Shown here piece after piece: positions 1-64,000 of a DNA stretch of 64,000 bases. The notes beneath the pieces are model-generated. The model saw only the letters and a program-made list of their open reading frames with translations, searched no databases and was not told the DNA's origin. The position numbers were made by a program, and so were the translations under genes. Within the stretch, counting starts at the first letter, position 1. Every line of letters starts with the position of its first letter. The stretch is from positions 3,649-67,648 of the forward strand of contig DATIWU010000089.1 in assembly GCA_035519195.1 (NCBI GenBank). The letters are read 5' to 3'. This stretch comes from Gemmatimonadales bacterium (GTDB lineage: Bacteria > Gemmatimonadota > Gemmatimonadetes > Gemmatimonadales > GWC2-71-9).

Positions 1-753
1 CTCGAGCGGGCGCCCAAGATCGTCTGCTTCCCCTACGTTTCGAACGCGCTCGGGACCATCAATCCCGCGCCACAGCTGATCGCGCTGGCGCACGGCGCGG
101 GGGCGGTGGTACTGGTCGATGGCGCCCAGTCGACCCCGCATCTGCGCGTGGACGTGCAGGCGCTGGACTGCGACTTCTACGCGCTGTCCGGTCACAAGAT
201 GCTCGGGCCCATGGGGTCCGGCGCCCTCGTGGCGAAGCCCGCGTTGCTCGAGGCAATGCCGCCGTACCACGGCGGCGGCGAAATGATCTCCCGAGTGTGG
301 GATGATCATTCGACGTACAAACACCCGCCGCACAAGTTCGAGGCGGGAACGCCGAATGTGGAGGGTGCGGTCGGGCTCGCGGCCGCGATCGACTACCTCG
401 AGACGATCGGCATGGAGCAGATCGCGGCGCACGAATCCACGCTCGCCCGCGCCGCGATGGATCACCTGTCGAAAATTGAGGGGATCACGATCTACGGTCC
501 TGCGGAGCACCGTGCGGGCGTGGTATCGTTCACGTATGGAGACATCCACCCGCACGATCTCGCGACCATTCTCGATCAGGACGGGGTCTGCATCCGCGCC
601 GGCCATCACTGCGCCCAACCGCTGATGCGCCGGCTGAATGTCGCAGCCACTGCCAGGGCGTCATTCTATCTCTACAATGATCTCCAGGATGTCACACTGC
701 TTTCGGAATCGCTCGTGAAGGCCGGGGCGCTCTTCGGCTATGTGCCCGCCTGA
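1..753 (+). CDS. sufS: Cysteine desulfurase, SufS type (C-terminal ~250 aa; 5' end lies left of the window)
   Basis: Frame 1 is open from base 1 (LERAPKIVCFPYVSNALGTINP...). It contains the PLP-lysine region ALSGHKMLGP and the active-site loop RAGHHCAQPLM. sufU follows directly. Confidence 0.9.
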   Translation, partial: LERAPKIVCFPYVSNALGTINPAPQLIALAHGAGAVVLVDGAQSTPHLRVDVQALDCDFYALSGHKMLGPMGSGALVAKPALLEAMPPYHGGGEMISRVWDDHSTYKHPPHKFEAGTPNVEGAVGLAAAIDYLETIGMEQIAAHESTLARAAMDHLSKIEGITIYGPAEHRAGVVSFTYGDIHPHDLATILDQDGVCIRAGHHCAQPLMRRLNVAATARASFYLYNDLQDVTLLSESLVKAGALFGYVPA

Positions 754-1243
754 GTCCCCACCAGGACCCCGCTCCCCCGCCCCTCCGTCCCCGGCGACGC
801 TGCCCGATCTCGGAGAACTCTATCAGGAGCTGATCCTCGATCATTACCGCCGACCGCGCAACAAGGGGAAACTGGAGCAGCCGACACACGGTGCGGCATT
901 GAATAATCCGCTCTGCGGTGATGAGGTCGATCTCGAGCTGCGCGTCCAGAACGACGTGATCACGGATGTGCGGTTCGTAGGGCGGGGTTGCTCCATTTCG
1001 CAGGCCGCGGCGTCGATGATGACGCAGGTGATCAAGGACCGTCCGCTCACGGAAGCCCTCTCGCTCGCCGGGAGAATGAGCGCCATGATGCACGGAGATG
1101 AGGCCGCCGCGCGGGACAAATCCTTGGGAGATCTGCGCGCGCTGGTCGGAGTGGCCAGGTTTCCCGTGCGCGTCAAGTGTGCGCTCCTTCCCTGGAATGC
1201 GTTGCAGGACGCGCTCAAGTCCTCTGGAACGGCGTCACGCTGA
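740..1243 (+). CDS. sufU: SufU/IscU-like Fe-S cluster assembly scaffold
   Basis: The three conserved Cys contexts NNPLCGDEV, GRGCSISQAAASMM and VKCALLPW are present. It overlaps the sufS stop by 14 nt. Confidence 0.85.
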   Translation: MCPPESPPGPRSPAPPSPATLPDLGELYQELILDHYRRPRNKGKLEQPTHGAALNNPLCGDEVDLELRVQNDVITDVRFVGRGCSISQAAASMMTQVIKDRPLTEALSLAGRMSAMMHGDEAAARDKSLGDLRALVGVARFPVRVKCALLPWNALQDALKSSGTASR

Positions 1244-2205
1244 CTCCACCACCGGTCGTCGAGCTACAAGGCATCACGAAGCGTTTCGCCGGCCACACCG
1301 CGGTCGAGAATCTCTCGCTTGTCGTTCCCAAGGGCGTCATCTACGGCTTGCTCGGGCCGAATGGCGCCGGGAAGACAACCACGATTCGCATCATCCTCAG
1401 CATTCTCCTCGCGGATTCCGGCCGCGTAGCCGTATTCGGGGCAACCGGGAGTGGACGCGATCAAACCGGACGCATCGGATATCTCCCCGAGGAACGCGGC
1501 CTGTACCGCAAGATGCGTGTGCTCGATGTGCTCGTCTTCCTGGCGCAAATGAAAGGCGTGCCACGCGCCACGGCTCGCCTGCGGGCGGAGCAGTGGCTCG
1601 AGCGGTTCGGGCTCGCGAGCTGGCGGATGCGGCGCATCGACGAGTTGTCCAAAGGCATGCAGCAGAAAGTGCAGTTCATCTCGACGCTGCTGCACGAGCC
1701 GGAGCTGGTCGTGCTCGATGAGCCGTTCGCGGGACTCGATCCGGTGAATGCCCAGGCCTTGAAGGACACGGTGCTCGAGCTGCGCCAGCGTGGCGTGACC
1801 GTGCTCTTCTCGACCCACATCATGGAACAGGCCGAGAAACTGTGCGACCAGCTCTGCATCATCGCCCGCGGGCGCAAACTGGTGGATGGTTCGCTTAGCG
1901 ACATCAAGCGGCCATCATCGAGACAGCATATAGCCATCGCGTTCGACGGCGCCGCCGGCAATGCGGCCGCCCTGTTCAGTGACGCGCGCGTCGTCAGCAA
2001 AGTGGACGACTACGGGCAGTACGCCGAACTCGAGCTCGTGCCCGGTGCCGACCCCCAGGAGCTGCTGCGTGCCCTGGTGCGGTCCGGTGCGCGGCTTTCG
2101 CGCTTCCAACTCGTCGAGCCTTCACTTCACAAAATCTTTGTCGATCTCGTGGGCGACGCGGCGGAGCCCGATACCGCGCGGAATGGCGATTCCGAGAATG
2201 TCTAA
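1177..2205 (+). CDS. ABC transporter ATP-binding protein (ABC-2/NatA-like)
   Basis: Walker A GPNGAGKTT, signature LSKGMQQK and Walker B LVVLDEPFAGLD are present. The start is uncertain: ATG 1177 overlaps sufU by 67 nt, while CTG 1240 forms a CTGA stop/start junction giving (M)TPPPVVELQGITKRF. Confidence 0.85.
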   Translation: MCAPSLECVAGRAQVLWNGVTLTPPPVVELQGITKRFAGHTAVENLSLVVPKGVIYGLLGPNGAGKTTTIRIILSILLADSGRVAVFGATGSGRDQTGRIGYLPEERGLYRKMRVLDVLVFLAQMKGVPRATARLRAEQWLERFGLASWRMRRIDELSKGMQQKVQFISTLLHEPELVVLDEPFAGLDPVNAQALKDTVLELRQRGVTVLFSTHIMEQAEKLCDQLCIIARGRKLVDGSLSDIKRPSSRQHIAIAFDGAAGNAAALFSDARVVSKVDDYGQYAELELVPGADPQELLRALVRSGARLSRFQLVEPSLHKIFVDLVGDAAEPDTARNGDSENV

Positions 2206-3454
2206 AGTCGGCGCCGTGATCCGGCGAGAATTCGTCGAGCGGGTGCGCAGCCGCTGGTTCTGGATTTCCGCGATTCTCCTTCCCGTCCTGTTCGCGGCGA
2301 TTTTCGTGCTCCCGATGATGTTCATGGGATCGGGCGGCGCGCGGCGCATCGCCGTGGTGGACGGCACGACCACCGACCTCGGAAAACAGGTCACCGTCGC
2401 CCTCTCAGCCGGCGGAACGTTCTCGGCCACCCGCGTGGTACGCCATCCCGGGGTCATCGATTCGCTCACTCGAGCCACCGCCACGAAGGCGCTTGACGGA
2501 CTGCTCATCGTGGACGACAGCCTGGTCGGCAACGGCTCGGCTGAGTATCGCGGGACGAACGTGTCGTCGCTGCGGGACATGCAGGAGCTCGAGCGAACCT
2601 TGGGAGTGGTCGTGATCGGGACGCGGCTCGAACGGGCCGGAGTCGATGCGCGGGTCCTCGCGCGCGCGCAATTGCCGCTCAGGCTCGCGACGCGAAAGAT
2701 CTCGGCTGCCCAGACGACAGGGGAAAGCTCGACTCAGTCGTTCTCGCTCGCGTACTTGATGGGAACTATTCTCTACACGACGATTCTCATGTACGGCGTC
2801 AATGTGAAGAGCTCGGTGCTCGAAGAGAAAACGACCCGTATCGTGGAAGTGCTCGTGTCATCGGTGCGGCCGTTCACACTGCTGCTCGGAAAGGTGATCG
2901 GCGTTGGAGCCGTGTCGCTGCTCCAGCTCTTGATCTGGGCCATCGCGGGGAAGCTCATGCTCAGCGAGCGGGCGACGCTGGCGGCGTATTTCGGTGCCGA
3001 TCAGGGCCCCGCGTTGTTCGAGATCCCCCACGTTTCCGCCGCCACCGGCGGTGTTTTTGCCGCCTACTTCCTCGGAGGATTTTTTCTGTACTCGGCGATG
3101 TTCGCCGCAGCGGGAGCGATGTCATCCTCGGAGCAAGAAGCGCAGCAAGCGCAGCAGCCGATCGTCCTCGTACTCCTGCTGTCGTTCGTCTCGCTGTTCG
3201 TTCTGATCGGGGATCCCAACTCGACATTTTCGATTCTCCTGTCCCTTATCCCCTTCACCTCACCGATCGCGATGCCGGTACGGTGGGCGGCGGGGGACCT
3301 GCCGTTGACTGACCTGGTGGTGTCGCTGGTCCTGCTGGTGGTGGGGGTCGTAGGAACGACATGGATCGCGGCGCGGATCTACAGAGTCGGGATCCTCATG
3401 ACGGGCAAGCGGCCCAACGTTAGAGAACTAGTGCGCTGGGTCAAGGCGAGCTAG
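2198..3454 (+). CDS. ABC-2 type transporter permease (NatB-like)
   Basis: ATG 2198 overlaps the ATPase stop (ATGTCTAA). The product MSKVGAVIRREFVERVRSRWFW... has one N-terminal TM helix, a large loop and a C-terminal cluster of hydrophobic helices. The track ORF starting at 1961 is upstream read-through. Confidence 0.8.
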   Translation: MSKVGAVIRREFVERVRSRWFWISAILLPVLFAAIFVLPMMFMGSGGARRIAVVDGTTTDLGKQVTVALSAGGTFSATRVVRHPGVIDSLTRATATKALDGLLIVDDSLVGNGSAEYRGTNVSSLRDMQELERTLGVVVIGTRLERAGVDARVLARAQLPLRLATRKISAAQTTGESSTQSFSLAYLMGTILYTTILMYGVNVKSSVLEEKTTRIVEVLVSSVRPFTLLLGKVIGVGAVSLLQLLIWAIAGKLMLSERATLAAYFGADQGPALFEIPHVSAATGGVFAAYFLGGFFLYSAMFAAAGAMSSSEQEAQQAQQPIVLVLLLSFVSLFVLIGDPNSTFSILLSLIPFTSPIAMPVRWAAGDLPLTDLVVSLVLLVVGVVGTTWIAARIYRVGILMTGKRPNVRELVRWVKAS

Positions 3455-3474
3455 CAGGGGCAACGGGCGAGATG

Positions 3475-3491
3475 CGGAAGGCGCCCTTCCG
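3475..3491 (+). terminator. Hairpin CGGAAGG-CGC-CCTTCCG downstream of the ABC permease (weak terminator candidate, no U-tract)
   Basis: A 7-bp perfect stem with a 3-nt loop, read directly, lies 21 nt after the stop at 3454. Confidence 0.3.
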
Positions 3492-3571
3492 AGAACCCGT
3501 TAAACTCCGACCCGTTATGCGTCTGTACGTCTAGCTTTTGCATTTCCTATCGGACTACCTTCCTACTCACT

Positions 3572-5428
3572 ATGTCCTTTGACGTCATCGTTGTGGGCGG
3601 TGGTCACGCCGGTACCGAATCCGCTGTCATGTCGGCTCGCCTCGGCGCTCGCACCCTGCTCGTCACCTCCAATCTCGATACCATCGGCCACATGAGCTGC
3701 AATCCCGCCATTGGCGGGATTGCCAAGGGTACGGTCGTTCGAGAGATCGATGCCTTGGGTGGGGTCATGGGCCGGGCCGCTGACCGCGCCACGATCCAGT
3801 TTCGCATGCTGAACCGGTCCAAGGGCCCCGCCGTGTGGGCGCCGCGGGCGCAGTGCGATCGGACACTATACCGCCGCGCGGTTCGACAGATCCTCGAAGC
3901 GTTCCCGGACCTCGATCTCACGCAGGGTACGGTCGACCGCCTACTGGTGGATGGCCACGGCGTTCGCGGCGTGACGCTCGCCGATGGTCGCGACCTGCTC
4001 GCCCGCGCGGTCGTGATCACCGCCGGCACGTTTCTCCGCGGCCGGATTCATATGGGGACCGAGACTCGGATACCGGCGGGGCGCATGGGCGATCCACCGG
4101 CGCAGGCGATTGCCGAGCAGATCGAGCAGCTCGGTTTCGCGGTCTCCCGTTTCAAGACCGGTACTCCGCCTCGCGTGGATGGCCGCTCGGTAGACTGGTC
4201 CAAGGTCGATCGTCAGGACGGCGAGCGGACCGATTTCCGGTTTTCGTTCTACGAACGGCACGACTGGCCGCGGCAGGTGCCCTGCTGGATCACGTGGGCG
4301 GGTGCGCCTCTCAAGGAAATCATTCTGCGCCACCTGCACGAGTCGGCGTTGTACGGCGGAGCCATCGCCTCACGGGGCCCGCGTTACTGCCCGTCCGTCG
4401 AGGACAAGATCGTAAAGTTCCCCAATGCGGAACGGCATCAGGTCTTTCTCGAGCCTGAGGGGCTGGACACGCACGAGCTGTACGTGAATGGTCTGTCCAC
4501 TTCCCTGCCCCTCTCTGTGCAGCTCGAGTTCATCCACACCGTTCCAGGCCTGGAGCATGCCCGGGTGACGAGGCCGGGGTACGCCATCGAGTACGACTAT
4601 TACCCGCCCACCCAGCTCACTCCCTGGCTCGAGACGAAGCCGATCGAGCGCTTGTTCCTGGCGGGCCAGATCAATGGAACGACGGGATACGAAGAGGCCG
4701 GCGGACAGGGCGTTATCGCCGGCATCAATGCGGTGCGCCGGCTGCGCGACCAGGAGCCGGTGGTGCTGGCCAGAGACGCCGCCTACCTCGGCGTGCTCGT
4801 GGACGACCTCGTGACGCGGGGAGTCGACGAGCCGTACCGGTTGTTCACGTCGCGCTCCGAGTTCCGCTTGTTGCTGCGGCAGGATAACGCGCTGCGGCGG
4901 CTGTTCGATCTTGCGCGGCGATTGGGACTGCCGAACGCCGCGGAAATCGCAATCGCTGAGCGGCGGCTGGAACAGGAAGAGCGGCTCCTGCGGGTCGCCG
5001 AGTCCACGACGATAGCGCCCGAGCAAGCCTCGGTCGCGCTCGCGCCTTCGGGCACGGCACTCGCGGAGCCGGAGCGGGTCGCGGCGCTGGCGCGCCGTCC
5101 CGGGGTGTCGCTTGCCGCACTGTTCCGTGCGGCTGGTGTGCAGGTGGAGGATTCGCTCGAGGCGGTGACGGCGGCGGAGATCGAAATCAAGTACGAAGGG
5201 TATCTCGCTCGTGAGCGTGACGCGGCCGAGCGGCTGGCAGAGCTCGCGGCGTTTTCACTGCCGGCGGATCTTCCTTATCTCGAGCTCGCCACCCTCGCGA
5301 CAGAAGCACGACAGAAACTCGACCGCGTACGCCCAACGACGCTGGCGCAGGCCGCGCGGGTTCCGGGGGTGTCGCCATCCGACCTGCAGAATCTCGTGCT
5401 CGAAACCGTCCGGCGTCGCCGCGCGTAA
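3572..5428 (+). CDS. mnmG: tRNA uridine 5-carboxymethylaminomethyl modification enzyme MnmG (GidA)
   Basis: 618 aa with the N-terminal FAD motif DVIVVGGGHAGTE. The characteristic GidA blocks GPRYCPSVEDK and FLAGQINGTTGYEEAGGQG are present. Confidence 0.95.
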   Translation: MSFDVIVVGGGHAGTESAVMSARLGARTLLVTSNLDTIGHMSCNPAIGGIAKGTVVREIDALGGVMGRAADRATIQFRMLNRSKGPAVWAPRAQCDRTLYRRAVRQILEAFPDLDLTQGTVDRLLVDGHGVRGVTLADGRDLLARAVVITAGTFLRGRIHMGTETRIPAGRMGDPPAQAIAEQIEQLGFAVSRFKTGTPPRVDGRSVDWSKVDRQDGERTDFRFSFYERHDWPRQVPCWITWAGAPLKEIILRHLHESALYGGAIASRGPRYCPSVEDKIVKFPNAERHQVFLEPEGLDTHELYVNGLSTSLPLSVQLEFIHTVPGLEHARVTRPGYAIEYDYYPPTQLTPWLETKPIERLFLAGQINGTTGYEEAGGQGVIAGINAVRRLRDQEPVVLARDAAYLGVLVDDLVTRGVDEPYRLFTSRSEFRLLLRQDNALRRLFDLARRLGLPNAAEIAIAERRLEQEERLLRVAESTTIAPEQASVALAPSGTALAEPERVAALARRPGVSLAALFRAAGVQVEDSLEAVTAAEIEIKYEGYLARERDAAERLAELAAFSLPADLPYLELATLATEARQKLDRVRPTTLAQAARVPGVSPSDLQNLVLETVRRRRA

Positions 5429-5455
5429 GCAAGAGTCGGGCAACTGCTTATCCGA

Positions 5456-5471
5456 TGTTTCACGTGAAACG
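5456..5471. promoter_or_regulatory. parS: parS centromere-like site TGTTTCACGTGAAACG
   Basis: It is a 15/16 match to the canonical tGTTTCACGTGAAACa. The 14-bp core GTTTCACGTGAAAC is a perfect palindrome. It lies 28 nt after the mnmG stop and about 90 nt upstream of parA. Confidence 0.85.
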
Positions 5472-5558
5472 TCGCTCTTTACGGTTCCGGTACGATATCC
5501 TATATTCTATCGCGTCCTTGTCCAATTATATAAACTATTGTGAATAAATAAGTTGCAA

Positions 5559-6413
5559 ATGTCTCGCGTCATCGCCATCGCCAATCAGAAAGGCGGCGTG
5601 GGCAAGACCACGACCGCGGTGAACCTTGCTGCCTCGCTCGCGACGGCGGAGCGCAAGACACTGCTGGTCGATGCCGATCCCCAGGGGAATACCACGAGCG
5701 GCGTCGGCATCGAGCGCGATCGCATTCGGGTGTCCCTTTACGACGCCTTGCTCGAAGGCAGCGCGCTCAGCAAGGCCCGATTCCCTCACGTGCATTTTCC
5801 ATATCTCGATCTGATCCCCGCGACTCAGGACCTGGTCGGGGCCGAGCTGGAGCTCGTGAACCGCTCGTCCAGGGAGACGGCGATGCGGCGCGCGCTCGCG
5901 AGCATTCGCGACGAATACCAGTACATCGTGATCGACTGCCCTCCCTCGCTCGGCCTCGTGACGTTGAACATGCTGACCGCCGCGGACAGCGTGGTCATTC
6001 CGATCCAGTGTGAGTACTACGCGCTGGAAGGGCTGTCGCAGTTGCTGAACACGATCAAGCTCGTGCAACGAAACTTCAATTCCGCACTCGCGATCGATGG
6101 CGTGTTGCTCACGATGTACGACGCGCGGCTCAATCTCTGTAAACAGGTGGCGGAAGAGGCGCAGGAGTATTTCGGCGCGCGGATGTTCAGTATCACCATT
6201 CCCCGCAACGTGCGGCTGGCCGAAGCGCCGAGTTTCGGCAAGCCAATCCTGCTGTACGACGTGCAGTCGGTTGGCGCCCGTAGTTATCTCGCCGTGGCGC
6301 AGGAGCTGATCCGCCGCGTCGAGCATCCGGACGTCCTCCCTGCTGCTGCTCCCTCCCCCTCCCCTGCGCTGCCGGTTGACGCCGATCAACCGCTGCCGGA
6401 GGTGCCCGCATGA
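5559..6413 (+). CDS. parA: Chromosome partitioning ATPase ParA/Soj
   Basis: MSRVIAIANQKGGVGKTTT carries the deviant Walker A motif. ATG 5559 is preferred over the TTG 5553 used by the track. The stop overlaps the parB start (ATGA). Confidence 0.93.
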   Translation: MSRVIAIANQKGGVGKTTTAVNLAASLATAERKTLLVDADPQGNTTSGVGIERDRIRVSLYDALLEGSALSKARFPHVHFPYLDLIPATQDLVGAELELVNRSSRETAMRRALASIRDEYQYIVIDCPPSLGLVTLNMLTAADSVVIPIQCEYYALEGLSQLLNTIKLVQRNFNSALAIDGVLLTMYDARLNLCKQVAEEAQEYFGARMFSITIPRNVRLAEAPSFGKPILLYDVQSVGARSYLAVAQELIRRVEHPDVLPAAAPSPSPALPVDADQPLPEVPA

Positions 6414-7309
6414 CGGAAGTCGTCGCCGGTCGACGTCGCCTGGGACGCGGTCTCGAAGCATTACTCGGTCCATCGCGCGAGGACGCGGAACGCGAGGGCA
6501 GCCTCGTCGAGCTGCCGATCGCCGAGATTCGCTCCAATCCCCTGCAACCGCGGCGCGACGTGGATCCGGCCGCTTTGGAGGAGCTGAAGACATCGATTCG
6601 CCAGGCGGGTCTCTTGCAGCCCGTCGTGGTGCGCAGCGTGCCCGCGGGGAGTCGCGGCGCGAAGTTCGAGCTGATCGCCGGCGAACGGCGGCTGCGCGCG
6701 TGCAAGGCGCTCGGCTGGGAACGCATTCCCGCCGTGCGGCGCGATGTAGACGATCGCACGCTTCTGACGCTCGCGCTGATCGAGAACCTGCAGCGCGACG
6801 ATCTCTCGCCACTCGACGAGGCGCGCGGCTACGAACGGTTGATCGACGAATTCAAGCTCACGCAGCACGACGTTGCCGGGGCGGTGGGGCGTGACCGTTC
6901 CACCATCGCCAACGCGCTGCGTCTGCTCAAGCTGCCCGCCGCGGTGCTCGCGCTCCTCCATAGTGGCCAGCTGTCCGTGGGCCACGCGCGCGCGTTGCTC
7001 GCGATCGACGACCCGGCGCTCGTCACGACGCTGGCACGCGAGGCCGTGTCGCAGGGACTATCCGTGCGCGAGATCGAGGATCGGGCGCGCGGTGGCCGGG
7101 CCCCCCACCGCCGTCCGCGCATGAAGCGCGGCGCGGGCCCGGCTCCCGAGGTTCGGCGCGTCGAGGACGCGTTGCGCAAGCATTTCGGTACCGACGTGCG
7201 TGTGACCCTGCGCGCGAAGGGAAAGGGACAGATCCACCTCGCGTTTTTTTCGAACGACGATCTCGCGCGCTTGCTCGAGTTGCTGCTCGGGGCACCGTTC
7301 GACGGATGA
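6410..7309 (+). CDS. parB: Chromosome partitioning protein ParB/Spo0J
   Basis: ParB-box motifs IRSNPLQPRR and ELIAGERRLRA are present, with an HTH region STIANALRLLKLP. ATGA junctions sit on both sides. Confidence 0.93.
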   Translation: MTEVVAGRRRLGRGLEALLGPSREDAEREGSLVELPIAEIRSNPLQPRRDVDPAALEELKTSIRQAGLLQPVVVRSVPAGSRGAKFELIAGERRLRACKALGWERIPAVRRDVDDRTLLTLALIENLQRDDLSPLDEARGYERLIDEFKLTQHDVAGAVGRDRSTIANALRLLKLPAAVLALLHSGQLSVGHARALLAIDDPALVTTLAREAVSQGLSVREIEDRARGGRAPHRRPRMKRGAGPAPEVRRVEDALRKHFGTDVRVTLRAKGKGQIHLAFFSNDDLARLLELLLGAPFDG

Positions 7310-8100
7310 AAGGCAAGAGCGTCACGATGGTCGTCCACGTGGACGGCGATCTGACCTCGCGACAATATCGAGTACCGCTCTGGGCCCTCGAGGCAGGGAA
7401 GTGGGGCGCGGTGACGGTGGCGCTCCTTGTCGTTCTGTTCTTCGCCTTTGCCGCGCCGATCACCCACGCCGCGGCTCGCGTCCCCGGACTCGAACAGGAA
7501 ATCGCCCGACTCCGGACCGAGAATGGTCGGGTCGCGCAGTTGGCGGCCGCATTGAATCGCGCCGAGGCCAATTACCAGGCCATGCGGCAGCTCCTGGGAG
7601 TGCGTGCTCCTCAAGAAACGGCGCCGACCGTCGAGACGGCGGGGTTGATCCGGGCGTTACCCGTTCGGGTGCGCTCAGGAAAAGCTGAGCCGCGGTACGA
7701 AGCGGGACTGTCGGAGCCCAGTCATTGGCCGCTCGACGAGCAGGGGTTCATCACCCGTCAGCAGATCGGGGAAGGGGACCCCGCGGAAAGTCACCCGGGA
7801 ATCGATATCGCCGTCTCGATCGGCTCCGCGGTACGCGCTTCCGGAGGCGGCGTGGTGGAGGCCGCCGGTGCCGACAGCGCGTACGGCCTGTTCGTTCTGC
7901 TCAAACATCCGAGCGGATACGAGACGATGTACGGTCACGCGTCACGGTTGCTCGTACAGAATGGTGATACCGTTTTCGCGGGGCAGGTGATCGCACTCTC
8001 CGGCAATACCGGACGCTCGAGTGCTCCTCATCTGCATTTCGAAGTCCGCCGCGACGGGAAATCGCTCGATCCGCTTACGATCGCAAAGGAGGACCACTGA
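7306..8100 (+). CDS. M23 (LytM-family) metallopeptidase with N-terminal TM helix and coiled coil
   Basis: The HxxxD motif (HPGIDIA) and HxH motif (APHLHFEV) are intact. A TM segment GAVTVALLVVLFFAFAAPI is followed by a coiled-coil-like stretch. Confidence 0.88.
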   Translation: MKGKSVTMVVHVDGDLTSRQYRVPLWALEAGKWGAVTVALLVVLFFAFAAPITHAAARVPGLEQEIARLRTENGRVAQLAAALNRAEANYQAMRQLLGVRAPQETAPTVETAGLIRALPVRVRSGKAEPRYEAGLSEPSHWPLDEQGFITRQQIGEGDPAESHPGIDIAVSIGSAVRASGGGVVEAAGADSAYGLFVLLKHPSGYETMYGHASRLLVQNGDTVFAGQVIALSGNTGRSSAPHLHFEVRRDGKSLDPLTIAKEDH

Positions 8101-8107
8101 CGTGGCG

Positions 8108-8518
8108 ATGTTCACGGAACGAGGGCAGGGGACAAGCGAGTCGGAAAGCGCCCTGTCGATCATCGGCTCGGGCATGCGCGTCGTCGGCGACATCACGGCC
8201 GACGGTGTGGTCAAGATCGAAGGCTCGGTGATCGGCACAGTGCGGGCCGGCCGGCAGGTGCTCGTGGCAAAAGGCGGCGAAGTCGAGGGAGACATCATCA
8301 CCCGCGAGGCCATCGTCGGAGGCGAGGTGCGCGGCACGGTGATCGCGGACGAACGGGTGGAGATTCAGACGGCGAGCGTGGTGCACGGCGACGTGACCTG
8401 CAAGAAGCTGTTGGTCCACGAGGGAGGAGAGATCAACGGCGTCGTGCGCATGGGGGAGAAACTGGAACCGGTTGAAGCAGGCAAAGGAGAAACGAAACAA
8501 CTCGCCGCAGCCAAGTGA
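8108..8518 (+). CDS. Bactofilin (polymer-forming cytoskeletal protein)
   Basis: A repetitive beta-helix pattern G.V.G.I / V.I.G.V.G runs throughout (IIGSGMRVVGDITADGVVKIEGSVIGTV...). ATG 8108 (or in-frame GTG 8102) lies directly after the M23 stop at 8100. Confidence 0.85.
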   Translation: MFTERGQGTSESESALSIIGSGMRVVGDITADGVVKIEGSVIGTVRAGRQVLVAKGGEVEGDIITREAIVGGEVRGTVIADERVEIQTASVVHGDVTCKKLLVHEGGEINGVVRMGEKLEPVEAGKGETKQLAAAK

Positions 8519-8525
8519 TGACGAA

Positions 8526-8609
8526 TTGTCCACATCTCGCCGTTTCCCGCATGTGGATTCTCCAATCCACACAACACCAACTAGATACACTGTCGCATCA
8601 TGTGGGAAT
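8526..8609. promoter_or_regulatory. Cluster of DnaA-box-like 9-mers in the bactofilin-nif3 spacer
   Basis: TTGTCCACA (8526-8534), TGTGGATTC (8552-8560, reverse orientation), CAATCCACA (8563-8571) and a weaker TGTGGGAAT (8601-8609). Boxes 2 and 3 form the inverted repeat TGTGGAT-N6-ATCCACA. Confidence 0.45.
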
Positions 8610-8665
8610 CTCTCTTTGCTGTCACCTAAATGCTTTGTTAGTGTCGCGATAGTGAAAATCTGACG

Positions 8666-9418
8666 ATGCACTTGGCGGACCTGGTGCAGTACCTGGACGG
8701 GTACCTCAGGATTTCCAGCGTCCCGGACTCACCGCGCGCGCTCAATGGCCTGCAGCTCGAGAATGCCGGAACCGTGACCCGCGTCGCCGCCGCAGTGGAT
8801 TTCTCCCAGGCGAGCATCTCCCAGGCGGTCGGGGCGGGGGCAGACCTCCTGCTTGTGCACCACGGAATGTTCTGGGGTGGGAGCGAGCGCCTGACGGCGC
8901 ATCGCTACCACCGGTTGGCCGGCCTGATTCGTCACAATGTTGCGGTTTACTCAGCGCACCTTCCACTGGATGTACACCCGGAAGTGGGGAACAACGCCGT
9001 GCTCGCGCGGGCGCTTGGAATACGCGTCGCGGGCTCGTTCGGGGAGGAGTACGGCATCGTCATCGGTCTCTGGGGTGAGCTGGACACTTCACGCGACGAT
9101 CTCGCCGCCAGGATCACATCCGTGCTCGGCGCGACTCCGCGGGTACTTCCGTTCGGACCGGCTCGCGTGCGGCGCGTTGGCGTTCTCACCGGTTCCGGTG
9201 GCTCGTTCATCGCTCAGGCAGAAGCGGCCGGCCTCGATACGTATTTGACCGGCGAAGGTGCCCATCACACGTTCTTCGAGGCGGAAGAGCGGCGCTTGAA
9301 CGTGCTGTTCGGTGGTCACTACGCAACGGAAACAGTCGGCGTCAAGGCGCTGGCAGCCCACGTGAGCGAGAAGTTTCACCTTCCCTGGACATTCCTCGAC
9401 CACCCTACCGGGATGTGA
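8666..9418 (+). CDS. Nif3-like dinuclear metal centre protein (GTP cyclohydrolase 1 type 2 family)
   Basis: 250 aa with the typical NIF3 N-terminus (LVQYLDGYLRISSVPDSPRALNGLQLEN) and His-rich metal motifs (LLLVHHG, GGHYATE). Confidence 0.85.
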   Translation: MHLADLVQYLDGYLRISSVPDSPRALNGLQLENAGTVTRVAAAVDFSQASISQAVGAGADLLLVHHGMFWGGSERLTAHRYHRLAGLIRHNVAVYSAHLPLDVHPEVGNNAVLARALGIRVAGSFGEEYGIVIGLWGELDTSRDDLAARITSVLGATPRVLPFGPARVRRVGVLTGSGGSFIAQAEAAGLDTYLTGEGAHHTFFEAEERRLNVLFGGHYATETVGVKALAAHVSEKFHLPWTFLDHPTGM

Positions 9419-10629
9419 CGCCCCGGCGCGTCCTGGCGCTGCTCGCCGCGGCCGAGCTGCTCGCGATGAGTCCCTGGTTCAGCGCGTCCGCCGTCGCGCC
9501 GGCGCTCGTACAGCATTGGCACCTGGGGCCCCGAGAGTCGGCATCGCTCACGATTTCGGTACAGCTCGGCTTCGTGTTCGGTGCACTGGTGAGCGCAATC
9601 TTCACGCTTTCGGATCTCTGGTCCCCCACTCGTCTCGTAGCCGTGTGTGCATGGATTGCCGGCGCGGCCACGCTCGGCGTGATTTTGGCGCCTGGGCCGG
9701 AGACGGCGATCGCGCTGCGGGCAGTAACGGGGGCGGCGCTCGCGGGTGTGTATCCGCCGGGGATGAAAATCGCGGCGCAATGGTTCCGGGAAATGCGAGG
9801 CCGCGCCATCGGGATTCTCGTCGGCGCGCTGACGGTCGGGTCCGCGAGCCCGCACCTCGTGCGTGCCTTCGTCCATGGGTCCGAGTGGCAATCAGTTCTC
9901 GCCACCGCGGCGTTCGCGGCGTTCGCCGGAGGCGTGCTGGTATTGTTGCTCCCACGAGAGGGGCCCTACTCGACTCCTTCACCCCCGTTCAGCTGGGCCG
10001 CCGTGCCACAGCTCGTGCGGGATCGCGCGGTGCTGCTCGCGAATTGCGGCTACCTGGGACACATGTGGGAGCTTTATGCCATGTGGACCTGGATCGCCGT
10101 TTTCATTGCTGAGAGCGAGGTGGCAAGGAAGGGTGGGCGCGATGCGGCCGCCGCCGGCGGCTTTCCCGCGACGCTCGCGTTCGCGGTGATCGCCGCAGGC
10201 GCGGTCGGTTGCTGGCTGGCGGGCAAATGGGCGGATCAATGGGGTCGAACCCGCGTCACCTCCGTGGCTATGGCCCTCTCCGGGAGCTGCGCGATCGGGT
10301 CGGGATTGGTCTTCGGGAAACCGGTGGCCATTTTGAGCGCCGTGCTTCTCATCTGGGGTGTGGCGGTCGTGGCCGACTCCGCCCAGTTCTCGGCCGCCGT
10401 CAGCGAGCTGGCGCCGCGCGAGTACGTGGGAACGGCTCTGACGCTGCAAACGTGCCTGGGTTTTCTGCTCACGACGGCGACGATCTATCTGCTTCCCGTT
10501 CTTGCCGCCCGTATTGGATGGCAGTGGAGCATGAGCGTGCTCGCGCTCGGACCTGCGCTCGGCATCGTGGCGATGCTCACGCTCCGAGGGCGGCCGGAGG
10601 CGCGCCTGATGGCGGGTGGTCGCGGCTAG
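9415..10629 (+). CDS. MFS transporter
   Basis: About 12 hydrophobic helices, 404 aa. The GTG start forms a GTGA junction with the nif3 stop. Confidence 0.8.
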   Translation: MTPRRVLALLAAAELLAMSPWFSASAVAPALVQHWHLGPRESASLTISVQLGFVFGALVSAIFTLSDLWSPTRLVAVCAWIAGAATLGVILAPGPETAIALRAVTGAALAGVYPPGMKIAAQWFREMRGRAIGILVGALTVGSASPHLVRAFVHGSEWQSVLATAAFAAFAGGVLVLLLPREGPYSTPSPPFSWAAVPQLVRDRAVLLANCGYLGHMWELYAMWTWIAVFIAESEVARKGGRDAAAAGGFPATLAFAVIAAGAVGCWLAGKWADQWGRTRVTSVAMALSGSCAIGSGLVFGKPVAILSAVLLIWGVAVVADSAQFSAAVSELAPREYVGTALTLQTCLGFLLTTATIYLLPVLAARIGWQWSMSVLALGPALGIVAMLTLRGRPEARLMAGGRG

Positions 10630-10913
10630 CTGCGCAGCGGCACCACGATGCGGACGACCACGCTCTCCCGCGTCTGGGGCGTAACGGTGCAGAAGCACTC
10701 ACACCCGATCAATCGCTTCATGCCCAGCAGCTCGGCTTCCGCGATTCCCGGGACATCGCGGAAGGTGATTTCGAACGCCTGGCCATCGATGACGCGATAA
10801 CTCACCGGACGGCCCGCGAGTCGGTGATGCGGGTCGATCTTCGCGAGCCCGTCCGCCAGCCGGTGCTGCAGCTCGGCCAGGCGCTCCCGGCCGAGGACGA
10901 GTCGCTCGCTCAT
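10626..10913 (-). CDS. Hypothetical small protein (95 aa), translationally coupled to queG
   Basis: ATGA junction with the queG stop (10910-10913). I recognise no family. Confidence 0.45.
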   Translation of the reverse strand: MSERLVLGRERLAELQHRLADGLAKIDPHHRLAGRPVSYRVIDGQAFEITFRDVPGIAEAELLGMKRLIGCECFCTVTPQTRESVVVRIVVPLRS

Positions 10914-11890
10914 CGTACCGTCTGGTTGTGGCGCACCGCGGCCGCGTTGCGCCGCATTCCGGCGAGCCCCGCCCGCTCGAAAGGCAGCGCGCCGAAGCGC
11001 GCATTGAACTCGTCTTCCCCCAGCGTTTCGAACTCGCCGGCATCGACATGCGCGAGCTCAGGTGGCAGCGCGAAGTCGGGGTCGCGCTGAGACTCCCCGG
11101 CGAACTTCTCGTTCCACGGGCACACATCCTGGCAAACGTCGCATCCGAACAGCCAGTCGCCGATGCCGCGCCGCTGTTCGTCGTCGAATGGCCCCCGATG
11201 CTCGATCGTGAGATACGCGATGCAACGGCGGGCATCCATCAGGTGCGGCGCCACGAACGCCTGCGTCGGACAGGCCTCGAGGCAGCGGCGACACGAGCCA
11301 CACCGGTCCGCGGCGTACGGGAGATCGGGCACGAGCGCCGCGTTCGTGAGCAGCACACCGATGAACGTGAACGACCCGAGTGTGGGATTAATGTGCATCA
11401 TGTTCTTCCCGATCCACCCGAGTCCGGCTCGGACGGCAAGCTCGCGCTCGGGAACGGGGCCCGCGTCGACATACGCGCGGGTCTCCGCCCCTGGGGCGAG
11501 CTCGCGCAAGCTGTCGCCGAGCCGCCCGAGTTTTCGACCGACTGTTCGGTGGTAGTCGATCGACCGCGCGTAGCGCGCGATCCGGGGACCCGCGGGCTCT
11601 GGCATGTCGCGGTAGTAGTTACTGAGCGTGACGACGGCGAATCGCGCATCGGGCCAGATGCCCGCGGGCGACTTACGGCGTTCCGCCTGGCGATGGAGGT
11701 ACGTCATCGATCCCGCATATCCCCGAGCCAGCCACTCGTCCAGCTCCCCGGCATGCGCGTTCGTCTCGAGGGTCGTGATCCCAACTCCATCGAAACCCAA
11801 GGCGAGTGCGCGGTCCTTCAGTTGCGCGCTCCGCGTCGCCGCGTTGCCCACCCTGCCGCTTGTCACAGGCCCATCACCTCTCGGCGCCAA
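10910..11890 (-). CDS. queG: Epoxyqueuosine reductase QueG
   Basis: The 4Fe-4S ferredoxin motifs CGSCRRCLEACP and CDVCQDVCPWN and the conserved CIAYLTIEHRG block are present. Confidence 0.9.
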   Translation of the reverse strand: MAPRGDGPVTSGRVGNAATRSAQLKDRALALGFDGVGITTLETNAHAGELDEWLARGYAGSMTYLHRQAERRKSPAGIWPDARFAVVTLSNYYRDMPEPAGPRIARYARSIDYHRTVGRKLGRLGDSLRELAPGAETRAYVDAGPVPERELAVRAGLGWIGKNMMHINPTLGSFTFIGVLLTNAALVPDLPYAADRCGSCRRCLEACPTQAFVAPHLMDARRCIAYLTIEHRGPFDDEQRRGIGDWLFGCDVCQDVCPWNEKFAGESQRDPDFALPPELAHVDAGEFETLGEDEFNARFGALPFERAGLAGMRRNAAAVRHNQTVR

Positions 11891-12129
11891 CGAGCGAAAC
11901 GGACCACGTCTTCCACCGGGGGTACGGCTGCTTCATTTCCGTACGCCGTAAACATGCGCCACCGGAGGTACTCGCGTGGGGGAAGGGGAAGATATGGGGG
12001 CTCACGATACCAGTCCCGTGACCGAAAACTCCATGCGAGGCGCAGCAAGTCCAGGGCCAGACGCGGGTTCACCAGGGCCCGGAGGGTGAGCCGCAAGTAC
12101 AGCGCTTTCCAGCCGTTGGACGCAGGCAT
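11863..12129 (-). CDS. Hypothetical small protein (88 aa) upstream of queG
   Basis: ATG-initiated ORF whose codon third positions are moderately GC-rich. It overlaps the queG start by 28 nt. No family recognised. Confidence 0.4.
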   Translation of the reverse strand: MPASNGWKALYLRLTLRALVNPRLALDLLRLAWSFRSRDWYREPPYLPLPPREYLRWRMFTAYGNEAAVPPVEDVVRFARWRREVMGL

Positions 12130-12218
12130 CGTTCCTCAATCTAAGCCGCCTTCGGTATATTCCACGCCCTATTACGGGCCGGGCTTGGCGCTCCTGACCT
12201 CCTCTTGAACGTACGGCG

Positions 12219-12974
12219 ATGACCATGGATCAGCGGTTGACCGGCAGCTCGACAAATCCGGTTACGGAGGATGAGCGGCTCCTCACCCCGTACCCCGGCG
12301 AACGCCGGGCATTCACACGGACCGACCCGTGGCGCGTTCTGCGCATCATGGCGGAGTTCGTCGAAGGATTTGACACCCTTTCCGATGTCACAAACGCCGT
12401 CACGATTTTCGGATCGGCACGATCTGGTCCTGACGATCCGTATTACGAAAAGGCCGTGCAGACGGCCCGGCGGCTCGCGCAGGAGGGGTTTCCGGTGATT
12501 ACCGGCGGCGGCCCCGGGATCATGGAGGCGGCCAATCGCGGCGCCCAGGAGGGGAACGGACTCTCGATCGGCTGCAATATCGAGCTGCCGTTCGAGCAGG
12601 GGACGAATCCGTACGTCGAACGGCTCATCCAGTTCCGCTATTTCTTCGTTCGCAAGACGATGTTTGTGAAGTACGCCACGGCATTCATTGTGTTTCCCGG
12701 CGGGTACGGAACACTGGACGAGTTGTTCGAGGCCCTCACGCTGATCCAGACGGGCAAAGTAAAGAACTTTCCTGTCGTGTTGTTCGGGCGCGCATACTGG
12801 CATGGCATCGTGGAGTGGCTGCGTGATCGGGCTGCGGGCGAGGGAAAGATCGCGACCACCGACCTGTCGCTCTTCCAGGTGACGGACGACCCTGAAGAAG
12901 CCGTCGCTGTCGTGGTCCGCGCCCGCGACCGTCGCACTCGGTCGATGGCCGTTCCGTCCCCCGGCAACCGATGA
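12219..12974 (+). CDS. LOG family protein (TIGR00730; cytokinin riboside 5'-monophosphate phosphoribohydrolase-like, formerly 'lysine decarboxylase-like')
   Basis: Motifs [16 protein letters not shown] and [13 protein letters not shown] are present. Confidence 0.88.
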
Positions 12975-14128
12975 GCCCCGAGCAGAACCATCTGCGGGGG
13001 CGCCGCATCGATCCGGCGCCGCTCACGGGGCGCGAGACGATCCCGGAGCTCGTGGACAATGCGTTTCTGGCGTACAATGCCGGCCGCCTGGCGGAGGCTT
13101 GCCGGCTGTTTACGGAACGTATGCTCGAGGACGATGTCACGGTCGGCATGAGTCTCACCGGCGCGATGACGCCGGCAGGGCTGGGGATGTCGACCATCAT
13201 CCCACTGATGCAAGCCGGGTTCGTGGACTGGATCGTTTCGACGGGGGCGAACCTCTACCACGACGCCCATTTCGGCATCGGCCTCGCGATGCACAGGGGA
13301 ACTCCGTTCGCCGACGATGTGGAGCTGCGCGAGCACGGCGTCGTCCGGATCTACGACGTCTTCTTCGATTATCGAGTGCTGCTCTCGACCGACGCGTACA
13401 TCCGCGAGATCTCCGCGCGTCCCGAATTTCAGCGGGCGATGAGCACGGCCGAATATCATTATCTCCTCGGGGGCTACGTCCGGGAGCGCGAACGCGCCCT
13501 CGGCCTCAACCATCGCTCGGTCTTGAGCGCGGCGCACGAATTTGGCGTACCGATCTACACGTCGTCGCCGGGCGACTCCTCCATTGGGATGAACATTGCC
13601 GAACAGGCGCTCGCCGGCAGCAAGCTGCGGTTCGACGTCAGCACGGATGTGAACGAAACCGCCGCAATCGTCTTCGCCGCAAAGGCGGCGGGCGGAAAAA
13701 GCGGCGTCCTGCTCATCGGCGGCGGCAGTCCCAAGAATTTTGTACTCCAGACCGAACCACAAATCCAGGAAGTACTGGGAATCAGCGAAAAGGGCCACGA
13801 CTATTATCTCCAGATCACCGACGCCCGGCCCGATACGGGAGGGCTTTCCGGCGCCACGCCATCGGAGGCCGTGAGCTGGGGCAAGGTCGATCCCGACAAG
13901 CTGCCCGGCACCGTGGTGTGTTATCTCGACAACACCGTGGCGCTCCCGGTGCTCGCGACGTACGCGCTCGCCCGGCATCGGCCACGATCGCTCAAGCGGC
14001 TCTACGAACAGCGGGCGGCAATGATGCGGCGTCTGGTGGACGAGTACGAAGCTGCCCGGGCAGAGCGCGATGCCCGCGCGGACGCGGCGAACACCGCATC
14101 CGCCATCCGCGGCCAGGAGCCGCGGTAA
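12971..14128 (+). CDS. Deoxyhypusine synthase family protein (DHS-like / homospermidine-synthase-like)
   Basis: DHS-family blocks [29 protein letters not shown] and PSEAVSWGK are present. ATGA junction with the LOG gene. Confidence 0.85.
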
Positions 14129-14140
14129 GCGGGAGCCCTT

Positions 14141-15142
14141 GTGATCGCGCGCCGGCGGCCCGCCGCTCCCACGCCGGAGCTCCGTTGCCCGACGTGCCGC
14201 GCCGAGCTCGAGCGATTCTGGTCACATTGCGCGGATTGCGGGCGCAGTCTCGAGTGGCGTGACGCCCGACGGCGAACCAATGCCGAGTGCCGCTACTGTC
14301 GCTGGATGGTATCCGACCGATTCGCGTTCTGTCCGTGGTGTGGCCGGAATATCGCCGACCCGGACTCGAGCCTCGTCCCCCTCAAGGCCCCCAAGGGATT
14401 TCGCTTCGAGCGCCGTTGTGAGCATGGGTGCGGTGGCGGCGTCATGTACCCGATGCATTACTGCCCATGGTGCGGGCGACGCCAGCATTGGCGCTACCAG
14501 CGCTTCGATAACGTTTGCCCGCATTGCGACAAGGGTGTCGACGACTGGATGGACTTTTGTCCGTGGTGCGGACACGACGCGACTGGCCGGGATCTCATCG
14601 CCCCGGCCGCGCTACGGGCGCGGCAACTTCTCATGTCCACGCGCATCGGCGACTGGCACTACCGCCTGCTGTTGCGGCCCGGAGTGTCGGGAGTCCGGCA
14701 TCAAACTCCCAAGATGGTCGAGCTCGACCGAGGCTACGTCCTCAAGAAACGCTCGCGACGCGAGATATCGTGGAAGCTCCTGTCGGGGCTGGTACTCCAC
14801 GAGCTCGGTCACTCGTTCCTGTATCATCACTGGTCGTTCGCGCGGTCGCTGCGATTTCGCAGGGCGTTCGGTGAGGTCGCGAAGGCGTACCGCGTGGCGG
14901 ATTCCCGCTGGGTCGATTTCGAGCGACACGGTGTCACGACGACACTCGCCAACTACGTCACGGCGTACGCCGCTACGCATCCGGAGGAGGATTTTGCCGA
15001 GACGTTCCGCATCTACGTGGCCCGCCGCGGCCGGCTCCGCGGCTTGTTCGCGGAGTTTGGCCGCAAGCGCAAAGGCGTCGTGCTTTTCGAAAAATTCCTG
15101 CTGCTCGATGACTTCATCCGACAGCTACGCCGGCGACGATAA
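14141..15142 (+). CDS. Four tandem zinc-ribbon units fused to a putative HExxH zinc metallopeptidase domain
   Basis: Four Cys-pair ribbons: CPTC..CADCG, CRYC..CPWCG, CEHGC..CPWCG and CPHC..CPWCG. These are followed by LHELGH (nt 14798-14812) and the downstream acidic motif EEDFAETF. GTG start 12 nt after the DHS-like stop. Confidence 0.75.
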   Translation: MIARRRPAAPTPELRCPTCRAELERFWSHCADCGRSLEWRDARRRTNAECRYCRWMVSDRFAFCPWCGRNIADPDSSLVPLKAPKGFRFERRCEHGCGGGVMYPMHYCPWCGRRQHWRYQRFDNVCPHCDKGVDDWMDFCPWCGHDATGRDLIAPAALRARQLLMSTRIGDWHYRLLLRPGVSGVRHQTPKMVELDRGYVLKKRSRREISWKLLSGLVLHELGHSFLYHHWSFARSLRFRRAFGEVAKAYRVADSRWVDFERHGVTTTLANYVTAYAATHPEEDFAETFRIYVARRGRLRGLFAEFGRKRKGVVLFEKFLLLDDFIRQLRRRR

Positions 15143-15147
15143 CGCCG

Positions 15148-16902
15148 TCAGGAAACGGACTCGGGGGTAGCGCGCGGCACCTCCCGAAGAAATGCCCGTC
15201 CCCGCGCGATCTCGCGTTCATAGTCTTCGATTTCAACCGCCCGGCGCCGCTCGTCCCATCCGAGCAGCTGGGCCATTCGCGCGGCGATCCGGGGAGCGAC
15301 GCGGCGGCCCTGGTCGGCGTCCTCGTAGAACAGATGCAGCCGGCGAATCATCACGTCGGAGAGCCGCACGGCCATCTCACGCTCCACCGCGTGCACGACC
15401 TCGGCCCACAGCTCCGGCCGGCCGGGCGCGATCGGTTCACCCAGGGCGCGATCCCGTTCCACGAGACTCGCGATCGCCGCGCCCTCGCTGCCATAGCGGC
15501 GGACCAGGTGCTCCGCGTGGGGATCCGCAATGCCGCGCACTCGCAGATTGGCCGTCACGACGTTCAGGTCCGCGGCTTCGCCGCCGGGAAGCGGGAGACG
15601 GTCGGTGTGCGGGCGGCTCGCCATCGGCCGGCCATCCATCTTCCTGAGCCGGCGCGCGACGTGGTCCACCACCTCGCGGCCCATCACGCGGTAGGTCGTC
15701 AGCTTGCCGCCGGCGATCGTCACCAGCCCGCTTGGGGCCTCGAGAACCCGGTGCTCGCGCGACACTTGTGACGCTGACAAACCGCTGGCACCATGCGAAT
15801 CGGCGGGCGCGAGCAGCGGCCGGATCCCCGACCAGGTTGCCAGGATGTCTCGTGGACTGAGTCGCGCGTCTGGAAACATCGCGTTCGCGGAGCGCAGCAG
15901 GTACACGGCGTCCGCACCGGAAGCACGGACCTCGTCCGGATCGGCTGGCTCATCGGTGTCTGTGGTCCCGATGTAACTGAAGTCGCCCGCCGGGAGAACG
16001 AACATCACGCGGCCGTCGACCGGAGAGAGGAACGTGACTGCGTGGGTGTTGCCCAGCCGTTCCCGGCGCACCAGGACGTGCGTGCCCTTCGTGGGACGGA
16101 GCAGGGGGACAGCGCCGGGATCGTCGAGCCGGCGCACCGCGTCGACCCACGGACCCGCGGCGTTCACGACCACCGCCGCGGCAACGCTGTACTCGCGCCG
16201 TTTCGGGTCCAGCATGTCACGGATGACGGCGCCACGAACCGTCCCCTCGGCTCTTGTGAAACCCGTGACCAGCGCATAGCTGATCGCTTTGGCGCCGGCG
16301 GCGGTCGCGCTCCGCAAGGTCGCGAGCACCAGGCGTGCATCGTCCGCCTGGGCGTCGTAATACAGCGCGGCGCCCCGGATCCCGCGCGACCGGAGGCGCG
16401 GTTCGAGCTGTGCCACGGCTTTCCTTCGCAGCCAGCGATGCCGGCGGGCGCTACGACCCCCGAGCAGGTCGTAGAGCCACATCCCGGCGCGCAGAGTCCA
16501 GGGGGCGATCCGGCCGCCCCGATACACCGGGAACAGAAACGCTAGCGGGCGGACGAGATGGGGTGCGATCGAGCGCAGCACCGCCCGCTCGTGGGCGGCC
16601 TCGAACACGAGACCCCACTCCAAGCGTTCCAGATACCGCAGGCCGCCGTGGATGAGGCGGGACGAGCGCGAAGAGGTGCCCGCCCCAAAATCCATTTTGT
16701 CGACGAGCGCAGTGCGAATGCCGCGCAGGGCCGCGTCACGCGCGATGCCGGCGCCGGTGATGCCTCCGCCGATCACGAGTAGATCCACGGGCTCGGCGCT
16801 CAGTGCGGCGAGCGCGCGCGTCCGGTCGGTCTCCACCTTTGGTATGCCTTGGCCCGGCACTGGGCCTGATGATAGGTTTTGGTCCGCGTCTGCCCCTCGC
16901 AC
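15148..16902 (-). CDS. glpD: FAD-dependent glycerol-3-phosphate dehydrogenase
   Basis: DLLVIGGGITGAGIARDAALRG is followed by SSRSSRLIHGGLRYLE. The start is uncertain: GTG 16902 or an internal GTG about 25 codons downstream. Confidence 0.88.
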   Translation of the reverse strand: MRGADADQNLSSGPVPGQGIPKVETDRTRALAALSAEPVDLLVIGGGITGAGIARDAALRGIRTALVDKMDFGAGTSSRSSRLIHGGLRYLERLEWGLVFEAAHERAVLRSIAPHLVRPLAFLFPVYRGGRIAPWTLRAGMWLYDLLGGRSARRHRWLRRKAVAQLEPRLRSRGIRGAALYYDAQADDARLVLATLRSATAAGAKAISYALVTGFTRAEGTVRGAVIRDMLDPKRREYSVAAAVVVNAAGPWVDAVRRLDDPGAVPLLRPTKGTHVLVRRERLGNTHAVTFLSPVDGRVMFVLPAGDFSYIGTTDTDEPADPDEVRASGADAVYLLRSANAMFPDARLSPRDILATWSGIRPLLAPADSHGASGLSASQVSREHRVLEAPSGLVTIAGGKLTTYRVMGREVVDHVARRLRKMDGRPMASRPHTDRLPLPGGEAADLNVVTANLRVRGIADPHAEHLVRRYGSEGAAIASLVERDRALGEPIAPGRPELWAEVVHAVEREMAVRLSDVMIRRLHLFYEDADQGRRVAPRIAARMAQLLGWDERRRAVEIEDYEREIARGRAFLREVPRATPESVS

Positions 16903-16954
16903 CTCGCGCTCGGCGGGTTGCCGGACGAGCGAGGCGGGCCGGAAGGAGAATGTA

Positions 16955-18217
16955 ATGCCTCAAGTGAACGGTCGGCGGCGCGTTGCGGTGATCGCCGGGT
17001 GCCGAACGCCGTTTTCCAAAGCGGGAACTGAGTTGAAAGAGGCCCGCGCCGTGGATCTGGCGCGGTACGTCGCGCGTGAACTGCTCGAGCGTACCGACAT
17101 CGATGGGGCGCTCGTGGAGCAGGTCGTGTTCGGGCAGGTGGTTCCATCCGCCCTCGTGCCCAACGTGGCGCGGGAGGTGAGTTTGCTGCCGCAGTTCCCC
17201 CGCGAAATTCCGGCATATTCCGTCAATCGCGCCTGCGCGTCGGCGGCGCAGGCGATCGCGGATGCGCACGATGAGATCACGCTTGGCCATTTGAGCGTGG
17301 CCCTGGCCGGTGGCGTCGAATCCCTGTCCGATATCCCGATTCTGGCATCACGGCGCCTGGCGGATGTGCTGGTCGAAGCCAGCCGCGCCAAGACCTTCGG
17401 CCGCCGGGTGGCGGCTTTCAGCCGCGTCCGACCGCGTGACCTCGTCCCGGTGTCGCCCGCGATCGCAGAGCCCTCGACGGGAGAAACAATGGGACAGTCC
17501 GCCGAGAAGATGGCGAAGGAGAACCGGATCAGCCGTGAGGCGCAGGACCGCTGGGCGCTTCGCAGTCACCAGCTCGCGGCCCGCGGCACGGACGACGGCC
17601 GGCTTACCGCCGAGATCGTGCCGTGGTTTGCGGATAAAGGAAGCGGCGCGGTCATCACCCAGGACAACGGAATCCGCCGCGATTCGTCGCTCGAGCAGCT
17701 CGCGAAACTCAAACCCGCGTTCGATCGGCGTTACGGCTCCGTCACTGCGGGGAATTCGTCCCCGCTCACGGACGGCGCCGCCGCGGTCATCCTCATGGCC
17801 GAGGAGCGGGCTCGTGCGCTGGGTTATGAGCCTCTCGCGTTTATTCGCTCATACGCCGTCGCGGCAGTCGATCCGGGATGGCAGCTGCTCCAGGCGCCGA
17901 TCTGGGCCGTTCCGAAAGCCCTGGAGCGGGCGGGCATCGCCTGGGGGGATCTTGGTCTCATCGAGATTCACGAAGCGTTCGCCGCTCAGGTGCTCTCGAA
18001 TCTGCAGGGCTTTGCGTCCAAGGGATGGGAGATCAACGAGGACATCATCAACGTGACGGGTGGGTCGATCGCGATTGGCCATCCGTTCGGCGCCACGGGC
18101 GCCCGACTCGTGACCACGCTCGCCAACGAAATGAAGCGGCGTGCGGTCCAGTTCGGGCTGGTATCGATTTGCGCCCAGGGCGGGATGGGGTTCGCGATGG
18201 TGCTGGAACGCCCATGA
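16955..18217 (+). CDS. fadA: Acetyl-CoA C-acyltransferase (thiolase, FadA-like)
   Basis: ATG 16955 is preceded by GGAAGGAGA. The active-site contexts NRACASAAQA and GGSIAIGHPFGATG are present. The track ORF from 16652 is upstream read-through across the glpD promoter region. Confidence 0.9.
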   Translation: MPQVNGRRRVAVIAGCRTPFSKAGTELKEARAVDLARYVARELLERTDIDGALVEQVVFGQVVPSALVPNVAREVSLLPQFPREIPAYSVNRACASAAQAIADAHDEITLGHLSVALAGGVESLSDIPILASRRLADVLVEASRAKTFGRRVAAFSRVRPRDLVPVSPAIAEPSTGETMGQSAEKMAKENRISREAQDRWALRSHQLAARGTDDGRLTAEIVPWFADKGSGAVITQDNGIRRDSSLEQLAKLKPAFDRRYGSVTAGNSSPLTDGAAAVILMAEERARALGYEPLAFIRSYAVAAVDPGWQLLQAPIWAVPKALERAGIAWGDLGLIEIHEAFAAQVLSNLQGFASKGWEINEDIINVTGGSIAIGHPFGATGARLVTTLANEMKRRAVQFGLVSICAQGGMGFAMVLERP

Positions 18218-20340
18218 GCACGGCCCTGCACTGGGAGGTCACGGACCACGTGGCGGTCGTGACGTTCGATCTGCCCGGTGAGCCGGTCAACATGATTACG
18301 CGGGCGGTGCGCGACGAATTCGTGGCGACCTTCGAGGCGCTGGGACGCGACCCCAACGTGCACGCCATCGTGTTCCTGTCGGGGAAGCGGGATGTCTTCA
18401 TCGCGGGCGCGGATATCGAGGAATTCGTCGCGATCAAGACCGCCGCCGAAGCGGAGCGACTCTCGGCCGGCGGGCAGGAGATGCTGGACCGGATCGCCCG
18501 CCTCCCGAAGCCGGTCGTGGTGGGCATTCACGGTGCGTGTCTCGGCGGCGGGCTCGAATTTGCGCTCGCCTGTCACTACCGTGTGGCCACGGATCATCCG
18601 AAGACGCAGCTCGGACTGCCCGAAGTGCAGCTGGGGATCTTGCCCGGCGCCGGAGGGTGTCAGCGGCTGCCGCGGCTCATCGGCGTACGCGCCGCGCTCG
18701 ACATCATTCTTGCCGGCAAGTCGGAACGTGCGGCCAAGGCGTTCCGGCTGGGGATGATCGATGAGCTGGTCGCTCCCCCGATTCTGAGCGACATCACGTT
18801 CGCCGCGGCCCGGCGACTGGCGGGCGGGTGGCGGCCGCAGCGCCGGCGCGCCGGGGGGAGGGCCGCGGGGTGGCTGCTGGACGGCAATCCGCTGGGACGC
18901 AGCATCGTGTATCGCACCGCCCGTCGCCAGGTACTCGCGACCACGCGCGGCAATTATCCGGCTCCGCTCGCGGCGCTCGAAGCGGTCGAGTACGGCATGC
19001 GCCATGGAATACGCGCGGGGTTGAAGCGGGAAGCCGAGCTGTTCGGCCAGCTGGCGGTGAGCGACGTGTCCCGCAAGTTGGTCCAGATCTTTTTCGCCAC
19101 GACGCAACTGAAGAAGGATTTCGGGATTGAAAAGCCGCCGCGCCCTCGCGAGGTGAAGCGCCTCGGGATCGTGGGTGCGGGGTTCATGGGCGCCGGAATC
19201 GCGGGCACGGCGGTCACGCAAGCCGGTACCGACGTTCGACTCAAGGACGCGGATCTCCCCCGGGTCGCGAAGGGGCTTACGGCGGCCCGGAGCGTGGTCG
19301 ACGAGCGGCTCCGGCGCAGGCGAATTACGCGATTCGAGTACACCCGTTTGGCCGCGCTCCTCTCAGGGGACGATCACTACACCGGGTTCGGGCGCGCCGA
19401 CCTCGTCATCGAGGCGGTATTCGAAGATCTCGGGCTGAAGCAGAAAGTGCTGGCGGAAGTCGAGCCCTTGATCCCCGACGAGACCGTCTTCGCGTCCAAT
19501 ACATCCACGATCCCGATCAAGCAGATCGCGCGGCAGGCGCACCGCCCGGAGCAGGTGATCGGGATGCATTTCTTTTCGCCCGTGCCGCGCATGCCGCTGC
19601 TCGAGGTCATTCCCTCGAATGTCACCGCGCCACAGGCGATCAGCACCGCGGTGGCGTTCGGCAGGCGCATGGGGAAGACCGTCGTCGTGGTTCGGGATGA
19701 GCCGGGCTTCTGGGTCAACCGCATTCTCGCGCCCTATATGAATGAAGCGGGATACCTGCTCGCCGAGGGCGCGTCGATCGAAGAGCTCGACCGTCTCATG
19801 GTTGCCTGGGGCTTTCCGGTCGGTCCGTTTACTCTGCTCGACGAAGTCGGGCTCGACGTCGCCGAGAAGGCGTCGGGAGTGCTGCACGCCGCCTTCGGCG
19901 AGCGGCTGGCGGCCGCGCCGGCCTTTGCGGCGTTCGTCAAGGATGGGCGGCTCGGTCGCAAAGCGGGACGCGGGCTCTACAAGTACACCGATGGCAAGAA
20001 GGGCGCGGCGGATCCCGCCGTGTACGAGCTGCTCGGGGTTCAACCCAATGGTCCCCACGCGGCCGACATCATTTCGCGCCTCGTGCTCGTCATGCTGAAC
20101 GAGGCCGCGCGCGCGGTCGGCGAGGGGGTCGTTCGAGTCCCGCGCGATGGAGATATTGCCGCGATCTACGGCTTTGGTTTTCCTCCGTTCCGGGGCGGCC
20201 CATTGCGGCATGCCGACGATCTCGGGGCGTCCCGCCTCGTCTCGGATCTCGAGCGCCTGTCGCAGCGCCTTGGTGCGCGCTTCGCTCCCAGCGACACGCT
20301 GCGCGACATGGCGACGCGCAACGCCAAGTTCTATCCCTGA
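18214..20340 (+). CDS. fadJ: Fatty-acid oxidation multifunctional enzyme (enoyl-CoA hydratase / 3-hydroxyacyl-CoA dehydrogenase, FadB/FadJ-like)
   Basis: ATGA junction with the thiolase gene. An N-terminal crotonase fold (FIAGADIEEF, GACLGGGLEFALAC) is followed by the NAD motif IVGAGFMGAGIAG. Confidence 0.9.
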   Translation: MSTALHWEVTDHVAVVTFDLPGEPVNMITRAVRDEFVATFEALGRDPNVHAIVFLSGKRDVFIAGADIEEFVAIKTAAEAERLSAGGQEMLDRIARLPKPVVVGIHGACLGGGLEFALACHYRVATDHPKTQLGLPEVQLGILPGAGGCQRLPRLIGVRAALDIILAGKSERAAKAFRLGMIDELVAPPILSDITFAAARRLAGGWRPQRRRAGGRAAGWLLDGNPLGRSIVYRTARRQVLATTRGNYPAPLAALEAVEYGMRHGIRAGLKREAELFGQLAVSDVSRKLVQIFFATTQLKKDFGIEKPPRPREVKRLGIVGAGFMGAGIAGTAVTQAGTDVRLKDADLPRVAKGLTAARSVVDERLRRRRITRFEYTRLAALLSGDDHYTGFGRADLVIEAVFEDLGLKQKVLAEVEPLIPDETVFASNTSTIPIKQIARQAHRPEQVIGMHFFSPVPRMPLLEVIPSNVTAPQAISTAVAFGRRMGKTVVVVRDEPGFWVNRILAPYMNEAGYLLAEGASIEELDRLMVAWGFPVGPFTLLDEVGLDVAEKASGVLHAAFGERLAAAPAFAAFVKDGRLGRKAGRGLYKYTDGKKGAADPAVYELLGVQPNGPHAADIISRLVLVMLNEAARAVGEGVVRVPRDGDIAAIYGFGFPPFRGGPLRHADDLGASRLVSDLERLSQRLGARFAPSDTLRDMATRNAKFYP

Positions 20341-20382
20341 TTCTCCCGCTTCGCCTCCCCTGATCCCCGGCGTTCGCTCGTA

Positions 20383-21315
20383 ATGCTCCGCGCCGGCCTG
20401 CTGTGGCTCAGCGAGCGCCAGCGCGTGTTCCGGTTCGTCAGGTCGAACCGTCTCGCTCAACGTCTGGCGGCCCGATTCGTCGCTGGTGAGACCATCGAAA
20501 CCGCGGTGCGGGCGGTTCAGGAATTGAACGCCAGGGGAATTACCGCGACGCTCGATATCCTGGGGGAATCGGTCACCGTGGCACGCGACGCGGAGCTGGC
20601 GCGAGATGCGTACCTCACGGCCATCGACCAGGTGGCGCAGGTCGGCGCCCAGAGTCACGTGTCGGTGAAGTTGACGCAGCTCGGGATCGATGTCGACGAA
20701 GAGCTGTGCGTGGCGAATATGCGGGCCATCATCGACCGTGCCCGCGCGCGCGGATCCTTCGTGCGCATCGATATGGAGGGCTCGGCCTACACCGAGCGCA
20801 CCCTGCAGCTGTATGCGCGTCGCCTGCACCCGGAATTCGGCGACTGCGTGGGCGTGGTGCTGCAATCGTATCTGCGCCGAACCGCCGGAGATCTCGAGAT
20901 GCTGATAGCGGAACGCGCCCGCGTGCGGCTCTGCAAGGGCGCATACAAGGAGGCTCCCGAGATCGCATTTCCCAAGAAGCGGGACGTCGACGCCAACTAC
21001 ATTGGCTGTATGGAGCGGTTGCTGGACCGGGGGACCTATCCTGCCATCGCGACGCACGACGAACGGATTCTGGCCCGAGCCAAGGCCTTCGTCCGAGATC
21101 GGGGAATCGCTGCCGAGCGCTTCGAATTCCAGATGTTGTACGGCGTCAGACGGGACGTACAGCAGGCGTTACGGCGGGAGGGATACCGGCTTCGGGTGTA
21201 CGTGCCGTTTGGGACGCAGTGGTATCCCTATCTGATGCGCCGGCTCGCCGAACGCCCCGCGAATGTCGCATTCCTGGCGGGCAACCTGATGAAGGAGTCG
21301 TTACGACGGAGTTGA
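20383..21315 (+). CDS. Proline dehydrogenase (stand-alone PRODH domain)
   Basis: VSVKLTQLG, RIDMEGS, VLQSYLRRT, VRLCKGAYKE and FQMLYGVRRD are characteristic PutA-PRODH barrel blocks. Confidence 0.85.
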   Translation: MLRAGLLWLSERQRVFRFVRSNRLAQRLAARFVAGETIETAVRAVQELNARGITATLDILGESVTVARDAELARDAYLTAIDQVAQVGAQSHVSVKLTQLGIDVDEELCVANMRAIIDRARARGSFVRIDMEGSAYTERTLQLYARRLHPEFGDCVGVVLQSYLRRTAGDLEMLIAERARVRLCKGAYKEAPEIAFPKKRDVDANYIGCMERLLDRGTYPAIATHDERILARAKAFVRDRGIAAERFEFQMLYGVRRDVQQALRREGYRLRVYVPFGTQWYPYLMRRLAERPANVAFLAGNLMKESLRRS

Positions 21316-21638
21316 AGGACTCGACGCTCGGCGGGTATCAGCGTGTTCACGAACGCGCCCCGGCCTTCGGCGGCAGTGATGGGCAATCGTACTCGGTCGC
21401 GCCATTCGTGGACGACGTTCCGGATGCGCAGGGCCGCTTTGGGGCGGCCCTGCTCTTTGTGCGTTGGTCGCCATCAGGCGATCGGCCGGTCGGACATCTG
21501 GAGACGGAATACCTGGCCTACGGTGAGACCCCGGACCGGGCGCTCGCCCCCGTCCTCGCGCTTTCGCTTCAAGAGCTCAAGACCCACCTCGACCGCTTGA
21601 TCGCCATGCGGGAACCCAACGACGAGATGCGGCGATGA
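21312..21638 (+). CDS. Hypothetical protein (~108 aa) between PRODH and rsgA
   Basis: The frame is open here. TTG 21312 forms a TTGA junction with the PRODH stop, and the ORF's own stop forms an ATGA junction with rsgA. The track shows it only as the tail of the artefactual ORF 20706..21638. Confidence 0.45.
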   Translation: MKDSTLGGYQRVHERAPAFGGSDGQSYSVAPFVDDVPDAQGRFGAALLFVRWSPSGDRPVGHLETEYLAYGETPDRALAPVLALSLQELKTHLDRLIAMREPNDEMRR

Positions 21639-22585
21639 CCGGCGTGGTGCTGGGTCGAGTGGGTTCGACGTACCGGGTGCGCACCGAGGCCGGGGAAGTG
21701 AGCGCCGTGCTGCGTGGGAAACTCAAGCACGAAGACACGGATCGCGTGGTGCCCGGCGATCGCGTCGAGCTCGCGCTTAGCGGCTCCGGCGACGCTGCGG
21801 CGATCACCGCGATCCTGCCTCGCCGTTCAGTCCTGGCGCGGCGCGCGATTGGAGCGTCGGGGGGGGGATATCGCGCCCACCCGATCGCCGCCAATCTCGA
21901 TCAGGTGGTGGTGGTCGCGGCCGCGCGCGACCCCGACGCGAATCCGCGCCTGCTCGACCGCTTTCTCGTGGTCGCGGAGTCCAACGCACTGCCCGCCGTC
22001 GTCGTTCTCAACAAGGTTGAACTGCAGCCTGACGCCTTCGAGCAGGTGACGCGCCGGTTCGCGCCCGCCGGATATCAGGTAGTGCCAGTGTCCGTCAAGG
22101 CGACGCACAACCTTCCCGCCGTACGGGATCTCTTGAGGGGCCGCACGTCGGTGCTCACCGGCGATTCGGGAGTGGGGAAGTCGAGCCTGATCAATGCGCT
22201 CGCGCCCGGTCTCGACCTGCGGATCGGCGCGGTGAGCACGCGCGGTCGCACCGGCCGGCACACGACGCGCAGCGCGCTGCTGGTTCCGCTCGACCGGTCC
22301 AGTGAAATGGAACGAGGGACGTACGTCGTCGACACGCCGGGGCTCAGGGAGATAGCGGCGTGGGGCCTCGATCCGGACACGCTGGGGGCCTGCTTTCCCG
22401 AGTTTCGCCCATTTCTCGACGGCTGTCGCTTCGAGAACTGCCGCCATCTGGCGGAGCCCGATTGCGCGGTCCGACGAGCGGCGCTGGCCGAGCGCTTCGA
22501 CCCCGATCGGCTGGCCTCCTACGAGCGCATTTTCCAGGAAGTCAACGTTCCTTCCTGGTCCACCGGTCGGCGTCGCGCGAGGTAA
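21635..22585 (+). CDS. rsgA: Ribosome small-subunit-dependent GTPase A
   Basis: Circularly permuted GTPase motifs occur in the order NKVEL, then GDSGVGKSSLINAL, then DTPG. The C-terminal zinc knuckle CRFENCRHLAEPDC is present. Confidence 0.92.
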   Translation: MTGVVLGRVGSTYRVRTEAGEVSAVLRGKLKHEDTDRVVPGDRVELALSGSGDAAAITAILPRRSVLARRAIGASGGGYRAHPIAANLDQVVVVAAARDPDANPRLLDRFLVVAESNALPAVVVLNKVELQPDAFEQVTRRFAPAGYQVVPVSVKATHNLPAVRDLLRGRTSVLTGDSGVGKSSLINALAPGLDLRIGAVSTRGRTGRHTTRSALLVPLDRSSEMERGTYVVDTPGLREIAAWGLDPDTLGACFPEFRPFLDGCRFENCRHLAEPDCAVRRAALAERFDPDRLASYERIFQEVNVPSWSTGRRRAR

Positions 22586-22862
22586 CCTTGGCCATCATCG
22601 TCGCAAATGCCTCATCCAGATCGATGCCCTGCGCGTTCGCGAGGCAGATCAACACGAAGAGGATATCGGCGAGTTCCATGGCAATCGCCCCCTCGGCTTC
22701 GTCGGGTTTTTTCGTCTTCTCTCCGAAGCGATGGTTCAGCTCGCGGGCCAGCTCACCGACTTCCTCGGCGAGCCGGGCGAGGTTCGAAAGCGGAGAGAAG
22801 TAGCCCTCCTTATATTGCCCGATCCAGCGGTCGACTTCCTGCTGAGCATCGCGAAACGACAC
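22542..22862 (-). CDS. MazG-like nucleotide pyrophosphohydrolase (single-domain, 106 aa)
   Basis: EEVGELARE....E..D.L motifs are present (LAEEVGELARELNHRFGEK, AMELADILFVLICLAN). GTG 22862 is preceded by AGGAG with a 7-nt spacer. The longer track ORF extending to 23156 has a non-coding-like N-terminus. Confidence 0.75.
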   Translation of the reverse strand: MSFRDAQQEVDRWIGQYKEGYFSPLSNLARLAEEVGELARELNHRFGEKTKKPDEAEGAIAMELADILFVLICLANAQGIDLDEAFATMMAKVTSRDADRWTRKER

Positions 22863-22879
22863 GAGGGGTCTCCTTCGCC

Positions 22880-24169
22880 GTGAGCGCCGATTCGACGGTT
22901 CTCGCCGTGCCCTTTGCCGGCGAACGTTACGCCACGACGGCGCAGTTGTCGGCGTTGATCGCGCCGCCCTATGATGTGATCGCGCCGGAACAGCGTGTGC
23001 GATACGCGGCGCAAGATCCTCACAATATTGTTCATGTGATGTTGCCGGAAGCGCCATCACATGCGCCGGGACAGGATCGATACGCTTCGGCCGCCGCGCT
23101 CTTGACCTCGTGGCGGGCGGAGGGCGTCCTGGTGCGCGACTCCGGTCCCACGGCATACGTTCTGGCGCAGGACTTCGCGCTGCCCTCGGGAGAGCGACGC
23201 ACTCGCGTAGGGGTTTTCCTCGCGGTCAGCGCCGAAGCGTACACGAATCGCCGCATCCGTCCCCACGAACGGACGCACTCGGCTCCCAAGGCGGATCGTT
23301 TGGCGTTGCTGCGAGCCACCGATACGAACCTCGAGTCCATCTTCCTGCTGGCTCCGGACGATGATCGCAGGCTTGCGGACGCGCTTGCACAGGTCGCCGA
23401 TCAGCCTCCCATGGCGAGGGCCGAGCTCGATGGCGTGCAGCTCCGCATGTGGCAGGTTACCGGCGAGACGGCTGCCGGCATTGGCTCTCTCGCGTCTCGC
23501 GGGCCGCTGTACATCGCCGACGGCCACCATCGTTTCGAGACCGCCGCGGCGTATGCGGCGCAGCAACGCCCGCAGGTTCCGGGAGCGGCTCGCGTGCTCG
23601 CGCTCATCGTCTCCACACAGGACCCCGGACTCGTCATCCTCCCCACCCATCGCATCGTGTTCGCCGGGGGGATCGAGGAGGGGAAGCTGCTCGAATCCTG
23701 GCGCCATTGGTTCGATGTGGGGCGGGTGGCCCCGTGTGCCGATCGAGTTGAGCGGCTCGCCGACATCGGTCGAGACCGGACGGCGTGCCTCGTCGCGCTC
23801 CCCAATGGCTCGGACTTGACGCTCGTGCTGAAACGTGAGGCACCGCTCGACAAGGTCCCCGGGCTCGGAAAATCAGCCGCGGCGCGGACGCTCGACGTGG
23901 CGCGCATCGAGACGCTCGTCGTGCAGGCGATTCTGGGCGCGAGTTCCACTACGCCGTCCCTCGCCTACACGCCCGATCCGTACGCCGCGTTCGACGCCGT
24001 CCGTAAGGGCGCGGCCGCCGCCGCCGTGCTCTTGAATCCGACGCGTGTCGACCAGGTACTCGCGGTGGCTGACGCGAACGACATCATGCCGCCCAAGTCC
24101 ACCTACTTCATTCCCAAGGTTCCGAGCGGATTGGTCCTGCGATCCTTGCGTGAAGGTCCGGAGGGCTAG
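22880..24169 (+). CDS. DUF1015 family protein
   Basis: The typical DUF1015 N-terminus ...LIAPPYDVIAPEQ and the later YIADGHHRFETA block are present. GTG 22880 is chosen because everything upstream in frame is antisense to mazG. Confidence 0.75.
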   Translation: MSADSTVLAVPFAGERYATTAQLSALIAPPYDVIAPEQRVRYAAQDPHNIVHVMLPEAPSHAPGQDRYASAAALLTSWRAEGVLVRDSGPTAYVLAQDFALPSGERRTRVGVFLAVSAEAYTNRRIRPHERTHSAPKADRLALLRATDTNLESIFLLAPDDDRRLADALAQVADQPPMARAELDGVQLRMWQVTGETAAGIGSLASRGPLYIADGHHRFETAAAYAAQQRPQVPGAARVLALIVSTQDPGLVILPTHRIVFAGGIEEGKLLESWRHWFDVGRVAPCADRVERLADIGRDRTACLVALPNGSDLTLVLKREAPLDKVPGLGKSAAARTLDVARIETLVVQAILGASSTTPSLAYTPDPYAAFDAVRKGAAAAAVLLNPTRVDQVLAVADANDIMPPKSTYFIPKVPSGLVLRSLREGPEG

Positions 24170-24171
24170 GC

Positions 24172-24432
24172 ATGGCGCCGCGACCGCGCGAGCGAATTCT
24201 CACCAATCTGGAAACGGTGTACCGCGAGGCCTACGAGCGGGCCAAGGAAGCCGGGGACGAGCGCCGGATGCACGATCTCGATTCGGCGTACCAGCGAGAG
24301 CAGCTGTTGCTCGAGGTCTTGCTCGATATCCGCGATGCGCTGGCGACGCCAGCCGGGGAGCCGAAGCGCTCTTCGGGCACGGACACTCTCACGGCCCTCG
24401 AGACGCTCCGCCGAGTCTCCAAACTGCGCTGA
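24172..24432 (+). CDS. Hypothetical helical protein (86 aa)
   Basis: ATG 2 nt after the DUF1015 stop. The composition is charged and helical. No family recognised. Confidence 0.45.
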   Translation: MAPRPRERILTNLETVYREAYERAKEAGDERRMHDLDSAYQREQLLLEVLLDIRDALATPAGEPKRSSGTDTLTALETLRRVSKLR

Positions 24433-24440
24433 ACGGTTGA

Positions 24441-24923
24441 TCAGCCACCGTAACTGAATCCGGCGCCCTGGAGCGTGAGGGGCCGGGACTCCGCGTGCTC
24501 GATGCCGGCCTCGACAACCTGTCCCAGGACTATCGTGTGATCACCCGCCGGCAGCGTCGCGATCAGGCGGCACTCGAGCCACCCGATCGCGTCCACCAGA
24601 ATCGGCGCTCCCGCAACCGGGCCGGGACGCGTCTTCACTCCTTTGAGCTTCTGGGCGGCGGCGTCCGAAGAGCGCGCGAGCTTGGCCGCAAGGTCACGCT
24701 GCGCCTCGTGAAACAGATTGATGCCGAACCGCCGGGCATCGCGCATCATCGTGATGGTCCTTGAGGTGTTTTCCACGGCTACGGTAATCATCGGCGGATC
24801 AGAAGATGCCTGAGCCACCCAGTTTGCCGTCATCGCATGCTCCTCGCCATCGTGCGCGATCGTGATGGCGTAGAGCCCGTAGGGGAAGAGGCGCAACATA
24901 CTCTTCACGGCGGTTTCGTCCAT
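24441..24923 (-). CDS. Flavin reductase-like FMN-binding split-barrel protein
   Basis: 160 aa with the pattern ...GLYAITIAHDGEEHAMTANWVAQASSDPPMITVAV... typical of the flavin reductase domain family. Confidence 0.8.
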   Translation of the reverse strand: MDETAVKSMLRLFPYGLYAITIAHDGEEHAMTANWVAQASSDPPMITVAVENTSRTITMMRDARRFGINLFHEAQRDLAAKLARSSDAAAQKLKGVKTRPGPVAGAPILVDAIGWLECRLIATLPAGDHTIVLGQVVEAGIEHAESRPLTLQGAGFSYGG

Positions 24924-25041
24924 GCGCTGAAATATCGACGTCCGAAAGGACGGGCGCCAAGCTCGAGGGGCCCGAACTACGTCCCCCGATCGAGAAACTG
25001 CTCCGGCGCATATCTGTCCCTAACGGCGCTATCTTGAAGGC

Positions 25042-27186
25042 ATGCCGACGCGGACTCCTGCTCCAGCCGCTTCCCAGACGCGCTCCAAGGCGGCGCAAAC
25101 TCCAGCCCTTTCGAAGTCCGACCTGCTCGAGATGTACCGCGTGATGCTGCTCTCGCGCCGCATCGACGACAAGGAGATACAGCTCAAACGGCAGAACCGG
25201 ATCTTCTTCCAGATCTCGGGCGCGGGTCACGAAGCCGTGCTGGTGGCCGCCGCCAGGGTGCTCCGGCCGTCCTACGACTGGTTCTACCCGTACTACCGCG
25301 ACCGCGCCCTCTGTCTTGCTCTGGGCATGACTCCCCTGGAGATGCTCCTCGCGGCGGCGGCGGCGGCCGATGACCCGAATTCCGGCGGCCGGCAGATGCC
25401 GTCTCACTGGGGTCACAAGGCCCTGAACATCGTCAGCCAATCGAGCCCGACGGGCACCCAGTTTCTCCAGGCCGTTGGCTGTGCCGAAGCCTGGCGCCGG
25501 TACGACCGCAATGAGGCAATCGATCCCAAGCCCACTCACGACGATGAGCTGGTGTACTGCTCGGCGGGCGAAGGGGCGACGAGCGAGGGGGAGTTCTGGG
25601 AGGCACTCAACAACGCATGCAATCTCAAGCTGCCCCTGCTGTTGCTCATCGAGGACAACGGCTACGCCATTTCCGTCCCGGTGGAAATCCAGACCGCCGG
25701 GGGGTCGATTTCGAAGCTCGTGTCGAGCTACCCGGGCCTGTTTGTCGAAGAGGTTGATGGGCGCGATCCCATCGCGTCGTACGGCGCCATGACGCGCGCG
25801 GCTGCTCATTGCCGCCAGCGCAGGGGCCCGGCGCTGGTACACGCGCACGTGACCCGCCCGTATTCCCATTCGCTGTCGGACGATGAGATCCTCTACAAAC
25901 CGCCCCGCGAGCGCGAACGGGAAGCCGACGAGGATTGCCTGGCGACCTTTCCCAAGCGACTCCTTTCGGAAGGGATCGCAAACCAGCAAGAGCTCGACGC
26001 CATCAAGCAGAGCGTGGACGAAGAGATTCAGATCGCGACCGAGATGGCGCTCGCGTCGCCGCAGCCCGCGCCCGAAAGCGCTCTCCTCTACGTGTATTCT
26101 CGGGACATCGATCCTACGTCCGACCAGTTCGACACCGAAGAAGATCCCCGGTTCACGGGCGATCCCACGACAATGGTCGACCTGCTGAACGCCTGCCTGC
26201 GGGACGAGATGGCCCGGAACCCGCGGATTCTGGTGTTCGGCGAGGACATCGCCGACGTCAGCCGGGAGCAATACCTCGATCAGGTGAAAGGCAAGGGCGG
26301 GGTCTTCAAGGTCACCTGGGGACTGCAGCGCCGGTTTGGGAGCGAGCGGGTGTACAACACCCCGCTCGCGGAGGCCAGCATTGTGGGTCGAGCCATTGGA
26401 CTCGCCACGCGAGGGCACAAACCGGTTGTCGAGATTCAGTTCTTCGACTACATCTGGCCGGCCTATCACCAGCTGCGCAACGAGCTCGCCACCCTTCGTT
26501 GGCGCTCCAACAACGCATTCAGCTGCCCCCTCGTGGTCCGCGTGACGTACGGCGGCTATCTCCGCGGGGGTTCAGTCTATCATTCACAAACGGGCGCGGT
26601 TCTCTTCACCGCGATTCCGGGGCTGCGGGTCGTCTGCCCGTCGACGGCGCTGGATGCGAACGGGCTGCTGCGGACCGCGATTCGCTGCGATGATCCGGTC
26701 CTCTTCCTCGAGCACAAACACCTCTACCGCCAGACATACAACAAGGCTCCGAATCCCGGCCCCAACTTCATGATTCCCTTCGGCAAGGCGAAGATCGTCC
26801 GGCCGGGGACCGATCTCACGCTCGTGACCTACGGAGCGGTGGTCCAGCGGGCGCTGCTTGCGGCAAAAGAGCTCGAGGCGAAGGACAAATGCTCGGTCGA
26901 AGTGATCGACCTCCGATCGCTCTCGCCCGTCGACTGGGAAACGCTTGCCTCGTCCATCCGGAAGACGAGTCGCGTCCTCGTGGCGTATGAAGATCCGCTC
27001 TCGTGGGGCTATGGCGGCGAAATCGCCGCTCGGCTGGGTGAGGAATGTTTTGCGTGGCTCGATGCGCCGGTGAAACGCGTGGCGTCCACCGATACGTTCG
27101 TGGCGTACGCCCCGGACCTGGAAGATTTCATTCTGCCGCAGACGGAAGACCTCGTGCGCGCCCTGCGCGAGCTGCGAGCGTTTTAG
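25042..27186 (+). CDS. 2-oxoacid (branched-chain/pyruvate type) dehydrogenase E1 component, fused alpha+beta subunits
   Basis: 714 aa. The N-terminal half carries the TPP-binding alpha subunit ([15 protein letters not shown]). The C-terminal half carries the beta subunit ([17 protein letters not shown], transketolase C-like end). Confidence 0.88.
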
Positions 27187-29027
27187 CTCATCTCCCGGCC
27201 TCCTTCAAGCGCTTCACGGATTTCGCCGGCGGCCGCGATCGCGTGATCGACGTCGCGCGATAGTGCGCGGGCCTGCGCGGTCGCATGCGTGAGATCTCCC
27301 AGCACCGCATCCACACCCGCGGACCGTAACCGCAGCAGGTCGAATCGAACGTTTTGCATCGCCAAGCCGCACGATTCGAGCTGCTCCTCGACCTGTCGCC
27401 GGCGCGTGATGAGGTCCACGAGCGCCTGCCGCTGCCGGCGCAGCAGCTCGAGCTGGCGCGCGACCTCCGGCTCGGATGACTGGCGCTCGGCCGCGGCGAT
27501 CTTTTCATCGAGCCGCGCCACGGCGCCTGCTTCAACTCCGGTCCCCATAGTGTGCAGCACACGCGCGAGCTCTTCCGCCCGTTTGGCCAGCGCTTGGATC
27601 GTCGCATCGATGTCGGGAAGCATCCGCCGCTCCGAGGGCGGCAGGGCGTCCACGATACGACGGATGGCGGTGCGGTCGCGGCGCACCTGCTCGATAATGT
27701 CCGCGTGAACACCAAATTCGTCTGTCGTCGCTTGCGGGAGTGCTCCGGGTGGCGAGCCCCGCGGCTGAATCGCGTCGGCTGCCGGAGGACGCGCCAGAAC
27801 GTCTCTCCAGGAGTACCCGGCGTGCCATAACCGGACATAGCGGGGCACGAGCGAGAACGCCGCCAGCGCGCCCGAAACGGTCAGGAGCGCGCCGTGCATG
27901 TGGCTGCCGGTGACGAGATCAAACACGAGAAGCCCGCCCGTGATCGAAGCCCAGCGGACGAAGCTCGCGCGGGTTTCGCGCACCGCCCGCGGTTCGCCGG
28001 ACGTGTCCTGCAGACTCGCTCCGGTTTCGTCGCGTGCCCGGTTCCGCTCCCTGCGCCGCGGCCCCCGCCCCCGGGTACGGGGACGCCGTTCGCCTGCCGC
28101 GACCGGACGAGGTGCCGGGGGAGGGGCGATCGCAGCGGCCCGTGACTGCGCCCGAGGCAGACTCGCACTTCGAGCTTCGAGCGCGCGCCGCAGCGCATCG
28201 GCGGTGGGCCAGCGGTCTTCCGGGTCTTTCTCGAGACAGCGCATGATGGCCGCTCCGAGATCCTCGGGGCAGTCCACCCGCTTGGTCGTGATGAGCGGGG
28301 CGGGCTCCATGATCTGCTTCATGAGCACCCCGGGCACGGTTGGCGCGCGAAACGGCAGCTCACCAACGATCGCCTGGTACGCGACAATCCCGAGACTGTA
28401 GACGTCGGAGCGACCGTCGATCTCGCGGTCGCCCGCTGCCTGCTCGGGGCTCATGTAATGCGGCGTGCCGATGGCCACGCCGGTCCCCGTGAGCGTCGCG
28501 CCGCCGGTGGTCGAAGAGAGCGCCTTCGCGATTCCGAAGTCCGTGACCACGACCCGGCCGCGGCTCCCCTCGAGCAAGATGTTGTCGGGTTTCACATCGC
28601 GATGGATAATGCCGACGCTGTGGGCCGCCGCGAGCGCGTCCGCTGTCTCGCCCATGACGCGACGAACTTCTTCGGGCGGCAGCCGCCCGCGCCGGCGCAA
28701 CTTCGCGGACAGCGGCTCGCCATCGATGTAGGCCATCACGAAGTAGACGAGTCCGTCCGGCGATTGGCCAACCGAGAAAATGGGAACGATGTGCGGGTGG
28801 GAAAGCCGGGCCGCGGTCTGCGCCTCGCGGAGAAACCGCGTGCGGATCTCTTCCCGAAATCCGAGCTCCGGTGGTAGTACCTTGATGGCGACGGTCCGCT
28901 TGAGCAGCTCGTCGCGCGCGCTATAGACGACGCCCATGCCACCGCGCCCGATTTCGTGGTCGACGGTGTATGCGGAACCGAGCGCTCGGGTGAGACGCTC
29001 GGAAAGCGCCTGATCCGCTTCGTTCAT
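27183..29027 (-). CDS. Ser/Thr protein kinase with Arg/Pro-rich linker, hydrophobic segment(s) and C-terminal helical domain
   Basis: Hanks kinase motifs are present: [31 protein letters not shown] and GTPHYMSPE. Confidence 0.9.
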
Positions 29028-29147
29028 GCGTGCCCTCTGATCGAGGGCGCGCGCCTATGGGTTGCCATGCAAACGGCCTCCGCGGCAGGACGTTGCCGAT
29101 TTGGCGGTGCAAAGGGAACATAACCCGTCATTGCTGCGCTTTTCTAA

Positions 29148-29163
29148 TGGCATACCGGATGCT
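29148..29163 (+). promoter_or_regulatory. Sigma-54-like -24/-12 element TGGCAT-N5-ATGCT upstream of lon
   Basis: GG (29149-50) and GC (29161-62) have the canonical spacing of TGGCAC-N5-TTGCW. It lies about 63 nt upstream of the lon ATG. Confidence 0.3.
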
Positions 29164-29225
29164 CATCCGGGCGGTGGGTGAAAGCGGTTCCACCGATTTC
29201 CAGAATGAGAGTGAGTGATAGCAGA

Positions 29226-31658
29226 ATGAACGAAAAACTAACGCTTCCTGTCTTGCCACTCAGGGATATGGTGCTCTTTCCGGGCGTTACGGCACCGATC
29301 GGCGCGGGACGCCCCGGTACCCTCAAAGCGGTCGAGGCGGCGCTCAAGACACCGTCGCGCCGGGTATTCGCGGTCATGCAACGCGAAAACACCGATCATG
29401 TCTCGCCCGCCGGACTCTACACCTTCGGAACCGTGGCGCGAATCGGACAGGTGCAGCGGGGGCTGAACGGTATTCAGATGTCCCTGCACGGCGACGTGCG
29501 CGCCTCGGCGGTGCAGTATCGCGAGACGAATGGCTTCATCGAAGCCGATGTGCGCGAAGTGGCCGAGATGCCGCCGCTCAACGGGGACGACCCCGCGTTT
29601 GTCGCGCTGTACCGCGAGACGCGGCAGCGGGCCGCTGAGGTGGGGGAGAAGTCGGGTTTGCCTGAGGAAGTCGTCAAAGAAATCCTCGAAGGCGTGACCG
29701 ACCCCGGCCGGTTCGCGGATCTTGTCGCGGGGCACATCGAGGCCAAACCGGCGGAGCGCCAGGCGTTGCTCGAGACGCTCTCGGTGGAAGATCGGTTGCG
29801 CCGGGTGCTCGTTCACGTCCAGCGCCAGATCGCGGTGCTCGACGCTCAGGAGCAGATCAAGTCCCAGGTGCAGGAGGAGCTGGGTGAGCGTCAGCGTGAG
29901 ATGCTCTTGCGCGAGCAGCTCAAGGCGATTCACAAAGAGCTCGGGGAGGAGGACGAAGCGAGCGAGGCGGAGGAGCTGCGTGCGCGATTCGAGAAACTCG
30001 ATCTTCCCGAGGCGGCCAGAAAAGAGGTGGAACGGGAGTTGTCCCGCTTGGAGCGGGCCAATCGCGATTCCATGGAGGCGCAAGTCATCCGGACGTATCT
30101 CGAGACCATGGCCGAGCTCCCCTGGAACACGCGCGCCGAGGAGTCGCTGGACTTGAAGCGGGCGGCGGAAATTCTCGAAGAGGATCACTTCGGTCTGAAG
30201 GACGTGAAAGACCAGGTGCTCGAGTTCCTCGCGGTCCGGCAGCTCCGGCAGCAGGGCACGCCGTCGGCCGTGCCGGGGAATGACGACGACCACGAATCGA
30301 AGGGGCACATCCTGTTGTTCGTCGGCCCCCCGGGTGTCGGCAAGACTTCGATTGCGAAATCCATCGCTCGCGCGATGGGGCGGCCGTACGTCCGAATCTC
30401 GCTGGGCGGTGCGCGCGACGAAGCCGATATCCGTGGCCACCGGCGCACGTATGTCGGCGCCATGCCCGGCCGGATCATTCAGGGCATGAAGCAGGCGGGC
30501 GTGAAGAATCCCGTCTTCCTGCTCGACGAGGTCGACAAGCTGGGGATTTCCTTCCAGGGTGATCCCGCGGCTGCCCTGCTCGAGGTGCTCGACCCGGCTC
30601 AGAACGACTCGTTCACCGATCATTATCTCGGAGTGCCGTTCGACCTGTCGGAGGTGCTGTTCGTCGCAACGGCGAACTTCCTGCAGTCGATTCCCGGGCC
30701 GCTGCTCGACCGTCTCGAGACGGTGAACTTTGCGGGATATACGGGTCAGGAGAAGCTCGAGATCGCCAAACGCTATCTTGTGCCGCGGCAGCTCCGTGAG
30801 AATGGGCTGACCGCCGAGCAGCTCGCGATTACCGAGGAGGCGATCAACGAGCTCACGGCGAGCTACACGCGTGAGGCGGGCGTTCGTCAGCTCGAGCGGG
30901 AAATCGGGAAGCTCTGCCGCAAGGTGGCACGCCAGATTGCAGGCGGGGCAACCGAGCGGGTAGTCGTCGACGCCAAGGACATCCACAGCCTCGTGGGCCG
31001 GCCCAAGGTTCACCCCGAGCGGAAAGCGCGCGAGGACCAGACCGGCGTCGCAACCGGCATGTACTACACGCCGGTCGGCGGCGACATCATGTTCGTCGAG
31101 GCCAGCGTGACGCGTGGCAAAGGTGAACTGCTGCTCACGGGTCAGCTCGGGGACGTGATGAAGGAATCCGCGCGGGCGGCGTTGACGTACGCCAAGTCGC
31201 ATGCCGAGCAGCTCGGCATTCCCGCGGACGCGTTCAAGGGGACCGACGTGCATGTCCACGTGCCCGCGGGCGCGATTCCCAAGGACGGCCCGTCGGCCGG
31301 CGTGACGATGGCGACCGCGCTCGTATCCGCGTTGTCGCAGCGGCCCGCGCGGCACGATATCGCGATGACCGGTGAAGTGACGCTGCGCGGTCGGGTGCTC
31401 CCGATCGGTGGAGTCAAGGAGAAGGTGCTGGGAGCCGTGCGCGCGGGGATTCACGAGATCATCCTGCCACGGGAGAACGAGGCAGACTTGGAAGATCTCC
31501 CCGAGGACGTGCGTGCGACCGTGAAGGTGCATTTGGCCGAAGAGCTCGGCGAGGTGCTGTCGCTCGCCCTGCGCGGCGCGCGGTTCGAGGCCGGACAGCT
31601 CCTGTTCGAGCAGGTGAAGGCGGGAATCGAGCCGGGCTTGGTCGTGAAGCAGAACTAG
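29226..31658 (+). CDS. lon: ATP-dependent Lon protease
   Basis: N-terminal LON domain ([14 protein letters not shown]), Walker [10 protein letters not shown] and protease site [15 protein letters not shown] are present. ATG 29226 is preferred over the track start 29178. Confidence 0.95.
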
Positions 31659-31676
31659 GTTTCAGGGCTGGACATG

Positions 31677-31711
31677 CCGCCCCGCCGGTAGCAAGCTGCC
31701 GCGCGGGGCGG
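31677..31711 (+). terminator. Hairpin CCGCCCCGC-N17-GCGGGGCGG after lon (intrinsic terminator candidate)
   Basis: A perfect 9-bp GC stem lies 19 nt after the lon stop. It is followed by TACTGTCTTCGGCTTC, a modest U content. Confidence 0.4.
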
Positions 31712-31727
31712 TACTGTCTTCGGCTTC

Positions 31728-34637
31728 ATGGTTCCCTCTCGGACCTGGTTGGTCTTGGCGCTGGCCCTTCTCTCGGCTCCGCTTTCGGCTCAATCGGACA
31801 GTGTGACGCCACCGCGCGACAGCGGTGGCATCGTCATCGATTCCTCTGTTTTTCATGATCTGCCCATAACCACCGCGCGGCAGGCATTCAACCTGGAGCC
31901 CGGTGTAATCGAGACCGGAGCGGCGGAGGGCGTGTCGCTCCGGGGCAGCGCACCCGGTGCGGTCGAGTACTACGTGGATGGCGCTCCGACCAGGAACGGC
32001 CAGCACGGCGGGCAGGATCTGATCGTGGGCACGAATGCCATCCGACGAGCGCTGCTGCAGGCGGGACCACTCGACGCGCGCTCCGCGGGGGCCACGGGCG
32101 GAGCGATTTCGTACCTCACGCGCACGGCTGCGGCGCAGTGGCATGGAGCGCTCGAGTATCGTAGCGATGCCGTAGGCTCGCTGTGGGACAACGTCGGGCT
32201 CAACCGCATCGCAGCCAGCGTGGGAGGGCCGATGTTCGGCAGCCTCGGCCTGACCAGTTCACTGGTGCTGAGCGGCCAGCCGTCGCTTGAGACGGAAAAG
32301 GATCGTGATGCCCAGGCGCCTGTGTACACCACGGCGGGGAGCGATACGATGGTGCACCAGCCGAGGACAGTGGGGGACCCGCTGACCGACACGATGGTCA
32401 TCGCAGTCCCGAAGTTCGCGCGATCCATGGGGAGCTGCGATGCGGCAGCGAATGCGGGGGTAAGTTGTCAGGGCATCCGCGTCCCGAACACGGTCCAGAG
32501 CTACTACGCGTGGCAGAACCGGCTCGGTGCCGGATACGGGAACGGCTCGAGTGTGAGCGTGACGGGGCTCTTGAGCCAATTTCAGGGCCGGGATTTTCCC
32601 GGCTCGAACCTGTATAACCCAACGAATTACACGGCCACCACGATGCAAAGCGTCGCGGCAATCCTGAACTGGACCCACGCGCTCGTACAGGGTCGAGACC
32701 GAAGCGTCTCGATCAGCTCGAATTTCTCGTACCAGCGGGATGAGACGGCGTCCGGTCCGCTCACGGCGCAATCGGAGCAGGACAGCAGGTCCCCATTCGG
32801 TGGATTTGCGATCGGTCGGTTGTCCCATGTGGTCGACTTCAACACCACTCATCATGTCCAAATCGCCGACTCGAGCTATAGCAACGTTCACTACCTCGAT
32901 CCCGCACAGCTGCGTTGCCTGCAGGCCGGGGAGGGATATTGCGAGGACAATGTCGCCGCGCCGAATGACAATTCGCTCATGTCCGTGCAGCCGTATCGCA
33001 TGAACCCGTACGCGGTCGAGGAAAGCAATCGTTTCCCGCTCTGGACGTCCGGACAAGACGAAGCGCTGGATCTCTCACGTGAGTCGCGCTGGCAGGGTCG
33101 CGCCGCGATCGATTGGGCATCCCGGCAGAATGTCGCAAGCGCGGGACTCGAGGCGCGCTTCTTCGACACGGCGCGCTACGACAATCCATCCGGCATGAAT
33201 TCAGGGTTTAGTCTGAACTCCTACCAGGAGAAGCCGGTCGTGGGCGGCGCGTTTTTCCAGGACCGCCTCACCGCCGGGGAAGTGACACTGCATGCGGGAA
33301 TACGGTACGACTGGTTCAACAGCAAGGCTCGCTATCCCGCCGTGCCGGGCCGGATCTCGACCATGCCCAGGCTCCCGTCAGACAGCATCTGCAGCTCGAA
33401 TCCGACCACGTGTGTGGTGGGCACGGATCTCACGCAACCGTTCGATCCTCATGATCCCGAAGCTCGCTTTGTGGCTGCCACCACTCATCACGCTTGGAGT
33501 CCCAGGGTCGGAATAACGTGGACCGCCGGGCGACAGACATGGCTCCGCGCCGGATACGCCCAGCAAGTCCAGGTACCGGACTTTGACGTGCTGTTCGCGA
33601 ACGTGAATACGGACCTGTCGATGACGAACCGCCAAACGGTCTTTGGCCGCGACCTGGATTTCGAAAAGACGTCGATTCTCGAGATCGGAGGCGCCCATGA
33701 GATAGGCGCGACACTCATTGACGCGGCGGTATTCGACAAGCAACAGCCGTCCCAGATCACCGCGCGGGTTGTGGAGTACCCTGATCCAGGGGTGCCCATC
33801 GGTCCCAATCTCTATGACGTTACGAACTTCGTCGTGTACAGTGAACACGACGCCGGCGAGATCCTCGGGTTTGATGCACACCTCGAAACCCGCTTGACGT
33901 CTCAATCACGCGTCAGGCTGGCATATACGTACCAGCACCCGCATCAGGAGTCGTATCTACCCCATCATGCCGCCGCACTCACCGTGATTCTGAACGCCCC
34001 GGCGTCGGCCCATCTGATCGCGAACACCTCGGCATTTCTGACGTTCGCCGCCACGAGCGGCGCGCTCTATGATCCTGTGTCGCCGGTGGGAGCGGGATTC
34101 ACACTAACGAATCCCTGTCAATTCTGTGTGCTGTCCAGCGCGACCCCGGCGTCGCTCCCGTGGACCAAAAGCCTCGACCTGCGCCTTCGTCACGCCTTCT
34201 CGTTCGGCAACGTTGGGGGATTCCTGTTCGCTGAATCCACGAACCTCTTCAACTTCACCAATACCAAAAACGTGTTTGTCGAAACCGGGAATGTGACCTA
34301 TCCCGCCTACGAACAGCGATTCATCGGAGAGCAGGTCGGTCTCCTCGCCGGTGAGGCGCAGAATGCCGGGATTTTCCGGCCGGATTCGAGTGTGGATTTC
34401 CGGATGCTCGGTGGCTGCGCGAACTGGCAAGGGCGCAACAGCGGAGGATTTTCGAGCGGTCCTGTCGACTGTGTACTGATCGAACGAGCCGAACAGCGTT
34501 TTGGGAACGGCGACGGCATCTTCACGCCGAGCGAGTACCGGGCAGCGTTCGGCGCGTGGTACAATCTCGTGAACGCCCCCGCGCTGTTCTACGGCCCCGG
34601 TCGGAGAATCCGCCTTGGTGCCGAGATCGTCTTCTGA
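31728..34637 (+). CDS. TonB-dependent receptor-like outer-membrane beta-barrel protein
   Basis: Signal peptide LVLALALLSAPLSAQ, plug-like segment (ITTARQAFNLEPGVIE...VSLRGS) and a long beta-rich body ending in the aromatic terminal ...RLGAEIVF. Confidence 0.7.
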   Translation: MVPSRTWLVLALALLSAPLSAQSDSVTPPRDSGGIVIDSSVFHDLPITTARQAFNLEPGVIETGAAEGVSLRGSAPGAVEYYVDGAPTRNGQHGGQDLIVGTNAIRRALLQAGPLDARSAGATGGAISYLTRTAAAQWHGALEYRSDAVGSLWDNVGLNRIAASVGGPMFGSLGLTSSLVLSGQPSLETEKDRDAQAPVYTTAGSDTMVHQPRTVGDPLTDTMVIAVPKFARSMGSCDAAANAGVSCQGIRVPNTVQSYYAWQNRLGAGYGNGSSVSVTGLLSQFQGRDFPGSNLYNPTNYTATTMQSVAAILNWTHALVQGRDRSVSISSNFSYQRDETASGPLTAQSEQDSRSPFGGFAIGRLSHVVDFNTTHHVQIADSSYSNVHYLDPAQLRCLQAGEGYCEDNVAAPNDNSLMSVQPYRMNPYAVEESNRFPLWTSGQDEALDLSRESRWQGRAAIDWASRQNVASAGLEARFFDTARYDNPSGMNSGFSLNSYQEKPVVGGAFFQDRLTAGEVTLHAGIRYDWFNSKARYPAVPGRISTMPRLPSDSICSSNPTTCVVGTDLTQPFDPHDPEARFVAATTHHAWSPRVGITWTAGRQTWLRAGYAQQVQVPDFDVLFANVNTDLSMTNRQTVFGRDLDFEKTSILEIGGAHEIGATLIDAAVFDKQQPSQITARVVEYPDPGVPIGPNLYDVTNFVVYSEHDAGEILGFDAHLETRLTSQSRVRLAYTYQHPHQESYLPHHAAALTVILNAPASAHLIANTSAFLTFAATSGALYDPVSPVGAGFTLTNPCQFCVLSSATPASLPWTKSLDLRLRHAFSFGNVGGFLFAESTNLFNFTNTKNVFVETGNVTYPAYEQRFIGEQVGLLAGEAQNAGIFRPDSSVDFRMLGGCANWQGRNSGGFSSGPVDCVLIERAEQRFGNGDGIFTPSEYRAAFGAWYNLVNAPALFYGPGRRIRLGAEIVF

Positions 34638-34645
34638 AGCTCGGC

Positions 34646-35248
34646 TTATCGCGCCGCCACGCCCTCGACGACCAACCTGATTGCCGCATGGTTCCAGCGC
34701 CGCGCGAGGGAGTATCCGTCGACGCCTAGTGGAGCCGCGCTCACGGCGATTACCGGCTCCAACCGAACATACGCGAGCATCAACACCAAGGCCTGTGCTG
34801 CCGCCAGATGAGGGTCGATATCGTCGCGAACCTCTCCCACGCCCTGACCTTCGGCCAGGAGAATCACCAGTCGATCGATTGCCGGTCCAAACGCCCGGAC
34901 TGCTGGCGTGCTGGCTTGGGTGAGTAGCTCGACGATGGCGCGGTGGGCTTCGAAGAACCCGTACAACCCTTCCAGCAGCTGCTTCAATCGCGGCAGCACA
35001 GCGCGCCCTCCCTGGGTTGGTCGCGCCAGGAGAGCGAGCGCCCGCTCGAGGTCGTCAATACCCGCCGTGACCGTGGCCTGATACAGTCCGCGTTTGGAAT
35101 GGAAGTAGTAGAAGAGCAGCTGCTTATTGACGCCGGCCCGGAGCGCGATTCGGTCGATCCGAGCACCAGACATGCCGTGAGCTCCAAATTCCTCTCTGGC
35201 CGCGCTCAAGATACGTAACGCTCTGTTATTGCTTAGTTTCGGTCGCAC
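34646..35248 (-). CDS. TetR/AcrR family transcriptional regulator
   Basis: HTH region ILSAAREEFGAHGMSGARIDRIALRAGVNKQLLFYYFHSKRGLY. GTG 35248 is chosen because the track ORF extending to 35608 overlaps the upstream hydrolase gene. Confidence 0.82.
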   Translation of the reverse strand: MRPKLSNNRALRILSAAREEFGAHGMSGARIDRIALRAGVNKQLLFYYFHSKRGLYQATVTAGIDDLERALALLARPTQGGRAVLPRLKQLLEGLYGFFEAHRAIVELLTQASTPAVRAFGPAIDRLVILLAEGQGVGEVRDDIDPHLAAAQALVLMLAYVRLEPVIAVSAAPLGVDGYSLARRWNHAAIRLVVEGVAAR

Positions 35249-36230
35249 CAGCAGAATCCTCAACCAGATGGTTGAGGAAACTATGCTGGCGTAATACGGC
35301 CAGCGCAAGGTCTGGCGGCGGCGGAGGAACGCCGTGCTGCAGGAACTCGAGGAGCAGGTGGGTGACCGTTGCAGGCTGCTCCTCCTGAGGAAGGTGTCCA
35401 GCCTGCGCCACGGGAGCAAAGGCGACTCTCGTGAGTGCTCGGGCGAACTCCACACCGACGGCCCTGGGAATCCAGGGATCTTCGTCGCCCCAGATGACCA
35501 GGCTTGGTATCTCAATCCCGCCCAGCCGCCCTCGCAGATCATCGAAACGAAACTCTCGTAGCACCTCGCGCAGCGCTGTCCCGAATTCCCGACTCGCAAG
35601 GGGGGCATAGTACTGATCGATATCGGTTCCGGTCACCTTGTGTGGATCTGCATAGGTCGACTTGAGAATTACGGAAGTGATCCAGCGGCCGCGAAGCGCG
35701 ATCAGCGCAGGCGTCAGGCTGGAGTGAAGCAGCCGCAGCAGCCACGGGCCACGGACGGCAAGCCCCGCGGCATCGATCAGCACGAGCCCCCGGACCCGGT
35801 GCGGATAGGCGAGGGCGGCATCCGCGGCGATGGCTCCGCCCATCGAGCTGCCCACCAGGACGGCGTCACTGATCTTCAGGGAATCCATCAGCTGGATCAG
35901 CACGCGAACGTAGTCCGTGTTGCTATAGCCTGCGGGGGGTTTGTCGGAGAACCCAAATCCCTTGTTGTCGAACGCGATGACACGAAATCCAGCCGCGGCG
36001 ATCGGCGCGAGCACGTATCGCCAGGAGTACAGCGAAGACGCGAGGCCATGCAACAGGATCACCGGCGTACCACTCCCCGCATCGACATACCGCAGCGTGA
36101 GATGATCGACCGTCAGATAACGGGCCCGGAATGACGTCCCTGCGGGATAGCGTGCCGATGGAGTGATCGGCCCCGCGCGGCACGCGCCTGCGACGAGCAC
36201 TGCAAGAACACCGAATGTCGCGGGTCGCAT
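35226..36230 (-). CDS. Alpha/beta hydrolase (secreted)
   Basis: Signal peptide MRPATFGVLAVLVAGACRAG, oxyanion region ILLHGL and nucleophile elbow GSSMGG. Confidence 0.85.
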   Translation of the reverse strand: MRPATFGVLAVLVAGACRAGPITPSARYPAGTSFRARYLTVDHLTLRYVDAGSGTPVILLHGLASSLYSWRYVLAPIAAAGFRVIAFDNKGFGFSDKPPAGYSNTDYVRVLIQLMDSLKISDAVLVGSSMGGAIAADAALAYPHRVRGLVLIDAAGLAVRGPWLLRLLHSSLTPALIALRGRWITSVILKSTYADPHKVTGTDIDQYYAPLASREFGTALREVLREFRFDDLRGRLGGIEIPSLVIWGDEDPWIPRAVGVEFARALTRVAFAPVAQAGHLPQEEQPATVTHLLLEFLQHGVPPPPPDLALAVLRQHSFLNHLVEDSAGATETKQ

Positions 36231-36902
36231 TTACCCGAGCGCGTCGAGCGCGCGGTGGGCCATTGCCAGAACCGCGGGATGGGTGCTCCACATACCACTC
36301 TCTCCCGTGGCGGACTGGATGACGGTGATCACCTGGCGATCATCGATGATGAGCAGGGTTGGGAAATCCTTGGGTGCGCGCGCGGTTGCGAAGGATGCCA
36401 GGTCGTCCGCGCTGCCGCCCTCGAAGGTGGCAAGGCTCACGGATGCCTTTTCCACCGCCCGTCGCCATGCCGGGAGCGTTGCTCGCAGCAGCTCTGGAGC
36501 GATCACGCCGCGCACGGTATGTCCCGCTCGTGCCACCGCTTGCAGGATCACATTGGCGGTAGCTCGCATGCCTTCGAGCGATCGGGTTTCGGGCTCCTTC
36601 CCGTGCCCAAGCCGCAACAGTGCGTCGCCGAGCTTCTCGAGCGCCCGCCCCTGTGCGCTGGCGACCTGGGTGAGCAGCGCGTCGGGGTCGATCGGACGAT
36701 ATCGGGCGGGCTTCCCGGGGAGCTTCACCGCCGCGCCGCGGCTCACGAGTCCATCCAACGCCCCGTACGCGTTCGCGCGTGCCAGCCGTGCGGTACGCGC
36801 TACCTCATAGCCCGACACGGGCCCGGTTTCGAGCAGGACGCCATACACACGGGATTCGGTGGGCGTGAAGCCAAACGGGGTAAGGTCGAGGGAATCATCC
36901 AC
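36231..36902 (-). CDS. TrmB-like winged-HTH transcriptional regulator
   Basis: The N-terminus FGFTPTESRVYGVLLETGPVSGYEVARTARLARANAYGALDGLVSRG matches the TrmB HTH pattern. GTG start. Confidence 0.7.
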   Translation of the reverse strand: MDDSLDLTPFGFTPTESRVYGVLLETGPVSGYEVARTARLARANAYGALDGLVSRGAAVKLPGKPARYRPIDPDALLTQVASAQGRALEKLGDALLRLGHGKEPETRSLEGMRATANVILQAVARAGHTVRGVIAPELLRATLPAWRRAVEKASVSLATFEGGSADDLASFATARAPKDFPTLLIIDDRQVITVIQSATGESGMWSTHPAVLAMAHRALDALG

Positions 36903-36934
36903 GTAGTAGTATATACAACAACTACGACGCCAGC

Positions 36935-37834
36935 CTATCCTACTTCCATCGGCAGATTCATGATCCTGGCGATGAGGGCGAGGCGGAACGTAACATCGGT
37001 CTGCCGCTGCGCTGGGCTCTTGCCTGCCCCCTCGAGCGGGAAGTAATGGGCCGTCATGGGGTTAGCAGACTTTGGGATGGAACGTAAGTTCCGCGGAGAC
37101 CATACCCCCTGCTCGTTACACTCGTTGAATAGACGCGCCAGTACCTTGCTCGCGGTCGGCACCTGCCGTACCAACCCCAGACGGGCGAGCAGCTCGAGCC
37201 AGTAAAGCGCAAACGGCACATCCGTCACTCGTCCCTGGGCATCCGCATGCAGCGGGTCTCCCAGGATTTCGTAGACGGGGTCGAGGAGTTTGCTGCCCGC
37301 GAGGATGGAATAACGGCGGCGCGGGCTTGGGACCGCGAAGTACTGCCCCAACCGTTCGATGAAGCCGGCGCGCTCCCGCTGCAGCGCCGGGAGGAACGCC
37401 AGCATCTCGATGGCAAAAAACGTGGGGGGAGACGCGAGTGGCTCGAGCACCGTACTGCCCTGCGCCTTGCGGAACGGCTTCGTGGCCAGCTCGCTCCGCA
37501 GGTATTGCGAGATATCGTTGGCGATCCGGTGTGCCGCGCCGCGAAGCCGCGGATCCTCCTCGTAAACCCCGGTGCGCGCGAGCGCGGCGCTCGCGCCCTG
37601 CCGAGCCATCGAACGCGCCCACATCGCGAGACCGGGATCGTTCTTCGCGGGGCGCTGAAATTCCCCGAGCAGATTCGGATCCTCGTCGCGCGACAACAGC
37701 CGGAACAAAACGCGATCCGCGATCCGAAACGGACGCTGATCTGGCGTCCAGCCCATTTCGAGCAGGTGCCGGTACTGGAGGATGGTTCCCGGCTCGCCCG
37801 CGCCTGGACCCTTCGTCAGCCCAAGTCCAAGCAA
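36935..37834 (-). CDS. Hypothetical protein, possibly an alpha/alpha-toroid (prenyltransferase/terpene-cyclase-like repeat) fold; the true start is probably upstream (frame open to 38077)
   Basis: 299-aa TTG-initiated ORF in the track. The same frame stays open and looks coding for 81 further codons (..LPLSWLLEAASVPIQYRAYSEIL..QAESGLWSGS). Confidence 0.55.
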   Translation of the reverse strand: MLGLGLTKGPGAGEPGTILQYRHLLEMGWTPDQRPFRIADRVLFRLLSRDEDPNLLGEFQRPAKNDPGLAMWARSMARQGASAALARTGVYEEDPRLRGAAHRIANDISQYLRSELATKPFRKAQGSTVLEPLASPPTFFAIEMLAFLPALQRERAGFIERLGQYFAVPSPRRRYSILAGSKLLDPVYEILGDPLHADAQGRVTDVPFALYWLELLARLGLVRQVPTASKVLARLFNECNEQGVWSPRNLRSIPKSANPMTAHYFPLEGAGKSPAQRQTDVTFRLALIARIMNLPMEVG

Positions 37835-38157
37835 GCTGCCGCTCCAGAGGCCGCTTTCGGCCTGGCGCCGCGCAATCGCCTGCGCCGGCTTATACGCAAG
37901 ATCCGCGGTTCGCAGCTCGTCGAGCTGCGCAGCGTCCCGGTCGGTGGGCGAGAGAATCTCGGAGTAGGCCCGATATTGAATCGGGACGCTCGCGGCTTCC
38001 AGTAGCCAGGAAAGCGGGAGCCGATGGGATGTGGGGAGTTCCAGGCGCTCGCTCCGAGGTAAAAAACGGGCGCAAAGTTACCGGTATGGCAGAGATATGG
38101 CAAACACCGTCGGCGCCCTGCTGCGCAACATGCTGAATCGAAAGAGCTTGCGATCAG

Positions 38158-39795
38158 CTATGGAGTGCGTTGAAATTCGGAACCCGGAAGCCACTTCGGC
38201 AGGCTCGAGTCGCTCGCTAGTGCCCGGATCAGCTGCAGCACGACCCGCACCTCTTGAACCATCCCCTCGTACCTGAAATCGGAGCGGTACTCGTCAGTAG
38301 GCTCGTGATACCGCTGTTCATTGTACATGCGGCTCTGTTGCTCGCCCCAGCCCACGGGCCGTCCGACGAACTCGACACCCGATTCCACGGAAATCGCCGG
38401 CACGCCGGCGCGCGCGAACGGAAAATGGTCTGAACGGAAGAACGACCCGCGGGTTGGATCAGGATCGCCCGTGGCCGTGAGGGATTCCCGCGCCGCAGCG
38501 TCCTTGAAAAGCGTGCCGAGCGTAGAGCGGTCACCACCCAGCACGGCAATGTCCCGCGTCGCACCCCGCACGTTCGCAACGTCCACATTCACAACCGCCG
38601 CGGTGCCAGAGAGAGGCGCGAGCGGTTTCTCGACATAGGCCTGGCTGCCGAGTAGGCCCGACTCTTCCGCCGTCGTCGCAATGAACAGAACGCTCCGTTT
38701 TCGGGGGGCAGGATCATGCATCAGCGCCTGCGCCAACCCGAGCATCGCGGCAACCCCAGACGCGTTATCCTCGGCGCCATTGTAGATCGAATCGCCGTTC
38801 ACCGGCGGACCGATTCCCTTGTGATCGTAGTGTGCCGTCACGAGAACGACCTGTGATCGCAGGACGGGATTCTCTCCGGATACGCGCGCCACCACGTTGG
38901 AAGAGGGCACCCGCCGCAGCTTGCTCGCGATCGAAATCTCAGCCTGGATGCCGGTGCGGACGGGACGGAAGCTCCGTCGTGCCGCGCTGCGGACCAGGGA
39001 ATCGAAGTCGAGCCTGGCGTCCCGCAGCACGGCACGTGCCGCCTGCTCCGTAACCCAGCCGGCACATTCGAGTCCGGTGCCGCGTGCGCCATCGAGCATG
39101 AATTGCTCAACCGACCAGGACCCGCGCACGACATCCCACGGATAGGTGGCGCTCTCGGTAGTGTGGATGAGAATGGCCCCCATTGCGCCGCGGCGGCCGG
39201 CCTCCTCGAGCTCGTAAGTCCACCGGCCGTAATACGTGAGCGTGCGACCTTGAAAGATCGTCGAATCCTGCATGCCTGGGTCGTTGACCAGCATGAGCAA
39301 CAGCTTGCCGCGGAGATCTACGTCCTTGTAATCGTCCCACTTCCACTCGGGAGCCCGAATGCCATACCCGACGAACACGACCTCGCCCTTGGCGGACACG
39401 GCTGCGCTGGGCCGCTCGGACCATGCGACAAAATCGTCGAGATAGCGCAGGGACCCTGGTGTGCCGGCACCTCCCCACCGCATCGCGGGGCGGGGCATCA
39501 ATCCAACGAGCGTTACCGGTTGGTAGTAGGAGCCGTCCGCCGCACCGGGCGCGAGGCCGAGCGCCTCGAATTGGGCGGCGATATAGCGGGCGGCGAGCTC
39601 CCCTCCGCGGGTGGCGGGAGCGCGCCCCTCCAGGAGATCGTCGGCGAGATATTTCAAATGCGCATCCATTGCGGCGCCGCTCACGGCCGGGAGGGGCGGG
39701 GAGGGGCTCTGCGCCCCCACGTTGGCCCGCGGCGTGCAGGAAAGTGCTCCCGCGATTCCGAGCCCGATTACGGCGCTTCGCACCAGTCGCGGCAT
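38158..39795 (-). CDS. M28 family aminopeptidase with PA domain (secreted)
   Basis: VTAHYDHKG, GAEDNASGVAAMLGLA and TTAEESGLLGS metal-ligand blocks are present. ATG 39795 gives the signal peptide MPRLVRSAVIGLGIAGALSC. Confidence 0.85.
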   Translation of the reverse strand: MPRLVRSAVIGLGIAGALSCTPRANVGAQSPSPPLPAVSGAAMDAHLKYLADDLLEGRAPATRGGELAARYIAAQFEALGLAPGAADGSYYQPVTLVGLMPRPAMRWGGAGTPGSLRYLDDFVAWSERPSAAVSAKGEVVFVGYGIRAPEWKWDDYKDVDLRGKLLLMLVNDPGMQDSTIFQGRTLTYYGRWTYELEEAGRRGAMGAILIHTTESATYPWDVVRGSWSVEQFMLDGARGTGLECAGWVTEQAARAVLRDARLDFDSLVRSAARRSFRPVRTGIQAEISIASKLRRVPSSNVVARVSGENPVLRSQVVLVTAHYDHKGIGPPVNGDSIYNGAEDNASGVAAMLGLAQALMHDPAPRKRSVLFIATTAEESGLLGSQAYVEKPLAPLSGTAAVVNVDVANVRGATRDIAVLGGDRSTLGTLFKDAAARESLTATGDPDPTRGSFFRSDHFPFARAGVPAISVESGVEFVGRPVGWGEQQSRMYNEQRYHEPTDEYRSDFRYEGMVQEVRVVLQLIRALASDSSLPKWLPGSEFQRTP

Positions 39796-39846
39796 GCCGT
39801 AACGAATCCGCTTGATCGACTCACAGCAAGGGGTGATCTTCACGCC

Positions 39847-41868
39847 ATGCGCGACGCATTACTCTCGCGGGTGGTCCACCGGTTGCCCGACCGCGTGCGC
39901 TTCGATGGGCGGATTCTTTTCCTCACGGCAGATCCGGTCCTCGTCCGGAATCAATTGGATGGCAAGGACCTGCGCTGGGAGCCCGCGGTCGCGTTGCGGG
40001 ACGACATCTCCACCGACGAGATCACACCCGCGTACATCTGCTACTACTACGACGAAACACTGGGGGAATTCCCCTACCTGGGTCTCAAGTGCGGCTCCGA
40101 GTTTCCGATCGGGCGCGGGGCGGTGAAACGGGGCGGATTCGCGGTCTCCGTCAGCGGGAAAAGACGAGGGAAGGGATCGTCTCGGGAACAGTCGCCCTAT
40201 GCCGAGCTGTGCGCCGGGATCAAGCTCGTCGTGGCGCAGAGCATCGAACGCATCTACCGCGAGAACTGTCAAAACCTCGGGGTCCTGACGACCACCGATT
40301 TCTCGATCCTCGAGCGCGTCAGGCGGGGCGAGGAGGTTCCGCTCGCAATCTTCGCCGCCGGCGAAGGGGAGATCACCCGCGGCATCATCGAGTACGGTGG
40401 GTTGTTCAACTACAACGTGGCGCGCCTCCAGGGACGGGTTGCCGTCGCGCCGCCCGACACCGCCACACGGCCGATGACGCTCGGCGAGAAAATCATCGCG
40501 CGTCACTGGGTGGTTGACGCCGCAGCGGGAAAGATCGGCGTCCCCGCCGTGAAACCGGGTGACGAAGGCTTCGTCGTTACCGATACGCGCTTCAGTCATG
40601 AATACGTGACGCCGATGGCGGCCATTTTCTTCGAGCGTCTGGTTGGATCCGATGCGAAGGTGAACGATCCCGACTCGGTGCTGCTCTTCCGCGATCATCT
40701 CACGTTCCTCGCCGAGGCCATGACGCCCGAGCGGATCAAGGAAGGGCTGCTCGATGTGGCGCAGGATCTGGAACGCAAGCAACGTGCTTTCGCCGAACGC
40801 CAGGGCATCAGGCTGTACGGCGAGCTGCGGCTCGGGAAGCACGGCTCGGAGGCGATCTGCCACTCCAAGATTCTCGAGTCACATGCCGAGCCGGGGCAAA
40901 TCATCATCGGCAGCGACTCGCACACGCCACACGCGGGCGCGGTCGGATGCATCGCGTTCGGTGTCGGCACGACGGCGATTTTCAACTCCTGGATCACGAA
41001 GGACGTACGCATCACCGTTCCCGAAACGGTCAAGATCGTGCTGCGGGGAACGAAACCGGAGAACGTCACGGCGAAGGACTACATGCTCGAAATCCTGCGC
41101 CATCCCTACGTCCGAAGCGGCCGGGCCATCGGAAAGTTGGTCGAGTACTGCGGGAACGCGGTCAGCGAGCTATCGGTCGACGAGCGCGCCACGATGACCA
41201 ACATGACGGCGGAGGTCGGGGGATTCACGGGGTACGTCACACCCGACGATCGCACGGCCGAGTATTTGGTTCAACAACGAGGAATGAGCGAGGAGAAGGC
41301 GCGGCGGCTCTGCGCCGATCTGGCGAGCGATCCCGAGGCCCGGTACTGCGAGATCATCGAAATCGACGTAGGCGCCGTGCACCCGATGCTTGCCCTACCA
41401 GGCGATCCGGGAAACGGCGTGGCGATTGCGGACTTGCCCGCTCGCGTCCGCGTCGACATCGCCTACGCGGGCTCCTGCACCGCGGGGAAGAAGGCCGACA
41501 TGGACATGTACGCCCGCGTGCTGCGCGATGCGCGCGACCAGGGCGCCCGCGTCGCTCCCTGGGTCCGCTTCTTTATCCAGTCGGGCTCCCAGGACGTGAA
41601 AGACTACTGCGCCGCGAAGGGGTACCTGGACCTGTTTCGGGACGTCGGCGCGACATTTCTCGAGCCGTCGTGCGGCGCCTGTATCAACGCCGGTCCGGGT
41701 GTATCGCGCACGCGTGACGAGGTGACGATCAGCGCGATTAACCGCAACTTCCCCGGGCGTTCCGGTCCGGGACAGCTGTATCTCGCCAATCCCTATTCGG
41801 TCGCGGCTTCGGCAATTGCCGGCTACGTCACGGCGTGGGAGCCCGGCCTCGTCTTCGCCGGGGTGTGA
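39847..41868 (+). CDS. Aconitase-family hydro-lyase with permuted domain order (LeuD-like swivel domain N-terminal, LeuC-like catalytic domains C-terminal)
   Basis: The N-terminus carries DDISTDEITPA and GKGSSREQSP..AQSIERIYRENCQNLG (LeuD-like). Then follow RPMTLGEKIIARHW, GSDSHTPHAG, AGSCTAG and EPSCGACIN (LeuC-like Fe-S ligands). ATG 39847; the track ORF from 39103 is antisense read-through over the M28 gene. Confidence 0.8.
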   Translation: MRDALLSRVVHRLPDRVRFDGRILFLTADPVLVRNQLDGKDLRWEPAVALRDDISTDEITPAYICYYYDETLGEFPYLGLKCGSEFPIGRGAVKRGGFAVSVSGKRRGKGSSREQSPYAELCAGIKLVVAQSIERIYRENCQNLGVLTTTDFSILERVRRGEEVPLAIFAAGEGEITRGIIEYGGLFNYNVARLQGRVAVAPPDTATRPMTLGEKIIARHWVVDAAAGKIGVPAVKPGDEGFVVTDTRFSHEYVTPMAAIFFERLVGSDAKVNDPDSVLLFRDHLTFLAEAMTPERIKEGLLDVAQDLERKQRAFAERQGIRLYGELRLGKHGSEAICHSKILESHAEPGQIIIGSDSHTPHAGAVGCIAFGVGTTAIFNSWITKDVRITVPETVKIVLRGTKPENVTAKDYMLEILRHPYVRSGRAIGKLVEYCGNAVSELSVDERATMTNMTAEVGGFTGYVTPDDRTAEYLVQQRGMSEEKARRLCADLASDPEARYCEIIEIDVGAVHPMLALPGDPGNGVAIADLPARVRVDIAYAGSCTAGKKADMDMYARVLRDARDQGARVAPWVRFFIQSGSQDVKDYCAAKGYLDLFRDVGATFLEPSCGACINAGPGVSRTRDEVTISAINRNFPGRSGPGQLYLANPYSVAASAIAGYVTAWEPGLVFAGV

Positions 41869-41871
41869 GTG

Positions 41872-43056
41872 CTATTGGCCGCCTGGCAGCGGCCGCAACG
41901 CCTCGCGCTGGTATACACTCCGCGGATTCCACAACACCCATGAGTTGATCCCCAGGTCCTCCGCCGCGCGGATCTGCTCACGGATTTCCAGAGGCGTGTA
42001 ACGCGGCAGCCGGCGCCCGAGCGTGAACGCCTGGAGGTAGGGGCGAATCTCGGCGGCGTCGGCGGATTGTGAGCGGCCCAGCGCTTCCACCAGCGCCCGA
42101 TGGACGACGTTGTAGGGCTGCCCATTGGGCCACGCAAATCCGTACGCGCCGGCCCGATAATGACTGGGGTAGACCATCGGAAGGACAACGTCCGCGACCG
42201 AGCTGAAGTCCTCCCAGACTTGTCCGATTCCCATGTCGTCGGTCGCTGACGCGGTGAGGCCGAAGATATCGAAGGTCACCGGCACTCCGAGTGGGGCGAG
42301 CCGAGACTTGAGCAGCTGGATGTTGCGTCGCACGCCGAGCCGCTCGTTGTCTCCCGGCCGGCGCGCGGAGAATACGGCGGTTGCCAGCCGCTCACGGGGC
42401 TCGTCCGGGAACCGCACATAATCGAACTGCACCTCCGCGAATCCCATCTTTCGCACCGCCTCTGCCGCAAGCTGGGACGCATAGATCCACACCGAATCGT
42501 TGTAGGCGTCGACCCAAGCCATCCCGATCCGGTCACGCCACAACTCACCGTCGGCGAGATGCACTGACCACTCACGCTTGTGCTCCGCCAGGCGAGGATC
42601 TTTCGCCACTACGATCCGCGCGATCGGGTAAATCCCGTGCACGAGGAGCGAGTCGACCCGGGCTTTGGCGTCTCGGGCGCGCGTGCACTGATTGGCTCCG
42701 ATCAGCTGCGCGGTCGGCACGTCGGACTGGTACAGAAGACAACCCGTGTCGTCCTTCACGTCGACAACGAACGAGTTGATCTCGGTCTCCTGGGCCAGAC
42801 GGATCAATTCCCAGAGACGACCCGAGCCGAATGCCCACGCATTGACGTAGAGCGCCTTGACCGCATGGCGGGATGGTAAGAGCTGGGGGAGGGCGGGCTG
42901 CGCGTAGCGAATGTCCACGGGGCGCAGTGCCACCCGGGCCTGATCAGCCAATACGACGTACGGCGCGCTATCCGAAACGGATTGCGCAAAAAGGCCGCGA
43001 CTCGTGAGGAGTGCGGCCCAGAGCAAGAGGACGCTTGCCTGCCGGGACAACCGCAT
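41872..43056 (-). CDS. Putative glycoside hydrolase-like protein (DUF4015/GHL family), secreted
   Basis: Signal peptide plus VKALYVNAW...INSFVVDVKDD...VQFDYVRFPDEP blocks that I associate with the DUF4015 TIM-barrel family. Confidence 0.6.
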   Translation of the reverse strand: MRLSRQASVLLLWAALLTSRGLFAQSVSDSAPYVVLADQARVALRPVDIRYAQPALPQLLPSRHAVKALYVNAWAFGSGRLWELIRLAQETEINSFVVDVKDDTGCLLYQSDVPTAQLIGANQCTRARDAKARVDSLLVHGIYPIARIVVAKDPRLAEHKREWSVHLADGELWRDRIGMAWVDAYNDSVWIYASQLAAEAVRKMGFAEVQFDYVRFPDEPRERLATAVFSARRPGDNERLGVRRNIQLLKSRLAPLGVPVTFDIFGLTASATDDMGIGQVWEDFSSVADVVLPMVYPSHYRAGAYGFAWPNGQPYNVVHRALVEALGRSQSADAAEIRPYLQAFTLGRRLPRYTPLEIREQIRAAEDLGINSWVLWNPRSVYQREALRPLPGGQ

Positions 43057-43114
43057 AAGGGGACCTACGATACCACAATTGTGAAGCCAGACAAGAGACG
43101 CCCGTCACAGGCGC

Positions 43115-45496
43115 TCAGTGCGGCCGCAAGCTATTGAAAAGCAGGGGATAGGTGGCGAGGCTCTGGCCGCGGTATTGCGGGCGAAAGGCAAACAGCACGA
43201 CGCGTCCTTTACCGAGCCGCGCCTCGACCAGGGCCCCGCGACCGGCGATCCGGTCCGGATGCAGGACCCATCCTGAGCGGAGCACCTTGTCCGCCTCCGT
43301 AGGGAAGCGCCCGATGATCGTAGTTGCACTGGAATCGAGCACGTCGAACGCCGGGCCGTTCTCGAACCAGGCGATGCTTTGTTCCGGCATCCCGCGCGCG
43401 ATCGCCTGGGTCGTATCCAGGACCAGCCGGAAGATCGAGCCCGGAGCATAAAATTCGTCGTCGGCCACGCCTTCCAGAACGTTCCGCACCGGCAGCAGGA
43501 GCTGGGAGACCAGAAACCGGCTGGCATCGTTCAGGCCAACCAGTGTCCCGCCATCCTCCACAAACTTTCGCAGCTCTTTCACGCCTTCCTGGCCGATCCC
43601 GCCGCCGAACGGCGGCGGATACACCCGCGCCGGCAACCCGTCCATGAGCTCGACGGGCGACTCGTCCGGAATGACGATCACGTCGAAGTTGTCGCGCAGG
43701 TTTCCCGCGCGGATCGTCGAATCGATGAGCGAGGCGTATGGAATCTTCCACTGATCGAAAACCCAGCGGGTCCATCCTTCGTCCATCGACACGGCGTAGG
43801 AGCGGTACACGGCGATTCGAGGGACCGGAGCGTCCGACCCAAACACTGGCGGGGGAGCGCGCGGGCGTTCCGGTGCGACTGGGGGAGAGAGCGGCACGCG
43901 CAACGACTCGGCCACGGAGATCGCGCTAATCCCGAACAACAAGGGCAGGGTGTGCGCCGTTACGTCGTAAGGCGGTTCCGGCGGGCCGCCGGGATAGAGG
44001 CGCAGGTCGGGATAGTGCTGCGTTTCGAGCAGCGTCTTGGCGAACGCGGCATAGGGTTGTCGCAATACGACGACATACGCGCCGGCGGCGATGTGCTGGC
44101 TTCCCAGAGTGAACGGCTCTTGCGCCGTTCGCACTTCGACCTGCCCGCGTTGCAGGATCGCGAGCAGGGTGGCGACCCCAAGGCTCTCCTGGCGCTGCCG
44201 CGGGATGACGTAGGCATACGGCCATCCCTTCCATCCATGGGCGGCCCGTGTCCCGATAACGAGGAAATTCGCGAGCCACTGGTCGCGGAATCGAGCCGCG
44301 TTGTCAAGCAGCGCGTATGCCGCAGAGGTCTGATAGCCGACGATGTCGCGAATTGTCCAACGGCCGCCCGGCCAGGGGGCCGTGAAATTCCACGACCGCG
44401 TACGGGCGTCGTACCCCCGTGCCCGGGCCTCGAGCTCCGCAAACGGAATGTCGACCGGCGTCGCGAGATTCGCGTTCGCCGCCTCGGCGAGAATCCGCAC
44501 CGCACCGTGGTAGTGCTCGTACGCCCGTGCGGGCGTCCAGGCGTCGTAGCTCGAGTTGATGGAGATGCCGGTCTTCCCCTGGCCCGCGAGCTCCCATGCC
44601 ATCGCGGTGCCGAGCGCATTAGCGCCGTCCACGAGCAGCGGGTCGACATTCGGATCGATGGGATCGAGGTACGGCGGCAGGAACAGCCGCGAGCCGTCCG
44701 CCGCCTGCTGATGCAGGTCCAGGACGATCTGCGGGTGCCAAACGTCGTATAGCGAGTCGACCGTGAGCTGAGTTTCGACCTGCGTGAATGCGTACCAGTC
44801 CCGATTGTTGTCGTGCCCTGCGTAGCGGTGATACAACTCGGGGGGATTCGTACCCTCGGCCACAGTACCCAACGTGCGATTGTACCAGCGGGATACGATC
44901 GTCACGCCATCAGGATTGAGCGACGGGACGAGCAGCAGTACGACGTTGTCCAGCATCGATCGAATCGCCACGCTCGTATCCGTCGCCAGTCGATAGGCAA
45001 TGGACACGGGCGTCAGGTGCCCACCGACTTCGGTGGAGTGCACTCCCGACGTCAGGAGCACGATCGTTCGGCCGTCTCGCAGCGCATTGCGCGACTCCGC
45101 CGGTGATCGGAATGTGCGCGGATCCGCCAGTCTCGCATTGAGCCGCCTCAACGAGTCGAGGCGTTTGAGATTCTGCGAACTGGAGATGACGAGCGCGATG
45201 AACGGCGCGCCTAACGTCGTGCGCCCCAGCTCGTGGTATTGGATCCGATCCGAGCCCTTGGCGAGCCCCTGGTAGAAACGGACGAGCGTAGGCCAGTCAG
45301 CGAGCTTGCGATCGTCACCCGGCTCAAAGCCGAGGATCGACCGAGGCGTGGGGATCGGCGGCCGCGCCGCGGGGACGCTATGGGCGGGCGCCGGTTTTCG
45401 TTTTGGTGGGGGCGGGCGATGCTGCGCCAGCGCCGGACTGGCGCAGGCACATGCGGCCGCAAGGAGCAGCCAAAATCGCTCGATCACGTTGACCAA
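43115..45496 (-). CDS. M14 family zinc carboxypeptidase (large, secreted)
   Basis: HxxE zinc motif SGVHSTEVGG, followed by NPDG and HDNNRDW. N-terminal signal peptide. TTG start 45496 (start uncertain). Confidence 0.75.
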   Translation of the reverse strand: MVNVIERFWLLLAAACACASPALAQHRPPPPKRKPAPAHSVPAARPPIPTPRSILGFEPGDDRKLADWPTLVRFYQGLAKGSDRIQYHELGRTTLGAPFIALVISSSQNLKRLDSLRRLNARLADPRTFRSPAESRNALRDGRTIVLLTSGVHSTEVGGHLTPVSIAYRLATDTSVAIRSMLDNVVLLLVPSLNPDGVTIVSRWYNRTLGTVAEGTNPPELYHRYAGHDNNRDWYAFTQVETQLTVDSLYDVWHPQIVLDLHQQAADGSRLFLPPYLDPIDPNVDPLLVDGANALGTAMAWELAGQGKTGISINSSYDAWTPARAYEHYHGAVRILAEAANANLATPVDIPFAELEARARGYDARTRSWNFTAPWPGGRWTIRDIVGYQTSAAYALLDNAARFRDQWLANFLVIGTRAAHGWKGWPYAYVIPRQRQESLGVATLLAILQRGQVEVRTAQEPFTLGSQHIAAGAYVVVLRQPYAAFAKTLLETQHYPDLRLYPGGPPEPPYDVTAHTLPLLFGISAISVAESLRVPLSPPVAPERPRAPPPVFGSDAPVPRIAVYRSYAVSMDEGWTRWVFDQWKIPYASLIDSTIRAGNLRDNFDVIVIPDESPVELMDGLPARVYPPPFGGGIGQEGVKELRKFVEDGGTLVGLNDASRFLVSQLLLPVRNVLEGVADDEFYAPGSIFRLVLDTTQAIARGMPEQSIAWFENGPAFDVLDSSATTIIGRFPTEADKVLRSGWVLHPDRIAGRGALVEARLGKGRVVLFAFRPQYRGQSLATYPLLFNSLRPH

Positions 45497-45501
45497 GATA
45501 A

Positions 45502-45530
45502 GGGGTCCGGTACCCGGGGGTCCGGACCCC
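45502..45530 (-). terminator. GC-rich hairpin GGGGTCCGG-N11-CCGGACCCC after the ompA-like gene (intrinsic terminator candidate)
   Basis: A perfect 9-bp stem that also contains the 14-bp palindrome GGGGTCCGGACCCC. On the minus strand it is followed by TTATCTT. Confidence 0.5.
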
Positions 45531-45551
45531 TGCGGGGCTCAAACGTCCCGT

Positions 45552-47078
45552 TCAGGAAAGCTTGTGCAGCTCGACTCGTCTATTCTGCGCCCGCCCCGCG
45601 GCGCTCACATTCCCGGCGATCGGATGAGCGGAGCCGTATCCGCGCGCCGTCATTCGAACGGGCACCACGCCTTTGCGCGCCAGATAGGCTCGCACCGCCG
45701 CGGCTCGCGCTTCCGAAAGCCTCAGGTTGGCGCCCATGGGGCCGGTGTTGTCGGTATACCCGGCGATTTCGATCCGGATTTCGGGATTCGCGACCAGTGA
45801 GCCGGCAACGAGGTCAAGCACGGCGTAGGAATCCCGGGTGAGCACAGATCTACCGGATTCGAAATTCACCCCGTGCAGGATGAGTGTCGGGCGCGCGGGA
45901 GCCATGGCGTGCCCAGGCTCCGCCGGCGCGGGCGGCTCCGGGTGGAACAACAACAAGCAACCGTTTGCGTCCACCGGTAACCCATGCGGCGTATTCGGAC
46001 ACTTGTCGACCGAATCAGGAACGCCGTCGCCGTCCGCATCCTCGTCCACCGGACAACCGCTCGCATCCACATGGACGCCCGCAGGAGTGGTCGGGCACTT
46101 GTCGATTCCGTCCGGAACGCCGTCGTGGTCGTGATCGATCGGACAGCCCATGGCATCCACGACCGCTCCACCCGGAGTGTCAGGGCACTTGTCCAGCCCA
46201 TCGGGAATGCCGTCGTGATCCAGGTCCGACGGGCATCCGTACGTATCGACCATCGCACCGGCTGGCGTATCGGGACAGTGATCGAGTCCATCCGGGACGC
46301 CATCGTGATCCGAATCGATCGCGCAACCGTGATCGTCGACGACCGCTCCGTGCGGAGTATTCGGACACGCATCCGGACCATCGGGGATTCCGTCTCCGTC
46401 CGCGTCGCTCACGACCGGCGTGGGTGGTGGCAACGGCGGCGGTCCCTGATGTGGCTGGGGATCGACAAGGAGCGGCGCCGCGGCTGCCACGGCAACGGGT
46501 GCGGGAGTCTGGGGTGCTGGCGACGGGGCGCGTTTGCCGTTGGGGGCGAAAATGGCGAGCCCCGCTGTGGCCACGACGTGCGTTACGGCCTTGGTGCTGA
46601 AGGACGACTTCGTCTCCGGCGTATAGATGGCTCGCCCCTCGAGCCGCAGCGCGACGCGATTCGTGAGGAAGAGCTTGTCGCCCACTCCTCCGTGGAATCC
46701 ACCGTCAGTAAACTGGTAGGGCGCCGTCTCGCCGAAATCGAGCCGGGAGTATCCGCCCACCACATAGAAAATGTTGCGTTGTGCGTTCAGGAGATTGAGG
46801 ACGAGGCTGCCGCCGCCGATCAGCGGCTCCATGGTGCCCGTCCCGGACCCGAGCGGGTAGTCGGGCTGAAGCAGGATGTCCAATTCCGCCCCGACGCGGG
46901 ACCCAAACAGGTACCCGAACCGGATGCCGCCTCCCCACTTGTTCACGAGATTGAACGACGCGTCGTACTTCGTGTACGCGCCGAACATATCGAACTCGTA
47001 TTCGCGGGTGTGCTGCGCCTTGAGCTGCGTAACCGTGCACAGCACGGCCAGCGCGAGCACTCTAAGTGCACGCATCAT
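45552..47078 (-). CDS. OmpA-family outer-membrane protein with five thrombospondin type-3 (Ca-binding) repeats
   Basis: Signal peptide and an N-terminal beta-barrel-like region, then 5x D.D.DG.PD..D.CP.TP repeats. The C-terminal OmpA/MotB peptidoglycan-binding domain carries NLRLSEARAAAV. Confidence 0.88.
   Translation of the reverse strand: MMRALRVLALAVLCTVTQLKAQHTREYEFDMFGAYTKYDASFNLVNKWGGGIRFGYLFGSRVGAELDILLQPDYPLGSGTGTMEPLIGGGSLVLNLLNAQRNIFYVVGGYSRLDFGETAPYQFTDGGFHGGVGDKLFLTNRVALRLEGRAIYTPETKSSFSTKAVTHVVATAGLAIFAPNGKRAPSPAPQTPAPVAVAAAAPLLVDPQPHQGPPPLPPPTPVVSDADGDGIPDGPDACPNTPHGAVVDDHGCAIDSDHDGVPDGLDHCPDTPAGAMVDTYGCPSDLDHDGIPDGLDKCPDTPGGAVVDAMGCPIDHDHDGVPDGIDKCPTTPAGVHVDASGCPVDEDADGDGVPDSVDKCPNTPHGLPVDANGCLLLFHPEPPAPAEPGHAMAPARPTLILHGVNFESGRSVLTRDSYAVLDLVAGSLVANPEIRIEIAGYTDNTGPMGANLRLSEARAAAVRAYLARKGVVPVRMTARGYGSAHPIAGNVSAAGRAQNRRVELHKLS
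45957..46406 (-). repeat. Five tandem ~90-bp coding repeats (TSP3-like) inside the ompA-like gene
   Basis: The protein repeats DSDHDGVPDGLDHCPDTPAGAMVDTYGCP, DLDHDGIPDGLDKCPDTPGGAVVDAMGCP and so on, and the DNA is visibly repetitive. Confidence 0.85.
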
Positions 47079-47102
47079 TTCTCCTCAGGGCGCAATCGGT
47101 TT

Positions 47103-49244
47103 TCAGGCTGACGCTGATACGTCCCGACCCCCGCGCAATTCGGCGACCGCGCGCGCGAGTTCCTGCGTTGCGAGAATGAACTCGGCTGCCGCATGCCGCA
47201 GCGCCTGGACCGCTTCGGTTTGCTGCGCCGCGCTCGCCGCGGAGGCGTCTGCTTCTCGGGCGGGCACCAGGGCGGCTTCCTTCTGTTGCTCGAGCGAAAC
47301 CGACAGGCGACCCGAAAGCTCCGCGATACCCTGAGCCAGCTCGGCCACCCGGCGCCCCGCGCGCCCGGAACCGGTGGCGGCCTCGGCGATGGCGTCCAGG
47401 TCCTTCACCCAGTTCGCCGAACCCTGCACGACCTGCACCAGGTCGACTCGCATTTGCTCGAGCACCTGCACGGCGCGTTCGAGGGCTCGCCGGGTCTCCT
47501 GCGCTGATTTGCCGATATTGCGAGCCTCCCGCCCGCTTTGCTCGGCAAGCTTGTGCACCTCTTCAGCCACCACGGCGAACCCCCGTCCGTGCACGCCCGC
47601 ACGGGCTGATTCGATCGTGGCATTCAGCGCCAGCAGGTTCGTCTGATTGGCGACGAACCCGATCGTCTCGGAAAACCGCTCGACCTGCTCCGCCACGTCG
47701 CGCAGCCGCCGTACTTCGGCCGCGCTCTCCTCCGCGGCCGCGCCGAGACTGACGAGCTGGCGCACGGCTTCCTGGGTCTCCACCCGCACCTTGGCGGCGG
47801 TTTCCTCCATGCGGGTCCCGGCATCCCGGGTCGCCCCGCCAGCAGCATTGACTTCCCCAGCACTTTCTTTCAGTGATCCAGCTTCCCGAAGTGCTGCGGA
47901 AAGCGATCCGGTAGAGTGGCTAGCCCCCTGCCGGGATCGTTGGGCGGCCATACCCCCTTGCTGGAGCATGACTTCGACGCGCTCGAGCGCCGCACCAAAC
48001 CGACTGCCCGCGCCCGTGCTGCGCTCGGCGGCCACGCCCAGGACACGCATTGATCCCTCGAATGCGATCAGCCGCGCGATCGGGCTGGCCAGCAGCTCCA
48101 GCATACGAGCATCGAGCTCTCCGTACGTCCCGGCGTCCGACCGCCGGACGCTCCACATGCCGACGAGCTGTCCGCCATGGAAAAGCGGCACCACGACTTC
48201 CACGCCGGGCTGCCCATCTTCACTGGCGTCCGAAGGCGCGGCACGCGACACGACCGGTTGATGCAGTCGTACCGCTTCCGCTCCGGCGCCCGTGGTTATA
48301 TCGAGATTCGCGTCTGTGAGGCCTGCTGTATGGGCGACTACCGCGATGCGATCGTCGTGAGGTTCGTAGCGGCCAATCGCCATTTCATCGCACGATAGGA
48401 ACCGACGGGCCAGGTCCTCGACCTGTGGAAAGCCCTCCGTCAGAGTGGGGGAGGCGCTGAGCGTTTCGTCGAAGGCGCGCGCCAGGTCCTGGACGAGCGA
48501 CCGCGCCGCTCCTCGGATCAGGAACAAGGCGACCGCGGTTGCGGCGATAAGCAGGGCCAGGGGAGCGAGAACAACCGGAAAGTCGAGTCTGGCGTGCACC
48601 AGCCAGAGCCAGGGCAGCGCCAGGAACGCCGCGACCCCGTTCACCACCGCGGCCCAGCGGGCACTGTCCCCCTTGCGCTTGATGCCGGGATCCACGGCCG
48701 CGAGCAACGCGGCAATCGCCGTGAAGATCGCGATCGTCCCCGTGAGCGCGAGCGTGTTGCTTGGTGAGAGCGCCCCCGCCCCGTTTTCTCCACCCCACCA
48801 CTCATAACAAGCTCCGGCGAGCCCAACGCCGATCGTAAACCTCGACACATCCATCCCTGCCGCCCGCCAACCGCTTTTCCGCAATCCCAGATCCGTCAAC
48901 CCGGCCCCGAGTGCTCCTACGAACGCGGCGATGGGCCACCCCAGCTCGAACAATCCCAGTAAAGCCACTCCTCCAAGAAACGAGAGGTATTCCCCGCCTG
49001 GGAGCGCCACACCGGCGCGATGGATAAGGGCTCCGACGAACACAAGTCCGAGCATTTCTTCCAGAGCGACGAATGGGGTCTCGCTGGAAACGAGCATGAC
49101 GGCGGCAACGATCAGAATGCCGATCGCGGCCGCCGTGCTTACGGTCCGAACGGCGGTGGCGACCCGGTGGGACGGGGAAGATGCGGTTGAGCTTGGAGGG
49201 TGTTGGATGCGCCGCAAAGTTGGAGATGTGGCGCGGTGTGTCAA
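47103..49244 (-). CDS. Methyl-accepting chemotaxis-type sensor with polytopic membrane N-terminus and GAF-like domain
   Basis: The MCP signalling hairpin [31 protein letters not shown] is present, with multiple N-terminal hydrophobic helices. The start is uncertain (TTG 49244, TTG 49217 or later) because the first ~15 codons have low GC3. Confidence 0.8.
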
Positions 49245-49263
49245 GCTCAGCTATCCTAAGTAC

Positions 49264-49500
49264 ATGCGCGTGACCATAGAATATTGCGTCGTCTGAAATT
49301 ACGAACCACGAGCTGCCGGTCTGGCGGCCGAAATTCGCAAGGCCTTTCCGCAGGCCGAGGTGAAGCTGATCCAGTCCTCCGGGGGGGTGTTCGAGGTCGA
49401 AGTGGACGGCCGTAAGGTATTCTCCAAGCGCGCCTTGGGGCGCCATGCCCAGAGCGGTGAAGTGCTGAAAGCCATCGAGCGGCTTGAGCCAAACCGCTAG
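49264..49500 (+). CDS. SelW/SelT/Rdx-family thioredoxin-like protein with in-frame TGA (putative selenocysteine, CVVU) at 49294-49296
   Basis: MRVTIEYCVV-TGA-NYEPRAAGLAAEIRKAFPQAEVKLIQSSGGVFEVEVDGRKVFSKRALGRH... The frame continues to TAG 49498-49500. The family motifs IEYCxxC/U and GGxFEVxVDG are present. Confidence 0.7.
49309..49330 (+). promoter_or_regulatory. SECIS-like hairpin downstream of the in-frame TGA
   Basis: CG(A)GCUGCC-GGUCU-GGCGGCCG: 8 bp including one G.U pair and one bulged A. The apical loop is GGUCU. The stem begins 12 nt after the UGA. Confidence 0.55.
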
Positions 49501-49539
49501 CACCGCATTCGGGGGCCCCTGAAGCCTCCCCGACAAGAC

Positions 49540-52098
49540 GTGCACCTCTCTCGCGACCACTCTCTCCCGCCTGATCCACAAGCGTTTCTGGCCGCCGAGC
49601 CGCCGACCGGGCGTGTCGTCGTTATTGCCCCGACCCGCGCGGCGTGTGAGACGATCGAGCTCGCTCTCGGACTCCGCATCGAGACACTGCTGGCGCGTGA
49701 GCACGGCGCCGACATTCGCCGTCTCGCGCAGTCGGGGCGGGGGTTTGGGATCGTCGCCGGAACAGGAACAGGCAAGACGCTCGCGATCCGGTCGATGGCT
49801 GAAACCATCCTCGCCGCCAATCTGCGGGTGGGGGTCGTGAACCGGGAACGCGAGGCAACGCCGGAGACGCCGACCTGGAACGTCGTGATCGTGACGACCG
49901 GGATCGCGCGCCGCTGGTTCGAGGATGGCCTGATTACCGCGCGCGACACGCTGGTGGTGGACGAGATCCACCAGACGTCAGCCGAGCTGGAGCTGTGTCT
50001 TGCTCTCGGGAAGCGAGCCCGGTGTCGCTTCATCTGGTTGTCCGCTACGGTCGACCCTCGGTTCTATGCGGCGTATCTGAACTCCGCGGAGGTCCTCGAG
50101 ACCCGCGCCTTCGATCCGGCGAAGGCCGCGGAGGTACGGGTGCTCCCGGTGCGGCCGCTCGATTTCCTCGACGAGCGCTTCATTCGCCGCGTAATCAGAG
50201 AACGTCGCGGTGTGGCCGTATTCGTCCCAACCCGGGCCGAGGTGGAGCAAATCGCGGGAGAGTTGGGTGACCGCTGGCAGGCCTTGTCGACGGCCTTCTA
50301 CCACGGTGGCGAGCCGATCCGAGTCATTCGGCCGTTCCTCGATGGCTCGGTAGCGCGACCGTTTCTCCTCGCGATGACGGCGGCGGGCCAATCCGCGCTC
50401 AACATCCATGGCCTGGATACGGTCGTCATCTACGATGCGCGGTACACCAACGTCGTGGAGCGGGGCAGGAACGTTCTCACGCGCCTGTACCTCGGGTCGA
50501 ACGAAATCCTTCAAATGGCCGGTCGGGTTCACGGGCGCGTGGCGAGCGGCCAGGTCTTCATCCTGACGGATCGGGACTTGGTCTTCGATGAGCTTCGCCC
50601 CGCTCCTCCCGAATTCCAACTCGCGGGTGATGCGGAGCGCGTGGCGATCACCTGCGCGGCACTAGGGGTGGACGCTCAGGATCTCGACCTGCCGGTCCCG
50701 CTCGATCGCAGGGCATACCGGGATGCGGTCACCCTGCTCTCCGAGCGCGGGCTGGTCGAGCACGGACACCTCACTGCGTACGGGCGTGAAGTAGAAGCGA
50801 TGCCGGTCGAGCGCCCCTTCGGGGAGCTGCTCTACCATGCGGACGCTCAATTGTTGCCCGTTGTCGCCGTGTGTGCCAACATCGATTCGCTGCACCGGAT
50901 GACGCGCGACGAGCGGAATCTCGCCGGGCTCGTCGTATCTGGAAGCGACCATCTGACGAGCTACAACATTTATGCGGAGGCGGTGAACAAGCACGGATAC
51001 CTGGGCGAGGTGTACGGACTGCCCCGTCACCTCTTCCACGATACGATCGACCGCTGGGCGGAGGGGCGCGGCGTGTTGGTGAAGGTGATCGAGGACGTGG
51101 CCCTGGGAATGGCTTCCGTGTATCGCCAACTGGAACAGCCGCTGCCGGAACGGCTGCCCTACGCGGAGCAGGCGCTGCTCGCCCGTTTCGCCGATCTCCT
51201 GGCGCGCATCATGCCACTCGATCTCGTCATCGACGAACAAACGGCGGACGGGCGCGAAGCCCGCGTGAGCCGCGGGTCGGTGAGCGGCAGCTGGGGTGCC
51301 GTCGCGGGTGCGCTGCGGTACTTCGCGGATCGGTTTGGCGTGCCGCGGGCGAGCATTGAAGGGACGCAGATCCCTGAGCGTCTCATTCGACACTACGCCC
51401 AGCGCGCGGCGCCGGACGTGAAGTTTGAACGCAACCGCCGTCACGCAGGACTCGTCGTGGTTCGTGCGGTCAGATACTTCGGCTTCCTGCTGGACCACGA
51501 AGCCGAGCCGCTACCGGACCCTTTCCCACCGGAGCTTGCCGCGGCGGCGCGGCGGGCGCTCGTGAATGCGGTCATCGCGGGAGCGACCCCTCACCCCGAC
51601 CAGTCACGCGTGAAGCGCACGCTCGATCGAATAGAGTTCTACTGGCGCCGTTCGGGCGGCCGGCTTGCCAACCTCGCGCCCGACCAGATCAGCGCGCTGC
51701 TCCTGCTCCAGCTCGAGCAGGTGCGCTCCTGGGACGAGTTTCTTGAGACACGACTCACGCTCGATATCGATGCCCTGCTGCCCGGCCCGGCGCGGGCTGA
51801 TCTGGACCGGCTGCCAGCGTCGATTCACCTGCATGGTGACCGGATTCCGCTCGAATACGGTGTAGAACCAGCTGGCGGGGTCGTGCGATTACGGCTCAAG
51901 GAGGGGCAGGCGAGACGCTTGCGTGCAACGGACTTGCCGGCGTTTGACAGGCCTGTTCGCTTCACGGTCTTACGGGGTAAGCGCGAAACGGTGCGGGCCG
52001 AGACCCTGGCCGACCTGGAGCGACAGTTGCGGGGCCTCCCGAAGGGCGATCGCCAGCGTCTGGCCCGCGGCGGACGCCGGCGGCGACGCCACCGGTAG
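49540..52098 (+). CDS. DEAH/RHA-family ATP-dependent helicase (HrpA/HrpB-like)
   Basis: Motif I GTGTGKT, motif II VVDEIHQ, motif III LSAT and the HA2-like SDHLTSYNIY are present, with a long C-terminal extension ending in an Arg-rich tail. GTG start. Confidence 0.85.
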   Translation: MHLSRDHSLPPDPQAFLAAEPPTGRVVVIAPTRAACETIELALGLRIETLLAREHGADIRRLAQSGRGFGIVAGTGTGKTLAIRSMAETILAANLRVGVVNREREATPETPTWNVVIVTTGIARRWFEDGLITARDTLVVDEIHQTSAELELCLALGKRARCRFIWLSATVDPRFYAAYLNSAEVLETRAFDPAKAAEVRVLPVRPLDFLDERFIRRVIRERRGVAVFVPTRAEVEQIAGELGDRWQALSTAFYHGGEPIRVIRPFLDGSVARPFLLAMTAAGQSALNIHGLDTVVIYDARYTNVVERGRNVLTRLYLGSNEILQMAGRVHGRVASGQVFILTDRDLVFDELRPAPPEFQLAGDAERVAITCAALGVDAQDLDLPVPLDRRAYRDAVTLLSERGLVEHGHLTAYGREVEAMPVERPFGELLYHADAQLLPVVAVCANIDSLHRMTRDERNLAGLVVSGSDHLTSYNIYAEAVNKHGYLGEVYGLPRHLFHDTIDRWAEGRGVLVKVIEDVALGMASVYRQLEQPLPERLPYAEQALLARFADLLARIMPLDLVIDEQTADGREARVSRGSVSGSWGAVAGALRYFADRFGVPRASIEGTQIPERLIRHYAQRAAPDVKFERNRRHAGLVVVRAVRYFGFLLDHEAEPLPDPFPPELAAAARRALVNAVIAGATPHPDQSRVKRTLDRIEFYWRRSGGRLANLAPDQISALLLLQLEQVRSWDEFLETRLTLDIDALLPGPARADLDRLPASIHLHGDRIPLEYGVEPAGGVVRLRLKEGQARRLRATDLPAFDRPVRFTVLRGKRETVRAETLADLERQLRGLPKGDRQRLARGGRRRRRHR

Positions 52099-52187
52099 AT
52101 GTGACCGGATTCCTTGCGCCGGGTCCTTTATTTATAGAGCCGGTTCGACTTGAAACCGGGCACCGCGTTTCACATCGAGCACCATAG

Positions 52188-52664
52188 ATGCGTATGACAA
52201 ATAAAGAAAAGACTCCGACTGTGCCAACTACTCTTTCGTTCACGCCACTCGGCCAGGCCCTGATGGAATCATTCAGTGATGGGGTGGCCGTCTTTGACCC
52301 CTACGGGCGCCTGCTCTACGCAAACGAGCACGCCCGGCGCATGGCTGGGATCGAGGCGGATTTCGCCAACCAGCGGGCCGATACCCTCCGGCCACGCTTG
52401 CTCGCCCTGGGGGGCCGCCCCTCGCCGCTCCGCTCCGGGGGGACGAGTCTCGGGGAGGCCGTGTTCCTGCCCCGGGGGGATCAGGCGCGGACGTTGGCCG
52501 ACCGAGAACGCCAGGCAATTGTCGAGACATTGCACGGCACGAGCGGGAAGCTCGCCGAAACGGCCCGGCGGCTGGGGATCAGCCGAACCACCCTGTGGAG
52601 GCGGCTCAAGGCGTATGGGCTGAAGCCCGAAAATGGTGGCAGCGGGGCGGCAGGCGGAAACTAG
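52188..52664 (+). CDS. Small PAS-like + Fis-type HTH (HTH_8) DNA-binding protein, no AAA+ domain
   Basis: The C-terminus ERQAIVETLHGTSGKLAETARRLGISRTTLWRRLKAYGL matches the NtrC/Fis HTH. The N-terminus DGVAVFDPYGRLLYANEHARRMAGI is PAS-like. The start could instead be ATG 52264. Confidence 0.7.
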   Translation: MRMTNKEKTPTVPTTLSFTPLGQALMESFSDGVAVFDPYGRLLYANEHARRMAGIEADFANQRADTLRPRLLALGGRPSPLRSGGTSLGEAVFLPRGDQARTLADRERQAIVETLHGTSGKLAETARRLGISRTTLWRRLKAYGLKPENGGSGAAGGN

Positions 52665-52743
52665 GATGGGGCGGGGCTGAAAAATCCTGGCGTCAGAGAC
52701 CACGCGATCCTAGCTTCTCCGGCTCCTGCTACCGGCGGGAGCG

Positions 52744-53205
52744 ATGGCCGCAAAGCCCTACATCATAGATGAGTACGTCCGCTGGTCCGATATCGACTTC
52801 GCGGGAATAATCTGCTACGGCGCGTACCTGCGTTTCTTCGAAATCGCGGAAACCGAGCTGTTCCGCGCCGCGGGACTCGCGTTTCGTAACGTCTTCGATC
52901 GCTACAACGTGTGGTTTCCCCGCGCGGCCATTCATAGTGAGTTCTACCGGCCGGCGCGACTGGACGACCGGCTTCGCGTCGCCGCATACGTGAGCCGCGT
53001 CGGCAAGAAATCCCTCACGCTGAATTTCGACGTCATCCGCGGCGACCCTGTGGGGCTTGGAGCAGCGGGCTATCAGGTGCTCGTTTGCGTCGAGCGGCCG
53101 ACCCTCCAGTCGCGGGTTATCCCGCCCGAAGTCGTGCGCGCACTCGTTCCCTTCACGCTTTCCGTCGATGATGCCCGGAGCCAATTGGGAGTGCCGAAAC
53201 CCTGA
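52744..53205 (+). CDS. Acyl-CoA thioesterase (4HBT/YbgC-like hotdog fold)
   Basis: YVRWSDIDFAGIICYGAYLRFFEIAETELFR is the typical hotdog thioesterase N-terminus with a catalytic Asp. Confidence 0.8.
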   Translation: MAAKPYIIDEYVRWSDIDFAGIICYGAYLRFFEIAETELFRAAGLAFRNVFDRYNVWFPRAAIHSEFYRPARLDDRLRVAAYVSRVGKKSLTLNFDVIRGDPVGLGAAGYQVLVCVERPTLQSRVIPPEVVRALVPFTLSVDDARSQLGVPKP

Positions 53206-53714
53206 AGCTCGCGTGTCTCGCGCTCGCGTGCCTCGTCGTCGGGCTGGCCTGCGCCCGGAGGCCGGGGGCCGCCCGCGCCAAAGCGGGGACGGTGTGGATC
53301 CAGCTGCACTGGCCGCCGCACGACAGCGCGGAGCTCGTTGTTCCCGCTTCGGCACATCCGTGTCGGCGCGCTCTTGGCCTCATGCTCGCCGGCGTGAACG
53401 GTGGCGACGGCGTGTTGATCTGGCTCCGGAACCCCGGCGCCGCGATTGCGGGCGAGTATCCGATCCTGGCGCGCGGAGACAGCACAACACCCCGCGGCGC
53501 CGCGATGTCGGTGCGCTTCATGGTGGGTGAAATCGCGCGTGGCTTCGGCGTGGACAGCGGGCTCGTGCAGATCACGACGGCTGGCGCGCGCATCAGCGCC
53601 ACGGTTCGGGGGAGCGGGGTCGACTACTCGGCCGGCCAGCGGGTGAGTCTCGCGGGATCCGTGGTATCGCTGCCGAGCTCAGGTGACAGCGTGAGTTGCA
53701 GGGTACAACTCTAG
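53202..53714 (+). CDS. Hypothetical exported/lipoprotein-like protein (start proposed at the CTG of a CTGA junction; the track start GTG 53292 would delete the signal peptide)
   Basis: The frame is open from 53172. (M)KLACLALACLVVGLACARRP... is a classical signal-peptide-like N-terminus. There is no ATG, GTG or TTG between 53172 and 53292. Confidence 0.55.
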   Translation: MKLACLALACLVVGLACARRPGAARAKAGTVWIQLHWPPHDSAELVVPASAHPCRRALGLMLAGVNGGDGVLIWLRNPGAAIAGEYPILARGDSTTPRGAAMSVRFMVGEIARGFGVDSGLVQITTAGARISATVRGSGVDYSAGQRVSLAGSVVSLPSSGDSVSCRVQL

Positions 53715-53726
53715 GAACCTGCTAGA

Positions 53727-54941
53727 TTGGACGACGTGGGACAGACCTATTTTCGCCGCGGATTCGGCCTCAAAGGGGCCATCGAAGGAGCCCTGGCGGC
53801 CGATTATCACAGCCGCCTCGTCGACGTTATTCGGAAACAGGACTATGCGCTCCGCACGGGCTCGCTCACCTTCCGCCTGGCGCGTGAGTTCGGCTTTTGC
53901 TATGGCGTCGACCGAGCGGTCGAGTACGCCTACGAGACGCGCACAAAATTTCCCGACCGGCGCATTTTCCTGGTCGGCGAAATCATCCACAACCCGCACG
54001 TGAACGCGAAGCTCCGTGACATGGGGGTCGCGTGCCTGCACCGCCCCGATGGTGGTGAGTTCGACTTCACCGGCGTCGGTTCCGAGGACGTGGTGATTCT
54101 CCCGGCGTTCGGAGTCACGGTCCGAGACTTCGAACGACTGCGAGCCATTGGATGTGTGCTCGTGGACACAACCTGTGGGTCGGTCCTGAACGTGTGGAAG
54201 CGTGTGGACAGCTATGCGAAGGACGGTTTCACCGCGCTGATCCATGGGAAGTACTACCACGAGGAGACCAAGGCGACGGCGAGCCAGGTGACGAAGTATG
54301 CTGGAGGTCGCTATCTCGTGGTTCGCGATGTCGGTGAAGCCGAGGAGGTGTGCCGCCATATCGAAGCCGGCGGCGACGACGCCGACCTGCTGCGTCGATT
54401 CGCCGGAAAGCTTTCCCCCGCGTTCGACCCGGCACGCGATCTCGTGCGCATCGGCGTGGCGAATCAGACGACGATGCTGTCCAATGAGTCACTCGCGATT
54501 GCCGCGCGGGTGCGCGAGAGCATGATGCGGCGGTACGGCGAATCCGCCCTGAACGAGCACTTCCGTAATTTCGACACGATCTGCTCGGCAACCCAGGACC
54601 GGCAGGACGCGGTGCTCGCGCTGATCGCGGACTCGCTCGATCTGATGGTGGTCATCGGCGGGTACAATTCGAGCAACACGACTCACCTTGCGGCGATCTG
54701 CCAGCAGCGCGTGCCGACGTTTCACATCGAAGATGCGACGTGCATCGACCCGGACACAGCCACGATCCGCTACCGGCCGGTCGGGTCGGGCCGGGAGGAG
54801 CGGCGGTCGGGCTGGATTCCGGACGGGCCGGTCTCGATCGGGCTTACGGCCGGCGCGTCGACGCCAAACAACAAGGTCGGCGAGACGATCGAACGGATCG
54901 TCGCCACGCGAGGCGAGTCGCTCGAGGGCGCCGTCGGTTAG
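53727..54941 (+). CDS. ispH: 4-hydroxy-3-methylbut-2-enyl diphosphate reductase (long form)
   Basis: The three Cys contexts FGFCYGVDRAV, VDTTCGSV and DTICSATQDRQ plus GGYNSSNTTHL are present. TTG start. Confidence 0.9.
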   Translation: MDDVGQTYFRRGFGLKGAIEGALAADYHSRLVDVIRKQDYALRTGSLTFRLAREFGFCYGVDRAVEYAYETRTKFPDRRIFLVGEIIHNPHVNAKLRDMGVACLHRPDGGEFDFTGVGSEDVVILPAFGVTVRDFERLRAIGCVLVDTTCGSVLNVWKRVDSYAKDGFTALIHGKYYHEETKATASQVTKYAGGRYLVVRDVGEAEEVCRHIEAGGDDADLLRRFAGKLSPAFDPARDLVRIGVANQTTMLSNESLAIAARVRESMMRRYGESALNEHFRNFDTICSATQDRQDAVLALIADSLDLMVVIGGYNSSNTTHLAAICQQRVPTFHIEDATCIDPDTATIRYRPVGSGREERRSGWIPDGPVSIGLTAGASTPNNKVGETIERIVATRGESLEGAVG

Positions 54942-54950
54942 ATTCCGTTC

Positions 54951-57900
54951 ATGTCACTGCCTGGCTTCCATCCCGCTGTTTCTCGCTGGTTCCTGAGTCG
55001 ATTCGCGGCACCCACTGAACCCCAGCGCCGTGCCTGGCCGCTTATCCAGGACGGTCGTCATGCGCTCATAGCCGCGCCCACGGGCTCCGGCAAAACGTTT
55101 GCGGCGTTCCTGTCCGCCATCGACGGTCTGCTGCGGCAGGGAGTCGATGGCACGTTGGCCGACGGAATCCAGGTGCTTTACGTCTCGCCGCTCAAGGCGC
55201 TCTCGAACGACGTGCGGAAGAATCTGGCGGAGCCGCTCGAGCAGATCCGGGCGCAGCTTCCCGAGCTTGGTCTGCCGGATGTGGAGATCCGAACGCTGGT
55301 GCGCACCGGCGACACGCCGGCCGCGGACCGGCAGGCGATGATCCGGCGTCCCCCGCATATCCTGGTCACGACGCCCGAGTCACTGTTTCTGATTCTCACC
55401 TCCGAGCGCGCCCGGGACATGTTGAAAAGCGTGCGTACGGTCATCGTGGATGAAATCCATGCCGTTGCGCGCGACAAGCGGGGCAGTCACCTGGCGCTCT
55501 CGCTCGAGCGGCTCGAGCACCTGGCCGGACGGCCACTGCAACGCATCGGTCTTTCGGCGACGCAAAAGCCGATCGAAGAGGTCGCCCGATTCCTTACGGG
55601 CGGCGCCGTGTGTCCCATCGTCGACTCCGGGCATGCGCGGCGGCTCGATCTCGCGATCGAGATCCCCTCGTCCCCCCTCGAGGCTGTCATGGCGGCCGAG
55701 GTCTGGGAGGAGATCTACGAGCGGCTTGCCCAACTCGTCTCCGAGCATCGGACTACGCTGGTGTTTGTCAACACGCGCCGTATGGCCGAGCGGGTCACGA
55801 TGCACTTGTCGGAGCGGCTCGGCGCCGATGCCGTCACGTCCCACCATGGGAGTCTGTCGCGAGAAAAGCGGCTCGATGCGGAAACCCGGTTGAAGGAAGG
55901 CAAGCTCCGGGCCCTGGTGGCGACCGCGTCCCTCGAGCTCGGCATCGATATCGGGTCGATCGATCTCGTTTGCCAGATCGGGTCGACGCGCGCCATCGCG
56001 ACCCTGCTGCAGCGCGTGGGGCGCTCCGGGCACAATCTCGACGCGGTGCCCAGGGGCCGGCTGTTCCCGCTCTCGCGCGACGAGCTCATCGAGTGCGCGG
56101 CTCTCGTCCGCGCGGCGAAGGAAGGCGCGCTGGATCGGCTCATCATCCCCGATCGCCCGCTCGATATCCTGGCGCAACAGGTCGTGGCGGCGGCGGCCAC
56201 CGACGAGTGGGACGAGGAAACGCTGTTCGCTCTCGTGCGCCGCGCGTATCCGTACCGCAATCTGACCCGGCAGGATTTCGACGACGTCGTGCAGATGCTC
56301 GCGAACGGATTCACGACGCGCCGCGGCCGGCGGGGCGCCTATCTCCACTATGATGGCGTGAACCGGCGTCTTCGCGGCCGGCGCGGCGCGCGCCTCGCCG
56401 CGATCACGTCAGGTGGCGCCATACCGGATGTCGGAGACTACCGGGTCATCCTCGAGCCGACCGACACATTCGTCGGAACCCTGAACGAAGACTTCGCCAT
56501 CGAGAGCGTGCCGGGCGACATCTTCCAGCTCGGCAACAGCTCGTATCTGATCCGCAAGATCGAATCGGGCCAGGTCCGCGTTGCCGACGCGCAGGGACAG
56601 CCGCCCTCCATCCCCTTCTGGATCGGCGAGGCGCCCGCACGAACCGAGGAATTGTCCCGCGAAGTTTCGCGGCTGCGGGCAGAGATCGGTGAGCGCCTCG
56701 CGGCACCCTCGGAAGCGGTCACCTGGCTCGAGCAATCCGTCGGCCTCGCCGAGCCCGCGGCGCGGCAGATCGTGGAGTATCTGGACGCAAGCCGCAAGAT
56801 CCTGGGCGTCATACCGACGCAGCAGACGCTCGTACTCGAGCGGTTCTTCGACGAAGCGGGCGGCATGCAGCTCGTGCTGCACGCCCCCTTCGGCAGCCGG
56901 GTCAACCGCGCATGGGGGCTCGCGCTGCGGAAGCGCTTCTGCCGCACCTTCAATTTCGAGCTGCAGGCCGCAGCCACCGAGGACGCGATCGTACTCTCAC
57001 TCGGGCCGCAGCACAGCTTCCCGCTCGAGGATGTCTTCCAGTATCTCAAGCCGGACACCGCCGAGCAGCTCCTTGTGCAGGCGATGCTGGTGGCGCCGAT
57101 GTTCGGCACCCGCTGGCGCTGGAACGCCACCCGCGCGCTCGCGGTGCTGCGCTCGCGCGCCGGCCGGAAAGTCCCGACGCCGCTGCAGCGCATGGAGGCC
57201 GAAGATCTCGTCGCCGCCGTGTTCCCAGATCAGCTCGCCTGCCCTGAGAACCTCGTGGGCGACCGCGATATTCCGGATCATCCCCTCGTCAAGCAAACGA
57301 TCGAGGACTGCCTCACGGAAGCGATGGACTTTCCCGCGCTGCGCCGCGTGCTCGAGGCGATGCAGCGCGGAGAGTTTCAGCTGGTTGCCCGCGATACACC
57401 GGAGCCTTCACCGCTCTCCCATGAAGTCCTGAACGCGAAGCCCTACGCGTTCCTCGACGACGCGCCGCTCGAAGAGCGGCGCACCCAGGCGGTCCTGACG
57501 AGACGCGGGCTCGACATCAAGGCGGCCGACGAGTTCGGACGTCTCGACGCCGCGGCCATCGGGCGCGTACGAGACGAAGCCTGGCCCGAGCCCCGTGACG
57601 CGGACGAGCTGCATGACGCGCTGCTCACGATCGGAGCCGTAACCGAAGAGGAAGGGGGAAGGGGAAAGTGGGAAGGGTACTTCGCCGAGCTGATTGCCGC
57701 CGGTCGCGCCACGGTTTTCCGGGGTGATGCCCCGCTGTGGGTGGCCGCGGAGCGAGTGCCGATGGTCGAAGCGATTTTCCCCGGGAAGACGGTTCAACCA
57801 GCGGTCGACGTGCCGGAGCGCGAGCGGGCGAAGCCGTGGACGAGAGAAGATGCCATCAGAGAGCTCATACGCGGGCGCCTCGAAGTGGTGGGGCCTGCTA

Positions 57901-59261
57901 CCGCGGCCGGTCTCGCGACGTCGGTCGGCCTAACGCGGGACGATGTCGAGTTCGCCCTTGGGGCGCTCGAGCACGAGGGTTTCGTGTTACGGGGCAGGTG
58001 GAGCGCGGGCGAGCAGCAGCTCGAGTGGTGCGAGCGGCGCCTGCTGGCGCGGATCCACCGCTACACGCTGGACCGGCTCCGCAAGGAAATCGAGCCGGTC
58101 GCGCCGGCCGACTTCATGCGCTTCCTGTTCAAGTGGCAGCGCGTGACTCCGGACTCGCGCGCCGAAGGCCCCGATGGACTTGCCGCCGTGCTCGAGCTGC
58201 TCGATGGATTCGAAGCCCCAGCGGGAGCCTGGGAGCGCGACCTGCTTCCCGCGCGGGTGGGCGATTACGATCCCCTCTGGCTCGACGGATTGTGTCTCTC
58301 CGGTCAGATCGCCTGGGGTCGAATTGCGTTGCCCTCGAATCAGGCGACGAACGGCCATCGGTCGGGCCCCGTACGGACCACGCCGGTCGCGTTATTCCGG
58401 CGCGACCGGGGCGCCATCTGGAAGGCGCTCGCCCCGGGCGCGGAGCCAGCGTCACCCACGCTGTCGCACGCCGGCCGGTCGGTGCTCGAGGTACTCGACC
58501 AGCGCGGCGCGTCGTTCTTCGGCGACTTGGTGAATGCGACGGGCCTGCTGCGTACCGAAGTCGAGAAGGGACTGGCTGAGCTCGTCGCCTGGGGCGTGGT
58601 AACGTCCGATAGTTTCGCCGGTCTCCGCGCGCTCCTCGTCCCGTCCGACAGGCGCAAGCCGATCAGCACGTTACACCGCCGCGGGCCGAGCGCACCGTTC
58701 GGCGTCGAAACCGCGGGCCGGTGGTCTCGGGTGGAACGGCCCGGGTCCGTCTCGACGGACCAGGCCGCGGAAGCCGTCGCCCGCCAGCTGTTGCGCCGCT
58801 ACGGCGTCGTATTCCGTCGCCTGGTGACCCGGGAGTCGCTGCTCGTCCCGTGGCGCGATGTGCTGCGCGTGTATCGCCGACTCGAAGCACGCGGCGAGAT
58901 TCGCGGCGGCCGGTTCGTCGCAGGATTCTCCGGTGAGCAGTATGCGCTGCCCGAGGCGGTCGGATCACTCCGGGCGGTCAGGCGAGAGGAGCACGAGGGC
59001 GCCATGATTGCGGTGAGCGGGGCCGACCCCCTGAACCTGGTGGGCATCATCACCCCGGGCGAAACCTTACCGGCGCTCGCCGGGAACCGGCTGCTCTATC
59101 GCGACGGAGCACCGATCGCGATACGGGATGGCGAGGGACGCGCGGAAAAGTTTCTGGTCCCGATTGGCCATGATGAAGAAGCCGAAGTGAAGGCCGCCCT
59201 CGTTCGGCAGGGAGCGGTACCGCTCGTCAGGACGTATCTGGGGGCAACGCGCCGGCGCTAG
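54951..59261 (+). CDS. lhr: Lhr-family large ATP-dependent helicase (1436 aa)
   Basis: Motifs [16 protein letters not shown] and LSAT are present, with the winged-helix/Lhr core and a long C-terminal domain. Size and order are typical of Lhr. Confidence 0.9.
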
Positions 59262-59271
59262 ACGCTCGTGC

Positions 59272-59817
59272 TCACACCGGCTGCTTGAGTCGGTCGAAGT
59301 ACAGCTTTCTCACCTTCGCCACCTTGGGAGCCACCACGGCTCGGCAGTAGGCCTGGCTCGGATTGCGCCGGAAGTAGTCGCGGTGGTACTGCTCGGCGGG
59401 ATAAAACGCATCGAGCGGCTTGAGCTCGGTCACAACCGGATCGTCCCAGATCTGCTCGGCTTTGAGCTCGGCGATCACGCGTTCGGCGGCGGCTTTCTGC
59501 TCGGGGGTGTGGTAATAGATTGCCGATCGATATTGCGTACCCACATCGGCCCCCTGCTGATTGAGGGTCGTGGGATCGTGAATAGTGAAAAAGACGTGCA
59601 ACAAATCCGCGTACGTGATCACGTCGGGATCGAACGTCACTTGCACCACTTCCGCGTGTCCCGTGCTCCCGGTGCACACCTGCTCGTAGGTGGGTCGCGG
59701 GACATGGCCGCCCGCGTACCCGGATTGCACACCCTCCACGCCGCGCAATTCCTGGAACGCCGCCTCGAGACACCAGAAGCAGCCGCCCGCGAGCGTGGCG
59801 ACTTCGTGTTTGCTCAT
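59272..59817 (-). CDS. msrA: Peptide-methionine (S)-S-oxide reductase
   Basis: The GGCFWCLEAAF active site is present in a 181-aa product. Confidence 0.93.
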   Translation of the reverse strand: MSKHEVATLAGGCFWCLEAAFQELRGVEGVQSGYAGGHVPRPTYEQVCTGSTGHAEVVQVTFDPDVITYADLLHVFFTIHDPTTLNQQGADVGTQYRSAIYYHTPEQKAAAERVIAELKAEQIWDDPVVTELKPLDAFYPAEQYHRDYFRRNPSQAYCRAVVAPKVAKVRKLYFDRLKQPV

Positions 59818-59861
59818 CGGTGCAAGGTGGCGTGGAATGCCGGCGGAGTGAAGGGGTAGAC

Positions 59862-60797
59862 GTGCCCGAGCTTCCGGACATCACCGCCTATATCGCCGCG
59901 CTCGAACAGCGGATCGTGGGACAGCCGCTCGAGCAGATTCGGCTGGCGAGTCCATTCCTCGTACGCAGCGTCGATCCGCCCTGGCAGGAAGCCGTTGGCC
60001 GGACCGTCACTGCACTGCGCCGCCTCGGCAAGAGAATCGTGATCGCGTTGGACCCGGACCTCTTTCTCGTGTTGCATCTGATGATCGCGGGGCGGCTGCG
60101 TTGGCGCGAACGCGGAGCGGCGATTCCCGGTCGCATCGGTCTGGCGGCGTTCGACTTCGCGAACGGGACGCTGCTCCTGACCGAAGCGGGCACCAAGCGC
60201 AGGGCGGCGCTCCACGTGGTGCGCGGCGCCGGCGGCCTCGCCGAGCACGATCGCGGCGGCCTCGAGGTGCTGGGGTCGTCCCTCGATGCGTTCGCCGCTC
60301 GCCTCGTGGCCGAAAACCATACGCTCAAACGCGTGTTGACGGACCCGGTGGTGTTCTCCGGGATCGGGAATGCCTACTCGGACGAGATCCTCCATGCGGC
60401 CCGGCTGTCGCCGTTCGCGCTGACCCAGACGCTCGCCGGCGAGGAGATTGCCCGGCTCCACCGCGCGACCCTCGAGACGCTGCGCAGCTGGATCGATCGG
60501 CTCATCCGAGAGAGCGCAGGGCGGTTTCCCGAAGACGTCACCGCGTTTCGTGAAGGAATGGCGGTGCACGGGCGCTACCGACAGCCGTGTCCGGACTGCG
60601 GGTCGCCGGTGCAGCGCATCCGGTACGCGAAGAATGAGGTGAACTACTGCGCGACGTGCCAGACGGGCGGCAGGATTCTGGCGGACCGGGCGCTGTCGCG
60701 ATTGCTGCGCGGCGACTGGCCGCGTTCGCTCGATGAGTGGGAGGAGCGGGTCAACCCCAATCGTTCGAGTCGGGCGCGAGAGCGCGGAGAGACTTGA
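59862..60797 (+). CDS. Fpg/Nei-family DNA glycosylase/AP lyase
   Basis: GTG 59862 gives (M)PELPDI with the catalytic Pro2. The H2TH block GIGNAYSDEILH and the C-terminal zinc finger CPDCG..CATCQ are present. Confidence 0.85.
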   Translation: MPELPDITAYIAALEQRIVGQPLEQIRLASPFLVRSVDPPWQEAVGRTVTALRRLGKRIVIALDPDLFLVLHLMIAGRLRWRERGAAIPGRIGLAAFDFANGTLLLTEAGTKRRAALHVVRGAGGLAEHDRGGLEVLGSSLDAFAARLVAENHTLKRVLTDPVVFSGIGNAYSDEILHAARLSPFALTQTLAGEEIARLHRATLETLRSWIDRLIRESAGRFPEDVTAFREGMAVHGRYRQPCPDCGSPVQRIRYAKNEVNYCATCQTGGRILADRALSRLLRGDWPRSLDEWEERVNPNRSSRARERGET

Positions 60798-63700
60798 GAA
60801 AGGCGAACGCGGAACGCGGCGCGCGGAAGTCGGAGCTGTCCATTTCTATTCCGCGATCCGCCTTCCGCGTTCCGAGTTCCAATCCACAGACCTCCTCCGC
60901 AATCACATTCAGCGTCCCATCGTCTTTCGCCAGCTTGCCTCGGACGCGCAGGATCGGCTCGCTGCGGACCGCGATCCGGCAGCGCTCGCTGACGTCGGGG
61001 CGCACGATCACGTTGATCATGCCGGCAGCGTCTTCGAGCAGCAGGAAAATGATGCCTTTCGCCGTTTGCGGCTGCTGCCGGGCGACGACGAGGCCGGCGA
61101 CATCGACGTCAGCCCCCTGCCGTTGCTGAGGCAGGCGATCGCTCGAGAGAATGGAGGCAGGAAGATCGTCCGTGAGCAGGGAAAAGGGGTGGCCGCTCGC
61201 GGCAAATCCCAGAACGGCATACTCCGAGAGCAGCCGTTCTCCTCCGGCCATTCCCGCAAAGCGAAGGTTGTCATGAGGGTGATTGAGCGGCAGCTCGAGC
61301 TGTCGCCGTCCCCGCAGATCTTCGCCGCGCGCGCCCTGCGGCGGAAACCGGAGTCCGATTTGCCACAGCAACTCCCGCCGCGTGAGCCCGAAGCCGTCAC
61401 AGCCGCCCACCCATACGAGGTTTTCGATTGCGGTCCGCTTGAGCTCGGGGGGCGCGCGGCGCGCGAGATCCCCGAGACTCGCGAACGCGCCGTTGCGCTC
61501 GCGCTCTTCCACGAAGCGCGTCGCCGATTGCTCGCTCCACTCGCGAATGAATCCCAATCCCACGCGTACCGTTCCGCGATGCTCCACGGTGCACCAGACG
61601 TCGCTCGTATTCGCGTCCGGCAGCTCGATGTCGACGTGGTTGCGCCGGGCGTCGCGCGACAGGGCATCGAGTGAGTAGAAGCCCATCGGCTGGTTGTTGA
61701 ACAGCGCCGTGTAGTACTCGGCCGGGTAGTAGTGGCGCAGCCAGGCGGACTGATAGGCAAGCAGTCCAAAGGCGGCGGCATGCGATTTCGGAAACCCGAA
61801 TTCCGAAAATGCGATCACCTGCGCAAAGACCTTCTCCGCGATCGGTTCCGGGACGCCGCGACCGGCCGCGCCGTCCCGGAACTCGATCCAGAATCCCTCC
61901 ATCAGCTCGCGGCTGCGCCGCCGGCTCATCGCGCGACGCAGCGCTTCCGCCTGTCCCGACGTGAAGCCCGCGAGCGCCTGACACACCTGCAGCACCTGAT
62001 CTTGATAGAGAATGACGCCGAGCGTGTCGTGGAGCGCTGGCTTGAGGAGCGGATGGTCGAAAGGTGGTTCATACGCGCGGCCCTGCTCGTGCGCGCGCCG
62101 TTCGTCTTCGCGCCGCCGTACGTACGGATTCACCGCTCCTCCCACGATTGGCCCGGGCCGGACGATCGCCACCTCGACCGCGAGGTCCTGGAGATTGCGA
62201 GGACGGCTGCGGCGAATCATCTGGATTTGCGCTCGACTCTCGATCTGAAACAGTCCGACCGTGTCGCCTTGGCAGATCCGGTCGTAGACAGCCTGGTCCT
62301 CGAAATCGATTCGCGAGAGATCGGGAGGGCTGCCGTCGAGCCGGGCGACGAGCTCCACGCACTCCTCCACCAGGGACAGCATTCCGAGCGCGAGAAAATC
62401 AATCTTGATGAATCGGGCGTCGTCGCAGGAATCCTTGTCCCACTGGCAGACCACACGGTCTTCCATGGCGGAACGCTCTAGCGGCACGAGCTCGATCAGC
62501 GGCCGACTCGAGATGATCATACCGCCGACGTGCTGCGATACGTGACGCGGCAACCCCGCGATCTCACGCGCGCGGTCACACAATTCCTTCCAAAGCGGCG
62601 CGTCCTTTCGCCCGGCGAATCCCGGAAGTCGATCCAGCTCTTCGGCGAGGTGCGCGGGACCGGTGGTCGCGAGTTTCGCAACTTTCTCGAGCTCCGCCAT
62701 GGGCAGGTCCAGGGCCTTGCCGATCTCCCGCACGGCGGAGCGGAGCCGGTAGGTCGGGAACGAGCAGACGAGCCCGACATGCTCGTCTCCATAACGCTTG
62801 TAGACTCGCCGGATCAGCTCTTCGCGGATCTCGCGGGGAAAATCGAGGTCGATGTCGGGCACGGAGGCCAGCGTGTCGTTCAAAAACCGGCCGAAGAACA
62901 ACCGGTTCGCGACCGGATCGATGTGCGAGAGTCCGAGCAGATAACAGACGATCGACGACACCGACGAGCCGCGCCCCCGTCCCGGAAGCAGGTTGCCGGA
63001 CGCCCGGCGGGACCCGCTCCGGACAAAGGCGGCGACTTCGCGGGCCAGATCGAACAGATCGTGATAGACGAGAAAGAAGCCGCACAGTTTGTGATGCTCG
63101 ATGATGCGGAGCTCTTCCGCGAGCCGCCGCTCGGCTTCGACGCGGTGGTCGGTGCCCGGGGGGTAACGCGCATCGAGTCGTGCTCCGCACAGCTCCGCCA
63201 GCGCCTGGGGAGCCGCACGGCCCGATGGCCCGCCACCGCGAAAATCCGGAAACGTGTAGCCCAGGTCGCGCGTGAGATCGAAGGCGCGGCAGCGCTCGGC
63301 GATAGCCTCGGTATTGGCGACAGCTACCGGACAGTCTTCGAACAGTTTCTCGACTTCGACAGGTGACCGCAGCGCGAATTCACAATTCGGATGGCGAAAT
63401 ACGTGCGCTCCATCGAGCGAAGTGCGGTTCCGGATCGCGGTCAACACGTCGTGCAGCCGGTACAGCTCGCGATGCAGATAATGCACGTTACCCGTCGCCA
63501 CGACGCCCAGCTGTGCGTCCTCTGCCACGCGTATCAGCGCTCGAGTGAGGGCCAGGTCGCCCTGTACCAGATTCCGCTGCAGCTCGACGAAGAACCCGTC
63601 CGCTCCCAAAATCGCCCGCCACCGCTCGGCGCACTGTCTCGCGGCTTTGGGGCCGTCGCGCCGCAGGACATTCGGGAGCAGGCCATTCCGGCATCCGGAA

Positions 63701-64000
63701 AGCACGATCAAGCCTTCGTGCCGCGCCTCGAGCGAAGCGCAATCGAGCCGGGGATCGAAGCGATCGGGTCGGCCGAGGTGTGCTTCGGTAAGGAGGCGAC
63801 AGAGGTTCGCGTATCCCTCCGGCGTCTCGACGAGCAGTGTGACATGCGATCCGTCGAGCAGCGTGACCTCGGCGCCGGTAATCGCCTGCACGCCAAGCTG
63901 CTTCGCCTGCTGGGCGAACGCCATCGACCCGTAGAGACCGTTGTGGTCGGTGAGGGCGAGGGCGGGATAGCCGAGACTCATCGCGGCGAGCAACAGCTCC
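60751..64000 (-). CDS. dnaE2: Error-prone DNA polymerase III alpha-like DnaE2 (ImuC); N-terminal PHP start lies beyond the right edge
   Basis: Over 1080 aa are readable. LALTDHNGLYG (PHP), the pol III alpha core and an OB-fold C-terminus are present. The frame remains open to base 64000. Confidence 0.88.
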   Translation of the reverse strand, partial: ELLLAAMSLGYPALALTDHNGLYGSMAFAQQAKQLGVQAITGAEVTLLDGSHVTLLVETPEGYANLCRLLTEAHLGRPDRFDPRLDCASLEARHEGLIVLSGCRNGLLPNVLRRDGPKAARQCAERWRAILGADGFFVELQRNLVQGDLALTRALIRVAEDAQLGVVATGNVHYLHRELYRLHDVLTAIRNRTSLDGAHVFRHPNCEFALRSPVEVEKLFEDCPVAVANTEAIAERCRAFDLTRDLGYTFPDFRGGGPSGRAAPQALAELCGARLDARYPPGTDHRVEAERRLAEELRIIEHHKLCGFFLVYHDLFDLAREVAAFVRSGSRRASGNLLPGRGRGSSVSSIVCYLLGLSHIDPVANRLFFGRFLNDTLASVPDIDLDFPREIREELIRRVYKRYGDEHVGLVCSFPTYRLRSAVREIGKALDLPMAELEKVAKLATTGPAHLAEELDRLPGFAGRKDAPLWKELCDRAREIAGLPRHVSQHVGGMIISSRPLIELVPLERSAMEDRVVCQWDKDSCDDARFIKIDFLALGMLSLVEECVELVARLDGSPPDLSRIDFEDQAVYDRICQGDTVGLFQIESRAQIQMIRRSRPRNLQDLAVEVAIVRPGPIVGGAVNPYVRRREDERRAHEQGRAYEPPFDHPLLKPALHDTLGVILYQDQVLQVCQALAGFTSGQAEALRRAMSRRRSRELMEGFWIEFRDGAAGRGVPEPIAEKVFAQVIAFSEFGFPKSHAAAFGLLAYQSAWLRHYYPAEYYTALFNNQPMGFYSLDALSRDARRNHVDIELPDANTSDVWCTVEHRGTVRVGLGFIREWSEQSATRFVEERERNGAFASLGDLARRAPPELKRTAIENLVWVGGCDGFGLTRRELLWQIGLRFPPQGARGEDLRGRRQLELPLNHPHDNLRFAGMAGGERLLSEYAVLGFAASGHPFSLLTDDLPASILSSDRLPQQRQGADVDVAGLVVARQQPQTAKGIIFLLLEDAAGMINVIVRPDVSERCRIAVRSEPILRVRGKLAKDDGTLNVIAEEVCGLELGTRKADRGIEMDSSDFRAPRSAFAFLKSLRALAPDSNDWG

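Follow-up and report, generated by a model that had tools for sequence, protein, structure and literature searches.

Does the in-frame TGA at positions 49294-49296 of this stretch of DNA end a very short open reading frame, or is it read as selenocysteine (Sec) within a longer one? An earlier note on the window, as we call the whole 64,000-nt stretch of Gemmatimonadales DNA analysed here, had proposed the second answer, and our comparative analysis, which relies on sequence data throughout, makes it very probable that this codon encodes Sec in a SelW-like protein of the Rdx family. Bacterial SelW-like selenoproteins with a CxxU motif, in which U stands for Sec, were first listed in the selenoproteomes of the Sargasso Sea and of GOS (PMC1088965, PMC2398784, PMC1794560). 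SelW-like proteins are the most abundant family of the Sargasso Sea selenoproteome and are known for their scarcity of Cys homologs (PMC1088965, PMC1794560), the Sargasso Sea set having 48 Sec forms against 7 Cys forms (PMC1088965, PMC2398784, PMC1794560). In the literature that we searched, including the supplement of a 2016 ISME J survey, we found no report of Sec decoding in Gemmatimonadota.

The gene lies on the forward strand and starts at an ATG (49264-49266). Its 5' end reads ATG-CGC-GTG-ACC-ATA-GAA-TAT-TGC-GTC-GTC-TGA, that is, M-R-V-T-I-E-Y-C-V-V followed by the TGA. Past the TGA the same frame runs for 67 more codons (NYEPRAAGLAAEIRK...LEPNR) to a TAG stop at 49498-49500, which gives a complete SelW-like gene at 49264-49500 with 78 codons plus the TAG and codon 11 as the predicted Sec codon. 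A TGC codon for Cys8 (49285-49287) opens the redox motif, which in translation is C8-V-V-TGA11. The reading frame, the 78-codon product and the placement of the TGA at the CxxU position, all of which had been proposed from the sequence alone, proved exact to the base. The ORF listing for the window shows only fragments of this gene, one ending at the TGA and a second one, of 46 aa, running from an internal GTG. TGA is also the commonest ordinary stop among the long ORFs of the window, ending 8 of 15, and the codon is therefore not reassigned genome-wide.

Family membership was assessed by scoring the 78-aa product, with the TGA read as Cys, against curated profiles. Near full model length was covered by the matches to Pfam Rdx PF10262 (E=7e-21; 74.6 bits against a cutoff of 22.6) and to TIGR02174 (63.4 bits; cutoff 34.2), and the full length by the match to NCBIfam NF041051, 'SelT/SelW/SelH family (seleno)protein' (102.7 bits; equivalog cutoff 88). 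The window protein thus scores above the 88-bit equivalog cutoff across the whole of the latter model, whose other name, 'SelTWH_Campy', suggests that Campylobacter proteins were its starting point; that members from different phyla are functionally equivalent is an assumption of that model. The family profile also matches the solved SelW-related structures 3dex, 2fa8, 2oka, 2obk, 2ojl and 2p0g, as well as MIEN1 and mouse SelW.

The fold was modelled on the closest natural Cys form, the database protein P0002, which has the same length and 80% identity. Its AlphaFold model (pLDDT 92) has the topology beta1 / CxxC / alpha1 / beta2 / beta3 / beta4 / alpha2, so that this Cys homolog is predicted to adopt the thioredoxin-like beta-alpha-beta-beta-beta-alpha fold; the motif occupies residues 8-11, between a strand at 2-8 and a helix at 14-27, and Cys8 ends strand beta1. 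When the model was used as a Foldseek query, bacterial SelW-related structures came first (TM 0.85-0.90), MIEN1 and SelW next (TM 0.68-0.76), and thioredoxins after them. The bacterial Rdx structures from structural genomics, 2FA8 (Agrobacterium Atu0228), 2OBK, 3DEX, 2OKA, 2OJL and 2P0G, have the same fold, with CxxC/U between beta1 and alpha1, and mammalian SelW (2NPB) and MIEN1 (2LJK) have the same thioredoxin-like fold at TM values below the bacterial ones. The crystallised bacterial Rdx proteins are CxxC proteins, judging from alignments of two of them, whereas the window protein is a predicted Sec form. The SelW/SelT/Rdx thioredoxin-like signature that had been read from the sequence by eye is thus borne out by curated thresholds, all of them exceeded, and by the fold of the Cys homolog. 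Equally, the TGA does fall on the second redox residue of CxxC/CxxU, since its column aligns with Cys in the Cys-form homologs.

The earlier note had recommended an alignment with Rdx/SelW homologs as to the residue in this column and the fate of the downstream frame. Scanning a single genome for each GTDB species yielded 80 loci, every one of them in a Gemmatimonadales or Gemmatimonadota MAG. The closest relative (L001) runs colinear with the window for 20 kb, with 83.8% nucleotide identity, from which it follows that the window comes from a related but different species. The alignment of the 80 species shares the ATG start, found at the identical place in 80 of 80 relatives, and as far as about codon 70 it has no gaps. 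TGA occupies the CxxU column in 79 of the 80 Gemmatimonadales species representatives, and TGC in the remaining one (L035). The frame is kept on both sides: amino acids are conserved before and after the TGA while four-fold sites show 1-1.9 bits of synonymous variation, which together mark a single reading frame that is translated throughout. A search of metagenomes that started from a distant low-GC clade added 80 loci; the motif could be located in 70 of these, and all 70 have TGA. Cys8 is invariant in all alignments.

A single sequence would leave room for a pseudogene or a chance ORF, for instance a decaying Cys-form gene with a nonsense mutation, all the more so as the energy of the adjacent hairpin is by itself unremarkable (see below). 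The presence of TGA in 79/80 species and in 70/70 metagenomic orthologs, together with purifying selection downstream of it, effectively refutes this idea, to which we assign an almost vanishing probability.

Public annotation gives a different picture of the gene. A protein search returned two classes of entries: some are about 78 aa long, and others are fragments of 44-65 aa that begin at internal starts. In GenBank and JGI, orthologs are entered with lengths of 46-65 aa, some starting at the CTG of the hairpin loop (MAAEIRK...) and some at a downstream GTG, and the record of the window's own contig (ENA ERZ27256607, k141_2434677) leaves the 443-nt gap from one flanking gene to the next without a gene call. 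The earlier note had expected the gene to be left out or cut short by ORF callers, and this held on both counts, the gap being uncalled in the ENA record and the ortholog entries 5'-truncated. The N-terminal extensions of some database proteins ('...RKLGRVARGVKR...') are the translated upstream element described below.

The annotation of orthologs as 46-65 aa products in GenBank, JGI and ENA would agree with a gene in which the UGA terminates translation, the functional product is a C-terminal fragment initiated at the CTG or GTG, and the hairpin serves as a translational coupling device or some other regulatory structure. Such a fragment would be devoid of strand beta1 and of the entire CxxU motif of the Rdx fold. 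Moreover, the ten codons 5' of the TGA vary synonymously while their protein sequence is conserved and the ATG is invariant, and the natural Cys forms read through as a single 78-aa protein. We regard termination at this codon as very improbable.

Directly downstream of the TGA the window can form a candidate SECIS hairpin at 49309-49330, on the forward strand. It begins 12 nt past the TGA and comprises two base pairs (from C49309-G49310), a bulged A (A49311), six base pairs (5' arm GCUGCC, 49312-49317), the loop GGUCU (49318-49322) and the 3' arm GGCGGCCG (49323-49330). This is the minimum free energy (MFE) structure, and it matches exactly the position and spacing that had been put forward for it. 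According to a 2026 review (PMC13188914), the bacterial SECIS (bSECIS) model has an apical loop of 3-9 nt, an upper stem of 4-16 bp and a G within the first two loop positions. The loop is usually N-G-[G/U]-N-N with its outer bases paired, the spacing between UGA and loop is 16-37 nt, and the MFE is at most -7.5 kcal/mol (PMC13188914). The window hairpin agrees with every one of these values, having a 5-nt loop (GGUCU) with G at positions 1 and 2 followed by U, a stem of 6+2 bp, a spacing of 21 nt and an energy of -12.4 kcal/mol.

In DNA of 65% GC, the folding energy was unremarkable relative to shuffled sequences (z = -0.9 over 52 nt and -1.7 over 27 nt). Because the single-sequence fold is not better than that of shuffles, we rely on comparative data here, and the significance of the predicted hairpin comes from comparative evidence and not from its fold in one sequence. 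A search of the whole window against Rfam at gathering thresholds matched no family; the only match near the gene at E<=10, to a flavivirus frameshift family, was dismissed as chance. An extension of the lower stem (49302-49305 with 49334-49337) was likewise considered as part of the element and rejected, as it is not conserved and the Ile codon there varies between ATT and ATC without compensation.

Selection at the RNA level is first visible as frozen synonymous sites. Among 80 distinct TGA-form genes the median third-position identity is 0.59, and only 6 of 70 third codon positions are invariant: those of the ATG, of the TGA and of codons 18-21, GCC-GGT-CTG-GCG. These four codons (49315-49326), which show no synonymous variation in 79-80 TGA forms, take in the 5' arm's final stem pair, the loop and the whole 3' side of the conserved stem's upper part. 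Under random placement, four invariant positions in a run would have a chance probability of about 0.001. Codon 19 is GGT in 79 of 79 genes, and GGT is the minority codon at each other Gly position of the gene. Within Gemmatimonadales the stem changes are one-sided only (U-G to C-G), with an A.C mismatch in 21 of 80 species and no two-sided compensatory change.

Compensation is found at greater distance. In diverse metagenomic orthologs the hairpin lies at a constant offset from the UGA and its stem sequence is widely different, with variants such as CUCGU/ACGAG, CUCUC/GAGAG, UUCUA/UAGAA, CGCGA/UCGCG, CACCA/UGGUG and GGUCA/UGACC, while the loop core stays constant as G-[U/G]-N, closed by an A-U or G.U pair. 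Covariation was tested on an ungapped alignment of 36 distinct sequences. Paired cells amounted to 88.3%, as compared with 77.2 +/- 0.9% in shuffles (0 of 500 reached the observed value) and with 23-50% when the 3' partner was slid by 1-3 columns; the covariation score was 0.369, against at most 0.127 in the slid controls. At each of four stem pairs, 6-7 double changes preserved the pairing, with up to four types of pair. Only the GC-rich clade has the lower two pairs and the bulge, and the conserved element is accordingly the 6-bp stem with its small G-U loop, a SECIS core at 49313-49327 whose arms lie at offsets 19-24 and 28-33 from the U of the UGA and whose cap, G-[U/G]-N, is at 49319-49321. 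The hairpin is thus conserved in Sec-form orthologs, by frozen synonymous sites within the order and by compensatory changes across distant orthologs; the earlier note had named a lack of such conservation as grounds for refutation.

Orthologs in which the TGA has been replaced offer a further view of the link between codon and hairpin. The Trp reported at the Sec column of the database proteins P0001, P0005 and P0102 is TGA under another translation code. Genuine non-TGA codons at the column are those for Cys (TGT/TGC), Leu (CTG; P0015), Arg (CGC; P0019) and Gly (GGA; P0093). The GGT was lost in five of nine non-TGA loci, giving GGC, GCG, GCT or GGA, versus none of about 150 TGA forms; the nine loci count L084 and L085 separately, two contigs with an identical Leu-form gene. 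The Leu and Arg forms also have changes in the 3' arm of the hairpin. Since three Cys forms and one Gly form retain the hairpin with GGT, the link between hairpin and TGA is statistical and not absolute. Each of these hairpin-retaining forms is one base change away from TGA, which makes recent conversion, with a putative fossil SECIS left behind, their simplest reading.

The likeness to the apex of the E. coli fdhF SECIS, the reference SelB-binding element, to which the earlier note had pointed, proved well founded: GGUCUG is present in both and is read in frame as the Gly-Leu of an Ala-Gly-Leu stretch. In fdhF the UGA is codon 140 and GGUCUG lies at offset 21 from the U of the UGA, against 24 in the window gene. 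Both hairpins are located within the coding region, carry a bulge in the 5' arm and lie at a similar distance from the UGA. They differ in that the window hairpin has a longer and GC-richer upper stem (6+2 bp versus 3+3) and lies one codon farther from the UGA. By analogy, the window hairpin would be bound by a Gemmatimonadales SelB.

The genes for such a Sec apparatus were sought in the window and around the gene in its relatives. ARAGORN found no tRNA in the 64-kb window and, in the 80 relatives, no tRNA-Sec up to 10 kb from the gene, and tblastn with E. coli SelD, SelB, SelA and FdhF gave no match to selA, selB, selD or fdhF in the same regions. A scan of the window for a second selenoprotein gene, based on in-frame TGA codons and GC3, produced a single match at 27477, which was rejected because it is antisense to a kinase gene, and a scan for TGA followed by a GGU hairpin over 1.39 Mb produced off-frame noise only.

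Among the metagenomic loci, three from one lineage (L136, L137 and L144) have a TGA-form SelW-like gene followed by tRNA-Sec, selD and selA. In a second lineage the TGA-form SelW-like gene is flanked by selB and selA in L108 and by selD and selA in L135. Linkage to sel genes was thus seen in 5 of 80 metagenomic loci and in 0 of 80 Gemmatimonadales loci, and it shows that, in other lineages, TGA forms of the SelW-like family co-occur with the Sec apparatus and are linked to it. The selD of L135 has an in-frame TGA of its own (...KAG*GCK...), at the position of the Cys in E. coli ...GAGCGCK.... The orders of these sel clusters were SelW-like / tRNA-Sec / selD / selA and selB / SelW-like / selA.

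These results bear on whether the UGA, with the help of the hairpin, might be recoded to a residue other than Sec, either to Cys by a tRNA-Sec-like tRNA or to Trp or Cys by near-cognate read-through. Sec-like tRNAs can carry Cys. The window and the 10-kb flanks searched in 80 relatives yielded no Sec machinery, which would be compatible with such recoding, as would the fact that the column tolerates Cys, Leu, Arg and Gly in certain relatives. The hairpin, however, fits the SelB-type bSECIS model and has the G-U loop in common with E. coli fdhF, and TGA-form orthologs elsewhere adjoin tRNA-Sec, selD, selA and selB. If Cys were the residue, TGC or TGT would be the simpler codon, yet TGA is kept in 79 of 80 species. 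We judge recoding to a residue other than Sec to be improbable and retain Sec as the predicted residue 11.

As for its surroundings, the gene is preceded by a divergent gene on the reverse strand (47103-49097) for a GAF-domain, methyl-accepting chemotaxis-type signalling protein (Pfam MCPsignal and GAF_2), the start of which, 49097, is that of the gene call on the window's own ENA contig. It is followed on the same strand by a gene for a DEAD/DEAH-type helicase (49540-52098; Pfam DEAD), with which it is possibly co-transcribed. Gene order around the Rdx gene is kept in the relatives L083 and L084, and in L084 the helicase lies 3 nt past the stop.

Between the divergent gene and the ATG lies a conserved upstream element with promoter-like boxes (49214-49257, forward strand), in which GTGGCG (49228-49233) and TATCCT (49252-49257) are separated by an 18-nt spacer. 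The element is strongly conserved in 80 species, occurs as a single copy per locus and is also found with the Cys, Leu and Arg forms. Its TAnnnT box, TATCCT in the window and TATCGT in most relatives, is preceded 18 nt further upstream by (G/T)TGGCG, and it ends 6-7 nt upstream of the ATG in 66 of 79 species (6 nt in the window). A strict sigma-70 scan did not call these boxes, and no Shine-Dalgarno sequence is evident upstream of the Rdx gene. The distance of only 6-7 nt between the TAnnnT box and the ATG, together with the lack of a Shine-Dalgarno sequence, suggests that the Rdx mRNA may be leaderless or nearly so.

The mechanism that we propose is as follows. The locus would encode a 78-residue, thioredoxin-fold SelW-like protein with the active site Cys8-Val-Val-Sec11. 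Its UGA would be recoded to Sec by means of the SECIS hairpin directly downstream, with the core stem at 49313-49327, a G-U-C loop and a G.U closing pair. As in E. coli fdhF, the hairpin would tether SelB-GTP-Sec-tRNA(Sec) to the ribosome arriving at the UGA. The mature protein may then be a small thiol-dependent oxidoreductase whose active site switches from a Cys8-Sec11 selenenylsulfide to the reduced selenol/thiol form and back. In this scheme we infer the occurrence of SelB and tRNA-Sec in this genome, Sec insertion itself, and the redox chemistry and its substrate.

The closest known counterparts are the marine SelW-like selenoproteins. They belong to the same Pfam/TIGRFAM family, have the CxxU motif and a length of about 75-90 aa, carry a coding-region SECIS just past the UGA and likewise comprise many more Sec than Cys forms. 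The window gene differs in belonging to a soil Gemmatimonadales host and in a promoter geometry that suggests a leaderless mRNA. Mammalian SelW, unlike the window gene, has its SECIS in the 3'-UTR. The family as such has been known since 2005, and the known mechanism of Sec decoding is unchanged by our findings. What is mildly new is the host lineage, the near-universal Sec form in that lineage and its consistent mis-annotation, and, to the same degree, the proposed leaderless geometry and the fact that in other lineages orthologs are linked to sel genes.

In practical terms, a correct entry for a conserved redox protein is probably missing from hundreds of Gemmatimonadales genomes. About 150 TGA forms whose SECIS keeps its position, along with natural Cys, Leu, Arg and Gly variants, constitute a clean natural experiment on SECIS evolution and on its decay after Sec loss. 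The retention of TGA in 79 of 80 species would imply that a full Sec machinery is maintained in a widespread soil order, which bears on selenium demand in soil. More speculatively, the SelW-like protein may be a near-universal and perhaps the principal selenoprotein of Gemmatimonadales, an abundant lineage of soils for which the searched literature records no use of Sec, and the family may serve selenium handling for the Sec pathway and not general redox defence. We put this forward as a rather unlikely idea, the second part of which is prompted by the sel clusters that include TGA-form orthologs in at least two further lineages. If the selenium-handling reading were true, it would offer a lead, open to testing, on the long-standing question of what SelW-type proteins do.

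In two lineages outside the Gemmatimonadales, the TGA form of the SelW-like (Rdx family) gene is enclosed in clusters of selenocysteine (Sec) machinery genes. Three ortholog loci of the first lineage carry the SelW-like gene followed in order by tRNA-Sec, selD and selA (L136, 1501-2077; L137, 1501-3189; L144, 898-1269); the second offers a selB/SelW-like/selA cluster (L108, 6-3231) and one in which selD, on the minus strand, precedes the SelW-like gene and selA (L135, 305-3258). An in-frame TGA also occurs within the L135 selD itself, where it occupies the position equivalent to Cys17 (KAG*GCK). No description of this linkage was found in the literature searched. Apart from the TGA of the SelW-like gene, a single in-frame TGA in the window, at 27477 (+), had coding-like composition on its flanks; it is antisense to a minus-strand ORF resembling a Ser/Thr kinase (27183-29027) and was rejected as a selenoprotein candidate.

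The gene is poorly represented in public records. It is absent from the gene calls on the window's own ENA contig; other calls start it at a CTG within the SECIS loop or at a GTG further downstream. These calls concern positions 49098-49539 of the window, L093 (1559-2000) and database proteins P0022-P0034. In those JGI proteins that show W at the Sec column, the residue is TGA translated with another genetic code.

Approximately 16 kb of synteny is kept between the window (43115-59261) and a Cys-form relative (L083, 3829-19620), in the order M14 carboxypeptidase, OmpA with thrombospondin type-3 repeats, GAF-MCP, Rdx, DEAD-like helicase, HTH_8 regulator, LytB/IspH and Lhr-type large helicase. 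Immediately upstream of the SelW-like gene is a strongly conserved intergenic element (49214-49257), present in one copy per locus across 80 species and shared by the forms with Cys, Leu or Arg. Between its TAnnnT box and the ATG lie 6-7 nt, with (G/T)TGGCG 18 nt upstream of the box, a geometry that suggests a leaderless mRNA; in four species (L003, L005, L010 and L019) the box-to-ATG distance is instead 31-34 nt, owing to an insertion of about 25 nt. The element also contains TGTCAA, which reads TTGACA on the minus strand and is a possible -35 box of the divergent MCP gene.

Synonymous variation is also reduced directly 5' of the UGA, in codons 9-10 (GTC GTC, 49288-49293): it amounts to 0.20 bits in the first and 0.61 bits in the second, compared with about 1.3 in the rest of the gene, which may reflect an effect of sequence context on UGA decoding. 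Some relatives replace Sec with a non-redox residue, namely Leu (CTG; L084/L085), Arg (CGC; L086) or Gly (GGA; L095), and the single Cys left in these CxxL, CxxR and CxxG proteins makes an intramolecular selenenylsulfide or disulfide impossible. The intact GCC-GGT-CTG-GCG hairpin is kept in three Cys forms (L088, L090 and L091) and in the Gly form L095, all of which look like recent conversions from TGA that carry a fossil SECIS.
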